Shown here: positions 1 through 54,666 of the stretch, piece after piece | How the letters are laid out: each line of letters opens with the position of its first letter | Numbering within the stretch: the stretch's first letter is position 1 | NCBI GenBank assembly: GCA_002310035.1 | Contig: DBYC01000051.1 | Location: 1 to 54,666, forward strand | Length of the DNA stretch: 54,666 nucleotides | Direction: 5' to 3' | Source: a bacterium UBP6_UBA1196 | Lineage (GTDB): Bacteria; UBP6; UBA1177 | The notes under the pieces: generated by a model | Told to the model about the DNA's origin: nothing | The model's input: the letters and a program-made list of their open reading frames with translations, nothing else | Databases searched by the model: none | Made by a program: the position numbers and the translations under genes

Positions 1-111
1 ATCGAAGTAACCCTTATCCAGCCCATTGCGATGGACGAGCAGCTTCGTTTCGCGATCAGAGAGGGCGGAAGAACGGTTGGTTCAGGTGTCGTTTCTAAGA
101 TAATCGAATAG
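1..111 (+). CDS. tuf: Elongation factor Tu, C-terminal end (5' part lies outside the window)
   Basis: Frame +1 is open from the window edge and reads [36 protein letters not shown], a typical EF-Tu domain-3 C-terminus. It lies directly upstream of rpsJ. Confidence 0.9.
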
Positions 112-129
112 TAAAATAGAGGTGTTGAA

Positions 130-438
130 GTGAGTGACAAAATCAGAATAAAGTTAAAGGCATTCGATCACAAGATTCTTGATCAGTCCGTAAGCGAGAT
201 CATTGATACAGTATCTCACAGCGGTGCCAAGATTGCTGGTCCTATACCACTTCCAACTAAGATTCACAAATATTGCGTACTTCGTTCTCCCCACGTAGAT
301 AAGAAGTCGCGTGAACAGTTTGAAATGAGGATTCACAGAAGGATCCTCGACATACTTAACCCGACAGGGCAGACAATGGATGAACTTATGAAGACAGACT
401 TGTCCGCCGGAGTAGAGATAGAGATTAAAACTTACTAA
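130..438 (+). CDS. rpsJ: 30S ribosomal protein S10
   Basis: 102 aa, [17 protein letters not shown]...PLPTK...[14 protein letters not shown], a canonical S10. GTG start. First gene of the S10 operon. Confidence 0.97.
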
Positions 439-476
439 ATTCGTTAATTTTTTTATATAAAGCAGAGAGGAAAACT

Positions 477-1097
477 ATGGCTGCTGGACTTATTGGAAGA
501 AAAATCGGTATGACACAGATCTTCAGAGAGGACGGTGTTGTTTTGCCCGTAACCGTCATTGAAGCTGGTCCATGCTACGTAATTCAGAAAAAACAAATAG
601 AAAAAGATGGCTACACTGCCATTCAGGTTGGCTTCGAGAAGAAGGAAAAGAACATCAAAAGACCGGCTGCAGGCCACTTCAAGGCTGCAGGTCAGGGCGT
701 CTTCGGAAAGCTTAAGGAATTCAGAGTCTCCGAAACTGAGCTCGGCTCATTCGAACTCGGCTCAGAGCTTAACGTCACGATGTTCAAGGCTGGCGAAAAG
801 ATCAGAGTAACAGGATTCTCGAAAGGCAGAGGCTATGCGGGCGTTGTAAAGAGATGGGGTTTCGGCGGCGGTCGTGTGACACACGGTTCAAAGTTCCACA
901 GAAGGACCGGTTCTGTCGGTCAGAACGTCAACCCGGGCAAGATCTGGAAGGGCAAACACATGCCCGGCCGTTACGGCAACGAGCAGGTTACCGTAAAGAA
1001 TCTTGAGGTCGTAAGGGTTATTCCGTCGGATAACACAATTGTTGTCAAGGGTGCTGTTCCCGGTTCGATCGGCGGCATCGTTTACATTAAAAAGTAG
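477..1097 (+). CDS. rplC: 50S ribosomal protein L3
   Basis: 206 aa, GLIGRKIGMTQIF...GKGYAGVVKRWGF-like motif. Operon order matches. Confidence 0.97.
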   Translation: MAAGLIGRKIGMTQIFREDGVVLPVTVIEAGPCYVIQKKQIEKDGYTAIQVGFEKKEKNIKRPAAGHFKAAGQGVFGKLKEFRVSETELGSFELGSELNVTMFKAGEKIRVTGFSKGRGYAGVVKRWGFGGGRVTHGSKFHRRTGSVGQNVNPGKIWKGKHMPGRYGNEQVTVKNLEVVRVIPSDNTIVVKGAVPGSIGGIVYIKK

Positions 1098-1108
1098 GGG
1101 AGGCGAAG

Positions 1109-1798
1109 ATGCCTATTGTTGAATTATTTGACAAAACGAAAAACAAAGTCGGTCAGATCGAGCTCAGCGATCGCGTTTTCGGCGTAACAGCCGATGCGAA
1201 AAAGGAGCAGCTCGTATCCGAGGTCGTAAAGATGCAGGCAGCTGCAGTGAGACAAGGCACTCACTCCACGAAAACATATGCAACAATTTCGGGTGGAAAC
1301 TCAAAGCCTTGGAAACAAAAAGGAACAGGCAGAGCAAGAAGAGGAACGATGAGAGCCTCCACGCTCAGAGGCGGAGCACCGGCATTCGGTCCGCAGCCCA
1401 GAAGCTATGCTTACACCCTTCCGCTCAGAAAGAGAGCCGTTGCTTTGACAGCAGTTCTTTCGGAAAGACTTCAGTCGGGCAACCTTTTTGTCATCAAAGA
1501 TTTCAACTTCGACAGAATCAAAACCAAGGATGCAGTCGCTGTTCTCAAGAAGACCTGGGAGCTTCCGGAGGCGATCATCGTTGCCAATTCCGAGAGCGAA
1601 GGCAATTTCCTTTTCAGCATGAGCAACCTTCAGGAGTTTGCATTCCTCGATCAGAGCCTCATCAACGTTTACGACATCGTCGCTTACAAAAACATACTCT
1701 TCACCGAAGAGGCTGCAAAGTATGTCGACGACGTAATCCAGGAGAGACTTATGTCGAAGAAGAAAAGAAGAATTTTAGAGAAGAAGGATGGAGAGTAG
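1109..1798 (+). CDS. rplD: 50S ribosomal protein L4
   Basis: 229 aa with the KPWKQKGTGRAR motif. Follows rplC. Confidence 0.95.
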   Translation: MPIVELFDKTKNKVGQIELSDRVFGVTADAKKEQLVSEVVKMQAAAVRQGTHSTKTYATISGGNSKPWKQKGTGRARRGTMRASTLRGGAPAFGPQPRSYAYTLPLRKRAVALTAVLSERLQSGNLFVIKDFNFDRIKTKDAVAVLKKTWELPEAIIVANSESEGNFLFSMSNLQEFAFLDQSLINVYDIVAYKNILFTEEAAKYVDDVIQERLMSKKKRRILEKKDGE

Positions 1799-1802
1799 GA
1801 TA

Positions 1803-2105
1803 ATGAAAAGAGAAAAACATTTTGACATTATCAAACGTCCGCTTTTGACAGAAAAATCCTCCGCGTTGACATCCGGCAATGCAGACGAGGGATATGCTTT
1901 CGAAGTAAAGCTCGATGCGACTAAGGGCGAGATCAAAGACGCCGTAGAGTCGATTTTCGGAGTTAAGGTCGTTAGCGTAAACACAGTTGTTGTCAGCGGA
2001 AAAGTTAAGAGAGTCGGCCGCATCCTCGGCAGAAGAAGCACTTGGAAAAAGGCTTACATCAAGCTCAAGGAAGGCGACAAAATCAGCCTTGTTGAAGGTG
2101 TTTAG
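1803..2105 (+). CDS. rplW: 50S ribosomal protein L23
   Basis: The ORF track starts at 1788. The ATG at 1803 gives MKREKHFDIIKRPLLTEKS..., a typical L23 N-terminus, just after the rplD stop. Confidence 0.93.
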   Translation: MKREKHFDIIKRPLLTEKSSALTSGNADEGYAFEVKLDATKGEIKDAVESIFGVKVVSVNTVVVSGKVKRVGRILGRRSTWKKAYIKLKEGDKISLVEGV

Positions 2106-2133
2106 TAATTTTTTATAGTTTCGGAGAACAATT

Positions 2134-2964
2134 ATGGGTATGAAAATTTTTAAACCGACTTCCAACGGTCGCAGGGACATGACCGGCAGCGACTTCGTTG
2201 AGATCACAAAGTCGAAGCCCGAGAAATCTCTGATTGAGCCAATCAGAAGGTCTGGTGGAAGAAACAACACCGGCAGGATCACATCCCGTTTCAGAGGCGG
2301 CGGCAACAAGAACATGTACCGCGTTATCGACTTCAAAAGAAACAAATTTGATGTTCCGGGCCGCGTAGCTTCCATCGAATACGACCCGAACAGAAATGCC
2401 AGAATCGCTCTGGTAAACTACGCTGACGGCGAAAAGAGATACATCATAGCTCCCGACAAGCTCGAAGTGAACGATGTTATTATTTCGGCAAGCGTAAAAG
2501 AGGCTGATATCAAGCCCGGAAACTCGATGAAGATTCGTTTTATCCCGGTAGGTACCTTCATTCACAACGTTGAACTGAAGATCGGAAAAGGCGGTCAGAT
2601 CGCAAGAGCGGCTGCAAGCGGCGTTCAGGTCCTCGGTAAAGAGGGAGACCACGCTACAGTCAGAATGCCCTCAGGCGAAATCAGGATCATTCACCTTGAA
2701 TGCAGAGCAACCGTCGGAACCGTCGGCAACCAGGAAATTTCGAACATAAAGCTCGGAAAGGCCGGTAAGAGCAGATGGGTAGGCAAACGTCCTCACAACC
2801 GCGGTGTCGTCATGAACCCGGTAGATCACCCGCACGGTGGCGGAGAAGGTAAGACATCTGGCGGTCGTCATCCTGTTACACCTTGGGGCAAGCCGACAAA
2901 AGGCTTCCGTACTCGCAGTAACAAGAGGACTGAGAAGTTCAGAATCAGGAGAAGAGGAAAATAA
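2134..2964 (+). CDS. rplB: 50S ribosomal protein L2
   Basis: 276 aa, KPTSNGRR...GGGNK..YR.IDFKR...[12 protein letters not shown], a canonical L2. Confidence 0.97.
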
Positions 2965-2985
2965 CAGAGTAGATGGAGGATGTAA

Positions 2986-3255
2986 GTGGCTCGTTCAGTT
3001 AAAAAAGGTCCATTTGTTGACGCTCATGTATGGAGCAAGGTAGTTAAGGCTATTGACAGCGGCGATAAAAAACCGCTTAAAACTTGGTCCAGAAGATCTA
3101 CGATAGTTCCGGAAATGGTAGGGCTTACCTTTTCAGTTTATAACGGACAAAAATTTATCCCTGTTTTTATAACTGAGGATATGGTCGGTTTTAAACTCGG
3201 CGAGTTCTCTCCAACAAGGACTTTCAGAGCACATGGCGGTGGTGGCAAGAAATAA
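2986..3255 (+). CDS. rpsS: 30S ribosomal protein S19
   Basis: 89 aa, [11 protein letters not shown]...[33 protein letters not shown] start. Confidence 0.97.
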
Positions 3256-3269
3256 TTTCTTGCTTTTTG
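3245..3269 (+). terminator. Hairpin (GCAAGAA/TTCTTGC) spanning the rpsS stop codon, followed by TTTTTGT. Possible intra-operon attenuator or partial terminator.
   Basis: Inverted repeat gcaagaaATAATttcttgc plus a T-run, read directly. It sits in an unusually long 74-nt rpsS-rplV gap, which also holds the 10-nt palindrome GAGTATACTC at 3279-3288. Confidence 0.3.
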
Positions 3270-3329
3270 TTAGACTGTGAGTATACTCGCGGTCGCTAAA
3301 TTTTTTAAGTAGTTTTTTGGAGATGCGAT

Positions 3330-3683
3330 ATGGAGACGAAAGTCGTCAGAGCAAAGCTTAAAAATTTCAGGATGTCCCCTCAGAAGGTCAGGGAGCTTGC
3401 CGATGTAGTAAGAGGCAAACGCGTTGACATCGCGAAGAACATTCTTGAATTTACACCGAGAAAATCGGCGGTAGCTTTAAAAAAGTTGCTTGATTCAGCA
3501 ATTGCAAACGCTGAGAACAATTCTCAGATGGATTCGGACAACCTTTTTGTCAAGGCAATCATGGTAGATGAGGCACCTGTTATGAAAAGATTCGTTCCGA
3601 GAGCTCAGGGAAGAGCTGCGAAGATTCTGAAAAGGTCCAGCCACGTTACAATTGAACTTGCTGAAAACACAAAGGAAAACTAG
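3330..3683 (+). CDS. rplV: 50S ribosomal protein L22
   Basis: 117 aa, ...RMSPQKVRELADVVRGK...AEN. Operon position matches. Confidence 0.95.
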   Translation: METKVVRAKLKNFRMSPQKVRELADVVRGKRVDIAKNILEFTPRKSAVALKKLLDSAIANAENNSQMDSDNLFVKAIMVDEAPVMKRFVPRAQGRAAKILKRSSHVTIELAENTKEN

Positions 3684-3693
3684 GAGGTGAACT

Positions 3694-4368
3694 TTGGGAC
3701 AAAAGGTTAATCCTATAGGACTGAGACTCGGGGTAACCCGTACTTGGGAATCCGTTTGGTACAGCCACAAAAATTACTGCAAGTGGCTTCATGAAGATCT
3801 CAAGATCAGAAAGATTATAAAGAAGGAATTCTATGCGGCTGCTATTGCCAGAATCGACATCGAAAGATCCGGTGAGAGAGTAAAGGTCGTTATCCACACG
3901 GCTAAACCCGGTGTCGTTGTAGGAAAGAAGGGCAGCGGTATCGAGAAAATCAAGGGCATGGTTCTTAAGGTCGCGAAGGACGCTTCCGATGTCTATGTTA
4001 CTGCGGAAGAGGTCAGAAAGCCCGAAATCAATGCTCAGCTTGTAAGCGAAAGCATCGCCGAGCAGCTTGAAAAGAGAGCTCACTTCAGAAAGGCAATGAA
4101 GCGTGCTATAGGTCAGGCTATGAAGGGCGGCGCAGAAGGAATAAAGGTTCAGACTTCAGGAAGACTCGGCGGCGCAGAAATTGCAAGGACCGAGAGGTAT
4201 CAGGAGGGCAGAACGCCTCTTCATACTCTGAGAGCAAACATCGATTACGGTTTTGCAACGGCACACACCAGCTACGGCGTTATCGGAGTAAAGGTTTGGC
4301 TCTCCAAAGGTGATATCACCGAAAAGAAGTCCGACTTTAGAAAGAAACAACCAAGAAATAGTAAATAG
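3694..4368 (+). CDS. rpsC: 30S ribosomal protein S3
   Basis: 224 aa, [12 protein letters not shown]....W.S.W. KH domain [12 protein letters not shown] start after AGGAGG. Confidence 0.97.
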
Positions 4369-4381
4369 CAGGTAATTTGCC

Positions 4382-4801
4382 ATGTTAATGCCGAACAAAG
4401 TTAAACACAGAAAGACGATGAAGGGCAAGCGTACAGGCTTGGCTACTTCATGCAATAGTATCGATTACGGTGAGTATGCTCTTAAGGCGACCGAATGTGG
4501 TTGGATTAACAGCAGACAAATCGAAGCTGCCCGTGTTGCGATCATGAGGGCGGTAAAGAGAGGCGGTCGTATGTGGATCCGTATTTTCCCGGATAAACCG
4601 ATCACGAAGAAGCCTCTTGAGGTCAGAATGGGTAAGGGAAAAGGAAACCCCGAGGAGTGGGTTTGCGTCATTAAACCGGGCAGAATTCTTTTCGAACTCG
4701 GCGACGTTGAAGGTGAGGTTGCAGACGAGGCTTTCCGCCTTGCTTCCCACAAACTTCCTATCAAAACAAAAATTATCGGAAAGGGGGATGAACTGAGATG
4801 A
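4382..4801 (+). CDS. rplP: 50S ribosomal protein L16
   Basis: 139 aa, [11 protein letters not shown]...[34 protein letters not shown]. Confidence 0.97.
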
Positions 4802-5001
4802 AAATTTCTGAATTGAGAGCAAAGACAGTGGCTGAACTTGAAGAGCAGCTTATCAATGCCAAAGAGGAGCAGTTCAACCTTAGAATGCAGAGATCGATGG
4901 GTCAGCTTGAGAATCCTTCACGTATCCGTACGGTCAGAAGAGATATCGCAAAGATCAAGACCCTTATAACCGAAAAGAAGAATGCGGTTGAGGTGAAGTA
5001 A
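4798..5001 (+). CDS. rpmC: 50S ribosomal protein L29
   Basis: 67 aa, [14 protein letters not shown]...EQFNLRMQ. 4-nt overlap with rplP. Confidence 0.95.
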
Positions 5002-5258
5002 TGGCATTTAAATCAAAAAGAACACTTGTCGGAACAGTTGTTTCCGATGCCATGGATAAAACGGTTTCCGTACAGGTAACGAGACGTTTTAAACATGCTT
5101 TGTACAAAAAGATGGTCACAGCGCGCAAAAAATATCTGGCTCATGATGAGAAGAACGAATACAAACAGGGCGATATCGTCAGGATCCAGGAGTGTGCTCC
5201 GATCAGCAAAAGAAAAAATTGGTTTGTAAAAGAAAAAATTGGCGAGAGCAGGAGTTAA
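5001..5258 (+). CDS. rpsQ: 30S ribosomal protein S17
   Basis: 85 aa, KRTLVGTVVSDAMDKTVSVQV.R...H.LYKK...KKY.AHDE. Confidence 0.96.
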   Translation: MAFKSKRTLVGTVVSDAMDKTVSVQVTRRFKHALYKKMVTARKKYLAHDEKNEYKQGDIVRIQECAPISKRKNWFVKEKIGESRS

Positions 5259-5261
5259 ACC

Positions 5262-5630
5262 ATGATACAGGAGATGACAAGATTGGCTGTTGCCGATAAT
5301 TCGGGAGCAAAAGAGGTTCAGTGTGTCAAGGTTTACGGCGGTTCCAAAATCAGATACGCCGGTGTAGGCGATGTTATCGTAGTCGCAGTCAAAATGGCTG
5401 AACCCAAGGGAAAAATCAAAAAGGGCGATGTCAAGAAGGCTGTTATCGTTCGTCAGAGCAAGGAAGTCAGAAGAAGCGACGGTTCCTATATCCGTTTTGA
5501 CGACAATGCAGTCGTTATGATTGACGACAGCTACGAGCCTGTTGGAACACGTGTTTTCGGGCCTGTTGCAAGAGAGCTTCGCGCAAAGGGCTTCATGAAG
5601 ATCGTTTCTCTTGCTACTGAAGTTTTATAA
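5262..5630 (+). CDS. rplN: 50S ribosomal protein L14
   Basis: 122 aa, [26 protein letters not shown].... Confidence 0.97.
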
Positions 5631-5641
5631 GAGGTGCTTTT

Positions 5642-5953
5642 ATGGCAAACATTAAAAAGAATGATATGGTAAAAGTTATTGCCGGAAAGGATAAGGGCAA
5701 GACCGGAAAGGTCCTTGAAGTTCTTGTCGCAGAAAACAAGGTCGTTGTTGAGGGTGTGAATGTCTACAAGAAACACCAGAAACAGACTCAGACAAAAGAG
5801 GCCGGAATCGTTGACAAGAGTATGCCGATTCATATTTCGAACGTCGTTGCGCTTGATCCCAAAACGAACGAGCCGACCAGATTTGTTATGAAGACGCTTG
5901 AAGACGGCAAAAGAGTCAGAGTCAGCAAGAAGACCGGCGAAACTATCGACTAA
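5642..5953 (+). CDS. rplX: 50S ribosomal protein L24
   Basis: 103 aa, [21 protein letters not shown] (KOW motif). Confidence 0.96.
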
Positions 5954-6519
5954 TGGGGAGAGGAATGAAAGAAGAGAAATACAAAAGCAGGCTCAGAACG
6001 GTTTATGAGAACGAAATTAAGCCGGCTTTGAAAGAGGAATTGAACGTCGGTGTTATGGCAGTTCCGAAAATCGAGAAGATCGTTGTCAACATGGGTGTCG
6101 GCGAAGCTATCTCAAACAAAAAGGTTCTTGAGGATGCTCACAAAGAGCTTATGGCTATCACCGGTCAGAAGCCGGTTATCAACAAGGCAAGAAAGTCAAT
6201 CGCTACCTTCAAGCTCAGAGAGGGAATGGCAATCGGAACATCAGTTACCCTTCGTAAGGATATGATGTACGATTTCCTTGATCACCTCATCAACATCGCG
6301 CTGCCGCGTGTTAAGGACTTCAAGGGCGTTTCCGGCAAAGGCTTCGACGGAAGAGGAAACTACACACTCGGAATCAAAGAGTTCTTCATTTTCCCGGAAA
6401 TCGATTTCAACAAGGTCGAGAAACCGAAGGGCTTCAACATCACGATAGTTACAACAGCAAAGAACGATAAGGATGCAAAGCTTCTTCTCAAGAAGTTCAA
6501 CATGCCTTTTAACAGTTAG
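5953..6519 (+). CDS. rplE: 50S ribosomal protein L5
   Basis: 188 aa, ...[14 protein letters not shown]...AITGQKPV...ARKSIA.FKLREGM.IG. An alternative start at 5965 is possible. Confidence 0.96.
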
Positions 6520-6536
6520 TAAAGTGGGAGGAATTC

Positions 6537-6722
6537 TTGGCTAAGAAAAGTATTCGTTTAAAAGCAGAAAGAAAACCGAAATTCAAGGTTAGGGCCTACA
6601 CGAGATGCCCTCTTTGCGGTAGACCGAAAGCTGTTTTTAAAAAGTTCAATATGTGTAGGTTATGTTTCAGAAAACTTGCGAACGAGGGTCTGATTCCCGG
6701 CGTTACGAAGTCAAGTTGGTAA
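6537..6722 (+). CDS. rpsN: 30S ribosomal protein S14, zinc-binding type Z
   Basis: 61 aa, CPLCGRP...CRLCFR (CxxC...CxxC) ...GVTKSSW. TTG start after GGGAGG. Confidence 0.95.
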
Positions 6723-6734
6723 AAGAGGTGTGTC

Positions 6735-7133
6735 ATGTCAATGAATGATTTAGTTTCCAACTATCTTACGAGAGTCAGAAATGCCATTCTTGCAGGCAAA
6801 GAGAGTGTTTCGAACATTCCTTCGTCGAAGATTGTCGAAGAGATCTCAAGAGTGTTGAAAGAGGAAGGATATATCAGAGACTTCATGGTTTCGGATCACG
6901 ACGGCAAGAAGTCGATCTCCGTTGACCTTAAGTATTATCGCAACAAAAACGTTATTTCCAACATCGAGAGAGTCAGCTCGGCCGGCAGAAGAGTCTATTC
7001 GCAGGCTAACGAAATCCCGTTTGTCCGTGAAGGTCTCGGAATTTTGATCGTAACAACCTCAAAGGGCGTTATGACCGATGCAAAGGCAAGAGAGCTCAAC
7101 GTCGGCGGCGAGATTATCTGTAGAGTTTGGTAA
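6735..7133 (+). CDS. rpsH: 30S ribosomal protein S8
   Basis: 132 aa, D..SNYLTRVRNA.....VS.PSSK...EI..VLKEEGYI.DF. Confidence 0.96.
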   Translation: MSMNDLVSNYLTRVRNAILAGKESVSNIPSSKIVEEISRVLKEEGYIRDFMVSDHDGKKSISVDLKYYRNKNVISNIERVSSAGRRVYSQANEIPFVREGLGILIVTTSKGVMTDAKARELNVGGEIICRVW

Positions 7134-7147
7134 CGAGGAGGATTGAA

Positions 7148-7690
7148 GTGTCAAGAATAGGAAAAATGCCTATCACATTGGGCGACAAAGTGAAGGTTAC
7201 AGTAAAGGACAACCTGATCACAGTTCAGGGTCCCAAGGGAACATTGGAGAGAACCATTCACCCTGCAGTCAGTGTCGAGATCGACGGTTCGGTCCTGCAC
7301 GTTACCAGAAAGAATGACGAAGCTGAATCGAAGGCGCTGCACGGTCTTTACAGAGTTCTTATCAACAATATGGTCACCGGCGTTACCACAGGCTTCTCAA
7401 AGACGCTTGAAGTCAAAGGTACAGGCTACAAATTTGATATGAAGGGTGACAAAATTGAATTTTCTTTAGGTTTTTCTCATCCGGTAGTGATGGCATTACC
7501 TAAGGGGATTTCGGCAGAAGTTAGTAAAACCGGTCTTGAAATTACGATCACGTCGGCAGACAAGGAGCTTCTCGGCGATTTCGCTGCGAAGGTCAAGGCT
7601 CTTCGTCCGGTCGAACCCTACAAAGGAAAAGGTGTTTTCTATAAGGGTCAGACCATCAGAAGAAAAGCTGGTAAGGCTGCAGGCAAGTAA
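7148..7690 (+). CDS. rplF: 50S ribosomal protein L6
   Basis: The ORF track starts at 7127. The GTG at 7148, preceded by GAGGAGG, gives (M)SRIGKMPI..., the canonical L6 N-terminus. Confidence 0.95.
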
Positions 7691-7701
7691 CGGAGGATAA
7701 C

Positions 7702-8061
7702 ATGAGACCAGATATTAAGAGAAAAAGAAGAATCAGAAGAAAAGCTGCTATCAGAAAAAGAATCTTTGGGAATCCCGAAGCTCCGAGACTTTCTGTTTTC
7801 AAAAGCAACAAACACATCTATGCACAGGTAATCGACGATGTAGCAAGGATCACACTGGTTTCTGCATCATCCGACGAGAAGGGTTTTGTAAAGCCCGAGG
7901 GTGATAAGAAAGCTGTTGCGAAGAAGGTCGGTGAACTTGTTGCTGTAAGATGCAAGGAGAAGGGAGTAGAGGCCGTTGTTTTTGACAGAAACGGTTATCC
8001 TTTCCACGGCAGAGTTAAGGCACTTGCCGAGGCTGCAAGAGAAAATGGATTAAATTTCTAA
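7702..8061 (+). CDS. rplR: 50S ribosomal protein L18
   Basis: 119 aa, ...[19 protein letters not shown]... [22 protein letters not shown]. Confidence 0.96.
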
Positions 8062-8076
8062 GGTTTGGGAGTCATT

Positions 8077-8601
8077 ATGAAAGATACAAATAAGCCGTTG
8101 AATTTGGAAACAAATGAATTAAGCGAAAAGCTGGTTTACGTCAACAGAGTTGCAAAGGTCGTAAAAGGCGGTAAAAATTTCAGCTTTGCTGCACTTATGG
8201 TTGTCGGCGACGGCAACGGTGCGGTCGGCATCGGACTTGGAAAGGCGAGAGAGGTTCCCGAGGCAATCAGAAAGGGTGTTGCCAGAGCGAAGAAAAATAT
8301 CAGACAGATCAACCTTCTTCGCGGAACGGTTCCGCACGAGATTACCGGTGAATACGGTGCAGGAAAGGTTATCCTTCGTCCGGCATCGGTAGGTACCGGA
8401 GTTATCGCAGGATCTGCAGTCAGAGCAGTTTTAGAGGCTGCGGGCGTAACCGACATTCTCTCGAAGAGTATTGGTTCCAACAATCCTCACAACATGGCAA
8501 AGGCAACCTTGAACGCTCTTCTCAACGTCGAGGGTCTTGAAAGTGTTGAGGCTAAGAGAAACGTTGGTGTTAAAGATTATCAGTTGAAGGAAAAGGAGTA
8601 G
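8077..8601 (+). CDS. rpsE: 30S ribosomal protein S5
   Basis: [35 protein letters not shown]. The ATG at 8077 has a GGGAG RBS; the ORF track starts at a TTG at 8065. Confidence 0.95.
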
Positions 8602-8606
8602 CTATA

Positions 8607-9053
8607 ATGCAATTACACGAACTTAAAAAGCCTGAAGGTCTTAAAGCAAGAAAGAGACTTGGCCGCGGTAATGCAAGCGGTACCGGAAGTACTTCGGGTA
8701 AAGGTCACAAGGGTCAGAAGGCTCGCTCCGGCGGCGGCGTAAGAAGAGGCTTTGAGGGCGGTACGATGCCTTACAACAGACGTGTCCCGAAAAGAGGATT
8801 TTACAACAAATGGGCAAAGGATACCTGCGAAATCAATGTCAGATATCTTGAGCAGTTTGATGCCGACAAAGTTGTAGATCTTGATGTTCTTGCAGGTTGC
8901 GGTCTCTGCTCGAAGGGCGAGACTGTAAGAATTATCGGCAAGTTCGATCTTACAAAAGCACTTACTGTTAAGGCTCACAAATTTACAGCCGGAGCAAAGG
9001 AATCCATCGAAAAATGCGGCGGCAAAATAGAGGAGATAGGATTTGATAAGTAA
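8607..9053 (+). CDS. rplO: 50S ribosomal protein L15
   Basis: 148 aa, L.ELK.P.G....RKR.GRG..SG.G.TSGKGHKGQKARSGG. It follows rpsE after only 5 nt, so no rpmD (L30) lies between them. Confidence 0.96.
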   Translation: MQLHELKKPEGLKARKRLGRGNASGTGSTSGKGHKGQKARSGGGVRRGFEGGTMPYNRRVPKRGFYNKWAKDTCEINVRYLEQFDADKVVDLDVLAGCGLCSKGETVRIIGKFDLTKALTVKAHKFTAGAKESIEKCGGKIEEIGFDK

Positions 9054-10365
9054 GGTATTAAAAAATATTTTTAAGATTCCTGATTTAAGAGACAAGGTTA
9101 TCTTCACGCTTTTGATGCTCGGTGTTTACCGTCTCGGCATATTTGTTACGACTCCCGGTGTCAACCGTTCAGTTATGGAACAGATCATGTCGACGAAGTT
9201 TGACGGAACCCTGCTCGGACTTTTCAATATGTTCGGCGGCGGTGCGCTTGAAAACCTTTCGATTTTTGCACTCGGAATCATGCCTTACATCAGCTCGTCG
9301 ATTGTCATTTCGCTTCTTGCGGTCATTGTCCCGCAGATCGGCGAATGGCAGAAAGAGGGCGAACAGGGCTACAAAAAGATTACGCAGTGGACAAGATACG
9401 GAACGGTCATCCTCTGCATTGTGCAGGGATTTATGATGGCAAGATTCCTCGAGAGTCTTACCGGAAACGGCGGTGAAGTTGTCGTCAACAATCCTGGCTG
9501 GTTTTTCCGTGTCCTTACCGTTATCTGCCTGACTGCCGGCACACTCTTCCTGATGTGGCTCGGCGAACAAATCACCGACAGAGGTATCGGAAACGGCGTG
9601 TCGCTTATCATCTTTGCTTCGATCGTTGCACGTTTCCCGAGAATGTTCTTCGACATGGGCAAATACCTTAAAGAGGGTATGATGCAGCCGCATGATCTTG
9701 TTGTTTTTATCATCATCATGGTCGTGACGTTTGCTGCAATTGTCTATGTTGAAAGTTCGCAAAGACGTATCCCGATCCAGTATGCGCGCAGATCCGTCAA
9801 CGGAGGCGCGAAGCAGATTCAGAATTCGCACCTTCCTTTGAAAATCAACACATCGGGAGTTATTCCGCCGATTTTTGCAAGTGCATTGATCGTTTTCCCG
9901 GCAACGATTTCCAATTTCTTCGGAGTCGGAATGGGTTCGCTTCAGGCACTTCTGGCTCCCGGCGGATGGCTTTATAACCTCCTCTATTTGGCGCTTATTA
10001 TATTCTTCGCATTCTTCTACACATTCATTCAGTTCAAGACTGAAGATGTTGCGGACAATATCAACAAGCAAGGCGGTTATATCCCTGGAATCAGACCCGG
10101 AAAAGAGACTGTTGACTACATCAATCTCGTGCTTTCGAGAATTACTTTCGGTGGCGCGCTTTATCTGTCGGCAGTATGTATGCTTCCGGATCTCTTCAGA
10201 CACAGAATGAGCCTTCCGTTCTATATGGGCGGAACCTCCATTCTCATTGTGGTCGGCGTTGCAATGGATATGGCATCGCAGATCGAGAGCTACCTCATCA
10301 ACAACAACTATGAAGGCTTCTCTATCGGCAGCAAAGGCTCTCTCGTAAAGAGCAGAAGAGTCTGA
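9043..10365 (+). CDS. secY: Preprotein translocase subunit SecY
   Basis: 440 aa, multi-TM, with typical SecY motifs (GIMPYISSSI, LMWLGEQITDRGIGNGVSLIIF). Overlaps the rplO end. Confidence 0.97.
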   Translation: MISKVLKNIFKIPDLRDKVIFTLLMLGVYRLGIFVTTPGVNRSVMEQIMSTKFDGTLLGLFNMFGGGALENLSIFALGIMPYISSSIVISLLAVIVPQIGEWQKEGEQGYKKITQWTRYGTVILCIVQGFMMARFLESLTGNGGEVVVNNPGWFFRVLTVICLTAGTLFLMWLGEQITDRGIGNGVSLIIFASIVARFPRMFFDMGKYLKEGMMQPHDLVVFIIIMVVTFAAIVYVESSQRRIPIQYARRSVNGGAKQIQNSHLPLKINTSGVIPPIFASALIVFPATISNFFGVGMGSLQALLAPGGWLYNLLYLALIIFFAFFYTFIQFKTEDVADNINKQGGYIPGIRPGKETVDYINLVLSRITFGGALYLSAVCMLPDLFRHRMSLPFYMGGTSILIVVGVAMDMASQIESYLINNNYEGFSIGSKGSLVKSRRV

Positions 10366-10386
10366 ACGGTAAACTCAGGTGGATGA

Positions 10387-10620
10387 ATGAGCAAGGAAGA
10401 CGGAATAGTAGTTGAGGGAGTTATCGTCGATACGCTTCCGAACGCAATGTTCAGGGTTGAACTTGAAAACGGTCACAACGTATTGGCGCATATCTCCGGT
10501 AAGATGAGAAAGTGTTTTATAAGAATATTGCCGGGCGACAAGGTCCAGATCGAGCTTTCGCCTTATGATCTTTCGCGCGGCAGAATCATTCATAGAATGA
10601 AAAGTAACGCAGGCAATTAA
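10387..10620 (+). CDS. infA: Translation initiation factor IF-1
   Basis: 77 aa, [38 protein letters not shown]...[23 protein letters not shown]. Confidence 0.97.
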
Positions 10621-10633
10621 AAAGGAGTGAACA

Positions 10634-10747
10634 ATGAAAGTAAGAGCATCTGTAAAAAAGATATGTTCTAAGTGCAAGATCGTAAAGAGAAAAGGGATTC
10701 TCAGAGTTATCTGCGAAAATCCGAAGCATAAACAGAAACAGGGCTAG
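10634..10747 (+). CDS. rpmJ: 50S ribosomal protein L36
   Basis: Too short for the ORF track. I translated [37 protein letters not shown] from the ATG at 10634, which follows an AAGGAG RBS. Confidence 0.95.
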
Positions 10748-10770
10748 TTTTTATATTTAGGAGGTAAGAG

Positions 10771-11139
10771 TTGGTTCGTATTGCAGGAATTGATCTTCCA
10801 AGGAAGAAGAGAATGGAAATTGCCTTGACGTACGTTTACGGCATAGGCAGAACCAGTGCTCAGAAAATACTTGATGAAGCAGGAATTGACAGGAACATCA
10901 AAAGTGATGATGTTGACGATGCAATGGCTATCAAAATCAGAGCCATCATCGACCAGAAGTACAAAGTTGAGGGTGACCTTAGAAAGGAAACTATCATGAA
11001 CATCAAGAGATTGATGGATCTCGGAAGCTACAGAGGCCGCAGACACAGAAGAGGCTTGCCGTGCAGAGGTCAGCGTACACGCACGAACGCAAGAACCAGA
11101 AAGGGTCCGAGACGCAATCTTATGAAGAAGAAAAAATAG
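10771..11139 (+). CDS. rpsM: 30S ribosomal protein S13
   Basis: 122 aa, [28 protein letters not shown] start after AGGAGG. Confidence 0.97.
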
Positions 11140-11153
11140 TGAGGAGATAGACA

Positions 11154-11534
11154 ATGGCACCTGAAAAGAAGAAAAGAGTTAAAAAGAGCATTCAGACCGG
11201 TCTCGCATATGTTCTTTGCAGCTTCAACAACACGATCGTAACGATCACAGATGTAAGCGGCAATGTTCTTTCATGGTCGAGCGCTGGTTTGAAGGGATTC
11301 CGCGGCAGCAAAAAGAGCACTCCGTATGCAGCTCAGATGGCAGCCGAGGATGCAGGTAAAAAGGCTCAGGAATACGGTCTGAAGACTCTCAGCGTATTCG
11401 TAAAGGGTCCGGGCAACGGCAGAGAGGCAGCGATCAGAGGATTCGCGAGCGTAGGTTACAATGTAACGCTCCTCAGAGACATCACTCCGATACCTCACAA
11501 CGGATGTCGCCCGAAAAAGAAAAGAAGAGTCTAG
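11154..11534 (+). CDS. rpsK: 30S ribosomal protein S11
   Basis: 126 aa, ...[35 protein letters not shown]. Confidence 0.97.
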
Positions 11535-11576
11535 TTTCAGTATTGGTGTAAACTTTTAATCCAAAAGGAGGAAGCT

Positions 11577-12206
11577 TTGGCTAAGTACAAAGAGGCAAAA
11601 TGCAAAATTTGCAGAAGAGAAGGAGTTAAACTTTTTCTCAAAGGCGAGCGTTGTCACACAGATAAATGCTCATTCGACAGAAAACCCTACGGTCCGGGAC
11701 TTCACGGCCGCGACAAGAAAAGAGTAACTGAGTACAAAATTCAGCTTCGTGAAAAACAGAAAACGAGAGCTATGTACGGTATGCTCGAAAAACAGTTCAG
11801 TATTTTCTACAAAAGATCTGACCTTCAGAAAGGCGCAACAGGCGAAAACCTTCTCAGAATGCTTGAATGCAGACTTGACAGCGTTGTTTGTCACCTCGGC
11901 TTCGCAACGAGCAAGGCTCAGGCCAGACAGCTGATCAACCACAAACACTTCTCTGTCAACGGGATCGCTACGGATATTCCTTCTTTCGTTGTCAAACAGG
12001 GAGATGTCATTGCGGTTAGAGAAAACAGCAAGTCGTTAAAGTTCTTCAGAGATATTATAGAAGATGCTGGTTCCAGAGTCGGCGTTCCGACCTGGTTGGA
12101 ATTGAACAAAGAGGCAATGAAGGGAACAGTTACTCGTCTTCCCGAAAGAGAAGACTTGCCGGCAGATGTCAAGGAGAATCTCATAGTTGAGCTTTACTCT
12201 AAGTAA
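11577..12206 (+). CDS. rpsD: 30S ribosomal protein S4
   Basis: 209 aa, AKY...KCK.CRREG.KLFLKGERC...KC. S4 RNA-binding domain. TTG start after AGGAGG. Confidence 0.96.
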   Translation: MAKYKEAKCKICRREGVKLFLKGERCHTDKCSFDRKPYGPGLHGRDKKRVTEYKIQLREKQKTRAMYGMLEKQFSIFYKRSDLQKGATGENLLRMLECRLDSVVCHLGFATSKAQARQLINHKHFSVNGIATDIPSFVVKQGDVIAVRENSKSLKFFRDIIEDAGSRVGVPTWLELNKEAMKGTVTRLPEREDLPADVKENLIVELYSK

Positions 12207-12219
12207 CGGAGGGATTTTT

Positions 12220-13245
12220 ATGGATCAAGCCAATTGGAAAACATTGATCATGCCCAAAGAGGTAAGAATCGGCGAGCAGGATAAAAACTACACTCGTTTT
12301 ATTTGCGAGCCGCTTATGAAGGGGTATGGGACAACGTTGGGTAACGCACTTCGCAGAATTCTTATTTCGAGTCTGCGCGGAGCGGCGGTAGTCGGCGTAA
12401 AAATCAAGGGCGTTGAGCACGAGTTTGCGACGATCCCGGGCATTAAAGAGGATGTCGTCGATATTATTTTGAACATCAAGCAGATCCGTTTCATTGCACA
12501 CGAAGATGCCAACCAGACCCTTTTCCTCAAGAGAAACACAAAGGGACAGGTTTTTGCAGGCGATATCGAGGAAAATTCTGGAATTTCCATTCTCAACAAG
12601 GATCTTTACCTCTTCACAATGGATGATGGCGTAGATTTTGAGATGGAGCTTCTTGTCACGATCGGCAGAGGCTATGTTCCGTCAGAGTCGCATGATCCCG
12701 ATTTGTTCGGTGAGGGCTTTATTCCCGTTGATTCGTTCTTCTCTCCGGTCGTAAGGGCAAACTATCAGATCTCCAACGCAAGAGTTAAGAACAGCTTTGA
12801 CTACGATAAACTTACATTTGATCTGGAAACGGACGGCTCTTTGTCTCCGCGTGAGGCTCTTGCCTATGCAGCTATGATTCTCAGAGAGCATACAAAATTC
12901 CTCATCAACTTTACCGGTTGCGAAGATGAACTTGAAGATATCCATCAGGAGGAGCCGGAGGTTATCAGCGACGTTGATATGAATCTCTACCGTCCGATCA
13001 GCGAGTTTGTCAATCTCAGTATCAGATCCAAAAACTGCCTGAGAGAGGCGAATATCGTCTATATCGGCGAATTGGCATCCAGGACAGAGGCAGAGATGCT
13101 CAAAACAAAGAATTTCGGCAGAACGTCTCTCAAGGAACTGAAGACGTTGTTGAACAGTCTGGGTCTCGATTTCGGCATGGAAATCCCGGGGTTCCCGGAC
13201 AGCAGAATAATTGAACAGATTGAAAAAGGTACAGGGAGCAAGTAA
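12220..13245 (+). CDS. rpoA: DNA-directed RNA polymerase subunit alpha
   Basis: The ATG at 12220 follows a GGAGGG RBS; the ORF track starts at 12187 inside rpsD. GYGTTLGNALRRILLSSL-like motif and a C-terminal alpha-CTD (LSIRSKNCLREANI.YIGEL). Confidence 0.96.
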   Translation: MDQANWKTLIMPKEVRIGEQDKNYTRFICEPLMKGYGTTLGNALRRILISSLRGAAVVGVKIKGVEHEFATIPGIKEDVVDIILNIKQIRFIAHEDANQTLFLKRNTKGQVFAGDIEENSGISILNKDLYLFTMDDGVDFEMELLVTIGRGYVPSESHDPDLFGEGFIPVDSFFSPVVRANYQISNARVKNSFDYDKLTFDLETDGSLSPREALAYAAMILREHTKFLINFTGCEDELEDIHQEEPEVISDVDMNLYRPISEFVNLSIRSKNCLREANIVYIGELASRTEAEMLKTKNFGRTSLKELKTLLNSLGLDFGMEIPGFPDSRIIEQIEKGTGSK

Positions 13246-13670
13246 TGAGACATAGAAAAGCTGGAAGAAAATTAGGCAGAAAAAGTTCGCATCGCGAGGC
13301 GTTGCTTTGCAACCTGCTTAATGCACTTGTAAAGAACGAGCGTATCGAGACCACACTCGGGCGTGCGAAAGAGCTTAAGAGAGTTGCTGACAAGGCTATC
13401 ACTCTTGCAAAGAAGAACACTCAGGCTTCGATCACACAGCTTTCAAGGGTTGTAAAATCCGAAAGAGAGATCGTTATCGCGAAGCTGCTCAGTGATCTCG
13501 CACCGAGATATGCTCAGAGAGAGGGCGGATATACAAGAATAATCAAACTCGGATTCCGCAGAGGTGACGCGGCACCTACAGCTGTTGTTGAATACCTTAA
13601 GGCAGATGAACAGCCGAAGGCAAAAGCAAAGAAGAAAGCAGAGACCGCTCCTGCAGAAAAAGCCGAGTAA
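13245..13670 (+). CDS. rplQ: 50S ribosomal protein L17
   Basis: 141 aa, MRHRKAGRKLGR.SSHR.AL..NL...L...ERIETT..RAKEL. ATGA overlap with rpoA. Confidence 0.96.
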   Translation: MRHRKAGRKLGRKSSHREALLCNLLNALVKNERIETTLGRAKELKRVADKAITLAKKNTQASITQLSRVVKSEREIVIAKLLSDLAPRYAQREGGYTRIIKLGFRRGDAAPTAVVEYLKADEQPKAKAKKKAETAPAEKAE

Positions 13671-13699
13671 TATTCGGAAATCAAAAGAGTTCTCCATCA

Positions 13700-13726
13700 A
13701 AAACCGCCTTCGGGCGGTTTTTTTTA
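13700..13726 (+). terminator. Rho-independent terminator of the alpha operon
   Basis: aaaACCGCCttcgGGCGGTtttttttt: a GC-rich 6-bp stem, a 4-nt loop and a T-run, about 30 nt after the rplQ stop. Confidence 0.85.
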
Positions 13727-13829
13727 AAGTGAGTGCATATTTATTGTTTCTTTACATTGCAAAGTGTTGAATTTTCTACTAAACGAGGAAACGTGTTTTA
13801 ATAACAAGAAACTTTTTAGGAGCATTAGG

Positions 13830-14336
13830 ATGAACAATTTATTGAAAAAAGTCCTCTTTTTATCGATATTCTTTTTTGTTTCGTCATGTTTGATGGCAGA
13901 AGATTATCATTTCGAGCTCTATTCAATGAGCGGAAAGCTGCTTTCTACCAGGGAAATAATGAAGAGTTCAAATGCAAAATATCTTATAGTTGATTTCTTC
14001 TCGCTTATCTGTGAGCCGTGTAAGAAATCGTTGCCCAAATGGGATAAATTTTACGCGGAGAATAAGGGTAAGGGGTTTGAATTTCTTCTTGTTTCGTTAC
14101 CGGCACAAGGAGACAGAAGGAAAGTGGAAAAAGATTTAAAAAAGTATTTCAGAAATCAACAGTTCGGTTTTTATAATGCATTTGATAAGTATTCTGTTGT
14201 AGGGAAAAATTTTGGAGCTGTCGAGAAATCGGGTGAAGTTAAACTTCCTATGATATTCGTTTTAAATAAATCTGGAGAGATTCTTTTTAGAGCCGAATCC
14301 TACGATGAGGCAATGTCTCAAATTAAGAACTTATAA
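13830..14336 (+). CDS. Secreted or lipoprotein thioredoxin-fold protein (TlpA/ResA-like, CxxC)
   Basis: The ATG at 13830 gives MNNLLKKVLFLSIFFFVSSC... (signal peptide). IVDFFSLICEPCKKSLPKW carries a CEPC redox motif in thioredoxin-fold context. Confidence 0.7.
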   Translation: MNNLLKKVLFLSIFFFVSSCLMAEDYHFELYSMSGKLLSTREIMKSSNAKYLIVDFFSLICEPCKKSLPKWDKFYAENKGKGFEFLLVSLPAQGDRRKVEKDLKKYFRNQQFGFYNAFDKYSVVGKNFGAVEKSGEVKLPMIFVLNKSGEILFRAESYDEAMSQIKNL

Positions 14337-14337
14337 G

Positions 14338-15189
14338 TTACTCGACTTGTTCAATAATTTCCTGAACCGCTTTTGATATTGCTATTCCTCGGGCATCTTT
14401 TGCGCTATATGCTGCACCCTTGCTTTCAATGTTCCAACGTTCTATTGTTTCTTTAGTTAGAAGGTTGAAAAGCTCTGCCTTGAGCTGGACAACAGAATAG
14501 AATTCACCGTTGTATTCCTCAGCTTTTGTCTCTGTTATTTCTATTGACAGAAAAAAAGCTTTGTGAGACTCCATTGCAACTCTGGCAATATCCTGAGTGT
14601 CTTCGAAATCTATTTTTTCGTTAAGCTTGATCCCCTTTTTGTTAAAAACAGGGAAGAGAGCTCTGATTTTGTCGGCACTTTCCGGAAGTTCAGAATTTAA
14701 AGCCCATAGACCAAAACCGTCAACTTCGATTTGAATTCTTGCAAGTTCTGTCTTTGGAATCGAAACAAGAACAAAGCCGTTGTATCCCCTGCCGTGTCTT
14801 TCGATATATTTGTCCTTAATGTGGTAGTTTTTTACCTCAATCTGTTTGCCTGTTACAGAGCTTTTTACACCGATTGCGTATGAATATTCGCCGTTATTCT
14901 CGACTTGATGTGAATCGAATTCGCTTTTTACTGCGACACCGAAGGAGTTGCTGACCTTTGAAAAAGCGTTCTGCAAAGCAAGTGTAGCAGCGTCTTCTTC
15001 GGAACTTGAATCGCTTGAGTCGCCTACAAACAGGACAACATCGGATTTCTCTATTTTTTCCGCGACATTTGTCCAGGCAGGACGGTCGGCGGATGTTGCA
15101 GGAGTGCTGTTGTGCTGCGGAGTATCTGCGGTTCCGCATGCTACAAAGCAAAGTGCCGATAACAAAACAACAATTAATCTGATTTTCAT
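14338..15189 (-). CDS. Lipoprotein with LPP20-like N-terminal region, function unknown
   Basis: MKIRLIVVLLSALCFVACG lipobox. RPAWTN...FVGDSS...AATLALQNAFSKVSNSFGVAVKSEF resembles the LPP20 family pattern. Confidence 0.55.
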   Translation of the reverse strand: MKIRLIVVLLSALCFVACGTADTPQHNSTPATSADRPAWTNVAEKIEKSDVVLFVGDSSDSSSEEDAATLALQNAFSKVSNSFGVAVKSEFDSHQVENNGEYSYAIGVKSSVTGKQIEVKNYHIKDKYIERHGRGYNGFVLVSIPKTELARIQIEVDGFGLWALNSELPESADKIRALFPVFNKKGIKLNEKIDFEDTQDIARVAMESHKAFFLSIEITETKAEEYNGEFYSVVQLKAELFNLLTKETIERWNIESKGAAYSAKDARGIAISKAVQEIIEQVE

Positions 15190-15285
15190 AAAAATCTCCT
15201 AAATAAATAGTATCCCCGGAACATTTTGTTTAGCTGAAGCTGATGTTCTGGGGATTTTTTCATCTTATGGGAAGTAATGGTGAGA

Positions 15286-15876
15286 CTATTTTTTCTGAGC
15301 TTCAATTTCCTGAGCAAGCTCGTCGAAAGCCTTTTCAGCTCTTTCAACAACAGCTTTTCTGATACCTTCACTAAGCTGGCCCATGCTGTTGACTGCATTG
15401 GAGAATTTTTGTACATCCATGCAAACAAGAGCCCAGAACTGTCCGTTGTTTGAAATCCATGAATCTCTCTGTTCTGTGCCGGAAAGAGTTGTGTTTACAA
15501 TCTGTTTGGAAACGTTTTCAGCATGCTGCTCATCGTTTGCTGCTCTACCATACTCTTCTCCGCCTGTGGTGGTTGCTTCGTAAGTTTTAACCATGTTCAT
15601 TACTTTAACACCAAGCATCCTTGCAAGCTCATCTCTTGCACGGGAGACAGCTCCGGTCCTTGCCATTGAAGGATTTCTGGTTCCGCCTAAAGAACCGGCA
15701 CCGCAGATCTCCTGAGAATTTCCGCTACCGCCCATCATAACCCATTTCGGAGCGCCATCAAATTCGCTAGCCATAGCATTCTTCGGGGTGTTTTCTTTTT
15801 TGTCAGCGCTTCCGCATGCAGACATCATTAATGCAATAACGAAGACCAAAAGTACTGAAATAACTGATTTTTTCAT
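15286..15876 (-). CDS. LPP20-family-like lipoprotein
   Basis: The ATG at 15876 follows GGAGGTAA. MKKSVISVLLVFVIALMMSACG lipobox. APKWVMMGG...GAGS...ARTGAVSRARDELARMLGVKV pattern. Confidence 0.6.
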   Translation of the reverse strand: MKKSVISVLLVFVIALMMSACGSADKKENTPKNAMASEFDGAPKWVMMGGSGNSQEICGAGSLGGTRNPSMARTGAVSRARDELARMLGVKVMNMVKTYEATTTGGEEYGRAANDEQHAENVSKQIVNTTLSGTEQRDSWISNNGQFWALVCMDVQKFSNAVNSMGQLSEGIRKAVVERAEKAFDELAQEIEAQKK

Positions 15877-15947
15877 TTTGTTACCTCCATAAAAAAATAA
15901 TAAACAGAAACATACTCCCTGCATGTTTCTGAAGCCAGTTCAAATAT

Positions 15948-16511
15948 TTACTCAAATTCCTTGTCCAACTCGTCAAAAGAGTCTTTTGCCTTCTTTTTGG
16001 ATTCCTGATACTCTTTCTTCTCTACTTCTTTCTTTTTGCTCTCAGCCTGAGTTTTAACTTTTGCCTCTTTTTCAACATCTTTTAAGGTTAAATCATCAGC
16101 CTTGTCAAGCTGTTCATCTGCTTTTTGGGCTTCTTCAGCTGCTTTTTTCTGTTCTTTTGATATCTTTTTCCCCTGGACAGCTTTCTGGTGGCTGCTATCT
16201 CCTACTTTTTTGAGCTTTTTTGCAATTTGTTCGGGTGTCTCCTCCGGTTCTTCATCAATTTCTTCCGGAGAGTTGTTTTCTTTTCTGGCTTCTATGTTTT
16301 CAGCAGTATTTTCTTTTGCCTGATTTGTCTCAATTTCTTTCAGAGCGGTCTGTTCCTTTTTTTCGATCATTTTTATAGATGCATCGATTTTTTGAGCCTC
16401 ACCCTGTTTGAGACTCTTTTGAGCATCAGGAGCAGGAGAATCATCTCCGCAAGCAGTAAAAAGCAAAGAAAGAACAAAAAACAGAATGGTTAAGGTATTA
16501 ATTTTATTCAT
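15948..16511 (-). CDS. K/E-rich low-complexity lipoprotein
   Basis: MNKINTLTILFFVLSLLFTACGDD lipobox. The rest is lysine/glutamate-rich and probably coiled-coil or disordered. Confidence 0.6.
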   Translation of the reverse strand: MNKINTLTILFFVLSLLFTACGDDSPAPDAQKSLKQGEAQKIDASIKMIEKKEQTALKEIETNQAKENTAENIEARKENNSPEEIDEEPEETPEQIAKKLKKVGDSSHQKAVQGKKISKEQKKAAEEAQKADEQLDKADDLTLKDVEKEAKVKTQAESKKKEVEKKEYQESKKKAKDSFDELDKEFE

Positions 16512-16529
16512 TAGTCCCTCTTTATAAAA

Positions 16530-17669
16530 TTAAAAAACTGTTCCAATATTCAAAAAGAAATATGAGCTGTGCCATCCGCTTCCGGCATCACCTCCGAAAC
16601 CTAAATCTAATATAAACCTGTTTCGGAATATCATGTCAAAGCCAAGCTCCCAAGCGAAAGCACCTTCGTGTTCTGTGCCTTCATCCCAAATAAATATGCT
16701 CTCGCTCCCGCCCAATGAAAACCAAAAACCGACATAGCGGAGGGTATATGTGCTTACACGGAAGTCGTAGCCGATATTTGCCAAAACAGGTATAGTCATG
16801 TAAAAAATTTCACTATACTCTATAGGCAGATAGAATTGGAAGTCGAATCCAAAACCGACATAGAGATTTCCGGCACCGCCGCCATATGGTTTTCTGAAAA
16901 CATTGAAGTTGAAATCCAAACCGGTTGAAAGACCAAGTTTTTCTGCACTGTCAAAGTTTGCCAGTATGCCGAATTTGTATCTGCCTGTAAATAATTTATC
17001 CATGCGTTCGTCTGCATTGGAATAAACTTGCGCCAGCTTCTCTTTTGCTTCTGTCTCGTCTTCAATGTTTTTGCTTTTTGCGACTTCATTAGACTTTGCC
17101 ACTTGTGTTTCGGCTTTCTCCTCTTTGACTTCCTTTTCTTCATTTTCTGAATAATCCTTCCTCGAACTTTCAGAATTATAGATCGATTCGTAAGCCGCGA
17201 TAACTTTTTCTGCGATGTTGTCGAGAGCTGTGCTCAGGGAGTTTTCGGTTCCGTCATATTTTTCTCTTGCTCCGACAACGGTAGCCTCCTTCGCAAGGTC
17301 GATAAGCTCCGATGCGATAACGAATGTTTGACCGAGACGCGTTATTGTAGTTCTAAGAATTGTGTCTGCTGAAAGTGCCTGCCCGAGCTGGATCTGACAG
17401 TTCTTGTCGTTGCACTCTTTGTAGGATTCTTTTTTCATATCCTTTATCATTGCCTGATTCTGCCGCTCAGTAGCGATGACTGTGTATTTGTTTGCGCTGA
17501 TCAGCGCTCCTCTAAGGTATTCTGTTGCATCTGAAAGTACCTGTTTTGACAGCGTTCCGCTACGATCTTCAAATTCCATAACCGCAAGTCTGAGCTTGTC
17601 GTCGTCTTCGGCAAACAATTTGAAAAATACACATAAAACAAGAAAAACAAAACAGCAGATTTTTTTCAT
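16530..17669 (-). CDS. Secreted protein: CsgG/LpoB-like N-terminal domain plus putative beta-barrel C-terminal domain
   Basis: Signal peptide MKKICCFVFLVLCVFFKLFA. LRLAVMEFEDRSG...TVIATERQ...LGQALSADTILRTTITRLG...ELIDL matches the CsgG/LpoB/FlgO-type fold pattern. The C-terminus has alternating aromatic/Gly segments and ends in ...GTVF. Confidence 0.55.
   Translation of the reverse strand: MKKICCFVFLVLCVFFKLFAEDDDKLRLAVMEFEDRSGTLSKQVLSDATEYLRGALISANKYTVIATERQNQAMIKDMKKESYKECNDKNCQIQLGQALSADTILRTTITRLGQTFVIASELIDLAKEATVVGAREKYDGTENSLSTALDNIAEKVIAAYESIYNSESSRKDYSENEEKEVKEEKAETQVAKSNEVAKSKNIEDETEAKEKLAQVYSNADERMDKLFTGRYKFGILANFDSAEKLGLSTGLDFNFNVFRKPYGGGAGNLYVGFGFDFQFYLPIEYSEIFYMTIPVLANIGYDFRVSTYTLRYVGFWFSLGGSESIFIWDEGTEHEGAFAWELGFDMIFRNRFILDLGFGGDAGSGWHSSYFFLNIGTVF
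17172..17669. repeat. About 0.5-kb near-identical dispersed repeat, copy 1 (5' part of the CsgG/LpoB-like gene)
   Basis: Aligned by eye to 19926-20423. Long identical runs (e.g. ctgattctgccgctcagtagcgatgactgtgtatttgtttgc) with scattered substitutions. Confidence 0.85.
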
Positions 17670-17678
17670 TTCAATTTC

Positions 17679-19373
17679 CTAATATGCATTACAAGACTTT
17701 TCATAACCAAGTTCACACGATTTTTTATAAAGCTCAATTGCCTTAGATTTGCTTTTTTTGACACTTTTTGTGCCGCCGTCATACATCACACCGAGCATAT
17801 AGCACGATTCTCCGCCTTTTGCTTCACAGGAGTCTTCAAGAATATCGAGCGATTTTTTTATATCTTTTTCTGCAGACATCTGTCCTTGAAAGAGAATCAT
17901 TGCTGTAGCAAAACATGCGTTTTTGTTGCCCAAATAACACGATTTTTCGGCAAAAAGAGCAGCAAGACCGCCTTTTTTATCGTTTTTTGCATCGGTGTAA
18001 AGATCGAAACAGGCTTTTTCTACTTTTCTTTCGCAGGCATATTTTTTCAGGCTTGTAGAATCTCCGTCAGCTTTCATCGAAAGAATGTAGCATTTTGCGG
18101 GATTGCCCTGACGGCATGAATCCTGCCACGATGCAGCTTTTGCCGGATGCGAAAAGACGGCCTCTTTTACATCTGCACGTTTTTCCTTGTCCTTGATCCC
18201 GGCCAGTATCTCTTCAACATTTGCACTGCCGGCGAAGGCTCCGTACCTGTCAATGTATTCAGCCAGGTTTTTGACAAAAATTTTCTGGTTGAAGGAGGAG
18301 GAAGCGGCTGTTTTTTTTAGAGCTTCGAACTCTTTCTTTTCATCTGCAGATAGTTCAGAAATCACACTTTCCATCTTTTTGTAGAAAGCTGTTCTATTTT
18401 TTGCAAGGTCTCGAAAGGGGTTGTCGCCGCTGTATTCTTCAATGTTTTCCCATAAAGCAGCGGCTTTTTCGCTGTTGAGTCTCCCTTTTCTTTCAGCATT
18501 GACTGCTTTGGAGTAGAGTTCACGCAAATCAGCCGGAACATTTTTGAAAACAGATGTATTGTTTGTGTCTGGATATTCCGGGAAATCCATTATAGGGGCG
18601 TAAATCTGAAGGGAATTAAAGAGATCCGATTTGATTATTTCAATGGAATCTCCCTTCGAATAGGCCGATGTTATGAGCATTTTTTCGACCAGATCATAGC
18701 GTTCTACCGAGAAAATCACATTTCTCCCGTTACATTTAGCTGCGGCTTGAGCAAAATAGGCCGTTTTAGGCAGATTTCTCGAAAAATCGGGACCGTTTTC
18801 TTCTTGACCGAGTTTCCAGCCGAGGCGTGTCGCAGCCTCTTTAAAAAGCATCTCAAGTTCTTCTGCTTGATCTCCTCCGCATTTCGATGTCGAGAAATTC
18901 CATGCCGTGATCCCTGTCGCCTTAATTCCCATGAGTTGCAAATCTTCGCTGGAAACGGCTATTTTGACAGCCGATTCGTAGAATGTATCAACTCCGGCTA
19001 TAAATTTCTCGCTGTATGATTCCTTGAGATAATTTCTCACCGTTATTTGAGCTCCGCGCTCACTCAAGACATCGCGGACAAGGCTTTCGCTTTCATCCCC
19101 GAAAGCGGCCTCATAACTTTTTGAAAGCGACCGGACATCTGCTTTGACGTATTTGCTGACAAGAGAGAGAGCGTTTGCCAAAGCGCGGGAAATGCTCTCT
19201 TCAAGTTTCAACTGCTTACTTGACCTGCCGACAAAATAGTGAGTGTTTCCTTCAACGAAATGAGTCTGTTCAACCCATTTCGGTGCCCTCTCCGAAAAAA
19301 GAGAGTGCCTCTGTTGCGAAAACAGAGTGAAACAAATCAAAAAAATAAGGGAAGCAGCGAGAAATCTTTTCAT
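17679..19373 (-). CDS. Secreted protein with LPP20-like N-terminal region and C-terminal Sel1-type cysteine-rich repeats
   Basis: Signal peptide. APKWVEQTHFVEGNTHYFVGRS...ALANALSLVSKYV. The C-terminus has repeated ...C....LG.MY..G.....K...KAIELYKKSCELGYEKSC, a Sel1/Hcp-like pattern. Confidence 0.6.
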   Translation of the reverse strand: MKRFLAASLIFLICFTLFSQQRHSLFSERAPKWVEQTHFVEGNTHYFVGRSSKQLKLEESISRALANALSLVSKYVKADVRSLSKSYEAAFGDESESLVRDVLSERGAQITVRNYLKESYSEKFIAGVDTFYESAVKIAVSSEDLQLMGIKATGITAWNFSTSKCGGDQAEELEMLFKEAATRLGWKLGQEENGPDFSRNLPKTAYFAQAAAKCNGRNVIFSVERYDLVEKMLITSAYSKGDSIEIIKSDLFNSLQIYAPIMDFPEYPDTNNTSVFKNVPADLRELYSKAVNAERKGRLNSEKAAALWENIEEYSGDNPFRDLAKNRTAFYKKMESVISELSADEKKEFEALKKTAASSSFNQKIFVKNLAEYIDRYGAFAGSANVEEILAGIKDKEKRADVKEAVFSHPAKAASWQDSCRQGNPAKCYILSMKADGDSTSLKKYACERKVEKACFDLYTDAKNDKKGGLAALFAEKSCYLGNKNACFATAMILFQGQMSAEKDIKKSLDILEDSCEAKGGESCYMLGVMYDGGTKSVKKSKSKAIELYKKSCELGYEKSCNAY

Positions 19374-19448
19374 CTTTATCTCTTTTCCTCTTTTAAATTC
19401 AAAAGACCCTGTATAGTAGAATGAGAGAATTAAATGTCAAGAATGATT

Positions 19449-20423
19449 TCAGAAGCTGAAGCCGAGTTGTGCAAAGGCACCGCCTTTTGTCGGAGCGATG
19501 GAAAGGCTGTTGAGGTAGATTTTTGCTTTCTTTTCTCTCACAGCTCCGATCGGCGCCATGATTACGCCTGTCGTAATTACGCCAGAACCCAGACCGAACA
19601 ATGTAAGACTGCCAACAATCAATCCGTCATCTCCTTCATCATAGTCTTCGCCATCTATGCATCCCAAAAGGATTCCGGCAATTACAAACATTCCGGCACC
19701 TACACCTACAAGCGAAGCACCGACTATTTTTAATTTCCTTCCAGATTCGAGGTTTTCCCTGGCCTCCGCCAATGTCAGTTTATCATTTTTGACTGGAGCC
19801 TGATAGTTGTTGACCGGCTGGTAGTTATTGTTAGATGAATAGCTGTTTGAATTCGAGTAGTTGTTTGTATTTGAGTAGTTGTTGTTCTCTTCACGCTCAT
19901 AATTATCGCGTCTCGAATTATCTGATGAATTATAAATCGATTCATAAGCCGCGATAACTTTTTCTGCAATATTGTCAAGAGCCTCACTCATTGAGTTTTC
20001 AGTGCCGTCATATTTTTCTCTTGCTCCGACAACGGTAGCCTCTTTTGCAAGGTCGATAAGCTCTGAGGCTATAACGAAAGTTTTGCCGAGACGTGTAACT
20101 GTCGTTCTAAGAATAGTGTCTGCTGAAAGAGCCTGACCGAGCTGGATCTGACAGTTCTTGTCGTTGCACTCTTTGTAGGATTCTTTCTTCATATCCTTTA
20201 TCATTGCCTGATTCTGCCGCTCAGTAGCGATGACTGTGTATTTGTTTGCACTGATCAGTGCTCCTCTAAGGTATTCTGTTGCATCTGAAAGTACCTGTTT
20301 CGACAGTGTCCCGCTGCGGTCTTCAAATTCCATAACCGCAAGTCTGAGCTTGTCGTCGTCATCGGCAAACAATTTGGAAAAAACACAGAAAACAACAAAA
20401 ACAATACAACAGATTTTTTTCAT
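19449..20423 (-). CDS. Paralogue of 16530-17669: the same CsgG/LpoB-like N-terminal domain with a different C-terminus (N/Y/S-rich linker plus Gly-rich hydrophobic anchor)
   Basis: The ATG at 20423 follows GGAGGAG. About 165 N-terminal aa are nearly identical to the 379-aa paralogue. These are followed by NNNYSNTNNYSNSNSYSSNNNYQPVNNYQ and Gly-zipper-like segments, ending in ...LGFSF. Confidence 0.6.
   Translation of the reverse strand: MKKICCIVFVVFCVFSKLFADDDDKLRLAVMEFEDRSGTLSKQVLSDATEYLRGALISANKYTVIATERQNQAMIKDMKKESYKECNDKNCQIQLGQALSADTILRTTVTRLGKTFVIASELIDLAKEATVVGAREKYDGTENSMSEALDNIAEKVIAAYESIYNSSDNSRRDNYEREENNNYSNTNNYSNSNSYSSNNNYQPVNNYQAPVKNDKLTLAEARENLESGRKLKIVGASLVGVGAGMFVIAGILLGCIDGEDYDEGDDGLIVGSLTLFGLGSGVITTGVIMAPIGAVREKKAKIYLNSLSIAPTKGGAFAQLGFSF
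19926..20423. repeat. About 0.5-kb near-identical dispersed repeat, copy 2
   Basis: See 17172-17669. Confidence 0.85.
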
Positions 20424-20594
20424 TTTACTCCTCCTTGAAAACAAAGTGGTTGAATTTATTAAAAATTTTGTTCGAGCGATGTTCATTTAACAACAATACG
20501 ATCTTTTAAAAAACAAAAACGGCAAATGGTAGGTAAAAGTGATAGAAAGGCAAGATTTTTTTACTTGAGGTGGAGCGTCATTCTTTAGGTTGTT

Positions 20595-22295
20595 CTACAG
20601 CTTTATTATTTCTGCGCCGGAATTTCGGAATTGCGGCATACATTCGCCAACAGAAGCACCGATATAGGTCGGGTCTGAGACTACATACTTTTTTCCGTCC
20701 AGATCAAAGTAGCTTCCATAAACATCTTCGTCCCCAAAATTGACTGCTGTCGCCAGATGTTGCGGATAGTGGAGCATCACGACATCGAGACCTAGAAGTT
20801 CTCTGACCAGAATCGAAAACAGAATCGAGCGGTCTTCACAGTCAGAGTAAGGATAATAGAAAATCTCGTCTCCGAAAAGCGGTCTTTCATAGCCGAACTG
20901 TTCCTGATCGGTCATGTATTCAAAGGCTGTCTGCACGAAATTCAGCAGAATATTTGCTGCTTCGAGCTTGGTTTTGCCGTGAATCTGTGCTCTGAGTGCC
21001 GGATATAGAGTGTTTTTTATTCCTTCGCTCAAAGAAGCGCGGCTGTAGTCACCCCAGTTGCTGCTCTGAGGATAGTCGTTGTAGAAGTCAATCAGATTTT
21101 TGTTGGTTATGACTTTTGCCATAGCATCCTGATACCTTCTTGACTGGAAAATCCTGTCTGTTCCTCTCTCTTGGCCTAACTTCGGTGTCCCTGGCATTTT
21201 CAGCGATGCAGTTCTCTCGCGCGGGAAACTTTCTTCAAAAACATGATAGGGACGGCTTTGGTTGCGAGCATCCTTGTCGAGGATGTAATATTTTTTTCCG
21301 TCTCCTAAAATGAAGTAAGGGTAAGAATAGAGATCTGTTCGGAACGGTACAAGCAGAATCAGTTTGTCGCCTGTTCTGGCAACCCTGACTTTGTATCCGG
21401 ACTGGGCCAGAACATACATCTGCAACAGAACAGCTTCGTTGCTGCCTGTGCCTAGAAAATGTTCGCTCATAACACGTAGAATGTCGATGTAACCCCAGTC
21501 TCCAAGCCGCAGGTCCTCCTTCAGATCGAAGCAGTCTGAAAGCAGGGGATCAAAATCTTCTTCGGATAATTTCTTCCAGATCTCAGAAACGGAAGCTTCC
21601 GAAACGTCTGGTAGCGAAAAACGCATCGAATTAAAAAAATGGGCTTTGCAGGTTGTTCCGTGATAAACGAAGAAATAGGGACTATAACCTTCCTCTACTG
21701 TTCCGGAACCAATTATCGGGTTACTTCCGGCATTCTGATAGCCTTCTGCTGTTCCGGAAGCCATTATCGGATCACCGCCAGCGTTTTTCATCATTATCGG
21801 ATCTCCACCGGCATTCTGATGGCCTTCTGCTGTTCCTGAAGCCATTATTGGATCTCCGCCGGCATTAAATCTGGCGACAGGTGCGATCGGTTCAGGATCA
21901 TCGAAGCTTTCTGTATTTACAATTTTTGCAAAATTCAATTTGACAGCAGGAGCTTTTTTTTCATCCTTTTTCACGAAGGGCTTGGGGGGTTCTTTACTTT
22001 TAGGGATAGGAACTGCGGCATTTTTTGTGCGTTTTGTCCACTGTTTTTTCATCATTTCAGCGAACTGTTTGTTCATTGAACGCCTGTAGGCATCATATTC
22101 CTGTTGCATTTTCGTCTTGTTCTTTTCGAATTGCTGCAACTGTTTTTCCATAGAATTCTTTATGTTTTGAGATTGCTCTTTTTGAAAATTCTCAAGATCC
22201 TTTGCCTGTTGGGCCTGATATTCCTGAAAACTTTCGGAATAGAGCTGACCGATCAGAAAGCAGATACAAATTGCGAACAAAAAATTTTTCTTCAT
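20595..22295 (-). CDS. Secreted protein: coiled-coil N-terminus, NAGGDPIM tandem repeats, C-terminal transglutaminase-like (Cys-His-Asp) region
   Basis: The ATG at 22295 follows GGAGA. Signal peptide MKKNFLFAICICFLIGQLYS. YSDCEDRSILFSILVRELLGLDVVML.YPQHLATAV...VVSDPT resembles the transglutaminase-core C/H/D arrangement. Confidence 0.5.
   Translation of the reverse strand: MKKNFLFAICICFLIGQLYSESFQEYQAQQAKDLENFQKEQSQNIKNSMEKQLQQFEKNKTKMQQEYDAYRRSMNKQFAEMMKKQWTKRTKNAAVPIPKSKEPPKPFVKKDEKKAPAVKLNFAKIVNTESFDDPEPIAPVARFNAGGDPIMASGTAEGHQNAGGDPIMMKNAGGDPIMASGTAEGYQNAGSNPIIGSGTVEEGYSPYFFVYHGTTCKAHFFNSMRFSLPDVSEASVSEIWKKLSEEDFDPLLSDCFDLKEDLRLGDWGYIDILRVMSEHFLGTGSNEAVLLQMYVLAQSGYKVRVARTGDKLILLVPFRTDLYSYPYFILGDGKKYYILDKDARNQSRPYHVFEESFPRERTASLKMPGTPKLGQERGTDRIFQSRRYQDAMAKVITNKNLIDFYNDYPQSSNWGDYSRASLSEGIKNTLYPALRAQIHGKTKLEAANILLNFVQTAFEYMTDQEQFGYERPLFGDEIFYYPYSDCEDRSILFSILVRELLGLDVVMLHYPQHLATAVNFGDEDVYGSYFDLDGKKYVVSDPTYIGASVGECMPQFRNSGAEIIKL
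21684..21866. repeat. In-frame tandem repeat encoding NAGGDPIM(ASGTAEG[HY]Q) units
   Basis: DNA units ggatc(a/t)cc(g/a)cc(a/g)gc(g/a)tt... recur 3-4 times. Protein: NAGGDPIMASGTAEGHQ / NAGGDPIMMK / NAGGDPIMASGTAEGYQ / NAGSNPIIGSGTVEEGY. Confidence 0.8.
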
Positions 22296-22423
22296 TGGTT
22301 GTCTCCTTTTCTTAAGGAACTTGTCTGAACACATTTCCCATTCATGTCTCGTGGAAAGATGATGATAAATCCTGAGCTTTCTATGAAGGCAAGAATTTTT
22401 ACGGCTTAGCTGAACGTTGCAGG

Positions 22424-23821
22424 TTACTTTTTCTCGTCCCTGATGCAGCGGACGGAAAGAGAGAGTTCCTTAGCTGCTGTCGATACACCTTCAGATGAAT
22501 AGAAGGCCCATTTGTGCTGACCCCAGGTCATAGGAACGCCGCTGGAAGTCCAAAGCACATCGGAATCGCCGAGACCGCTGTGGGCACCCGCCTTGCATAC
22601 GCATTTGTCGGCTGACCATGAAAAAACGGAGCGCCAGCTCTTTTTTATCGGGCATTCTCCTTTGGGTTCAATTTTCGGGCAATTGATGGCGATTTCGCGG
22701 TAATCGCTTATGTTCGGCAGTCTCCAGTCGTCGTGACCGTCTTCCACCAGATTTTTGCAGTATTTTTCCGCTGCTTTGTGCGTCATTTTTTCCGGAGCTT
22801 TTTTTGACCAGTTGCTTGGTTTGTTTTTCATATTTTTTATATTTGTTTTTGCCTCGTCAATGCAGATTCCTTTGGTCGGGAAGCTGTCGAGATACTCTTC
22901 CCAAGATTCGATTGTTGAATCGATTCTTGCCTGAGCGCATGCCTGATTGTCCTGGAATTTATCGTAATCTTTTGCAGCTCCTGCTGTTTTTACTTTGTCG
23001 CCAGGGGTAGTGATATCGCCAAACATCTGTGAAAGAAGGTCGTAGACCGCGCCTGCGACCTCTGTCTTCAACTTGCTGTTGTCCCTGCTCATAACTTTTG
23101 TTGCAGCTGCCATTGTGCAGCTTTTCTCTGCTGACGAGAGTTTCAAACTCAAAGTGTTTTTCTGTTTCGTTATTTTCAGGATCGAATTCGCACTGATCTC
23201 TTTGCCGAGTTCGCACCTCGAATTGTCGTCGTATTTGAGTTTGTGACTCTCCTTTTTGAGATTCATCAACTGTTCGCGGTCGCCTTCATCTGCAACGACT
23301 TCGATTTTGGAGTTTGTGATCAACGCTTCTTCGACCATCGGAAGGAGATCTTCACTATCTTCATCGGCATCGAGAGCGACTCTCGGAATGGTTTTGAAAT
23401 ATTTTTTTATCGCTTTTTTTACATCTTTTACATGGCCTAGTTTGACAAGCGGTTCGTTGTTGTGCCAGCTGTAGAGGAAAGCCTGCGGGAAGTCCTGGAC
23501 ACCCCATATTTCGGCTATTTCCTGCTCGTTGTCGCATATCATTTTGTCGGGGTGCCAGCCTTTGACACTGCAGCTTCCGTCGTCGCGCTGCGGTGCTACA
23601 ACGATAAGTTTGAGAGCGTCACCGTATTCTTCTTTCAGTTGCTTCCATACCGGAATTGCTGCATCGCATGGTTCGCAGCCAGTCATGTAAAAGTCTATTG
23701 CAACGAGTTTTACACCAGGTTTTCTGAGCTCGCCTTTAATTGTGGCTTCATTGAATTCGCTTCTCGCGAAAAGTGTTCCGAAAAGCAGCAAAAGAGTCGA
23801 AAGGACAAGAGCTTTTTTCAT
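22424..23821 (-). CDS. Secreted thioredoxin-fold (CxxC) protein fused to a C-terminal DUF1566 (Lcl C-terminal-like) domain
   Basis: The ATG at 23821. Signal peptide MKKALVLSTLLLLFGTLFA. AIDFYMTGCEPCDAAIPVW redox motif. C-terminus ...DDWRLPNISDYREIA...LSVRCIRD is the DUF1566 signature. Confidence 0.65.
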   Translation of the reverse strand: MKKALVLSTLLLLFGTLFARSEFNEATIKGELRKPGVKLVAIDFYMTGCEPCDAAIPVWKQLKEEYGDALKLIVVAPQRDDGSCSVKGWHPDKMICDNEQEIAEIWGVQDFPQAFLYSWHNNEPLVKLGHVKDVKKAIKKYFKTIPRVALDADEDSEDLLPMVEEALITNSKIEVVADEGDREQLMNLKKESHKLKYDDNSRCELGKEISANSILKITKQKNTLSLKLSSAEKSCTMAAATKVMSRDNSKLKTEVAGAVYDLLSQMFGDITTPGDKVKTAGAAKDYDKFQDNQACAQARIDSTIESWEEYLDSFPTKGICIDEAKTNIKNMKNKPSNWSKKAPEKMTHKAAEKYCKNLVEDGHDDWRLPNISDYREIAINCPKIEPKGECPIKKSWRSVFSWSADKCVCKAGAHSGLGDSDVLWTSSGVPMTWGQHKWAFYSSEGVSTAAKELSLSVRCIRDEKK

Positions 23822-24025
23822 TTTTTTCCTCCTAAAAGTTGACAGAATATTGTGCAAAATATGCAATTGCTGAATTCCATTGAGGATTTTTTATAAAAAT
23901 GATCTTTGAACAGGTTGGCTTGCCAAACATTTTGCAAATAACATAAGCACTCTGAAAAAACGGTAGCATTATTGGTAGCTTGAGACGAAAGGCAAGTTTT
24001 TTGATATTTCTGGTTGCTGAGTTTA

Positions 24026-24583
24026 TCAAAGCAACGACCTCACACAACGAACATTAAAGCTGTTGCTCTTACGGCTGTTGCCCACAAACCCACTGTAGAA
24101 AAGCACGCCCCACACGTGCTTCGTATTGCCGGCGAGGGTAGATGAAGACCATAGCACGACATCGTAGTCATCACCAAGTTTGCTGTAATAACCGCCGTTA
24201 TATGCTCTGTCATCACAACAACACGAACTGTCCGGTTGCCCATCTTCATATGATAAACGCCCGTTTTTCTCACTGACTTTGCACTCTCCACCTGCTCTTG
24301 TTTTAGGACAGTGTTTGATAGTTGTTCTGAGTTCGTCAATATTCGGCAGTCTCCAGTCAGTAAAACCGCCTTCAGAAAGGTTCGCACAATATTGTTTCGC
24401 CGAGTCCCAATTCATCTTGTTTGATGAGCGGCCTGACCATATCAAGTTGCCGATTTTTCGGCCTTTTTTGATATTTTCAGCCTCTTTAGTAGCAACAGCC
24501 TGCCGTTCTTTTTTTTCCTTTTTTATTTTTTTGATCTGCTGCTTTGCCTCGAATGAGCACTTCCTCCATTCCGCTTTCGGAAA
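24026..24583 (-). pseudogene. 5'-truncated copy of the thioredoxin-DUF1566 family gene (DUF1566 part only, no signal peptide or Trx domain)
   Basis: The frame is open up to 24583 with no plausible start. FPKAEWRKCSFEAKQQIKKI aligns with SFPTKGICIDEAKTNIKNM and SFPKGECLLEAKNKIRKL of the two full-length paralogues. It is followed by ...FTDWRLPNIDELRTTIKHC...FNVRCVRS. Confidence 0.6.
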
Positions 24584-25052
24584 TTATCTTCATTTCGTGC
24601 TCGATCTGCTCCATGTCGAGTTTCATGCGGCGGATGTCGTTGTAGCAGTTGAAACCGCAGTAAACGCAGTAATTTTCGCAGTAATTCGCGATATATAGCG
24701 GCGTGAAAAAGTAAACCGTGTTGCCGAAGTGGTTCTGCGTTTCGATCGAGGCAAGATGAGCAGCCTCGTCAAGAAATCTGTCAGCCGCGGGAGAAAGAAG
24801 AGCCTTCAAGTCCTCGACAGTCCGGTTCGTGTGGTCGAGAGCGCGTCTTACATCTGCCGCCGTGTATGAATCGGGGTCATAAGAATCGACTTCAGCAAGA
24901 ACTTTCGCGGAAATGTCGGAATCGATCTTTTCCATTCCCGGAAGATATTCCATTATATCGGCACGTGTTGCCGGATTTGTCTCAAGCTCGTGCTTTTTCG
25001 CAAGAGCCTCTTTTGAAAGTTTTTTTGAATCTACAAAATAGTTGTTATCCAT
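24486..25052 (-). pseudogene. 3'-truncated ThiH/HydG-like radical-SAM gene (N-terminal ~165 aa only)
   Basis: ...LLSPAA..FLDEAAHLA...T...FGNTVYFFTPLYIANYCENYCVYCGF (CxxxCxxC cluster) ...ISESGMEEVLI, then unrelated K-rich residues and a stop. Full-length family members are roughly twice this length. Confidence 0.6.
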
Positions 25053-25260
25053 TTCAGCCTTCTAATCGTGCAAAAATCAACTTTATCGAACAGCGCGGCA
25101 CTGCCGCAACAAAACTCGCAGTTATCACTCTTTTTTTTTCATTTATCAATAAATTTGGAGGGGAAATATCGTAGAGACATCATACCATGGCGTCTACAGA
25201 GGAGTCTGAGCAAAATGCGACCAACGGACCAAACTCCTACCTAACAACAACGGACCTCGG

Positions 25261-26979
25261 TTAAAAATTAAGTTTTTTAATTTGTCTCAAAAGAAATTGA
25301 CTGGTTATTTCGTCAGACGAGTCTAATGTTGCGGTAATATCATCTGAGATTTCTTCATTTTTTATATCTATTACGAGAAATCTTACCACACACTCTTTTT
25401 TATTTTTATCAAACAGAGAAAGCAAAACATATTGAAATGGTTGATCAGATGCTTTCTCAGACCAGCATTTAGGATTGCTGCCACACTTACCGAAAGCTTT
25501 TAAGTCAGCTTTTGACAAAGACTTGTAACTTACCAAATTAAATTTTGGAGTATCTATAACCTCAATATCGGCAATAATTTTATCAGCTTTATATTCTTCA
25601 ATATTTTTCATTACAGGCTTCATGAAAAGCATTAATTCTCTTCCTTTTGTTTTTTTCATCTCCATTGCTGTTTTCATATACTTGTCGAGTTTTTGAGAGA
25701 ATTCAGTTCCGCCATTAACTATTGACTCGTCAAGAGCTTTGGCTGTTTTTATGCCGTTAAGCATAAGTGAGGAATTCTTTTCTTCAACACCTTTAATAAT
25801 CTGTTCACGTGCACGATTTAATTCTAAAAGTTGTTTTGTTAATGCAAGAATCTTTTCGTCTTCTTCACACCCACATTCTGTCTCTCTGATTTTAACAATA
25901 GTTTTTATTGCATCATTAATTTGACCTTTAGAATACATTTCGAGAACACGTTCTCGAGCTTTTGTAAATTTTTCTTTTGTCAGCTTTCTAATTTTGTTTT
26001 TTGCTTCCAAAAGACATTCACCTTTTGGAAACGATTCAATATAATCCTGCCAAGCTTCAAGTGAATTTTCATTTCTCGCATACTCACAGGCCTTTAAATC
26101 CGGTGAATTTGTGTTTTGTGCAACAGGTATTTGTGTTTTTGCCGGTTTTGCACCTTCGTCAGGAGTCGAAATGTTTCCGAACATCTGCGAAAGCAGCTCG
26201 TAAACTGCCGCTGCAACTTCTGTTTTCAGTTTCTGTTTGTCTCCGCTAAGGCTTTTTGTTGCCGCCGCCATTGTGCAGCTTTTTTCAACAGACGAGAGAC
26301 GCAGAACAAGGTCGCCGTCCTCTTTTGTAATTTTCAGAACCGAATTCGCGCTTATCTCCTTGCCGAGTTCGCATTTCAAATCTTCGTCATAGTTTAGCTG
26401 ATGGCTTTGTTTTTTGAGAGCAAGAAGCTGTTTCTGCTCGGCTGCACTCGAAACAAGCTCGATTTTCGAATTCATTCTCAACGCCTCTTCAACCTTCGGA
26501 ACCAGATTTCTGCTGGAACTATCGGCATCAAGGACAACTCGCGGAATTTCCTTGAAGTATGCCTTTATCGCTTTTTCGACATCCTTCACATGACCGAGCT
26601 GAACAAGCGGATCGTTGTTGTGCCAGCTGTAAAGGAACGCCTGAGGAAAGTCTTTGACTCCCCAGCTTCCGGCAATTTCCATATCCTCGTCGCATACCAT
26701 TTTGTCAGGCCGCCAGTCTTTAACCATGCAGCTTCCGTTGTCCCGCATCGGAGCGACGACAATAAGTTTCAAAGCGTCGCCGTATTGCTTTTTAAGTTTT
26801 GTCCACTCAGGAATAGCAGCGTCACACGGTGCGCATCCCGTCATGTAGAAATCAATCGCAACCAGTTTTACACCTGGCTTTTTCAACTCCTCTTTGATTG
26901 TGCTTTCATTAAATTTGCTTCGCGCGGAAAGAATACCGAAAACAGCCAAAACCAAAAAGAAAACAATAATTTTTTTCAT
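25261..26979 (-). CDS. Secreted thioredoxin-fold (CxxC) protein, paralogue of 22424-23821 with a different C-terminal half
   Basis: The ATG at 26979 follows GAGGA. MKKIIVFFLVLAVFGILSA. AIDFYMTGCAPCDAAIPEW. About 290 N-terminal aa are collinear with the 480-aa paralogue. No DUF1566 motif in the C-terminal part. Confidence 0.65.
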   Translation of the reverse strand: MKKIIVFFLVLAVFGILSARSKFNESTIKEELKKPGVKLVAIDFYMTGCAPCDAAIPEWTKLKKQYGDALKLIVVAPMRDNGSCMVKDWRPDKMVCDEDMEIAGSWGVKDFPQAFLYSWHNNDPLVQLGHVKDVEKAIKAYFKEIPRVVLDADSSSRNLVPKVEEALRMNSKIELVSSAAEQKQLLALKKQSHQLNYDEDLKCELGKEISANSVLKITKEDGDLVLRLSSVEKSCTMAAATKSLSGDKQKLKTEVAAAVYELLSQMFGNISTPDEGAKPAKTQIPVAQNTNSPDLKACEYARNENSLEAWQDYIESFPKGECLLEAKNKIRKLTKEKFTKARERVLEMYSKGQINDAIKTIVKIRETECGCEEDEKILALTKQLLELNRAREQIIKGVEEKNSSLMLNGIKTAKALDESIVNGGTEFSQKLDKYMKTAMEMKKTKGRELMLFMKPVMKNIEEYKADKIIADIEVIDTPKFNLVSYKSLSKADLKAFGKCGSNPKCWSEKASDQPFQYVLLSLFDKNKKECVVRFLVIDIKNEEISDDITATLDSSDEITSQFLLRQIKKLNF

Positions 26980-27080
26980 TTTTATCCTCAAAAAAACGAT
27001 TCATCATAAAAAACGCGATATTCTAAGTGCTTTTAAGGTGATGGCAAGTTTCCGGTTGCTGGGCAAAAGCAGCGAATGAC

Positions 27081-27674
27081 CTAAATTTTCGAGACGAATC
27101 TGTTGCCTTCGATGTATTTCCGCCAGGGTTTGTCTTTAAATTCGCCGGCATAATCGATGTTTATCCTCGGGGCAGAGACTATGTTGAAATCTGAGAGCCC
27201 TGGATTTTTTTCGAGAAAGAGCTCTTTTCCGCCCGCAAGGTCGCATCCGTTGAGGCTTTTGTCGATAAGGAGGGCCTTTGCCAGTTTCCCGGGGCCGTTT
27301 GTCAGATCGGTCTCTTTGAGAATGCCTTTACGGTTTTCCCGGACAAGTTCGAGCCCCTTAACCGGTTCGACGGCGCGGATAAGCACGGCCTGCGGGTCGT
27401 CTTTTGGTGCCGAAACGACATTCAGACAGAAGTTCATCCCGTAAATCATGTAGATGTAGGCGTGACCTCCCGGGAGGAACATCGTCTCTGTTCTTTCGGT
27501 CCTTCTGCCGCCGAAGGTGTGACAGCCTTTGTCGAGAATTCCGCAGTAGGCTTCGGTTTCAACGATTTTGGCTATGATTTTGCCTCTACCGGTCTCTCTG
27601 ACGAGATAATGGCCGAGCAGATCCTCAGCGACGCTCAGGGCGTCCCGCATGAAAAAAGAGCGCGGAAAACGCAT
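27081..27674 (-). CDS. mpg: DNA-3-methyladenine glycosylase (Mpg/AAG family)
   Basis: 197 aa, ...VAEDLLGHYLVRE......IVETEAY.G..D.GCH.FGGRRTERTE.MF.PGGHAYIY.IYGM..CLNVV, the typical COG2094 pattern. Confidence 0.85.
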   Translation of the reverse strand: MRFPRSFFMRDALSVAEDLLGHYLVRETGRGKIIAKIVETEAYCGILDKGCHTFGGRRTERTETMFLPGGHAYIYMIYGMNFCLNVVSAPKDDPQAVLIRAVEPVKGLELVRENRKGILKETDLTNGPGKLAKALLIDKSLNGCDLAGGKELFLEKNPGLSDFNIVSAPRINIDYAGEFKDKPWRKYIEGNRFVSKI

Positions 27675-27705
27675 GGCAACTCCGTTAAAACAGCTCTCTG
27701 CCGCG

Positions 27706-28191
27706 TCAGAGTCTGATTATTTCAGCCCATTCGGCATTTGCAGCCTTCAGAAGGTCGTCAGGTTTCAAATTGATCTGGCAGCCGATCTTGCCTGCGCTGA
27801 CATAGATGCTTTCCAGCGCCTGAGCCGATGAATCGATCCGGGTCGGATAGCTTTTTTTCATGCCGATCGATGTGCAGCCGCCGCGGAGATAGCCTGTGAC
27901 ATTCTGCAGATCCTTGACATGGATCATCTCGACGCTCTTTTCGCCGACGCTTTTTGCCGCCTTTTTAAGGTCAAGCTCTGCATCTATCGGGATAACGAAG
28001 ACATAATAGCATCTCGGTGCACCCTGGCAGACAAGAGTTTTGTAGACCAGATCGTGCACCAGACCGAGTTTGTCGGCTGTTTCGCCGCCGTCCGAGAACT
28101 CTTTGCACTCGTAGCTCAGGGTTTCGTACTGAATACCGAGGCTTTCGAGGATACGCATAGCGTTCGTTTTGACTTCTTTTGATTTTGCCAT
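27706..28191 (-). CDS. ybaK: Cys-tRNA(Pro)/Cys-tRNA(Cys) deacylase YbaK
   Basis: 161 aa, KTNAMRILESLGIQYE...Y..........A.KLG.....VYKTLV.... GGCSPIG-like GGCTSIGMKK motif. Confidence 0.8.
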   Translation of the reverse strand: MAKSKEVKTNAMRILESLGIQYETLSYECKEFSDGGETADKLGLVHDLVYKTLVCQGAPRCYYVFVIPIDAELDLKKAAKSVGEKSVEMIHVKDLQNVTGYLRGGCTSIGMKKSYPTRIDSSAQALESIYVSAGKIGCQINLKPDDLLKAANAEWAEIIRL

Positions 28192-28238
28192 GATCTAACT
28201 TGTTGAAATTATTTTTTGAAAATTAAAGATATGCCGTT

Positions 28239-29483
28239 CTATTCGTTGTCGCCGGTCTCCGGTTCGTCGGTGTCGGGTTCAACTGTATCGTCGGAATCAG
28301 GCTCAACTGTATCGTCGTTCTCGGGATCAGTCGGTTCGTCGGAATCAGGTTCAACGTTTTCGTCGTTCTCTGGTTCGTCCGTGCTGTCGCTGTCCGGCTG
28401 AGTGGGATCGTCGTCTGTTTCTGGCTCTTCTTCATCACCGTAGATCTTGCAGACATCGTAGCCTTCCGGTAGCTTTTCGTAAGCCAGAGGTGCGCCGAAC
28501 GGATGGTCGCTGAAGAACTGGATCATCGTCGCCGTCGTCGGGCCAGCAACTGTATGCGAGCCGCCATGGTTGCAGAGGATGACGTCGTGGCCGAAGTCGT
28601 GCAGATACTTCGCAGCCTTGTTTGCCATGATGTTGAAGTCGATGCTGAAAATAGGCGGCATTCCCCATGTGTCGACGCCTGCCTCGCCGGAGACTAGGAC
28701 CTGCGTGTATGCTGAGTGGTCAGCCTCCATCTCGGGCCACTGGATCAATGAACCTACAAGACCCATGCTGTCGTCGAGGGATGCAACGCTTTCCGGATCG
28801 GAGAAGTATGCGCCGGAGTAGGTGAACGCGCTGGCAACCTTTTCAGATCTGAGCTGAGCAATGCTGTTTGCGGTGATTGCGCCGGCGGAGAAGCCTGTAA
28901 CGTGGATGTGTTTATCGTCAACAGTCCATTTTTTGCCGATGCAGGCGAGAACTTCGTCGAACATGTCCGCTTCAGCGCTTCCGTCTGTGATGTTGAGCAT
29001 ATCCCATTCAAGTCCCTGCATTGTCTGGAGGCCGAAACGGTTGCTGTCGGATTCCGGAACTACAAGGATGAAGGGCATGGTCTCGTTGTCGACAAGACCG
29101 GAGAGGAATGAATCGAAGTTGTCGGCCGTGTCGCCGTAGCCGTGCCATGCGAAGAGTACCGGGATTTTTTCCATCGACTCCGCATTCTCCGGCAGACGGA
29201 GTATGAAGTGTCTCGGATATTCGCTGACCATCAGGTTTTTGTTCATGCCGTCAGCAACATTTTCGCAGTCGAGCGGTTCGACCGGTTCAGGCTCGGCAGG
29301 GTCAGTGTCAGGCTTTACAACAGGTTCTTCGTCGTTTTCAGCGTCGGAATCGGACGGTTCCTCATCAGAAATCTGATCTGTGTCGTTTTCCGGTTCCTCC
29401 TTTGGGTCGTTTTTTTTGTTGTCTCCGCAGGAAACAAGCAGAAAAAGTGATGCAGCAAGAACTGCCAAGAATAATTTTTTCAT
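28239..29483 (-). CDS. Lipoprotein alpha/beta-hydrolase (PHB-depolymerase/esterase-like) flanked by acidic low-complexity regions
   Basis: MKKLFLAVLAASLFLLVSCG lipobox. PVLFAWHGYGDTADNF and HVTGFSAGA (GxSxG nucleophile elbow). D/E/P-rich N-terminus and a C-terminal tail of ~35 acidic residues with repeated (D/E)(T/N)VEPDSD units. Confidence 0.65.
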   Translation of the reverse strand: MKKLFLAVLAASLFLLVSCGDNKKNDPKEEPENDTDQISDEEPSDSDAENDEEPVVKPDTDPAEPEPVEPLDCENVADGMNKNLMVSEYPRHFILRLPENAESMEKIPVLFAWHGYGDTADNFDSFLSGLVDNETMPFILVVPESDSNRFGLQTMQGLEWDMLNITDGSAEADMFDEVLACIGKKWTVDDKHIHVTGFSAGAITANSIAQLRSEKVASAFTYSGAYFSDPESVASLDDSMGLVGSLIQWPEMEADHSAYTQVLVSGEAGVDTWGMPPIFSIDFNIMANKAAKYLHDFGHDVILCNHGGSHTVAGPTTATMIQFFSDHPFGAPLAYEKLPEGYDVCKIYGDEEEPETDDDPTQPDSDSTDEPENDENVEPDSDEPTDPENDDTVEPDSDDTVEPDTDEPETGDNE

Positions 29484-29688
29484 AATTCCTCCAAAATAAA
29501 AGAAATAAAAAACTTCAGAATTTTAAGTAAGGACAAATTTTGGTCAAGAAGGGACGGTCAGTTTTTTGTAAAATCTGCATAAACTGCGATTCTTTTTGTT
29601 GTCGATCGCGTGATAAATAATTTCCAAAGCGATTGTATAATAAATCTTTGTTTGCGCAACTAAAATATTAATATTAAATTAAAAAATA

Positions 29689-29716
29689 TTGACAATGAAA
29701 CTTGTTGTCTTATGCT
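29689..29716 (+). promoter_or_regulatory. Candidate sigma-70 promoter (TTGACA-N16-TATGCT) for the 29766 gene
   Basis: Hexamers read directly in the AT-rich divergent intergenic region, about 50 nt upstream of the start codon. Confidence 0.35.
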
Positions 29717-29765
29717 GTACGAGTGACAAAGTTGTTTAATAATCTTTTTGCTTGGTGAGGGTTGC

Positions 29766-30782
29766 ATGAAAAATTTTAAAATTTGTTTTGCTGCTCTGGC
29801 GGTGGCGCTCCTTCTTTTGTCATGCGGAGTTGATAAGCCTGATATGGGCGGAGGCTCCGTGTCGCCGGACCGTGATCATTCAACTGATTCGGATATCTCA
29901 GAGGAGCCGGATCAGCCTGAAAGCAGCCGTCCGGAAAACGATCCTGACGCCGATAAGGAGGATGCCGGATACGGATCCCGCGATGAAGACAACGCTGAGT
30001 GGCGGGAAGATGCGGATCCTATTGAAAGCGAGGATCCTGATTCCACGGAAGATGCGGATCTTGTCGAAACCGAGGATCTCGATTCTCTGGAAGAAGCGGA
30101 TTTTGACGATTTTGAGGAGCCGGATCTTTCAGAAAATGAAGACTCGGATATTTCGGATGGCGGCGATCCGGATCTCCACGGCGAGGACTCGGACGCTGTT
30201 GAAGATCCTGACGAATCCAGTGATTCGGACTTTTCCGAATCCGGAGATGAGGATGAAGATAACGGAGTGGTGGGACCTCAGTTTGCCAACGGAGATATGC
30301 AGAACTGGGTCGACGGTGCTGTCACGGGCTGGAAAAAGAGCGAGGGGGCGCTTGCGGCGCTGACTTTGGAAAAGGAGGATACCGGCGGCGGAAACTTTGC
30401 GCTAAAGGTGACTCAGCCGCAGAACAGCAAAAATAAGCCGGGATTCGAATCCGAAGAGTTTGAGACTTCGTTGGAGAGTCCGCTCCCGCAACGGATAGAC
30501 TTCAGGGTGAAAACCGGCGCTGTTTCCAAGATCGCTGCAGAGCTTGTATGCGGGGAAACAAGTTTGAAATATAAATATATTGATGAAACAAAAACATTCG
30601 TAAAGTCAGGGAATTATTCGTACAATCAAATCGAGCTCCCCTCCTGGACGACTCTCTCGATAGAATTCGGCGAGGAGATGACATCCGAATTTTGGCAGGG
30701 GCAGCTCTGCAGGCTCTCCTTCAAGACAGGCTCCGGTCTGGATTTTGACGCCAGTTTTGATGATTTTAGGATAATCTACTGA
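29766..30782 (+). CDS. Lipoprotein with a long D/E-rich linker and a C-terminal beta-rich (possibly carbohydrate-binding-like) domain
   Basis: The ATG at 29766. MKNFKICFAALAVALLLLSCG lipobox, about 150 aa of acidic repeats (EDPDS/EDLDS), then a globular ~160-aa C-terminus. Confidence 0.55.
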   Translation: MKNFKICFAALAVALLLLSCGVDKPDMGGGSVSPDRDHSTDSDISEEPDQPESSRPENDPDADKEDAGYGSRDEDNAEWREDADPIESEDPDSTEDADLVETEDLDSLEEADFDDFEEPDLSENEDSDISDGGDPDLHGEDSDAVEDPDESSDSDFSESGDEDEDNGVVGPQFANGDMQNWVDGAVTGWKKSEGALAALTLEKEDTGGGNFALKVTQPQNSKNKPGFESEEFETSLESPLPQRIDFRVKTGAVSKIAAELVCGETSLKYKYIDETKTFVKSGNYSYNQIELPSWTTLSIEFGEEMTSEFWQGQLCRLSFKTGSGLDFDASFDDFRIIY

Positions 30783-30787
30783 ATTTA

Positions 30788-31396
30788 TTATACAATCACC
30801 CCTGTACCAAATTGGTCAGGGCGGTGGAAGTCGGGTCTTTCGGATTCAACAGGGTTCCACATGCCGTAGTGGGAGAGCCCAGTTTTCGGATCAAGACCGG
30901 TCTTATAAAAGTTGAGTCCGAATTCAAAACCCTCTTTTATCTGGTCTGTGTCAAAACCGTGGTAGAGGCTTTTGACTTTGCTGAGCGGCAGTGTCACCTC
31001 CAGTTGCCATGAATCGCATGCTTTCCTGGCGGTGACGGTCGTGATCCCGCAGAGCCTTGTTCTCATCTGACGTGACTCTCCGAACTCTTCGAGCTTGTTG
31101 CCGCGGGAGTTCATCTCGACGTTCAGATATCCATCTGCGCCGAATTTTACAAAGAGTTCCATTACTGAATCAAGCCAGATCTTATCGCCGTTTTCATTGC
31201 AGTTTGCCCAGGGATCCGGCTGAAGGCAGACCATCCGGCAGACAAATTTCTGGCCTTTCACCAGAACGAGCTGCGCCCGGGCTTCAAATTTTTCTGCACT
31301 CTGCCAGCCGTAATTATCGATCTGCGCTGCCGGAACAGTGCTCCAGTCAACTGATCTTTCGCTCCCATAGCTCATTACGGAATACCTTTTTTTCAT
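30788..31396 (-). CDS. CBM9-like/DOMON-like carbohydrate-binding family protein (no signal peptide)
   Basis: 202 aa. Pattern ...F.AR.QLV......F.CRM.C.......D.IWLDSVMELFV.....GYLN.E.N..G.... ending in ...PDFHRPDQFG, typical of the CBM9_2 family. Confidence 0.45.
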   Translation of the reverse strand: MKKRYSVMSYGSERSVDWSTVPAAQIDNYGWQSAEKFEARAQLVLVKGQKFVCRMVCLQPDPWANCNENGDKIWLDSVMELFVKFGADGYLNVEMNSRGNKLEEFGESRQMRTRLCGITTVTARKACDSWQLEVTLPLSKVKSLYHGFDTDQIKEGFEFGLNFYKTGLDPKTGLSHYGMWNPVESERPDFHRPDQFGTGVIV

Positions 31397-31512
31397 AAAA
31401 ACCTCCCGATTTTTGCTTCGAGTAAACCTATGCTGCGAAAAAAATCGACTAAAAATTGTAAAAAACCAAAGAAAAAAGAGAATTTTGCGTTTTTAGTTTT
31501 GCAGGAGGGATT

Positions 31513-32421
31513 ATGTTTAAAAAGCTTGACTCTGTTTTTGCGATTTGTCTGCTTCTTGCAGTTTTTGTCTTCGTCTCCTGCGGCGATGGCGGCAAAAGCT
31601 CGGGAGAGGGGACGCAACCGGCTCCGGACGGGGAGAAGACTTCTGTTGACTCGGACGGCGCGTCCGGCGGCGATAATGAAACTCCGGTCGTTCCGGGAGA
31701 TGATGACAACAGCGGGGGTCAGTCCGGCGGCGGAGAGGCTGAGCCTTCGGATGACAGCGAGCCAGCAACTCAGCCGGACGGCGATCCAGCGGTCCAGTCG
31801 GATGAGAGTGCCGCCCCGGACAACGATAATCCCGGCGGAGAGGAGAGCGGCCCGAAAAAGTGCCGTACGAGCTGCAAGAGCGCGGCGGACTGCGTAGTCA
31901 GCGGGGCGAACGCGTTTACGGACGAGGACAACTACGAGTGCAGAAACGGCGACTGCATATACAAAGGCTGCCTGAACGACGACGAGTGCCAGGCTGTTTA
32001 CGGCGCGATACCGAACAAAACGTACAAATGTAATCCGGAGGGCTCTTACGGAACAGCCGAGTGCACGCCGACCTGTTCGGCCGCAAGCGACTGCAGCATG
32101 TACAGGGATGCCTACGGAGACACTACGGAGTATCCGTATGACAACGACAACTATGAATGCAGAAACGGCTTTTGCGTCTACACAGGCTGCAACAGCGATG
32201 CCGAGTGCGATAAAATTTCCTCGGAATATGTGCAGATGAAGTGTGTCCAGCCGGAATATTATTCAAACGGGATCCGTATTTGCACGACATTCTGCTCGGA
32301 TGCTTCCGAATGCGGAGATACCGGGATCTACGACTGCATCGACTATCAGTGCGTCGCGAAGGATTGTTCCGATACCGAGTGGTGCAGGCAGAATTTCGGA
32401 GAAGAGTTTACCTGCCGGTGA
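31513..32421 (+). CDS. Lipoprotein with acidic linker and repeated Cys-rich modules
   Basis: MFKKLDSVFAICLLLAVFVFVSCG lipobox. Repeated D(E/N)DNYECRNG(D/F)C(I/V)Y(K/T)GC(L/N).D.EC modules. Confidence 0.6.
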   Translation: MFKKLDSVFAICLLLAVFVFVSCGDGGKSSGEGTQPAPDGEKTSVDSDGASGGDNETPVVPGDDDNSGGQSGGGEAEPSDDSEPATQPDGDPAVQSDESAAPDNDNPGGEESGPKKCRTSCKSAADCVVSGANAFTDEDNYECRNGDCIYKGCLNDDECQAVYGAIPNKTYKCNPEGSYGTAECTPTCSAASDCSMYRDAYGDTTEYPYDNDNYECRNGFCVYTGCNSDAECDKISSEYVQMKCVQPEYYSNGIRICTTFCSDASECGDTGIYDCIDYQCVAKDCSDTEWCRQNFGEEFTCR

Positions 32422-32449
32422 TTGATTTGTGGTTTTTCAGGAGGATATT

Positions 32450-32665
32450 ATGTCGATAAGCAAGGTCGGGGACGCAGCAAAACAGAAGCTTTTTCTGGTT
32501 CACTTCAAGGACGGCTACATCAAGGCGGTGATAGCCGTGACGACAGACCAGATCAAGGCGGATCTGGCAGCTGCCGACGAGCCCGGACGCGGAGTCGGGG
32601 ATATCGAAAAGATCGTTCTCGAGCAGAACTATTACCCGCAGAATGAAGATTATTTTGATGTTTAG
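32450..32665 (+). CDS. Small hypothetical protein (71 aa)
   Basis: The ATG at 32450 follows AGGAGGA. No signal peptide. Sits between two lipoprotein genes. Confidence 0.45.
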   Translation: MSISKVGDAAKQKLFLVHFKDGYIKAVIAVTTDQIKADLAAADEPGRGVGDIEKIVLEQNYYPQNEDYFDV

Positions 32666-32675
32666 AGAGGATAAA

Positions 32676-33755
32676 ATGAAGACAAAATTTTTGGCAGCCA
32701 GCCTGGTGTTCCTGCTTCTGTTTTCTGTTTCGTGCGGAAGCGGTGACGGCGGATACGGCGACTACGGAGATTCAGGAGACTCGGGACAGGCTCCCGACAA
32801 AGACAACGACAGCGCGAAACCGGATTCCGGAGATTCCGGTGCTGCTGCAGATTCGGATGCAACAGATACTGCGCAGGAACAGGATGAGGATGCCGTTGAT
32901 CCCGGCGAGCCGGACGAGGACGAGGCGGAGATCCCGGACGAGGGACCTGTCGACGAGCCCGGGAGCTGCTTTGACATCCTTGCCTGCATCAATAACTGCC
33001 CGGAGGGGGATACCGGCTGCGTGAGCGGATGCTACAACATCGGAAACGATGCCGGACAGGAGAATTACCGTGCATGGAGAAACTGCTACAATGCGGCGTG
33101 CGGCGAGTTCGAGAGCTGGAATCTGGAATGCTCTTCCGAAAACTGCCCCGACGAGACGGAACTGTGCGATCTCGAGGCTGCGATGAAGAGCAAGGTCGAG
33201 TATCCGGCGCCTTACGGATCGCTCAAGATCGCGGCGGAATACAACGCCATGATCTACGATTTGCCGAACGATGAGGGCGACGAGGCCCTTGTGCTTCTCG
33301 AGAGCTATGCCAAGGGAAAAATCTCAACAAAGGATATCGGCAAGGGCACGACTCTTTCGTTCGTCCACAACTACGCGAGCGGAGGCGTCGAATGGATAGA
33401 GGTCTTCCAGGCGCCGTTCAGCAAATCGACGATGACTATCGGGACTCCCGGCGTGATGCTTCGCTTCAGAAAGGATAAGATCGCGGTCGGCGAGGCTCAG
33501 CTTGGTATCGGGTTAGACGGTGACGCTCTTCTGATCGTCGTCGACATCGACAAAAACTACAACATCAAGTGCTATCACGCATTCGGTGCCGGAAGCGTAA
33601 ATGTCGAAAAACTCAATATAGTGTGGAACACGCCAGGAGGAGATCTGAAACTCAGCAGCGGCGATATCGAGCTCTTCAGCCCGAGGAATGTCCCTGAACT
33701 CGGCGGCGATGCCCGTGCGGTCCTGGGCGTAGAGGCCTGCCAACTTATCAAATAA
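32676..33755 (+). CDS. Lipoprotein with G/D/S-rich acidic linker, Cys-rich segment and beta-rich C-terminal domain
   Basis: The ATG at 32676 follows GAGAGG. MKTKFLAASLVFLLLFSVSCG lipobox. CFDILACINNCPEGDTGCVSGC... Cys cluster. Confidence 0.6.
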   Translation: MKTKFLAASLVFLLLFSVSCGSGDGGYGDYGDSGDSGQAPDKDNDSAKPDSGDSGAAADSDATDTAQEQDEDAVDPGEPDEDEAEIPDEGPVDEPGSCFDILACINNCPEGDTGCVSGCYNIGNDAGQENYRAWRNCYNAACGEFESWNLECSSENCPDETELCDLEAAMKSKVEYPAPYGSLKIAAEYNAMIYDLPNDEGDEALVLLESYAKGKISTKDIGKGTTLSFVHNYASGGVEWIEVFQAPFSKSTMTIGTPGVMLRFRKDKIAVGEAQLGIGLDGDALLIVVDIDKNYNIKCYHAFGAGSVNVEKLNIVWNTPGGDLKLSSGDIELFSPRNVPELGGDARAVLGVEACQLIK

Positions 33756-33764
33756 GAGGCTAAA

Positions 33765-34769
33765 ATGAGAAAATTTCTTGTGATTTCATTCTGTTTCATT
33801 GCTTTTTTCGTCTCCTGCGGGAGTGCGGAAAAGGCTAAACCCAGGGAGGAGGCTCCCGAGGTCAGCGAAGAGAGTGCCGAGGAGCCTGCAAATCCCGACG
33901 GGATAACCGATATCGGGATCCACAACCTCAAAAACGGCGACCAGTACATCGGCGGCTTCAAAGACCACAAAAAGTTCGGTCAGGGCGAATACCGCTATGC
34001 CAACGGAGACCACTACAAAGGCAACTTCGAGAACGGTCTCTACAACGGTCAGGGCGAGCTGAAGCTGAAAAACGGAACGGTCTATTCCGGCGAATTCAAG
34101 GACGGCAAACGCGACGGTGCTGGCACGCTGACTCTCCCGAGCGGAGATGTCTACGACGGTGATTTTGCTAACGATCTGATCGACGGCGAGGGTACCTACA
34201 GATTCAAGGACGAGCGCGAGTACCGCGGTCACTTCGAAAAGGGCGAACGCCACGGCCAGGGTACGATGACCTTCCCGAGCGGCGCGGTCTACACCGGCGA
34301 GTTCAGGCACGACAAGCGCAGCGGCAGGGGAACGATGACCTTCCACAACGGAGTCGTCTACGAGGGCGATTTCTTCGAGGGAAAGCGTGACGGTCTCGGC
34401 AAGCTCACGATGGCGAACGGGGACGTCTACGAAGGCGAGTTCAGCCGCGATGCCATGCACGGCAAGGGCGTCTACAAGTTCAAGAACGGTGACGTCTACA
34501 CAGGAAAAATGAACCAGAACAAAATCACAGGCAAAGGAAAAAAAGAGACAAAAACAGGTACCTATTCCGGTGGTTTCCTTGACGGCGCCTATCACGGGAT
34601 CGGCAAGATCGAGCATAAGGACGGCAAGGTCGAGCACGGTATCTGGGAGAGCGGCAGAAAGGTGAAGGATCTTCCTCCGTCGGCCTCGGACGAACTTGAA
34701 GAGGAGGAGCCCGCTAGTGCGGAAGATGACGGATCTGAGGGGGATGTGATCGAGGATTGGGACGAATAA
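33765..34769 (+). CDS. MORN-repeat lipoprotein
   Basis: MRKFLVISFCFIAFFVSCG lipobox. About 10 tandem Y.G.F.(D/N)G.(R/K).G.G MORN units. Acidic C-terminal tail. Confidence 0.8.
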   Translation: MRKFLVISFCFIAFFVSCGSAEKAKPREEAPEVSEESAEEPANPDGITDIGIHNLKNGDQYIGGFKDHKKFGQGEYRYANGDHYKGNFENGLYNGQGELKLKNGTVYSGEFKDGKRDGAGTLTLPSGDVYDGDFANDLIDGEGTYRFKDEREYRGHFEKGERHGQGTMTFPSGAVYTGEFRHDKRSGRGTMTFHNGVVYEGDFFEGKRDGLGKLTMANGDVYEGEFSRDAMHGKGVYKFKNGDVYTGKMNQNKITGKGKKETKTGTYSGGFLDGAYHGIGKIEHKDGKVEHGIWESGRKVKDLPPSASDELEEEEPASAEDDGSEGDVIEDWDE

Positions 34770-34884
34770 ACACCTTTTTTGACAACTCTTTTACAATATA
34801 AATTGCTTTTTGCGGTTCCCTCCTTAAAATCCCGCACGTAATTTTTTTTGAACGTTTTTTTGTTTATTAACAAGAGGTTGATTT

Positions 34885-36144
34885 ATGTTTCAGGACATCA
34901 GGAAAAAAGGTAGCTCGGTACTCGTTACGCTTATGTTCGCAGCTATCATTATTACCTTCGTTATCTCTTTCGGCCCCGGCGACGACCTGGGCTGCAGTTC
35001 ACGTCAGAACAATGCCGGCACAGTAAACGGCGAGGTCATCTCGACTTCGGAGTTCCGTTTCGCCTATTCGAATCTCTATGATTACTATCAGAGGATGATC
35101 AGAGATTTCAACAACGATATGGCAAGGCAGTACAACCTTTCCCAAAAGGCTATGGACGGCCTTATCGGTGAGATCCTTGTCGCTCAGAAGGCTGAAGAGC
35201 TCGGTTACAGAGTCTCAGACGAGGAGGTCAGTCAGGAGATCGTGAGCAATCCGTACTTCCAGAAGAACGGCGTTTTCGACAAGGAATCATACATGAACAT
35301 GGTCAAGTTCACGCTTAACACGAACGTTACCGCCTATGAGCACCGCGTCCGTATGCAGCTTTTGAGCAGAAAGCTGAGAAGCTTCATTCTCGACAACGTC
35401 TCCGTTTCGGACACCGAAGCCAAGGACGAATTTGTCGCTGCCGGTGAAAAGATCGACGGTTTTGTCTATGTCTTCTCCGACACGAACCTCAAGACCGAAG
35501 CAAGGAGCGCTCTTTTCAACGGTATCACCGACGAAGACGCGCAGAACTACCTCAAGGAGAACGAGGCAAAGGCTAAGCTTGCGTTTGACGACAACGTTTC
35601 AAAATACGCGAAAGAGGGCAACGAATCCGGAACGACGACCTTCGAGGATGTAAAGACCGACGTTGCGAAGGATATGCTCGTAAAGCCGAAGCTCGCTGAC
35701 AAGATCAAAGCTGATTCCGCGAAGCTTTTAGCTGCTCTCAAGGAGAAGAACGAAATGACTGCAGAGGAGATCTCGGCGCTTCTTCCCGACTGGGATATCG
35801 CGAAGAGAGAGATCTCAGGCGTGACCAGACGTTCGACCTTCGTCGCAGGCGTCGGCTTCAGCCCGAAATTCGTTGAAAAGCTCTACTCGAATCCTCAAAA
35901 AGGACTTCTTGACGAAGTCTTCGTAACTGAAGAGGACCGTTACGTCATCGCTTCTGTAACTGCACACACAGAGGCTGATCTTGCAGAGTTCGACAAGTCG
36001 AAGGCTCAGATCAAAGAGGCTCTTGCGATGCAGAAGAAGGCTCAGATCTATGAAAGCTACGTTGAAAACCTCAGAAAGAACGCGGACATCCAGCTCAATG
36101 CGGAATTCCTGAAGATTTTCACATCCACAGGCGCTGAAGAGTAA
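34885..36144 (+). CDS. PpiD/SurA-N-like membrane-anchored periplasmic chaperone (no obvious PPIase domain)
   Basis: An N-terminal single TM (VLVTLMFAAIIITFVISFG) followed by a SurA-N-like region (NGEVIS..EF...) is typical PpiD architecture. Confidence 0.6.
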   Translation: MFQDIRKKGSSVLVTLMFAAIIITFVISFGPGDDLGCSSRQNNAGTVNGEVISTSEFRFAYSNLYDYYQRMIRDFNNDMARQYNLSQKAMDGLIGEILVAQKAEELGYRVSDEEVSQEIVSNPYFQKNGVFDKESYMNMVKFTLNTNVTAYEHRVRMQLLSRKLRSFILDNVSVSDTEAKDEFVAAGEKIDGFVYVFSDTNLKTEARSALFNGITDEDAQNYLKENEAKAKLAFDDNVSKYAKEGNESGTTTFEDVKTDVAKDMLVKPKLADKIKADSAKLLAALKEKNEMTAEEISALLPDWDIAKREISGVTRRSTFVAGVGFSPKFVEKLYSNPQKGLLDEVFVTEEDRYVIASVTAHTEADLAEFDKSKAQIKEALAMQKKAQIYESYVENLRKNADIQLNAEFLKIFTSTGAEE

Positions 36145-36164
36145 TTTTAAAAAGGGAGACTGCT

Positions 36165-36737
36165 ATGCTTAATATCGCACTTTTCGGTGTTCCGGGTGCC
36201 GGCAAAGGCACACAGGCGAAGCTTCTTGCGGAGCGTTATCACCTTTCGCACATTTCGACAGGCGAACTCATCAGAAACGAGATCAAAAACGGTACGGAGC
36301 TCGGTAAAAAGGCCAAGGCGATCATCGACCGCGGCGAGCTTCTCGATGACGCGATCATCTCCGACATGTTCAAAAGCGAGCTGAAAAGGCTCATGAACAC
36401 TCCCGGACTGCTCTTCGACGGTTATCCGCGCACGCTGAAGCAGGCTGAGATCTTCGATGCCATGCTTAAGGAACTCGGCCTCAAGCTCGACTGTATGCTC
36501 GAACTTTCGCTTTCGGAAGAGGAGTCGACTGCAAGGATCCTGAAACGTGCCGAGATCGAGGGCCGTTCCGACGACAATCTGCAGACCGTAAAGGCGCGTT
36601 TCGACGAATACCGCAGCAAAACCGCTCCGATAGCAGACCACTACAAGGCTGCAGGGCTCTACAAGTGTCTGGACGGCACCGGCACGATAGACGACGTCCA
36701 GAAGAGGATCGTTGCTGTTCTTGAAGATCTCAAGTAG
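36165..36737 (+). CDS. adk: Adenylate kinase (short, lid without zinc cysteines)
   Basis: 190 aa, LFGVPGAGKGTQAKLLAERY...HISTGELIR... FDGYPRT..QA. Confidence 0.93.
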   Translation: MLNIALFGVPGAGKGTQAKLLAERYHLSHISTGELIRNEIKNGTELGKKAKAIIDRGELLDDAIISDMFKSELKRLMNTPGLLFDGYPRTLKQAEIFDAMLKELGLKLDCMLELSLSEEESTARILKRAEIEGRSDDNLQTVKARFDEYRSKTAPIADHYKAAGLYKCLDGTGTIDDVQKRIVAVLEDLK

Positions 36738-36739
36738 TT

Positions 36740-38392
36740 TCAGATATTTGAATATTCCTTAAATTTGTTTATCAGATTGTTCGTGGATTGATCGTGGGAT
36801 AAAACTCTGTCTCTGGTCTTGAGTTCCGGAACGATCTTTGTCGCAAGCTGTTTCCCGAGCTCTACGCCCCACTGGTCGAAGCTGAAGAGGTTCCAGATCA
36901 CGCCCTGAGTAAAGATTTTGTGTTCGTACATCGCTATCAGCATCCCGAGCCTCTCCGGGTCGAACTTTTTGACGAGGATAGAGGTCGTCGGGCGGTTGCC
37001 GGTGAAGATCTTGAAGGGCAGGAGCCTTGCGATCTCGGTTTCGCTTTTGCCTTTAGCTGCAAGTTCTGCCGTGACCTCTTCAGCCGTTTTTCCGTTCATC
37101 ATCGCCTCGGTCTGCGCAAAAAAGTTGGAGAGCAGGTTGATGTGGTGCTCTCCGATCGGGTTCAGCGAGACAGCCGGAGCGATGAAATCGGCGGAGATCC
37201 GTTTCGTCCCCTGGTGGATCAGCTGATAAAAGGCGTGCTGGCCGTTAGTTCCGGGTTCGCCCCAGATGATCTGTCCGGTCTGGTAGTCTGTCGGATTCCC
37301 CGCACGGTCCGTGCTTTTGCCGTTCGATTCCATGTCCGCCTGCTGAAGGTAGGCCGGAAGACGGTGGAGATACTGGTCGTAGGGTAGTACCGCGTGGGTC
37401 TCAAAGCCCATGAAGTTGTTGTGCCAGATGCCGAGAAGTGCAAGTATCACAGGGATGTTCCGCTCGAACGGAGCCTCCTGAAAGTGCCTGTCCATGAGGC
37501 TTGCGCCGAGCAGGAGCTTTTCGTAGTTTTCGTATCCTGCCGATATCGCGATGCTGAGTCCGATCGCGCTCCAGAGCGAATATCTGCCGCCTACCCAGTC
37601 CCAGAATTCGAACATGTTTTCAGGGTCGATCCCGAAATCAGTTACAGCTTTTGTGTTGGTCGAAAGGGCTGCGAAGTGCTTTGCAATGTCGCGCCCGGAG
37701 CCGCCGTTTTCTAAAAACCACTTTTTCGCGGTATTCGCATTAGTCATGGTCTCGAGAGTCGTGAAAGTTTTTGACGCAATGAGGAAAAGCGTTGTTTCGG
37801 GTCTGAGTTTTTTCAAAGTTTCCGCTATGTGCGTCCCGTCGATATTCGAGACGAAAAATACCCGAAGACCATCTTTCCAAAAAGGTTTCAGAGCTTCAGT
37901 CACCATCACGGGGCCGAGGTCGCTGCCGCCGATCCCGATGTTTACGATGTCAGTCACCGGCTTTCCCGAAAAACCGAGCCACTTTTTGTTTGAGACCTTG
38001 TCGGCAAAGGCTTTCATCTTGTTTTGGACGCGCCTGATGTCATCCTTTATGTTGCGACCGTCAAGAATTATCGGATCGTCTGAAAAATCACGGAGAGCTG
38101 TGTGCAAAACGGCCCTTTTTTCGGTCTCGTTTATCTTTTCTCCGCTGAACATCGCCGCAGCCCCCTCTCTGACACCCGCTTCTCCGGCAAGCTCAAAGAG
38201 AGTTTTCATAACATCTTCATCGATGAGATTTTTTGAATAGTCGAGAAAGATATCGCCGAAAGAAAGAGAAAACCTGTCAGCTCTTTCGGGATCTTCCTTA
38301 AAAAGCGTCCTCAGATCAAAAGTTTTACTTTTCTTAATATTTTCAAGTTTTTTCCAAGATCCGAACTGGGTTGGATTGTTCTTTGGCAGCAT
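36740..38392 (-). CDS. pgi: Glucose-6-phosphate isomerase
   Basis: 550 aa with canonical PGI motifs ([41 protein letters not shown]). Confidence 0.96.
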
Positions 38393-38401
38393 GATCCCTC
38401 C

Positions 38402-39238
38402 TTAATTTTCACTTTCTGAGATATCTTTTTCCTTCACCTTGAAAATGAGGTAAAGACCTATGATGAAAAGAATCGCTTCCATGATCTGCCCCATAGTGAC
38501 GAACTTGAATACAAGAGGCTCTTCACGGAAAAACTCTATCACGAAATTAAAAAATCCGTAGCCCGAAAGGACTGTTCCAGCAATGATGTTCTTCTTCACA
38601 TTCAACTTTTTCATGATCAGTATCGCGCAGAAAAGCAGAAACATCGAAACAATGATGTAAAGCGGCGCAGGATGCACAGGAAGGGATCCGACATAGCGCG
38701 ACGGAAGGAGCCTTCTTAAGTAGTGTTGCTTTGAAGCAATGCTCGCCGGCGGATATGTTATCGCAAAGATCCCGTCGTAAAGCCTGCCGAAGCAGCATCC
38801 TTCCAGGAGACAGTTTATCCTCGACAGGGCAGCGAACAGAGGAAACGGCCAAAGTATCGCGAATGTCAGTTTTTTCGCCTCTTTCCGGATGAAAACCGTC
38901 ACGAGAGTCAGGATCAAAAGGCCTCCAGTTATCGAAAAACCTTTGAACGCGGTGTTGAAAACATTTTTCAAAGTGGAAAAACTGTCAATCTTTCCGAGCA
39001 TTTTCCACGATGCCGAAAGAAACGGAAAAAGATTGCCCGAAACAATGATTATCAAAAGCGGTGCGAGCGCTGCTCCGGCAAGGGATATCAGCCCTGTTTT
39101 TATTAGGATCATTCTGTTTTTACGGATATTGGTGCTCCTTTTCACCATAAAAAACCAGATCAGGAGATCGAGCGCAAAAAGGAAAGGAGTGACATAGCGC
39201 GCCAGATTGACGACTCCTCCGGAAAGCCAGTTCAGCAT
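38402..39238 (-). CDS. lgt: Prolipoprotein diacylglyceryl transferase-like membrane protein
   Basis: 278 aa, polytopic. ..RINCLLEGCCFG.. resembles the GRIGCFLNGCCYG motif, and LPVHPAPLY resembles the HPTQLYE motif of Lgt. Divergent. Confidence 0.5.
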   Translation of the reverse strand: MLNWLSGGVVNLARYVTPFLFALDLLIWFFMVKRSTNIRKNRMILIKTGLISLAGAALAPLLIIIVSGNLFPFLSASWKMLGKIDSFSTLKNVFNTAFKGFSITGGLLILTLVTVFIRKEAKKLTFAILWPFPLFAALSRINCLLEGCCFGRLYDGIFAITYPPASIASKQHYLRRLLPSRYVGSLPVHPAPLYIIVSMFLLFCAILIMKKLNVKKNIIAGTVLSGYGFFNFVIEFFREEPLVFKFVTMGQIMEAILFIIGLYLIFKVKEKDISESEN

Positions 39239-39239
39239 T

Positions 39240-40001
39240 TTAAACCTCTATTTTCAGTCCGTCTACAGCCGGCATGACATTTTCCGGCAGCTTCCTCAAG
39301 GTCTCCGAGTAGTCGAAAGTGTGGTTCATGTGGGTGAGGTAGGCTCTTTCGGGTGCAAGATACTTTATCAGTCCGAGTATCTCCTCAAAACTGAAGTGCG
39401 TGGGGTGCTTTTTCTGGACAGTTGCCGAGATCGCAAGGACTTTTACATCTTTTGCCTTGTCGAGTTCCGCCGGTTCTATCGAATTTATATCGGCAAGAAG
39501 GGCAAAATCCTTGAAACGGAGACTTGTGACAACAGTCTCGCCGTGCTTGTGGCGTATCGGCATGATCGTCATGTTTTTGAACCTGACAGGATCCCTTTCG
39601 ACAAAGACCGGCTTCAGAAAAGGACGCGGCAGATATTCGTTCTCAAAAAAAAGATAAGGAAAACGCTGGGTAGCGATCTCAAAAGTCTCACGGCTCAAAA
39701 AAAACGGGAGAGGCTCTTCTTTTCTGAAGGAAGCCATCCTCATGTCGTCGATCCCTGCAAAATGGTCACTGTGCGCATGCGTCAGCCATCCTGCGTCGAC
39801 ATGCAGAACTCCCGATCTCAGAAGCTGCTGCCTTATTTCGTAGGGGAAATCTATCTGAAGGACTGTTTCATCTTCGATCAATGTCATCGAAAAGCGTGTG
39901 CGGCGGTTGCGTTCGTCGGTAAGCCTGCAAATATCGCAGTTGCAGAAAAGCTGCGGGACTCCGGTGGATGAGCCCGTTCCGTTGAAGATCACAGTCGTCA
40001 C
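39240..40001 (-). CDS. MBL-fold metallo-hydrolase (PhnP/GPMC-like)
   Basis: 253 aa with the THAHSDHFAG (HxHxDH) motif. Confidence 0.75.
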   Translation of the reverse strand: MTTVIFNGTGSSTGVPQLFCNCDICRLTDERNRRTRFSMTLIEDETVLQIDFPYEIRQQLLRSGVLHVDAGWLTHAHSDHFAGIDDMRMASFRKEEPLPFFLSRETFEIATQRFPYLFFENEYLPRPFLKPVFVERDPVRFKNMTIMPIRHKHGETVVTSLRFKDFALLADINSIEPAELDKAKDVKVLAISATVQKKHPTHFSFEEILGLIKYLAPERAYLTHMNHTFDYSETLRKLPENVMPAVDGLKIEV

Positions 40002-41248
40002 TTAAACATCCCTTTGACAACGCTCCAAAAAGAGCGTTTCTTGTTTATCTCTGTTTCCAAAGCTTCAATGAGTTTTTTCTGCGAGGCCACTTTGTCGCGG
40101 AGGCGCAGTATCTCTTTTTCAAGCCGGATCACTTTTTCATGGACAGTCTCGTTTTCCGGCACGTCGTAATAAGGCTCGTCATCCTGCGCCGGCTTCTTTT
40201 CCGCCGCGATATTTTCAGACAGTTCGGGAGTTTCTTCGACATCCGCGATCGGAAGCGTTTTGTCAAGATCGACGGATCCGTCGGCATCGTCAGCCGCTTC
40301 TTCAGGCTCAGCGTGATCTTCCGGCACCGAAGCCTCTTTCTCTGTCATGGCTTCATCCTCTGCATCATCCGCGGCGGCGGGCCCGGATGAGGAAAAAAGC
40401 CTTTTCTGCTCCTCAAGCTCCTCTAAAGTCAGGACAGCTACTTTTGTCGTTATCTTCGGGAAGGCGGCAAGCTGCCCGTCCTGCTTAAAAACGATGAGGA
40501 TCCTGGCGTAAGGGTTCTGCCTGAGGTAGTCTTCGGTCTCACGCTGGGAGATCTGCGAGAAGACCGTATATTGGTTCTTCACGCCGTCCTCTTCCATGAA
40601 GACCGTAAAAAACGGCTGCGGACAGTTCTTTTCGGTGTAATAAGTCCCGCTGATCTTGATATCCTGCGGGATCTCCTTTATGAGGATAGAAATGACATAT
40701 TCCCGCTGCTCCGTCATATACGCTACGGAACCGTACTGGTTCAGCTGCTCCTCTATCCTGATCTTCTGCGTGGAGGCCTTATGCTGTTTCGGCTCGAACG
40801 AATTGAGTCTCTGCAGCGCGGCTCTCGGATCGATGTTGTGAGAAAGACAGAACGCCTTGATCGACGACTTTTTGCGGCTGATATAGTGCTGTTTCGACGT
40901 CTCGACAAAGTTGACGGTGTTCTGATCGTCTATGGAAAAATCGGTGTTCCCCATGATGAAGAACATCAGTGTCGCCGACTGTCTGCTTAGAAAAAACGGA
41001 AGATAAGGGAATTCGCCGTCAAGTTTCCTGAACCAAGCTCTGAAAGGCTGGTCCTGCAATTTTCTGGAAAGGTCGAGCGGACGGGAAGTGCCGAATTTTA
41101 TCACGACTTTATCTTCATTGTCAGCTGAAAGCCCGCTGTCGAGCGCAAGTTTTTCAACAACTGCCTTCACCTGCGAAATATCGCCGCTCAAAATCTCCTG
41201 TTCCGTGATCTTGATCTCCATTTCCCGCTCCGTTTCATCCGCAAACAA
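39998..41248 (-). CDS. Hypothetical protein (acidic central region, C-terminal coiled coil)
   Basis: 416-aa ORF with a 4-nt overlap with the downstream MBL gene. No recognisable motif. Confidence 0.5.
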   Translation of the reverse strand: MFADETEREMEIKITEQEILSGDISQVKAVVEKLALDSGLSADNEDKVVIKFGTSRPLDLSRKLQDQPFRAWFRKLDGEFPYLPFFLSRQSATLMFFIMGNTDFSIDDQNTVNFVETSKQHYISRKKSSIKAFCLSHNIDPRAALQRLNSFEPKQHKASTQKIRIEEQLNQYGSVAYMTEQREYVISILIKEIPQDIKISGTYYTEKNCPQPFFTVFMEEDGVKNQYTVFSQISQRETEDYLRQNPYARILIVFKQDGQLAAFPKITTKVAVLTLEELEEQKRLFSSSGPAAADDAEDEAMTEKEASVPEDHAEPEEAADDADGSVDLDKTLPIADVEETPELSENIAAEKKPAQDDEPYYDVPENETVHEKVIRLEKEILRLRDKVASQKKLIEALETEINKKRSFWSVVKGMFK

Positions 41249-41313
41249 AAAAACACTTCTCCATTACCACAAAAGAGAGTGATTTTCCAGAGTTTTTAAG
41301 ATCTATTTTGAGT

Positions 41314-42807
41314 TTATTTTGCGCTTGTTCTGCTCTTGTGGCGGTTGTAGAGGAGCATCGCCGCGATCGAAAGAATGCCGAAAGACGAAAGGACTATCCA
41401 GATCTTCCAGGGAGAGTACGCATCCCAGAGAAGCTGGTTGGCCGCATACTTGTCGAGACCTGTAAGTTCTTGAAAATACGGAAAGAAATCGAAGGTGTCG
41501 ATATTCATTTTCGCGATGGTTTCAGGAAGAAGATTGTCCGGGTTCGCCGATTTGTAGTCGTCAACGACTTTTACAAGTGTCTCAAGCGGAACCTTTTTGA
41601 CATCAAGAAGATACTGTTTCGTTATCTGAAGTTTGTTCGCGAAAGCATCGTAAAGCGGCCCTGAAACGACGTTTCCGACGATCCAGCCTACCGCGAAAGG
41701 AATGTTTGAAAGCCCCATGTAAAGCGCTTTTTTGTCAGCCGGCGCGTTGACTCCGATGTATTCGCTGAATTTGGGCGAGCAGGTCATCTCGCCTAAACTG
41801 AAGAACGCGATGCAGATTGCAGTCACAACACCTGCCATCGTGATCCCGGCGCAGAAAAAGGCTATTGTTGTGAGGCATATTCCGGCCGTTATCGCCACAA
41901 GCCGCGGGAATTTGCCGGTGACGACGCTCCACGGAACGACGAAAAGGACGATGCAGAGCGAATTTATGTTGATGAACTGTTCCGCTTTTACGCTGCCGTT
42001 GTCGGTCATAAACGACGGAAGGATCTTCGCCAGTTCGCGGCTGTCAGTCCACTGGTCGATGAAATTGGGGTAAAGATCCCAAAGCTGCATGAACATGAGC
42101 CAGAAACCACTGAAAATAAGGAGGAATATCATAAAATCCTTGTCTTTGAGCGCGGTCCATGTGTCGTTGAGCGCGTCTTTTGCGGACTTCGTGGCTTTCA
42201 GTTTCTCGGGCTCCTTGAATAAGAAAGTTGCCGGAATGTAGTTGAAAGCCGTAACTGCCGCAGCCGCGTAGAAGACATAGCTCCATGTGTAGCCGTCGGT
42301 GTCGTTTCCGCGCAGAGTGCTCGCCATGAGAGGAGCAAGAAGACCTCCGATGTTTACGACCCAGTAGAAAATGCCGTAGCCGACCGAGCTGTTTTCCTCA
42401 GTTACCGAACTTGCGACCGTTCCCTGTATCGGCGGCTTGAAGATGGCTGTTCCCGTCCCGACCGCGATACCGGCAAGCATCATGCTCCAGAAACCCGCCG
42501 CGTTCGCCATCAGAATGTAGCCGAAAACATTGGTCGTAAAAGCGATGTAGAGACTTTTGCGGTAGCCTAAATAGTTGGCGAAAGAGCCGCTCAGCATCGG
42601 AATAAGGCTCTGACACGCCGCCCAGACACCGAAAATAAGCCCTTTCTCGGTGAAAGTGAGCCCGAGACCGTGTTTGTCGGCAGTCGCGATCATCCAAAGC
42701 GGAAGCACCGCCCTGACCGAGAAGAACGCGAGCCGCTCGAACATCTCCATGATGTTGGCGATCCAGAAATTCCTCTGAAATCCTGTGACTTGTGATTTGA
42801 AACTCAT
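41314..42807 (-). CDS. Proton-dependent oligopeptide transporter (POT/PTR2, MFS)
   Basis: 497 aa, multi-TM. The N-terminal FWIANIMEMFERLAFFSVRAVLPLWM matches the PTR2 ExxERFxYY-type signature. Confidence 0.8.
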   Translation of the reverse strand: MSFKSQVTGFQRNFWIANIMEMFERLAFFSVRAVLPLWMIATADKHGLGLTFTEKGLIFGVWAACQSLIPMLSGSFANYLGYRKSLYIAFTTNVFGYILMANAAGFWSMMLAGIAVGTGTAIFKPPIQGTVASSVTEENSSVGYGIFYWVVNIGGLLAPLMASTLRGNDTDGYTWSYVFYAAAAVTAFNYIPATFLFKEPEKLKATKSAKDALNDTWTALKDKDFMIFLLIFSGFWLMFMQLWDLYPNFIDQWTDSRELAKILPSFMTDNGSVKAEQFININSLCIVLFVVPWSVVTGKFPRLVAITAGICLTTIAFFCAGITMAGVVTAICIAFFSLGEMTCSPKFSEYIGVNAPADKKALYMGLSNIPFAVGWIVGNVVSGPLYDAFANKLQITKQYLLDVKKVPLETLVKVVDDYKSANPDNLLPETIAKMNIDTFDFFPYFQELTGLDKYAANQLLWDAYSPWKIWIVLSSFGILSIAAMLLYNRHKSRTSAK

Positions 42808-42837
42808 AGTCTGCTCCTTATCAAAAATATGTGATCT

Positions 42838-43692
42838 CTAAACCGTATCTACGAAATTTCTTTCGACTAAATTGAAAACGAGGATACCGCCGAAAAGCAG
42901 GATGAAAGTCGTCGCGATGCTGATCCCATATTCGGCAAAACTCGGCATTCCGGTTGAGAAAAATGCGTGTTTGAAACCTTCAAGAACAGGAACGACGGGG
43001 TTTAGCATATAAAGCGAGCGCCATTTTTCAGGCACCATCGAAAGGGGGTAGACAATGGGAGTCGCATACATCCAAAGCTGCACCGCAAAAGTGACTAAGT
43101 GCGCCATATCACGGTATTTTGTGGTAAGAGAAGTGACGATGAGTCCTACTCCGAGCCCGAGCATCGCCATCTGAAGGACAAAGAGCGGAACAGCGAGGAG
43201 CGCCCAGCTTGGGGAAACGGCGGAACCCGCGATCCAGTAGGCAAGCAGCATTATCAAAAAGAGCAGAAACTGGATCGAAAACTTCACAAGCGCCGAGATC
43301 ACTTGGGAAACCGGCAGCGCAAGCCTCGAAAAATAAACCTTTTTAAAAATATAGGCGTTGCTCACAAAAGTGTTCGAAGTCGAAGTGAGACATGACGAAA
43401 AGTAGTTCCAAAGAATGATCCCGTTCATGTAGAAAAGGATCTGCGGCACGCCGTCAGTCGGGATTTTCGCAATGTTTCCGAATACTAAGAGAAACATCAA
43501 AGTCGTGAATATCGGCTGGATGAAGAACCAGAGCGGCCCCAGGATCGTCTGCTTGTAGACTGAAGTTATGTCTCTTTTTACGAACGATGTTACCAGGTCG
43601 CGATACTGCCAAAGTTCGCGCAGATTCAGACGCAAAAGCTTGTCTTTCGGGGTTATCACCGTCGTCCAGTTTTCGTTTTTTGATCCGCTCAT
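42838..43692 (-). CDS. ABC-2 type transporter permease (Wzm/TagG/KpsM-like)
   Basis: 284 aa, ...LWQYRDLVTSFVKRDITSVYKQTILGPLWFFIQP... plus 6 TM segments. No cognate ATPase gene adjacent. Confidence 0.8.
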   Translation of the reverse strand: MSGSKNENWTTVITPKDKLLRLNLRELWQYRDLVTSFVKRDITSVYKQTILGPLWFFIQPIFTTLMFLLVFGNIAKIPTDGVPQILFYMNGIILWNYFSSCLTSTSNTFVSNAYIFKKVYFSRLALPVSQVISALVKFSIQFLLFLIMLLAYWIAGSAVSPSWALLAVPLFVLQMAMLGLGVGLIVTSLTTKYRDMAHLVTFAVQLWMYATPIVYPLSMVPEKWRSLYMLNPVVPVLEGFKHAFFSTGMPSFAEYGISIATTFILLFGGILVFNLVERNFVDTV

Positions 43693-43795
43693 TGGTCACC
43701 ATCAAAAAATCAAAAGCTGAAAAGTATATAAAATTCGCAGAGACGGGCAAATTTTTGGAGTGTTGAATGTAAAAACAGGGGAGGTGACGGAATTT

Positions 43796-44593
43796 TTAAA
43801 AATTTTTCAGAGAATCTTTTAAAGGTTCAAAAAAACGGGAAAGTTTTTTGCTCACAGTGGATTTATCGACATTGTATTTCTTAACGATTTCCTTAAAGTC
43901 TGGTTCGTAATCATGATCTGCGGAATAAGCATCCAAAAGTTCTTTGTTTATGAAAGTATAATTCATCAAAATTTCAGTATTGAAACCATACAACAGCAAG
44001 TTTTGAAGAGTGGCTTGATAAAGTCTGCGATAAACCTCTTCAATATTAAAATCCAGCTTTAGGAGTAAAACTGTAAGGATTTCGGAAAGCATCTGATCAG
44101 GATGCTTTTTCCACTCTTTTTGAATTTTCGGAATAAGTTTCTGCAGGTCTTCTTTGATAAGGCTTTTCCCCAGCGGATCAGTGTCACTGCTTTCTATAAG
44201 AGTATCTAGAATGGAAAATGTTCCGCCTTCTTCATTCGTCTTTTCGAGTCCTGTGGCATTTGCATGTTCCTTGGCCTCTTCGCCTTTTGCGGTGTTTATC
44301 GCATTGTTCAATGACTTGAAAAGGTATAAGTGAAACTCCTCTTTTGAACCGGAAAAGCTTTTCAGACAATCTATGACCACTTTGTGAACTTCATCGACAT
44401 ATTCGCAGTAAGTGGATTTTTTTATCTCTTTAACAGTCAGGTCTGAATCCTGGGATGCTCCTTTTGGTTTTAATACCGCCTGGATGATTTTCCATGTAAA
44501 GCCTTTTATCGCGGCGTCAATGTTTTCACCGCGATCAACAACTCTTTGATATTCTTCATAAAGTTTATTGATCATTTCAAAATTTTTTTCCAT
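43796..44593 (-). CDS. Sigma-70-like / HTH transcription-factor-like protein (uncharacterised)
   Basis: 265 aa. The N-terminal helical region ends in EEFHLYLFKSLNNAINTAK (region-2-like). The C-terminal IVKKYNVDKSTVSKKLSRFFEPLKDSL looks like a sigma region-4 HTH. The start lies 2 nt after the stop of the upstream CARF-like gene. Confidence 0.35.
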   Translation of the reverse strand: MEKNFEMINKLYEEYQRVVDRGENIDAAIKGFTWKIIQAVLKPKGASQDSDLTVKEIKKSTYCEYVDEVHKVVIDCLKSFSGSKEEFHLYLFKSLNNAINTAKGEEAKEHANATGLEKTNEEGGTFSILDTLIESSDTDPLGKSLIKEDLQKLIPKIQKEWKKHPDQMLSEILTVLLLKLDFNIEEVYRRLYQATLQNLLLYGFNTEILMNYTFINKELLDAYSADHDYEPDFKEIVKKYNVDKSTVSKKLSRFFEPLKDSLKNF

Positions 44594-44595
44594 GA

Positions 44596-45216
44596 TCAGT
44601 CCTCGAACAATGCTTCGATCGTCTTTATTGCACGTTCGCTGCTTGAAGTCTCGATCATGTTGGTAAAGTTCTGCATAAGATAGAGCGGAGTGATGTCATA
44701 GATCATTTGCGAGCCTTCTATGATCTCGTTGTTTTTGAATTCAACTTTGGAATAAACGATGTAACCGATGGAACAATCGAAAAATTTCTCTGCAAACTGA
44801 CACACTGTGAAAAGCAGAAATGCCAAAGGTTTCGGGCCGTAAGTAGTATCGGCATAGATTTCGGCATCATGCTCGAGTTCTTTGAGGATGGCCTTGAACA
44901 TAAACTGAAAATTTGTTTTCGACATATCGAACGCGCTCGGAAGTATTTTATAAGTGATTTTTGCTCCGACCTTGTTGAAATGATCGAGTTCTTCCTTAAA
45001 AAGTTTTGCGTTGTCGCTTCCTGCGTTTTCACCTCCTTTTGTCTCAAGAAGGAGGACTTTGACTTCATCATCGGCTTTAAGCGAGTTCGCAAGAGCAGCC
45101 GTCGCAGCAAACTGAATAGGTTCTTTAATTTCAAGCAAAGCGTTCCCGTCAACGGGATAAACGCATTTTTTTAAATTTCCTTTAAGCGGAAGTGTTACAA
45201 ATAAGATTTTTTTCAT
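44596..45216 (-). CDS. Minimal CARF-like (Csx/TM1812-type Rossmann-like) domain protein, not CRISPR-linked in this window
   Basis: 206 aa. KKILFVTLPLKGNLKKCVYPVDG (beta1 plus G..Y..Y pattern). VKVLLLETK. AD-TTYG-PKPLAFLL at aa 123-127 sits in the position of the CARF DxTHG motif. GYIVYSKVEF....MIYDITPLY resembles the YGAFE...P(I/V)xDL(T/S)P segment of Csx1/Csx2-type CARFs. GAGGTG RBS. Confidence 0.45.
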   Translation of the reverse strand: MKKILFVTLPLKGNLKKCVYPVDGNALLEIKEPIQFAATAALANSLKADDEVKVLLLETKGGENAGSDNAKLFKEELDHFNKVGAKITYKILPSAFDMSKTNFQFMFKAILKELEHDAEIYADTTYGPKPLAFLLFTVCQFAEKFFDCSIGYIVYSKVEFKNNEIIEGSQMIYDITPLYLMQNFTNMIETSSSERAIKTIEALFED

Positions 45217-45300
45217 TTTTTCACCTCAAATAGACAAATAAATCTGTCTGTTTTTATAAGTTTGTAAAATTTTCACAATAAAAGAACTGTTTACACTGTA

Positions 45301-45330
45301 TATAAGCTGCGAAAAACCGGAGAGTTGACA
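45301..45330 (-). promoter_or_regulatory. Island motif copy a (TATAAGC-N16-GTTGACA on +), 85 nt upstream of the CARF-like gene
   Basis: tataagctgcgaaaaaccggagagttgaca. Same length and end-blocks as the copies at 46937, 52138 and 54309. Confidence 0.6.
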
Positions 45331-45363
45331 AAAATTTTGTAAAAACTTCATAATCGCATGGTT

Positions 45364-46902
45364 TTATTGATGTTTTTCTTTGGCTTTGTCCATTTTCGCC
45401 AGCTCTAAAGTGAGATATATCAGGTATATCTGGATCGCAAAAGCGTGCTTTTCAAAGAAATCCTCTTCCTCGTTTTCAGAGCAGTATAGAAAACTCATGA
45501 ATTTTTTCAGATGATCAAACTCGTCTTTGTCTAGCACATCCTCGTTGTAGATGTTAGTTTTGCTGATTTCATCCGGATCTAGAGCGAGATTTTCGGTTTC
45601 TTCCTCAAAATTGAAAACTTTATGCCACAATTCTTCGTTGTTTGCCGCATTGATGTTCAGAGGATCCGTGATTTTTTTGAAATAATGATTCAGAATTATG
45701 ATAAGTTTTTCCGTATTTTCTTTCTGAGCAGGATCTTTTTTGAGTTCGCAGAGATATTTGTAAGAATCGAAAAAAGCCTGAAAGACCAACATTTTCCAAT
45801 TCAATATTTGTTCGTATTTGAGGGAATCCGTGTATTGATCACTATATTTGTCGAACAGTTTATATACGGCGACATTCGCACCTAAGTGCGTTATCCTGTT
45901 GCGTTCAGGATACAAAAACTTGTGATTCAGCGCGCTTCTATTCGTAAAGCGGTCGTCTTTGGTGGCTTGGATCGGCTTCCCCAATTTAAACGAAGGGCTT
46001 TTGTTTAACCATTCCATTTCTGATTCTTCAAAAAATTTGCAGGTTATTTCCCTGCGGAATTTTTCATTTCCGGCAAAAAACATCTGTGTAAAGTCCGGAT
46101 CCTTGAAACCGAAATCGAGTTCTTTGAGTTTTTCGAGGTTCGTAAGGACCTTTGTTATTTCTTCATGTGCTTCCGCCTGAGAATAATTCGATGTTTTTCT
46201 GTTCGGGAAGATCTTGAGGATAGATTCCTGATGTTCCCTTACAAAATTTATTACGTTGATGAGTTTTTCCCTCGGAACAGTTTCGTTTTCGGGCGGCATG
46301 AAATTCGCCAGAATGCGTAGAACGCCTTCATTCGCCTTGAAATAGTTCCCTTCGAATTTGGTAAAATCGATGTCGGTGAAGGGATCTTCTTTTAAAAAAC
46401 CGAGATCTTTATTGATTTTATTGAGTATTTCACTCTGTTTTTTAGGCAGATACCATGATTTTTCTTCTAAAGCCGAATCAAAAAGTTCCTTGATTTTCGA
46501 TTTCCGCTCTTCGGAAGCGAAAAATGTTCCGGCTTTGCAGATATCACGCAGCAGAAAGAAGAAAACTCCCTGCAAAAGCCGCATGTCTTCCTTAAAATTT
46601 TTTCTGCTGGTCTTTTTGATATTTTTAGGTCTGAATATCGACAAAACGGCCGAAGCCTTTTCCTCAATCGTTTCACCAGCTATGATTTTGCTTGTTGCGT
46701 CAAAAATATTCTGTTCCACAACAGCCTCAGGTGCATGAAAGATCTTTTTGAGGTGATCAATATTCAAACCTTTGAGTGAGCAGTAAAGATCGGAAACTTT
46801 GTCGGGATCATCGCTGAAGCTGCCGCGAAGAGCCTCTTTCTCCGCCGTGATTTCTGTAATTATCTTATCAAGTTCTTCTTTTGATCTCATGGCATTCTCC
46901 AT
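45364..46902 (-). CDS. Uncharacterised protein with an HEPN-like RNxxxH motif (candidate RNase effector)
   Basis: 512 aa (the alternative ATG at 46890 has the better GGAG RBS). ...NRSALNHKFLYPERNRITHLG... carries RNRITH at aa 334-339 (nt 45886-45903), preceded by a second Rx4H (RSALNH, aa 322-327). Otherwise predicted to be mostly helical. Confidence 0.4.
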   Translation of the reverse strand: MENAMRSKEELDKIITEITAEKEALRGSFSDDPDKVSDLYCSLKGLNIDHLKKIFHAPEAVVEQNIFDATSKIIAGETIEEKASAVLSIFRPKNIKKTSRKNFKEDMRLLQGVFFFLLRDICKAGTFFASEERKSKIKELFDSALEEKSWYLPKKQSEILNKINKDLGFLKEDPFTDIDFTKFEGNYFKANEGVLRILANFMPPENETVPREKLINVINFVREHQESILKIFPNRKTSNYSQAEAHEEITKVLTNLEKLKELDFGFKDPDFTQMFFAGNEKFRREITCKFFEESEMEWLNKSPSFKLGKPIQATKDDRFTNRSALNHKFLYPERNRITHLGANVAVYKLFDKYSDQYTDSLKYEQILNWKMLVFQAFFDSYKYLCELKKDPAQKENTEKLIIILNHYFKKITDPLNINAANNEELWHKVFNFEEETENLALDPDEISKTNIYNEDVLDKDEFDHLKKFMSFLYCSENEEEDFFEKHAFAIQIYLIYLTLELAKMDKAKEKHQ

Positions 46903-46936
46903 TCAAAACAGCAATCCAATGATTCTGCTGATAAGA

Positions 46937-46966
46937 TATAAGCGGTGGAAAAATGAGAAGTTGACA
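46937..46966 (-). promoter_or_regulatory. Island motif copy b, 35 nt upstream of the HEPN-motif gene and abutting the stop codon of the preceding gene
   Basis: tataagcggtggaaaaatgagaagttgaca. Confidence 0.6.
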
Positions 46967-47485
46967 TTAAAGTGGCAAATCAGCAAATGGGTACTTTTTT
47001 TGATAGGCTTCGAGTGTTCTGTTGATACTGCGTTTAACACCGTTAAGCGGATTCCAAACAGATTCTTCTGTCGCATTTATCGTTTCATCATAAAGAGCAT
47101 AGGCGATAGGCATGTTGTTGGATCCTATAAAAACAAAGAACAGCTTTAAATTGATTCGTCGTCCTTTTCGATCCATTTGTGCATCGAATTGCTTAAATAC
47201 TGTTCTGTAATCTTTCAAAAAGTCAACAGATGATTTTTCTATATCCTCTTTGCTTGATTTATAGCGGAGAACAAAACAATGAATCCTGTCATTCTGAAAG
47301 TAGCCCCCGACAAAACTATCCCCGTCAAAGTCTTCAGTAATTTGTTCCCCTGATACGCATTTTTCGTAAACATTGAAAGCATCTTTCTGGCTGTTTGAAT
47401 AAATATAAGGGAAATGAAGATTCTGTGCCCGAACAGCAGCAAAAACGAACAACACTGCCAAAACCGCCAGAAACTTCTTTAACAT
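46967..47485 (-). CDS. Secreted hypothetical protein (172 aa)
   Basis: The ATG at 47485 follows GGAGGG. Signal peptide MLKKFLAVLAVLFVFAAVRAQ. No known motif. Lies 81 nt downstream of mkoB with no copy of the island motif in between. Confidence 0.55.
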   Translation of the reverse strand: MLKKFLAVLAVLFVFAAVRAQNLHFPYIYSNSQKDAFNVYEKCVSGEQITEDFDGDSFVGGYFQNDRIHCFVLRYKSSKEDIEKSSVDFLKDYRTVFKQFDAQMDRKGRRINLKLFFVFIGSNNMPIAYALYDETINATEESVWNPLNGVKRSINRTLEAYQKKYPFADLPL

Positions 47486-47566
47486 TTTTCCCTCCATGAA
47501 AGTTTAGATCCGTGATCAACAAAATTCATGCAAGAATAGTTCAAATATGTGATTTGTAAAGGGATT

Positions 47567-48904
47567 TTAGTTGAATTTTGCGATCTGCTTTAAAATCTCA
47601 TCTTGGTTCATGTTGATCGTTGATGTTTCGCCCCTTGCGTCTTTCTCGTCACCGCCGCCGAAACTTAACCAGTTGAAACTTCCCATTATCATGAAATCAT
47701 CGTCGCAGATAACGATCTTGGAGTGGTCGTCAGTTTTTATCAGGCGGAAGTTGTCTTTGCCGAGCGAGTCAAAAAATTTCTGCGATTCTTTGTCGATACC
47801 GATTTTGTCAAACCTGTTTCGCGGTTTCATGCCGTACTTGACTGTAACGCGCACACCTCTTTTAACGGCATTTTCTATATACTCTTTATAGATTTGAAGT
47901 GTCCGCCAGTTGATCCACGGAGATTGGATGCAGATGCTTCTTTTTGCATTTTCAAGGACATAGATGAAGTGTTTTTTGTGTTCGTCAACCTCGATGGTTT
48001 TCCCGTCAGAAATGGAAATTTCCTCTACCGGCTGGATTTTTTCTTTAATGATTTCAGGAGTCGTCTCATTGAATTTCTCAATATTTTTTTCAAATATCTT
48101 CACGCTGTTCGGTGAAATATTTTCGTAGTCGAATTTCTGTTCGTTTAGAATACGGTCAAACAGTTGCGTAGCCTGGAAATCCTCTTCGTAATCTTTGTTG
48201 AGGACAAGGAATCTTTCATTTCTTTCTTCATCTTTATAGAACAAACAGATGTATCTGCGGAAGAACTTGCCGGGCGCAACTTCAAATATATCCGTTATAT
48301 CGTTGCCATCCTGCAGATTTTCTATAACGACCTGCCGGAGGGTCTTGTTGTCGGAAAATTCATCATCCAGATATTCCGTTCTCGGGCGCGATTTTACATA
48401 AGGTTTGAATTCTATGGCACCGTTTCTTGACTTTTGATCCAGTTTATTTGTGTCCTCCAAAACTGTTCCGAATATTCCGTCAAAATAAAGCCAGGCAGAA
48501 GCGTTTTCCGTGACCAGTTCCGTTTCTTTTTCCAAGATCTCCTTTCCTTCTTTGGAAAGTTTCAGTTCATCCTGCCTTATATCATTCTGCTTCAGATAAC
48601 CTTTTGTCGTGATGTCTGCCAGAATAGTGTCCAAGATCTCTTCGTCCAGTTGAGTGATTTCCTGCAGATATGAATAGGAATCATCGTCTTTGACAGTTTC
48701 AAGGAACTGTATGGTCTTCAACACGGATATAATCACCGGGTGTATCTTCCGTTCTTTTGTAACTGCATACATCACTTTTGTTCTGTATACCGGGTAGTCT
48801 ATTTCGCGGGCGTCATACATTGCAAAGCCTTCGTAATGGTCGCTGTATCTGTGGGTAAGCAGTTCAAGATCCAGCTTGATAGCGTTATTTTGCTTTTCAG
48901 TCAT
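47567..48904 (-). CDS. mkoB: PLD-family (single HKD) nuclease, Mokosh type I MkoB-like
   Basis: 445 aa. C-terminal ...TDDHSKIVICDDDFMIMGSFNW carries the HxK(x4)D motif (nt 47702-47725). Only one HKD, as in Nuc/Zucchini-type dimeric nucleases. 8-nt overlap with the upstream helicase gene. Confidence 0.75.
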   Translation of the reverse strand: MTEKQNNAIKLDLELLTHRYSDHYEGFAMYDAREIDYPVYRTKVMYAVTKERKIHPVIISVLKTIQFLETVKDDDSYSYLQEITQLDEEILDTILADITTKGYLKQNDIRQDELKLSKEGKEILEKETELVTENASAWLYFDGIFGTVLEDTNKLDQKSRNGAIEFKPYVKSRPRTEYLDDEFSDNKTLRQVVIENLQDGNDITDIFEVAPGKFFRRYICLFYKDEERNERFLVLNKDYEEDFQATQLFDRILNEQKFDYENISPNSVKIFEKNIEKFNETTPEIIKEKIQPVEEISISDGKTIEVDEHKKHFIYVLENAKRSICIQSPWINWRTLQIYKEYIENAVKRGVRVTVKYGMKPRNRFDKIGIDKESQKFFDSLGKDNFRLIKTDDHSKIVICDDDFMIMGSFNWLSFGGGDEKDARGETSTINMNQDEILKQIAKFN

Positions 48905-51900
48905 GTTTTCCTCCCAATTTGATCACTTCATAAGACTCTTTGTTTTGATTGATATATTCGATTATGCTTTTGAACGGATTGTCTTTGTCGGAGACTTGGG
49001 CTTGATAAAGAAAGTCCATGTCGCCCACGATGACCAGCAGTTTTTTTGCTCTCGACAGAGATACGTTGAGACGTTTTTCATCCGCGATGAAGTCTATCTT
49101 CGCTTTGCCTTTCAACTTTCCGGATCTTACGCAGTCATAGATGATAATGTCCCTGTCGCTTCCCTGGAAGCTGTCGACCGTTCCGATATCTATGCTGCAA
49201 TCTGCAAAATTTTTCTTCACGGCGAGTTTTTTGCGCAATGCCGCCGCCTGAGCCTTGTAGGGCGTAATTATTCCGATGTCGTAGTTAGTTCCGCAGTTTT
49301 TCATCTCCGTTTGGATCTGCCTTAATGTCCTCTCGATAACAGATGCATTGCAGCGGTTTATTTTTCCGGTTCCTTCCTGTTCGTCTTCCTTGTCGGACAG
49401 CATTCCGGTGTCGTACCAGACGACGCTTGATCTGAAGCTGAGAGAATGTTTCTTTTGAGCGTTTACGGCATCGGTTGTCTTCAGTTCGCCGTTGTAGAAG
49501 GGTATGTTGTACAGATTGCAAATGTCGCGTGCAGAGCGGTAGTTGTGGTTCAGGGTATGAAGCAGATTGGGCCTGTCTGCATTCTGAATACGCTCAAACA
49601 TCCGCTGGAAGAACGAAGTCTTGGCTTCATCCCTGTCTTTGATCTTTTCGAGCACATCGTCATCAATGACCGGAGCAAGCTGTTTGTGGTCACCGACAAG
49701 TATCAGCTTTCTCGCTTTTATGCACGGAACGAGCAGTTCGCTAAGAGTGGCTCTTCCGGCTTCGTCAACGATCACAGTGTCAAAAACGATCTCTCTGAAA
49801 CTTTTCCATGATGAAATACCGACCAAAGTGCCGAAGACGAGTCTGATGTTCTGCGTGAAAAGCGCAGCCAGTTCAGCTTCTTTGTTTTTTTCTCCGTTTT
49901 TGCTGCTGTTTCCCATTTGAGAAGTTATGTGCTGCAATTGTTCCCGGAAATCTTTCTGCAGTTCCTGCATCTTGCTTTGTATTATCCAGTTAGGGTGCGA
50001 TACGGGATTTCCGTCTATGTGCTTTATGTTTTCCTGAATCATTTTGTTCAGCACTCTGTGCGGCATGTAGTTTTGCGCTGTTTTGCTGATTTTGGTCTCA
50101 TCGTTCCCGATGCGGAGGATCTTGTCTTCAATGCCGCAGATCTTTTCAAGGACATTGTCTACAGCCTGATTGCTCTGGGATGCCACAAGTATTTTCTCAT
50201 GGGGCCGCGTTTTTAAAAGCTGGGTAACTATCTCGGTTATAGTCACGGTCTTTCCTGTTCCGGGAGGGCCCTGCAATACCATCAGTTCGCATTTGTCATC
50301 CAGAGACAAGGCTTTACGGACCGCAAGCTGCTGATTTTCGTCAAGGCTGGTGTTGTAGAACTTTTCTACATCGATCAGATCGTTTTTTATGAATTCCTGA
50401 GGCCGGTTTATCTTTCTAAGGAAGTTGTGAATGTATACGTTGCCGTTCTGCAGCTGATCAAGAGCAAAGTCTTTTTTGTTCCAGACGGCTTCTTCCGCCT
50501 GATAATCATAGCTCAGAAAGTATTCCGAACCCTTTTCCAGATAGAATCCTTTGTTTTGATCATCAGCACATTTTGCGACTTCGTATTTCCCCACTTTTAC
50601 AGTTACGGAAAAGCCCGATTCAGATCTCTCAACGACACCTTTCAGTGCATCGTCAGAATCCAAATCCTCCTGCAGGATGACGTTCTGTTTCTGCTTGAAA
50701 TCCTTTTCGGAACGGCTGTTTTCTGTTTCTGTCTCATTTTTTGCCGCATTTTCTTCAGCCTCATCTTTGTCTATTACATATTCCAATGTCAATGTGTCGT
50801 CGCCGCGGTTCAATTCCTTCAGGATCACCTTTCTGGTGTTCTTTTTTTCATCTATAGTCCTTTTTTCCGCTTTCAGCAGTTCCTCTTCAGTTGCAATGCT
50901 TTTGGAGTCAGTTTCATAACGCTCGTTTTCGCGTTTTTTCTGCTCGTACAGCTCTTTTAATTTCTCGATCACGCTTCCTGCATCATCGCAGTTCCAGTCC
51001 TGTTCGTTTGGGCCAAGTATTTTGAACATATCGTCTGTCGAAAGCCCGTATTTCTGCAGGAGTTCCGTTTTGGAAGGACTTTCGAGAATGCCAAAGCAGA
51101 AAAAATAATGACTGTTTTCTTTTGCAGAACAGCAGAATATCAGATCTCCGATAGCGATCTTTATTTCATCGCGGTCGCTTTTGTCTTTACCAAACTCCAA
51201 ATAAGCGTGGGAATCTTTGATTCTTTTCCTGATGTCATCTTTTTCGGCATACAGTTCGCAATCGTGGTTTTCCCTCCATTTCTCAAGCACGCGGCCGCCT
51301 ATTTGAATGCCGAAAGTCTTGTTGGGCATGATCTCTCTCAGCAAATCGTTAAGTTTTCTGCGGACATCAAGCAGTTTTATGCGTTCTTCAGGATTAGCGT
51401 TCAGCATTGCCTTTATGATCATGAGCAGTTCGGCATTCGTTTTATCAAGCTGCTCTTTATGTTCGGCAATACGCCCGTATATTTCTTCCAGAGAATCGAA
51501 ATCTTGGTAAGAGTCCGAGAATGTAGAGGAATCAAAATGCGACCCAAGCAAAAGGTCGAGCATACAAAGCCCGAGCGAGTATATGTCGCTTTCTTTGCGG
51601 CATTCGTTCTGAGCGATTTGTTCCGGAGCATAGAAGCGCTTGTCCGGTGAACTGCTCATCATTGCATAGATGTAGCATCTGCCGAAATCGAGCAGATAGG
51701 CATGATCCTCTCTGTCGATCAAGATATTCTTAGGATTGATATTGCCGTGATAAAAGCCTTTCTGGTGAATATATTCAACCGCATCGACAATCTGCTGGTA
51801 GCACTTTATGAGCGAAACATAGTTCGAACCGAACCAGTCAGGCTTCAATTCGGAATATCCTTCGTCGAAATTCCGGTCGACAAAATAGAAGTTTCTCTCA

Positions 51901-52094
51901 TCCTCTTCTATCTTAAGATTGCTGATGTTCTGGTGTGAAACCAGGTTGATGTTTTTCGCGATATTGGAGTATTTCCCGCTTGCCGTGCTCTTGGCCACGA
52001 TTTCTATGCGGTAATCGCAATCGTTGTATCGCGCGATTTTGAGAGATTTTGATTCTTCACTGATGACCTCGTATTTCCCTAAGATTTTAGTCAT
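48897..52094 (-). CDS. mkoA: Ser/Thr-kinase-like domain fused to an Upf1-like SF1 helicase (COG1112/AAA_11-AAA_12), Mokosh type I MkoA-like
   Basis: 1065 aa.
- N-terminus: ..YIHQKGFYHGNINPKNILI...LLDFG...FYAPE (kinase subdomains VIb/VII/VIII).
- C-terminus: GPPGTGKT (nt 50247-50270), VIVDEAG, LVGDHKQLAPV, NYRS, TPYKAQ, VDSFQGSDRDIIIY, RLNVSLSRAKKLLVIVG. Confidence 0.8.
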   Translation of the reverse strand: MTKILGKYEVISEESKSLKIARYNDCDYRIEIVAKSTASGKYSNIAKNINLVSHQNISNLKIEEDERNFYFVDRNFDEGYSELKPDWFGSNYVSLIKCYQQIVDAVEYIHQKGFYHGNINPKNILIDREDHAYLLDFGRCYIYAMMSSSPDKRFYAPEQIAQNECRKESDIYSLGLCMLDLLLGSHFDSSTFSDSYQDFDSLEEIYGRIAEHKEQLDKTNAELLMIIKAMLNANPEERIKLLDVRRKLNDLLREIMPNKTFGIQIGGRVLEKWRENHDCELYAEKDDIRKRIKDSHAYLEFGKDKSDRDEIKIAIGDLIFCCSAKENSHYFFCFGILESPSKTELLQKYGLSTDDMFKILGPNEQDWNCDDAGSVIEKLKELYEQKKRENERYETDSKSIATEEELLKAEKRTIDEKKNTRKVILKELNRGDDTLTLEYVIDKDEAEENAAKNETETENSRSEKDFKQKQNVILQEDLDSDDALKGVVERSESGFSVTVKVGKYEVAKCADDQNKGFYLEKGSEYFLSYDYQAEEAVWNKKDFALDQLQNGNVYIHNFLRKINRPQEFIKNDLIDVEKFYNTSLDENQQLAVRKALSLDDKCELMVLQGPPGTGKTVTITEIVTQLLKTRPHEKILVASQSNQAVDNVLEKICGIEDKILRIGNDETKISKTAQNYMPHRVLNKMIQENIKHIDGNPVSHPNWIIQSKMQELQKDFREQLQHITSQMGNSSKNGEKNKEAELAALFTQNIRLVFGTLVGISSWKSFREIVFDTVIVDEAGRATLSELLVPCIKARKLILVGDHKQLAPVIDDDVLEKIKDRDEAKTSFFQRMFERIQNADRPNLLHTLNHNYRSARDICNLYNIPFYNGELKTTDAVNAQKKHSLSFRSSVVWYDTGMLSDKEDEQEGTGKINRCNASVIERTLRQIQTEMKNCGTNYDIGIITPYKAQAAALRKKLAVKKNFADCSIDIGTVDSFQGSDRDIIIYDCVRSGKLKGKAKIDFIADEKRLNVSLSRAKKLLVIVGDMDFLYQAQVSDKDNPFKSIIEYINQNKESYEVIKLGGKHD

Positions 52095-52137
52095 TTTAAA
52101 CCCTCCATGTTACAATTGACCTTCAACTCACACCACC

Positions 52138-52167
52138 TATAAGCGTCGGAAAACTTCCGAGTTGACA
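52138..52167 (-). promoter_or_regulatory. Island motif copy c, 44 nt upstream of mkoA
   Basis: tataagcgtcggaaaacttccgagttgaca. Differs from copy d at only 2 of 30 positions. Confidence 0.6.
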
Positions 52168-52200
52168 AAAAATCTGCGCAAAAAGCTTAAAGCTGTTAAA

Positions 52201-53946
52201 TTATTGGTTATTTCTTACACATACAACTTTGAGTTTATAGTCGAGAATGTAGGGAAAATCGGCAGAATGCGCTCCTCCGAGATCGTATGCGTCAACAAGC
52301 ATCGTCATGTGACCGACTCTGGCGTTCAAGAAGTCAACGCTCCAGGCTTCTTTAGTGTTTTCCGGGTCGAGAGTTGACGACCAGAAAGCCTCTTTTGATT
52401 TGATTTTGCTGAATTTGGGATCGTTTATTTCTTCCAAGAGTTGTTTTCGGGTTTCTTCTTCGAGCTCGTAGTATTCCGTTTTTGCCGTCAGAGTGTTGAT
52501 TTTACCGCACCCGTTGCAGTCTTTGCTCCAGCATTTTTCATTAAGGCACTGTCTGTTTTCGCTGATTCTGCACCTGCCTCCCGCTTTGGTTTTGTCGCAG
52601 TTTTGAATGAGCGTGCGCAATTCATCGATGTTTGGCAGGCGCCAGTCGGAATGGTTGTTTTCCGCAAGGTTCGAGCAGTAATTTTGTGCTTCTTCCCATG
52701 TCATCGGATCGGCTGCAACGGATGACCACTTCAAAGATTTGGGATTCGGTAATGATTTCTCAGGTTTCCTTTTAGGTTTGACCTTGAAATCGTCATCTTT
52801 TCTGTCACGGACGCAGATCACATCTGTATCGTGGTTTATCACCGGCACATAAAGAGCGAGGTCGAGCACCGGACTGTATGTCCAGCCGAACCGGTCAGGT
52901 CTCGCATGAGAGCCGTCCCATATTGAGTTCGCCGTGAGAGCCCTTATCCCGTGAGTGCTTCTTGCAGCAAGGAAAAAACTTTCGTTCCCGTCTTTTTCCA
53001 GTTTTTTGGTATCTTTGTTCAGCGATCTCAATTCTTCAATCGTCGGCTGGCGCCAGTCGTCGAAGCCTCCTTCTCTTAAAAATTCGCAGTATGCATAGGC
53101 ATCATGCACCCCGAAAGTATCGTCCACGCAGTCACGATACAGGTATCCGCAGGGAATTTCCCGTTCTTCGTCTTCTTCACAGATCCAGCTTTCATCGCAA
53201 AGTTTTTTTGCTGCGGAGTACATAATGTGCCGCTCTGCAAGCAGCGTTGCTGTGTAATTTTTCTTTTTCGACATCGTGCTTTCAGACCACTGCAGTTTGT
53301 CAGGATCAAGTGCTTTTTCCATTTCAATTTTTTTCTCTGCGGCAAAGTCTTTCGGGGAAGATTCCCTGACGCATGCAACATTGCAGAGATCATACTTACA
53401 CGGACGGCACGGATGCCAGTCAGGATCGGCAAGGCAGCTTTTTCCGCTAACCATCCCGTAACCGTTAAACCAGTTCTGGTTATTTTCCTTTTCGTTAAAA
53501 GACCAGAAACAGCTGTCGTAAAGGTAGAATCCGTTGACATAAGTCCGCAATGTGTCCGTCTCTTTTTCTGTGTAGAATATGCCGCTTCCCTCCTTGAATC
53601 CTGAACAATCTTTCATTATTGATTTCAATTCCTCGGTTGTCGGCGCTCTCCAGTCGGAAAAACCGTCTTCGCGCAGCTCTTCGCAGTATTCTGCGATGGT
53701 GTCGTAATACATCGGTCCGGGAGAGGGCTGCGACCACATCAGATTCGGTTTGGCATCGGTTGTTACACTAGACTGCGTCTCGTGCCGTATGACTGGATCG
53801 GGATCATTTTCAGGTTGAATCAGAATTATACTTTCTGTAGTCGCCTGATTTGTTGATTCCTCTTTTTCTTCTTTTGAAGAACAACTGCAAAGCACAATAC
53901 AGAACACAATCACACAAAGGTGTAAAATCATTGAAAGATCTTTCAT
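52201..53946 (-). CDS. Lipoprotein with three DUF1566 (Lcl C-terminal-like) domains
   Basis: MKDLSMILHLCVIVFCIVLCSC lipobox. Three signatures: FSDWRAPTTEELKSI, FDDWRQPTIEELRSL, HSDWRLPNIDELRTL. Ends ...VVCVRN. Confidence 0.75.
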   Translation of the reverse strand: MKDLSMILHLCVIVFCIVLCSCSSKEEKEESTNQATTESIILIQPENDPDPVIRHETQSSVTTDAKPNLMWSQPSPGPMYYDTIAEYCEELREDGFSDWRAPTTEELKSIMKDCSGFKEGSGIFYTEKETDTLRTYVNGFYLYDSCFWSFNEKENNQNWFNGYGMVSGKSCLADPDWHPCRPCKYDLCNVACVRESSPKDFAAEKKIEMEKALDPDKLQWSESTMSKKKNYTATLLAERHIMYSAAKKLCDESWICEEDEEREIPCGYLYRDCVDDTFGVHDAYAYCEFLREGGFDDWRQPTIEELRSLNKDTKKLEKDGNESFFLAARSTHGIRALTANSIWDGSHARPDRFGWTYSPVLDLALYVPVINHDTDVICVRDRKDDDFKVKPKRKPEKSLPNPKSLKWSSVAADPMTWEEAQNYCSNLAENNHSDWRLPNIDELRTLIQNCDKTKAGGRCRISENRQCLNEKCWSKDCNGCGKINTLTAKTEYYELEEETRKQLLEEINDPKFSKIKSKEAFWSSTLDPENTKEAWSVDFLNARVGHMTMLVDAYDLGGAHSADFPYILDYKLKVVCVRNNQ

Positions 53947-53971
53947 TTCTCCTCCTGTTAGGGTCGTTGTG

Positions 53972-54265
53972 TTATGCAGCGCAAAGAAAGCGATATTCTT
54001 CGCGCCAGAGTTTCTTATATTCTAAAGCGATGATCTTGTTCCGCTTCTGATCGTAAGCCTGTTTTGAACAGCAGCCTTTCTTTGATTTCTGGCTTGTCAG
54101 GTGGAAGCAGCCGCACTCTTTGCAGAAATATTTTCTATGCGGAATCTTTTTTGCTCTGTTGCCGTGATGCTTCGCGCCGTTGATAGCGTTTCCCGCTTCT
54201 CTTTCTGTGTAACAGATCTTTCCCTCGCTTTCACATCTGATCTCTCTTTCGAACTCGTCTTTCAT
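53972..54265 (-). CDS. Small Cys-rich zinc-ribbon-like protein (97 aa)
   Basis: C-x7-C ... C-x2-C (RCESEGKIC...FCKECGCFHLT), basic. 25 nt upstream of the DUF1566 lipoprotein gene. A paralogue lies at the window end. Confidence 0.55.
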   Translation of the reverse strand: MKDEFEREIRCESEGKICYTEREAGNAINGAKHHGNRAKKIPHRKYFCKECGCFHLTSQKSKKGCCSKQAYDQKRNKIIALEYKKLWREEYRFLCAA

Positions 54266-54296
54266 CTTTCCCTCCTCTTGTTGTCAATCAAACTGC

Positions 54297-54440
54297 CTAC
54301 ACAACATATATAAGCGGTGGAAAACTTCCGAGTTGACAGAAAACTTTAACAAACTCCTCTTTTTCTTCTTTTGAAGCGCAACAGCAAAGCATACAGAGTG
54401 TTAAAACACAAAGGTACGAAATCATGAAAGATTTTTTCAT
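54297..54440 (-). pseudogene. Remnant of a DUF1566-type lipoprotein gene (signal peptide plus SKEEKEE only)
   Basis: MKKSFMISYLCVLTLCMLCCCASKEEKEE parallels MKDLSMILHLCVIVFCIVLCSCSSKEEKEE of the 581-aa protein. DNA homology stops near 54354, and the frame runs into motif copy d and a stop codon. Confidence 0.6.
54309..54338 (-). promoter_or_regulatory. Island motif copy d, 44 nt upstream of the zinc-ribbon gene
   Basis: tataagcggtggaaaacttccgagttgaca. Confidence 0.6.
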
Positions 54441-54468
54441 TTTGTTTCCTCCTGTTTGGGTTGTTATA

Positions 54469-54666
54469 TCATGCTGCGTGAAGAAGATAGCATTCTTCGC
54501 GCCAGATATCTTTGTTTTCACGTTGGCGAAGTTTTTCTTTTTTGTAGCGGTATTTTTCCTGCAGCCTCTCCTTTTTATGGGAGGCGGATTTACAGGTCAG
54601 GTGATAATGACCGCAATCTTTACATGGATACATTCTCTTGGGAATCTTTTTTGCTCTGTTGCCGTG
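54469..54666 (-). CDS. Paralogue of the small zinc-ribbon-like protein (5' end lies outside the window)
   Basis: Reads HGNRAKKIPKRMYPCKDCGHYHLTCKS...DIWREECYLLHAA*, collinear with HGNRAKKIPHRKYFCKECGCFHLTSQKS...KLWREEYRFLCAA* of 53972-54265. Confidence 0.7.
   Translation of the reverse strand, partial: HGNRAKKIPKRMYPCKDCGHYHLTCKSASHKKERLQEKYRYKKEKLRQRENKDIWREECYLLHAA

Follow-up and report, generated by a model that had tools for sequence, protein, structure and literature searches.

A stand-alone CARF protein and a divergent sigma-70-family factor are encoded by a tightly coupled gene pair in the window (the whole 54,666-nt stretch of DNA analysed here). With somewhat better than an even chance, in our judgement, the two form a CARF-gated sigma regulon that drives variable defence cargo in response to a nucleotide signal, most likely a type III-derived cyclic oligoadenylate (cOA). 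The region at 43.8-54.3 kb is best explained as a low-GC defence island around this two-gene regulator, with GC content falling to 37-40% at 44-49 kb. A preliminary description of this DNA had placed the pair and a 512-aa protein in a three-gene module and had mentioned a CARF-gated sigma switch, which is the reading that our analysis favours. The three ORFs all lie on the minus strand, and every ORF, motif position and gap listed there was recovered at its coordinates.

The CARF-sigma pair and its type III-D relatives

The 206-aa ORF (44596..45216, minus strand) is a stand-alone CARF of the CARF2/Csx1-like clade, as had been proposed from short motifs. The protein matched the PADLOC profile PDLC01820 'CARF2--CARF' over its full length (1.5e-72) and 18 more CARF, Csx1 and Csm6 profiles, while TIGR02221 gave 2.5e-12, a score under that profile's cut-off; the matches were to generic CARF/Csx1 profiles, and none was to a ring-nuclease family. 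The signature D123-T-T125-Y-G127 (44836..44850, minus strand), followed by P-K129, is conserved beyond chance: in 22 homologues taken from CRISPR-linked and CRISPR-less clades, T125 and G127 were invariant and D123 was conserved in at least 90%. Stand-alone small CARF proteins are often ring nucleases (PMC8284326), which we count against the CARF-sigma regulon reading.

The 265-aa ORF (p265; 43796..44593, minus strand), earlier called a sigma-like HTH protein, is a divergent member of the sigma-70 family. TIGR02937 (sigma70-ECF) matched it at 8.7e-4 over profile positions 18-163 of 165. Against the PDB, the best 21 matches of the family profile A3 were all RpoD/SigA (top 2.9e-4), and the broad profile A9, built from 35 sequences, found SigA at 3.4e-11, with sigma factors as all of its best 54 matches and alignments spanning regions 2 to 3.2. 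Further independent weak matches agree with this identity. For p265, AF2 gave a low-quality model (pTM 0.48) on which Foldseek was uninformative. This is counted against the regulon reading, as is the loss from p265 of about 68 aa of a region-3-like segment that relatives of 285-350 aa possess.

The two genes are translationally coupled, with 2 nt between the CARF stop and the sigma start. A sigma gene lies directly 3' of the CARF gene in 40/40 informative loci, the two being -32 to +23 nt apart, and this adjacency holds over 33-90% CARF identity and in very different contexts. So constant a neighbourhood, in which the genes nearly abut or overlap, argues for a functional complex over casual co-transcription, and it identifies the pair, not the trio, as the conserved unit. 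The coupling within the proposed three-gene module was confirmed, whereas the trio was not conserved as a neighbourhood: only 9 of the 42 loci of the first survey have the 512-aa gene together with the pair.

Members of one clade head type III-D CRISPR-Cas loci, with the pair placed between the array and cas6-cas10. Locus L037 encodes CARF, sigma, Cas6, Cas10 (GGDD kept), Cas7/Cas5 of type III-D, Csx19 and Csx1, and L030 carries Can2-like and Cas1 genes and a 45-repeat array, followed by CARF and sigma. By hhalign, p265 and the partner protein of these loci are homologues (95.9%, E 6e-9). Because Cas10 retains GGDD in this clade, the signal sensed by the CARF protein is likely a cyclic oligoadenylate. 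Most pair-bearing loci have no CRISPR-Cas system nearby. The label 'CRISPR-less' consequently suits the window but not the type III-D relatives of the pair. In the window we found no CRISPR array, no cas genes and no Rfam match, and tblastn with type III-D Cas proteins and with two nucleotide cyclases gave no match; the profile-library scans took in part of the ORFs at 1-38 kb. The lack of a type III CRISPR-Cas system, cyclase or array in the window is likewise counted against the regulon reading.

A shared promoter-like motif and the island cargo

Four exact copies of TGTCAAC-N16-GCTTATA are present in the window against 0.00 expected, all on the minus (gene) strand within 45.3-54.3 kb and 35-85 nt 5' of start codons, and the motif is not present in the 45 kb of housekeeping DNA. 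One copy each precedes the CARF-sigma operon (45301..45330, 85 nt 5' of the CARF start), the 512-aa gene (46937..46966, 35 nt 5' of the ORF), mkoA-mkoB (52138..52167, intergenic, 44 nt 5' of the mkoA start) and a small-protein/lipoprotein operon (54309..54338, 44 nt 5' of the 97-aa ORF). The second copy directly adjoins the stop codon of the 176-aa gene, an arrangement that recurs in L007. This shared motif, through which Mokosh and two further operons are linked to the pair, did not figure in the preliminary description.

The motif has the geometry of a promoter, with a -35 element GTCAAC, a 17-nt spacer and a -10 element CTTATA. We infer that p265 reads it, and the copy at 45301..45330 is presumed to be the autoregulatory promoter of the CARF-sigma operon. 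An autoregulated upstream promoter is the rule for alternative-sigma operons, as in ECF sigma factors.

Across 43 loci (690 kb) the motif gave 40 matches, whereas reversed or shuffled sequence gave 2-3. Of the 40, 39 share the strand of CARF, and the matches cluster just 5' of CARF and just past the sigma stop. The motif block is kept 5' of CARF in 7 close loci irrespective of the upstream gene, and the GTCAAC -35-like element is found there in 14 of 42 loci, distant ones included. In other loci the motif accompanies the pair through unrelated genomic contexts and precedes CARF, 512-aa, MoxR, radical SAM, C8, C34 and Lcl_C genes; a related GTCAAC-N17-CTAGAT lies 5' of the radical SAM/long-form operon of L042. 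Rough co-variation was observed, in that GTCAAC promoters accompany sigmas with a K-[ST]-x-A-S-[RK] C-terminal helix, and in the type III-D clade these promoters are absent and the helix differs. Inverted repeats occupy the CARF upstream region of that clade instead of GTCAAC; they would be more usual for a dimeric repressor, and this is counted against the regulon reading. A TTTTTC[GA] block is conserved inside the 'spacer' of the motif, and A/T-rich inverted repeats surround the CARF promoter. The motif may be read by another factor, a point also counted against the regulon reading.

The adjacent Mokosh system is of type I. Its components are MkoB, a PLD-family nuclease (47567..48904, minus strand; PADLOC MkoB 4.9e-58, Pfam PLDc_2 7.2e-9), and MkoA, a Ser/Thr kinase-SF1 helicase fusion (48897..52094, minus strand; PADLOC MkoA 9.3e-201) with Pfam matches to Pkinase, AAA_11 and AAA_12. 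The 176-aa protein (46967..47497, minus strand), with an N-terminal signal-peptide-like segment MEGKMLKKFLAVLAVLFVFAAVRAQ, had no family match in profile searches; of the 9 loci carrying the 512-aa family, 8 also encode a homologue of this protein (cluster C6). A 97-aa Cys-rich small protein (cluster C8; 53972..54265, minus strand) matched the function-unknown family phrog_1820 of PHROG (8.6e-10), and its gene is the first of an operon that also holds the gene of a 581-aa predicted lipoprotein with three Lcl_C (DUF1566) domains (52201..53946, minus strand; Pfam Lcl_C 1.2e-32). C8 recurs beside the pair in L001, L002, L005, L006, L007 and L025 and is preceded by the motif in L001 and L005, and homologues of the lipoprotein (C13) have the motif 5' in L001, L002 and L004. 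MkoA-like helicases recur in 10 CARF-sigma loci, and pair-adjacent cargo is mostly of defence type (MkoA-like helicases, AbiD, bpMoxR-vWA, type I RM). NrdD/NrdG, a deoxynucleoside kinase and lipoproteins in related loci are not obviously defence proteins and are counted against the regulon reading.

The 512-aa protein and the HEPN question

The 512-aa ORF (45364..46902, minus strand), separated by 147 nt from the 206-aa ORF, belongs to a small family that carries no functional annotation. Its true start is likely M5 (MRSKE...), as most homologues begin with MRSKE or MKSKE. The gene has its own promoter copy and so looks like cargo, and the best explanation is that it is one of several interchangeable cargo genes outside the sensor core; we regard its product as accessory regulon cargo. 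The R-N-x3-H motif R334-N-R-I-T-H339 (45886..45903, minus strand) is a candidate catalytic site. All of 23 close homologues share E333, R334, N335 and H339. An alignment of 28 sequences, with identities as low as 18%, has only six invariant columns, R334 and H339 being two of them, and among 20 distant homologues read, [DE]-R-[NH]-x3-H occurs in most and the R-x4-H core in 20/20. This invariance makes a HEPN-like RNase the leading, though tentative, guess.

The HEPN assignment of the preliminary description held for the motif, whereas the fold was not confirmed. Pfam, PADLOC, NCBIfam and PDB profiles gave no match to the 512-aa protein, and hhalign against the AbiD HEPN proteins of sister loci gave 1% probability. 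The AF2 model was confident (pLDDT 84, pTM 0.86), but Foldseek against PDB and BFVD returned no match, and residues 333-342 form the sole low-confidence internal loop of the model (pLDDT <50). The second Rx4H, RSALNH, is present 12 residues upstream as described but is not conserved in the 23 homologues.

Alternative readings and the proposed regulon

A split Csm6/Csx1 is conceivable, in which the 512-aa protein would be a HEPN RNase for abortive infection, switched on in trans by the cOA-bound CARF, with sigma as a parallel output. The invariance of R334 and H339 across the whole family fits this scheme, as do close and some distant 512-aa homologues near the pair and a bona fide HEPN AbiD/Abi_2 (LRNAIAH) that occurs with the pair in six sister loci, directly 3' of sigma in five of them. 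We nevertheless consider it unlikely, given the infrequent company of the 512-aa gene and the pair, the cargo-like promoter copy, the distant long-form homologues that occur with a radical SAM gene and without CARF or sigma genes, the lack of a HEPN profile or fold match, and the placement of the motif in a loop rather than at a confident helix N-terminus. Slightly less probable is a CARF that shuts off or buffers type III signalling, acting as a ring nuclease or cOA sink, with the sigma regulated independently and merely co-transcribed. Ring-nuclease activity is typical of small stand-alone CARFs, and an off-switch would make sense in L037, which already has a classical Csx1 effector; but the 40/40 adjacency through divergent CARFs and contexts, the generic profile matches and the lack, at most loci, of a nearby CRISPR-Cas to buffer all speak against it.

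That another factor or the housekeeping sigma reads the motif, as a shared operator or cassette boundary, and that the pair has no control of its neighbours, seems improbable. The link between p265 and the motif comes from sequence, the TTTTTC[GA] block and the A/T-rich repeats could be operator sites, and the type III-D clade is without GTCAAC; against this stand the -35/17-nt/-10 geometry, the constant gene strand, the spacing of 35-86 nt to start codons, the absence from housekeeping DNA, the tracking of the pair through unrelated contexts and the autoregulation usual for alternative-sigma operons. We give very little credence to a phage or mobile-element cassette with its own sigma and a CARF acting as an anti-CRISPR that degrades host cOA. 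The lower GC of the island, the matches of the 97-aa and Lcl_C proteins to function-unknown PHROG families, and the NrdD/NrdG, deoxynucleoside kinase and methyltransferase of related loci would suit such an origin, yet 2.9 million IMG/VR viral contigs yielded neither the CARF nor the 512-aa family, no integrase, structural gene or tRNA came to light, the cargo consists of defence systems, and the pair sits inside type III-D loci.

The CARF-sigma regulon resembles known systems but differs in architecture. CalpL-CalpT-CalpS comprises a type III CRISPR SAVED-Lon protease, an anti-sigma and an ECF-like sigma, a cOA sensor thereby controlling a dedicated sigma for a transcriptional response to infection, with genes linked to type III CRISPR-Cas (PMC11229360). 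Similar control is proposed here, and the sister clade shares the linkage; in contrast, the sensor is CARF rather than SAVED, no Lon protease or recognisable CalpT-like anti-sigma is present, the sensor gene is coupled directly to the sigma gene, most loci lack CRISPR and have innate systems as neighbours, and the DNA sequence itself reveals a candidate regulon promoter. Csa3, a cA4-stimulated CARF-wHTH transcription factor fusion, places defence-gene transcription under CARF-dependent control (PMC8284326), as proposed here; it is one polypeptide with an operator-binding winged helix, whereas here the CARF is separate and its sigma-70-family partner would reprogramme RNA polymerase. RtcR-like CARF-ATPase-HTH regulators head CoCoNuT/restriction superoperons as predicted inducers on infection (PMC11090510), likewise 5' of variable multi-system defence arrays, but the CARF described here is stand-alone, of the CARF2/Csx1-like clade and partnered by a sigma-70-type factor. 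With Csx1/Csm6 the locus shares a CARF closest to Csx1-type (CARF2) profiles and a neighbour with R-N-x3-H, or AbiD HEPN after the pair in sister loci; unlike them, its CARF has no fused HEPN, and the 512-aa protein has no detectable HEPN homology or fold. ECF sigma/anti-sigma pairs are comparable in their co-transcribed, translationally coupled regulator and sigma, apparently autoregulated promoter, small local regulon and the region 2-linker-region 4 layout seen in p265. They differ in that the partner gene here lies 5' of sigma and encodes a soluble nucleotide-binding CARF, not a membrane or zinc-binding anti-sigma, and region 3 is retained in the wider sigma family, whose best scores are to group 1-3 sigmas.

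In the favoured CARF-gated sigma regulon, the CARF would bind a nucleotide second messenger, most likely a cyclic oligoadenylate from a type III CRISPR-Cas system at another genomic site. Ligand binding would alter the availability or activity of the partner sigma, with the CARF in the simplest version a ligand-gated anti-sigma or co-factor. The sigma would then guide RNA polymerase to TGTCAAC-N16-GCTTATA promoters, switching on its own operon in positive feedback together with the cargo, namely mkoA-mkoB-p176, the 512-aa gene and the small-protein/Lcl_C-lipoprotein operon. As the promoter motif is common to four operons, the pair may switch on the neighbouring defence island, Mokosh included.

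Conservation and identity of the CARF-sigma pair

The three ORFs named in the preliminary description were re-read from the sequence and lie on the minus strand as it had placed them: a 512-aa ORF (45364-46902), a 206-aa ORF (44596-45216) that starts 147 nt further on, and a 265-aa ORF (43796-44593) that begins 2 nt after the 206-aa stop. The motif R334-N-R-I-T-H339 of the 512-aa protein occupies nt 45903-45886 and D123-T-T-Y-G127 of the 206-aa protein nt 44850-44836. The adjacent Mokosh system proved genuine and belongs to type I, as the PADLOC profiles for MkoA (1065 aa, kinase and SF1 helicase) and MkoB (445 aa, PLD nuclease) were matched at 9.3e-201 and 4.9e-58, respectively, by neighbouring genes with an 8-nt overlap. 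The GC content drops to 37-40% at 44-49 kb of the window, and an ABC-2 permease gene (42838-43692) bounds the island. Outside the island, two coding regions contain in-frame tandem repeats of 24 nt (28260-28376) and 42 nt (30005-30101), which probably encode acidic low-complexity protein segments.

The 206-aa protein, hereafter CARF, is a stand-alone CARF protein of the CARF2/Csx1-like clade. Its residues 1-205 aligned with positions 1-204 of the 205 in the PADLOC profile PDLC01820 'CARF2--CARF' (1.5e-72), and it matched 19 CARF/Csx1/Csm6 profiles in total, including Csx1 PDLC01431 (1.7e-37). Since PADLOC holds a dedicated profile, the family is already catalogued. The ligand-site signature D-x-T-[HY]-G-x-[KR] is present as D123-T-T125-Y-G127-P-K129, and among 22 aligned homologues (31-76% identity) neither T125 nor G127 varies, while at least 90% keep D123. 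The score against TIGR02221 (cas_TM1812) was 47.3 bits, under the curated cut-off of 76.25, so CARF is related to this equivalog without being a member. Searching PDB sequences with the family returned spurious LRR matches and no relative.

The 265-aa protein (p265) is a member of the sigma-70 family, in agreement with its earlier reading as sigma-like. Alone, it matched TIGR02937 (sigma70-ECF) at 8.7e-4, below the cut-off, with an alignment reaching position 163 of 165. With a profile of 16 homologues, the top 21 PDB matches were all RpoD/SigA (best, RpoD at 2.9e-4); with a profile of 35 partners from CARF loci, the top 54 were sigma factors, SigA reached 3.4e-11, and the alignment spanned regions 2 to 3.2 (residues 173-309 of B. 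subtilis-type SigA). As for a putative region 4 HTH, Pfam Sigma70_r4 matched 2 of the 16 family members (7e-3) and a Myb-like HTH 5 of them (1.9e-5). The AF2 model of p265 was poor (pTM 0.48) and its Foldseek matches uninformative, so the assignment rests on sequence profiles. An hhalign comparison of the family with a single E. coli RpoE sequence was not significant (1.5%); the aligned segment was region 2. Relative to the homologues P0041-P0050 and those of L001/L002, p265 and its closest relatives lack about 68 aa of a region-3-like segment, which leaves an ECF-like layout of region 2, linker and putative region 4, and ahead of the presumed C-terminal HTH they carry a newly acquired insert of 22 aa. 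The loss and the insert together read as recent remodelling within the sigma family.

With the CARF alignment as query, 38 loci were retrieved from genomes sampled at one per species, and 43 were examined in total once metagenomic contigs and the window were included. The hosts are mostly Spirochaetes, above all Treponema from rumen or gut, with a few in Clostridiales, Bacteroidales, Desulfovibrionaceae and Christensenella. One of the Treponema hosts is an isolate, T. saccharophilum DSM 2985, whose locus (L031) combines CARF and sigma with p176-like, 512-aa-like and MoxR-vWA genes. A sigma-like gene follows CARF at -32 to +23 nt in 40/40 loci in which the contig continues, the other 3 being contig ends. 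The 512-aa family was found in just 9 of the 42 loci surveyed first, accompanied in 8 of these 9 by a homologue of the 176-aa signal-peptide-like protein p176 (46967-47497 in the window). The conserved unit is therefore the CARF-sigma pair, and the idea of all three genes as one conserved module was abandoned.

The module had also been called CRISPR-less. This holds for the window, where no CRISPR array, cas gene, Rfam family or tRNA was found and tblastn with type III-D cas proteins and two nucleotide cyclases from related loci gave no match, but it does not hold for the family. In one clade (L030, L032, L037 and L038) the pair is situated inside type III-D loci, within or beside the cas operon or the array. 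The order in L037 is CARF, sigma-like protein, Cas6, Cas10 (545 aa, GGDD kept), Cas7/Cas5 of type III-D, Csx19, Cas7 and a Csx1 CARF-HEPN protein; in L030 it is a Can2-like CARF nuclease, Cas1, a 45-repeat array and the pair. The partner protein of this clade is homologous to p265 (hhalign 95.9%, E 6e-9) and bears a sigma region-3.2-like 'SFDAPVGDGDEKVTLGDFIEDK'. CRISPR-less clades keep the same conserved CARF residues as this clade does, and for this reason a cyclic oligoadenylate appears the most likely ligand.

Two further observations concern related loci. Positions 1-323 of L037 consist of four 81-nt tandem units, each with a CRISPR-repeat-like segment (…GACCTGCTTTAAGGGATTGCAC, which resembles the repeat of L030) and a near-identical 'spacer'; this could be an array whose spacers were duplicated, or else a degenerate, leader-proximal one. 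In L003, a 467-aa protein with a class III adenylate/guanylate cyclase domain (6939-8342, minus strand) and several ankyrin-repeat proteins are encoded no more than a few kb from the genes for CARF, sigma and the 512-aa protein.

The 512-aa family and other cargo

The 512-aa protein had been described as a HEPN-motif protein. The motif itself stood up: 20 distant homologues that were read all carry the R-x4-H core, mostly as [DE]-R-[NH]-x3-H, and in a 28-sequence alignment reaching down to 18% identity the only invariant residues are D263, G265, L330, R334, H339 and Y493, N335 being at least 90% conserved. The HEPN assignment found no such backing. Pfam, PADLOC, NCBIfam and PHROGs gave no profile match, to HEPN or to anything else, narrow and broad alignments gave no match among PDB sequence profiles, and hhalign against the Abi_2/AbiD HEPN proteins of sister loci returned 1%. 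The AF2 model was good (pLDDT 84, pTM 0.86), with residues 333-342, between a strand and a short helix, as the sole low-confidence internal stretch (pLDDT <50); Foldseek of this model against PDB and BFVD found nothing with E <0.1 or TM >0.2. The family is uncharacterised, and its R-x4-H site is almost certainly functional. A HEPN-like RNase, which the motif alone favours, is our best guess at its nature and a doubtful one.

A word-indexed search gave 31 homologues, none with a Pfam domain and all named 'hypothetical protein', and an exhaustive profile search gave 65 representative clusters at 50% identity. Many of these are 750-900-aa forms (in addition to 1248 and 1560 aa) with the 512-like region at the C-terminus; nine long forms (672-1560 aa), searched with Pfam to identify the extra N-terminal domain, matched no Pfam domain anywhere in their length. 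A Fer4_12/radical SAM gene regularly precedes long forms of 750-860 aa (L042, L044, L045, L047 and L001). The CARF-sigma pair accompanies the long form in L042, the L047 contig is too short to judge, and L044 and L045 have no CARF or sigma gene within 10 kb, which suggests that the radical SAM and R-N-x3-H proteins form an independent two-gene module.

The cargo around the pair is variable and mostly of defence type. MkoA-like helicases flank the pair in 10 loci, and L007 has the same order as the window (Mokosh, p176, 512-aa gene, CARF, sigma). Pairs of bpMoxR AAA and vWA genes occur in 11-13 loci. Six loci with the pair (L016, L021, L022, L024, L035 and L041) also encode an AbiD/Abi_2 HEPN protein with the motif LRNAIAH. 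Its gene directly follows sigma in five of them and in L021 is a near neighbour on the other strand, so the sigma factor may exert signal-dependent control over a classical Abi gene. Type I restriction genes and an AAA-ATPase/PD-(D/E)xK protein are also found near the pair, and some loci carry NrdD/NrdG, a deoxynucleoside kinase and a methyltransferase, which are not obviously defence genes.

A promoter-like motif shared by the island operons

When the sequences preceding CARF in seven close loci were aligned, a block stood out that is conserved irrespective of the upstream gene, with the motif TGTCAAC-N16-GCTTATA. The window contains four mismatch-free copies against 0.00 expected (100 shuffles), all on the minus strand and all within 45.3-54.3 kb. 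The copy at 45301-45330 lies 85 nt upstream of CARF, the one at 46937-46966 35 nt upstream of the 512-aa ORF, the one at 52138-52167 44 nt upstream of mkoA, and the one at 54309-54338 44 nt upstream of the ORF for a 97-aa Cys-rich protein (cluster C8, 53972-54265), which is followed by a 581-aa Lcl_C lipoprotein gene. The geometry is that of a -35 GTCAAC and a -10 CTTATA separated by a 17-nt spacer, with an A/T-rich tract upstream and a conserved TTTTTC[GA] within the spacer. A cognate promoter should have two such elements some 17 nt apart, and as a sequence pattern only they are present.

The same motif precedes the CARF, 512-aa, MoxR, radical SAM, C8, C34 and Lcl_C genes of related loci. 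A relaxed form, GTCAAC-N15-17-(C)TATAAT-like, stands before the CARF and MoxR genes of distant loci, and a similar one precedes the radical SAM/long-form 512-like operon of L042. Across the 43 loci (690 kb) there are 40 matches, 39 of them on the CARF strand, against 2-3 in reversed or shuffled sequence, and they are concentrated immediately before CARF and directly past the sigma stop codon. GTCAAC promoters go with sigmas that have the C-terminal helix K-[ST]-x-A-S-[RK], while the type III-D clade has another helix and no GTCAAC; this comparison, which is not a rigorous one, suggests that promoter and helix co-vary.

Several further elements surround the motif copies. Two 22-nt direct repeats (45258-45279 and 45333-45354; minus strand, ATTGTGAAAATTTTACAAACTT and ATTATGAAGTTTTTACAAAATT) flank the CARF promoter motif, each containing an A/T-rich inverted repeat that is imperfect and has a TTTACAAA half-site, and a perfect palindrome, TTTACAAAT-GAA-ATTTGTAAA, occupies the equivalent place in the type III-D locus L032; these may be operators. 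Just past the sigma stop, CGTCACCTCCCCTGTTTTTACATTCAACA (43760-43789, minus strand) resembles a decayed motif copy; L001, L002, L004 and L005 have an intact one directly behind the sigma gene, where it is predicted to drive the next cargo gene. Because the next gene in the window is the housekeeping ABC-2 permease, the decayed copy may mark an eroded island edge. The 5' leaders of C8 and Lcl_C (54266-54308 in the window; L001, L002, L004 and L005) share GTGTAGG(C/A)(A/C)GTTTGATTGAC/AA between the -10 element and the ribosome-binding site, which could be a regulatory RNA or protein-binding element. Upstream of the fourth copy, a 74-aa ORF (54297-54521, minus strand) has a lipoprotein-signal-like segment, …LCMLCCCASKEEKEEF, resembling the N-terminus of the 581-aa Lcl_C lipoprotein, …LCSCSSKEEKEES, and is probably a truncated paralogue.

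Signal-dependent transcription as a candidate output of the pair

We favour, with slightly more belief than doubt, a model in which a CARF-gated sigma factor reads the motif promoters and drives its own and the cargo operons. CARF would sense a nucleotide signal and gate its partner, p265 would recognise the GTCAAC/CTTATA promoters, and the outputs would be the operon of the pair itself together with Mokosh and p176, the 512-aa gene and the small-protein/lipoprotein operon. Computation establishes what the proteins are, that they are paired, that relatives are linked to CRISPR-Cas, and how many motif copies there are, on which strand, where and how enriched; recognition of the motif by p265, gating by CARF and the nature of the ligand are inferred. 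A bolder form, which we put forward tentatively and on balance doubt, makes CARF a direct ligand-gated anti-sigma or co-sigma factor. The pair would then be a portable cyclic-oligoadenylate-responsive cassette that brings innate systems otherwise independent of one another (Mokosh, AbiD, MoxR-vWA and the uncharacterised R-N-x3-H family) under transcriptional control by type III CRISPR sensing. The adaptive branch of immunity would thereby license the innate branch by way of a private promoter code.

Other readings can be set beside the CARF-gated sigma model. A split Csm6-type arrangement, in which CARF activates the 512-aa protein encoded next to it, is unlikely, and the 512-aa gene is missing from most of the surveyed loci that hold the pair. 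That CARF is a ring nuclease, with the sigma factor regulated independently, seems quite unlikely; the pairing of the two genes is strict. It is very unlikely that some factor other than p265 reads the motif. An anti-CRISPR cassette of a mobile element is highly improbable; neither the CARF nor the 512-aa family was found in IMG/VR viral contigs, and a phage or mobile-element origin was set aside as the main reading for this reason.

To our knowledge, few transcriptional outputs of cyclic oligoadenylates are known, namely Csa3 and the protease-dependent CalpL/T/S cascade. Three known systems have a similar logic, and the defining features of each are missing from the window system. In CalpL/T/S, cA4 acts through a protease to release a sigma factor (PMC11229360). 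The output step is alike, but none of the six island proteins scanned matched SAVED, Lon or CalpT-like proteins, and with neither SAVED-Lon protease nor cleavable anti-sigma the system is not a member. Csa3, a CARF fused to an HTH domain (PMC8284326), and the RtcR-like CARF regulators at the head of CoCoNuT superoperons (PMC11090510) follow similar logic, whereas the window system has neither the fusion of the former nor the AAA+/sigma-54 co-activator of the latter. The literature searched, with coverage short of the CARF classification of Makarova et al. (2020, NAR), yielded no account of a sigma factor partnering a stand-alone CARF, or of such a promoter regulon.

The 512-aa family, widespread and without functional annotation, has an invariant R-N-x3-H and frequent radical SAM partners and is a candidate new effector. 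The CARF-gated sigma model is directly testable, as its sensor, its sigma factor and four of its candidate promoters are defined to the nucleotide. If it holds, the pair would be a minimal two-protein route from a nucleotide signal to the reprogramming of RNA polymerase, and a promoter code readable from DNA would define the regulon genome by genome. The model would also point for the first time to Mokosh, AbiD-type and MoxR-vWA systems as possible inducible members of a signal-controlled island, in place of constitutive systems that stand alone.

Follow-up and report, generated by a model that had tools for sequence, protein, structure and literature searches.

A 30-nt motif, TATAAGC-N16-GTTGACA, stands in front of four consecutive minus-strand transcription units of the bacterium UBP6_UBA1196, and the question is whether it acts as a promoter, an operator or a cassette boundary, and which protein reads it. 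The window, meaning the whole stretch of 54,666 nt (54.7 kb) that was analyzed, contained four exact plus-strand matches, compared with none in 100 dinucleotide shuffles, and allowing three mismatches added only one match, which was at chance level. With a position weight matrix made from 27 unique motif instances, the four copies reached 37–61 bits, while the rest of the window did not exceed 12 bits and the shuffles did not exceed 5.7 bits. The copies and the genes of this variable anti-phage island were as follows.

43769..43790, minus strand: decayed fifth half-copy, ccGTCAcCTCCCCTGTTTTTac, directly after the sigma-like gene, with the -35 half and T-tract only
43796..44593, minus strand: 265-aa divergent member of the sigma-70 family, suggested to read the motif (TIGR02937 E = 8.7e-4)
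44596..45216, minus strand: stand-alone CARF protein of 206 aa (PADLOC CARF2 model, E = 1.5e-72, full length)
45301..45330, minus strand: copy a, heads the CARF + sigma-like operon, 84 nt from the CARF start codon, 55 bits
45364..46902, minus strand: 512-aa gene, contains RNRITH, single-gene unit behind copy b
46937..46966, minus strand: copy b, heads the 512-aa gene, 37 bits, the weakest of the four
46967..52094, minus strand: unit behind copy c (mkoA, mkoB, 176-aa gene)
46967-47497, minus strand: gene of a 176-aa secreted protein, last in the unit behind copy c
47567-48904, minus strand: mkoB, PLD (MkoB E = 5e-58)
48897-52094, minus strand: mkoA, kinase + SF1 helicase (MkoA E = 9e-201)
52138..52167, minus strand: copy c, heads mkoA-mkoB and the 176-aa gene, 43 nt from the mkoA start codon, 61 bits
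52201..54265, minus strand: unit behind copy d, more frequent in the genomes than any other unit (clusters cl1 and cl0)
52201-53946, minus strand: 581-aa Lcl_C/DUF1566 lipoprotein, unit behind copy d
53972-54265, minus strand: 97-aa zinc-ribbon protein, unit behind copy d
54309..54338, minus strand: copy d, in front of the gene pair for the 97-aa zinc-ribbon protein and the Lcl_C lipoprotein, 54 bits
54355..54666, minus strand: what is left of a second zinc-ribbon gene (stop 54469-54471), and the initial ~29 codons of a gene for a lipoprotein (ATG 54440)

The four copies of equal length were already described in the original prediction, and its gene identities (MkoA, MkoB, the Lcl_C/DUF1566 lipoprotein and the CARF-like protein) were borne out by the family matches above. 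For the 512-aa protein, none of the Pfam, PADLOC and NCBIfam families gave a match.

Read on the coding (minus) strand, the element was composed of an A/T-rich tract and, downstream of it, TTTTGTCAACT-N6-TTTTYC-N3-GCTTATA-N4-GTGTG, the conserved promoter-like stretch spanning 30-45 nt. Its core, GTCAAC-N17-CTTATA, had the geometry of a sigma-70-family promoter, and conserved bases were also present outside those used for finding the 27 unique instances. Copy b scored lowest because the downstream GTGTG was missing. The distances from the motif end to the start codon of the first gene were 43, 43, 34, and 84 nt for the four copies, in the order d, c, b, a; these start codons had Shine–Dalgarno sequences, and across genomes most instances lay 34-95 nt before a start codon. 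The other genes of the window had a sigma-70-like TTGCC/TTGAC-N16-17-TAnnAT arrangement upstream instead, in agreement with the earlier remark that the motif differed from the promoters of the lipoprotein genes. In ECF promoters, the -35 element contains AAC and the spacer is rich in T. Like autoregulated ECF promoters, the motif had AAC in the first of two blocks that lay about 16-17 nt from each other, and a T-tract in the spacer between them; unlike them, it had GCTTATA as its -10 block and not the usual CGT-type element.

The reading that we favor, with moderate confidence and from sequence comparison, is that the 265-aa protein, as the sigma factor of the island itself, recognizes the motif as its promoter. 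The -35 element GTCAAC(T) would be contacted by sigma region 4 and the -10 element (C)GCTTATA by sigma region 2, with a 17-nt spacer and its conserved T-tract in between. The A/T-rich tract upstream of the -35 element would be part of the promoter, and GTGTG, 5-9 nt downstream of the -10 element, would be the probable transcription start.

Binding of a repressor or activator to an operator that overlaps an ordinary promoter might account for the unusually conserved TTTTYC in the spacer and for the short palindrome CGGAAGTTTTCCG of copies c and d, and the conserved C-terminal helix-turn-helix of the 265-aa protein could suit a plain transcription factor. However, most copies had no palindrome, and the consensus had no dyad symmetry. 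In the short gaps between the island units, neither a sigma-70-like promoter nor a terminator was found. In addition, the profile homology of the 265-aa protein went beyond the helix-turn-helix and covered sigma regions 2 and 3. An operator is a very improbable explanation.

The promoter reading was further examined by the distribution of the motif. It was present on the coding strand before island units in at least 10 genomes, and all 39 instances, from 17 contig segments, were on the coding strand of island genes. The random orientation relative to genes that had been raised as counter-evidence was not seen. In the matrix scan of the window, the motif was not found before the housekeeping operons, namely those of the ribosomal proteins, secY, rpoA, and pgi. 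A scan of the collection, which used an exact pattern on incomplete genomes so that divergent copies elsewhere would escape it, gave about 19 true copies in 9 rumen/gut species. In these nine related species, the canonical copies were confined to one contig per genome and to one strand, and each headed a different defence-type cassette. Furthermore, the 6 genomes with at least two copies had all of them on one contig, within 1.5-19 kb. In unrelated taxa, there were about 13 scan matches, in which the additional conserved bases were missing; our own estimate of the number expected, with the size of the collection divided by 4^18, was about 17. The 512-aa unit with the corresponding copy b was also present in L001 and RGIG10212, and the MkoA units of RGIG9961 and RGIG2292 were also preceded by the motif. 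Some cassettes carried cargo without an obvious defence role, such as NrdDG, a glycosyltransferase, a carbamoyltransferase, and lipoproteins. The originally proposed dedicated promoter of one regulon was supported by this distribution.

The 265-aa protein is, as judged from its sequence, a divergent sigma-70 relative, the matches of the protein itself being sub-threshold: it scored 19 bits against TIGR02937, for which the curated cut-off is 42.9, gave no match in the Pfam search, and in a structural search had a best E of 0.25, with sigma factors among weak matches only. Its family was recognized more clearly. The family profile matched SigA, RpoS, RpoD, and SigF in PDB (best E = 6.6e-10, SigA), and 26 of 68 relatives matched TIGR02937, and with these matches the former sigma-like label could be kept. 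The longer relatives carry region 3 and therefore resemble group 3 sigma factors; the region-3 segment of a 295-aa relative was missing from the 265-aa protein.

The CARF protein had the invariant signature D123-x-T125-x-x-x-K129 and no known anti-sigma domain, and 2 nt separated its stop codon from the start of the sigma-like gene. The sigma-like gene came next after CARF in 23 of 28 metagenome loci, and of the 5 remaining loci, 3 were on contigs that ended at or inside the CARF gene. GTCAACT sites in these 28 loci were on the CARF strand in 24 cases versus 6 on the opposite strand, and were situated upstream of the CARF operon and just after the sigma gene. In close relatives, the motif preceded the CARF gene wherever the operon start fell inside the fetched sequence, and it preceded the CARF operon even in a relative with 30% sigma identity. 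At 25-26% sigma identity, TGTCAACT-N15/16-CCTTATA-like sites were kept. In L047, the CARF gene was not preceded by the motif. Moreover, a distant clade of the CARF-sigma pair had sigma region 4 SEAMASKNLKELL as compared with KSxxSKKLSRF, and in the corresponding positions it had AAACCCTTAAGT-N15-CATTAT as a different repeated motif.

These findings bear on the possibility that the motif is a promoter for a sigma factor encoded elsewhere, and that the CARF/sigma-like pair is just another cargo unit. The sigma-promoter link is correlative, and both the scores below the curated sigma cut-offs and the missing region-3 segment would fit such a reading. Nevertheless, the pair and the motif occurred together in all of the close relatives and also where sigma identity was as low as 25-30%, the pair's own operon was headed by the motif, the clade with the other sigma region 4 had the other motif in the same places, and canonical copies were found only on the island-carrying contig. 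We regard a sigma factor from elsewhere as unlikely; the link to the island's own sigma-like protein, suggested in the original prediction, was in agreement with the joint conservation and with the paired change in the distant clade.

The genomes also differed exactly at the motif. Among 18 homologous instance pairs, 6 shared the left flank only, 10 the right flank only, and 2 both, and homology broke 0-19 nt from the motif; the copies therefore also mark cassette boundaries. For copy d, 98% identity to the same-species MAG Tb.RUG.391 started 5 nt upstream, and the remnant with the truncated lipoprotein start, noticed earlier, was cut about 16 nt upstream. Copy b adjoined the stop codon (46967-46969) of the 176-aa gene, as had also been noted. 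At the half-copy after the sigma gene, the remainder of the motif and its cassette were gone, and in Tb.RUG.391 the motif was intact at this place, with a zinc-ribbon gene and then an AAA_14/DUF4143 gene behind it. All of this except the position of copy b was counted for an integron-like recombination site, at which a recombinase would insert, excise, and swap cassettes, promoter activity being secondary. Like integron arrays with their attC sites, the island was a row of variable cassettes in one direction, with the same short site repeated between them and synteny breaking there. On the other hand, the island and flanking genes that were examined gave no integrase, transposase or recombinase domain, and 23 instances had no conserved inverted repeat or hairpin (0 predicted pairs in the consensus fold). 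Integron cassettes are mostly promoterless, while here the site was promoter-like and stood at the 5' end of each unit. The constant coding-strand position, mostly 34-95 nt before a start codon, the switch of motif type with the sigma clade, and the promoter-spaced blocks with the A/T-rich upstream tract, for which a recombination site has no need, also spoke against it. The breaks are equally expected if conserved promoters are short anchors for ordinary homologous recombination. Of the earlier alternative of a boundary or recombination site, with gain or loss of cassettes at the motif, the boundary part stood, and a dedicated recombination site as the primary function appears quite unlikely.

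Sigma-controlled defence islands are already known, namely those of DdvS and CalpS. In Myxococcus xanthus, the ECF sigma factor DdvS and the transmembrane anti-sigma DdvA control an island of CBASS and type III-B CRISPR-Cas, which is driven by the DdvS-dependent promoters P1-P4 (PMC11506125). Similarly, a dedicated alternative sigma was encoded within the present island, several candidate cognate promoters headed defence operons, and the sigma gene was under its own predicted promoter. The partner differed, being a cytoplasmic stand-alone CARF, whereas the transmembrane anti-sigma DdvA binds zinc and carries a TPR-CHAT domain. The sigma also belonged to a different, far more divergent clade, and the cargo (Mokosh and others) was variable, with promoter copies coinciding with cassette junctions. 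In CalpL-CalpT-CalpS, related to CASP-sigma and PCc-sigma, type III CRISPR signalling through cyclic tetra-adenylate is coupled to sigma-factor release (PMC11229360). A cyclic-oligoadenylate-type sensor domain and a sigma with a transcriptional immune response would be common to both, as predicted here from the genes, but no SAVED-Lon, caspase-like protease or CalpT-like anti-sigma was present here, and the sensor was a bare CARF domain beside the sigma gene. Near this pair, a type III CRISPR locus was not seen, and neither the window nor the neighbour families that occurred most often showed a cas10, a cyclase or a CRISPR array. To our knowledge, no target promoters of CalpS have been mapped, whereas predicted ones were evident here from sequence. 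In addition, Csa3 is composed of CARF and a helix-turn-helix, and RtcR of CARF and an AAA+ activator of sigma-54 (PMC4012209). Control of defence or repair genes by CARF as a ligand sensor is proposed here as well, with a separate 206-aa CARF and a sigma-70-family protein in place of a fusion to a DNA-binding or activator domain.

In the favored reading, the copy before the CARF-sigma operon would give positive autoregulation, which occurs in many alternative sigma factors and resembles their autoregulated promoters. The other copies would drive the neighbours: Mokosh, the 512-aa gene, and the zinc-ribbon/lipoprotein pair here, and defence-type genes in relatives. CARF probably gates the island sigma: as the co-transcribed sensor, it would keep sigma inactive until a nucleotide signal binds, for example, a cyclic oligoadenylate produced elsewhere in the genome, and the ligand-bound form would then allow sigma to turn on the entire island during infection. 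Each cassette begins with the same ~45 nt, so the copies may also serve as joints for cassette exchange and deletion. The motif before every island unit, travelling with CARF and a divergent sigma gene, suggests a signal-inducible modular defence regulon.

The pattern TATAAGC-N16-GTTGACA matched exactly four times in the window, always on the plus strand, and all genes of the motif-bearing region were on the minus strand. The copies and the units behind them were as follows:

45301-45330, plus strand, copy a, before the genes of the 206-aa CARF protein (44596..45216, minus) and the 265-aa sigma-like protein (43796..44593, minus)
46937-46966, plus strand, copy b, before the 512-aa gene
52138-52167, plus strand, copy c, before mkoA-mkoB and a 176-aa gene
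54309-54338, plus strand, copy d, before the 97-aa zinc-ribbon gene and the Lcl_C lipoprotein gene

There was no match in 100 dinucleotide-preserving shuffles, and tolerating three mismatches added a single match in the window, which was at the level of chance. On the minus strand the four copies aligned as TTT-TGTCAACT-N6-TTTT-Y-C-N3-GCTTATA, and the distance from the motif end to the start codon was 43, 43, 34, and 84 nt for the 97-aa zinc-ribbon gene, mkoA, the 512-aa gene, and the CARF gene, respectively. The flanks of the four copies were unrelated to one another and the motif was conserved across species, which argues against an origin by chance or by recent local duplication.

The extended consensus was built from 27 unique instances of the window and related loci. 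The conserved element exceeded 30 nt, with an A/T-rich tract followed by TTT TGTCAACT N6 TTTTYC RMC GCTTATA nnTnGYGTG, and several of its conserved positions lay outside every search pattern used. Its geometry was GTCAAC-N17-CTTATA, and a spacing of 17 nt is typical of sigma-70-family promoters. The layout was that of a sigma-70-type promoter: upstream of genes, and on their coding strand, two conserved blocks are separated by about 17 nt. Moreover, a conserved GTGTG or G-rich patch followed the -10 block at a distance of 5-9 nt, the region expected for initiation; the position of this GTGTG is the sole hint of a putative transcription start there. Random orientation relative to genes would have spoken against a promoter, and all 39 instances in the gene maps of 17 contig segments were on the coding strand, most of them ending 34-95 nt before a start codon. 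A promoter on the plus strand, with the TTGACA of the motif as its -35 box, was also considered. A -10 box was present in copy a only (TTGACA-18-CATAAT), no conserved -10 was found in the other copies or among the 27 instances, and such a transcript would run antisense to the gene upstream, so this reading was rejected. The near-perfect sigma-70 consensus at copy a (45325-45354, plus strand), directed antisense into the 512-aa gene, is probably coincidental, because the other copies lack it.

With the position weight matrix, the four copies scored 37-61 bits; the rest of the 54.7 kb, on either strand, reached at most 12 bits, and the shuffles at most 5.7 bits. The ribosomal-protein cluster (L3, L2, S3), secY, rpoA, pgi, and the surA-like genes of the window had no motif. 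As the original prediction had already noted, other window genes were preceded by a different, sigma-70-like arrangement, probably the housekeeping promoter type of the organism:

20553, 22400, 27047, 19440 and 43750, minus strand, cTTGCC/TTGAC-N16-17-TAnnAT sites upstream of lipoprotein and ABC2 genes

In the short gaps between island units, neither a sigma-70-like promoter nor a terminator was found on the coding strand. None of the window's housekeeping operons had a canonical copy, and canonical copies were confined to one contig per genome. The reading as this organism's standard promoter, which the original prediction had named as a refuting outcome, was therefore rejected for the canonical copies.

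The distribution of the element was investigated by scanning 185,579 species-representative genomes with TGTCAAC-N7-TTTT-N5-GCTTATA. The scan returned 30 stretches for this exact pattern, which misses divergent copies elsewhere; the chance expectation was about 17 by our own estimate (about 1.2e12 positions / 4^18). About 13 stretches were in unrelated taxa and had no additional conserved bases. About 19 copies carried the full extended motif, all in nine uncultured rumen or gut species, to which the depositors gave the labels 'Spirochaetales', 'UBP6' or 'bacterium'. The relatives compared were incomplete metagenome-assembled genomes, and in all six with at least two copies, the copies were on one contig and one strand within 1.5-19 kb. 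A scan of viral contigs gave one match (L076), which was set aside as probably due to chance, having no supporting context.

Each of the 39 instances headed a unit of island genes, and the units differed from genome to genome:

zinc-ribbon gene and Lcl_C lipoprotein gene
MkoA/MkoB
512-aa gene
NrdG/NrdD/kinase/methylase
DnaJ-domain protein and 326-aa protein
GT4 'conflict' glycosyltransferase-radical SAM/SPASM gene with phosphatase, carbamoyltransferase and epimerase
radical-SAM protein and 791-847-aa protein
vWA, PP2C, Ser/Thr kinase and SF1 helicase
HTH-PIN-ankyrin
AAA_14/DUF4143

These are mostly defence- or conflict-type genes. The unit behind copy c was a type I Mokosh system, with MkoA (helicase; PADLOC, E = 9.3e-201) adjacent to MkoB (PLD nuclease; E = 4.9e-58), and Pkinase, AAA_11/AAA_12, and PLDc_2 domains were found in these genes, corresponding to kinase, SF1-helicase, and PLD. 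The Lcl_C/DUF1566 lipoprotein was also confirmed in the window, so that the gene calls made from the sequence (MkoA, MkoB, CARF, and the lipoprotein) were all borne out by profile matches. Among 97 neighbour proteins of the metagenome loci, PADLOC identified MkoA, PDC-S01, viperin, DolB, and a CARF-PD-DExK effector. The latter matched CARF4 (E = 7e-189); it and viperin are neighbours in loci L048-L069 (L-numbers denote fetched loci of relatives).

The commonest gene behind the motif encoded a cysteine-rich protein of 97-105 aa (CxxC...CC; cluster cl1; 53972-54265 of the window, minus strand), which followed the sigma gene directly in many genomes. It had no match to a known family and may be regulatory, for example an anti-sigma factor. 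In several genomes, the stretch from mkoB to the CARF promoter contained, on the opposite strand, a gene for an AAA_35/KAP-type NTPase of 582-598 aa:

L035, 4740-6488, minus strand, AAA_35/KAP-type NTPase
L003, 7447-9195, AAA_35/KAP-type NTPase
L022 (the same-species genome Tb.RUG.391), 1-866, AAA_35/KAP-type NTPase
RGIG9961, AAA_35/KAP-type NTPase

This gene had no motif and was missing from the window, where the 512-aa gene holds its position.

The 265-aa protein was only distantly related to known sigma factors. Its own match to TIGR02937 (E = 8.7e-4, 19 bits) was below the curated cut-off of 42.9, Pfam gave no match for the protein itself, and a direct phmmer search against the PDB gave nothing meaningful; only the family profile matched. 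An exhaustive profile search yielded 77 relatives, 68 of which were used for this profile. The profile matched B. subtilis SigA (E = 6.6e-10), as well as RpoS, RpoD, and SigF, across regions 2-3; region 2 serves core binding and -10 recognition. Individually, 26 of the 68 relatives matched TIGR02937 at E <= 0.01 (best E = 3.1e-7), and just 2-3 reached Sigma70_r4 or r4_2 of Pfam at the same threshold. The TIGR02937 alignment of the 265-aa protein extended to profile position 163 of 165, and its C-terminal part, where the helix-turn-helix of region 4 would be expected, held the conserved segment EIxxKYxxxKSxxSKKLSRFFE. ECF (group 4) sigma factors have regions 2 and 4 but lack region 3. A segment of about 57 residues, kept in a 295-aa relative, was missing from the 265-270-aa forms, and Sigma70_r3 was matched by four members, all of them longer relatives; the clade thus looks like group 3 sigma factors with a secondary loss. 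For the structure, AlphaFold2 gave a poor model with 10 sequences (pLDDT 51) and a pLDDT of 79.5 with the 68-sequence alignment. With the latter model, Foldseek found no significant match in the PDB (best E = 0.25), and the weak full-length matches included sigmaE, sigmaH, AlgU, and ShbA. Considering the weak TIGR02937 score, the profile match, and the Foldseek result together, the protein was treated as belonging to the sigma-70 family, though very divergent within it, on profile evidence below curated thresholds.

The 206-aa protein matched the PADLOC profile CARF2--CARF, that of a stand-alone CARF protein, with E = 1.5e-72 over positions 1-204 of 205, and TIGR02221 below its cut-off (E = 2.5e-12). 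The CARF signature has been described as [DN]X[ST]XXX[RK] after strand 4 (PMC4012209). The protein carried D123-T-T125-Y-G-P-K129 there, and D123, T125, and K129 were invariant in six relatives of 59-81% identity. The CARF stop codon was 2 nt from the sigma start codon, and such close spacing is common for genes of stoichiometric partners. As for a source of cyclic oligonucleotides, the window showed no cas10, cyclase, or CRISPR array, and none of these was among the 25 most frequent defence families of the 97 neighbour proteins. The CARF leader (45217-45300, minus strand) measured 84 nt in L003, L022, and the window, whereas that of L001 and L009 was about 43 nt long; an insert with a short hairpin (AGACAGATTTATTTGTCT) is present in the longer form.

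The motif was closely linked to this gene pair. Among 5.8 billion clusters, close relatives of the 265-aa protein numbered only ten, and a 206-aa CARF gene was immediately upstream in every contig encoding a looked-up sigma relative. The motif preceded the CARF gene wherever the operon start fell inside the fetched sequence, including a relative with 30% sigma identity. Sigma relatives of 25-26% identity also followed a CARF gene (56-62% identical) and carried TGTCAACT-N15/16-CCTTATA-like sites. Furthermore, a metagenome scan with the CARF alignment yielded 28 loci, and the sigma-like gene directly followed CARF in 23 of them; in three of the other five the contig ended at or inside CARF. In these loci, 24 GTCAACT sites were on the CARF strand versus 6 on the opposite strand. 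GTCAACT occurred before the operon and directly after sigma in nearly all loci with a CARF protein at least 39% identical; the exception was L056 (CARF 50% identical), which had no such site. In the clade with 33-35% CARF identity (L061, L063-L070), GTCAACT was absent and a different repeated motif, AAACCCTTAAGT-N15-CATTAT, was present in front of CARF, immediately behind sigma, and in front of other genes, on the coding strand in every case. Sigma region 4 of this clade was SEAMASKNLKELL in contrast to KSxxSKKLSRF. The motif and sigma region 4 thus co-vary, as predicted for a cognate sigma-promoter pair. A third group (L062, L071) had upstream direct repeats, TAATGAATGrTAGTTAGT, instead. In L046, one of the more distant relatives, a 140-aa gene (330-752) whose product had no Pfam family lay between motif and CARF, giving a three-gene operon; a small gene is also located there in L051-L053, and its full length could be read only in L046.

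The motif had also been suggested to be a cassette boundary or recombination site. As a description this was partly upheld, since homology breaks at the motif edges. In 18 pairs of instances homologous on at least one side, 6 shared the upstream flank only, 10 the downstream flank only, and 2 both, and the break was 0-19 nt from the motif. The flanks of the window and of Tb.RUG.391 were 98% identical, so both probably belong to one species. On the island's upstream side, the block of 98% identity began 5 nt upstream of copy d. The CARF genes of the two were only 77% identical and the sigma genes gave no nucleotide match (265 aa vs 293 aa), as if the regulator pair (43796-45216) had undergone allelic replacement within one species. 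Two remnants were found:

43769-43790, minus strand, decayed half-motif ccGTCAcCTCCCCTGTTTTTac directly after the sigma-like gene, with GTCACC in place of GTCAAC
54355-54666, minus strand, at the contig end, tail of a second zinc-ribbon gene and about 29 lipoprotein codons (stop 54469-54471, ATG 54440, lipobox LCCCAS)

At the place of the half-motif, the motif of Tb.RUG.391 was intact, and a zinc-ribbon gene and an AAA_14/DUF4143 gene came after it; the deletion junction was inside the motif, after the T-tract. The homology of the lipoprotein remnant to the full Lcl_C gene ended about 16 nt before copy d. Synteny thus breaks at a repeated site, as in integron-like systems. However, no recombinase domain was found in the annotated island and flanking genes, and a structured RNA or attC-like hairpin was rejected: the RNAalifold consensus of 23 instances had 0 predicted pairs, and Rfam gave nothing in the window. 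Recombination between conserved promoter copies explains the breakpoints without a dedicated enzyme.

The reading as a promoter served by the sigma-like protein of the island, the main idea of the original prediction, was retained. Co-occurrence, co-variation, geometry, and the restriction of the motif to the island support the view that this protein would direct RNA polymerase to it. One motif copy would autoregulate the CARF-sigma operon and the others would drive the cassettes. From the gene coupling and known precedents, we infer that the CARF protein may sense a nucleotide signal and gate the sigma factor. The precedents are CalpL/T/S (PMC11229360) together with related type III systems that release a sigma factor, the DdvS regulon, whose four cognate promoters lie in a defence island (PMC11506125), and the CARF-containing regulators Csa3 and RtcR (PMC4012209). 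Defence islands under sigma control are already known, as are sigma factors tied to cyclic oligoadenylate. However, CalpL-CalpT-CalpS has a SAVED-Lon protease and a cleavable anti-sigma factor by the sigma gene, whereas the pair here consists of CARF and sigma only and would link a second messenger to induction without a protease step. In the literature searched, there was no account of a pairing between a bare CARF protein and a private sigma factor that is very divergent, of a directly readable regulon promoter heading every cassette, or of promoter copies coinciding with cassette junctions.

A wider proposal is offered tentatively, as somewhat more doubtful than probable. The CARF protein would be a new kind of nucleotide-responsive anti-sigma factor that frees its private sigma factor on cyclic oligoadenylate or a related infection signal. 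The sigma factor would then induce exchangeable defence cassettes (Mokosh, viperin, kinase/helicase, and others), each wired by a promoter of about 45 nt that is also the exchange joint, and clades with different specificities would form orthogonal inducible regulons.

The whole case rests on computational evidence; the promoter, sigma gene, and sensor gene are all defined, which opens the question to direct testing. The usual view of most anti-phage systems is that they stand alone and are expressed constitutively. In this island, a single short promoter seems to put several unrelated systems under one private sigma factor, whose partner is a nucleotide-sensing CARF domain. If true, immunity would have a transcriptional layer, the promoters targeted by a sigma factor associated with defence would be legible straight from sequence, and cassettes could enter or leave the regulon at the promoter itself. 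Moreover, the distinct motif and sigma clades could supply orthogonal promoter-sigma pairs for engineering.
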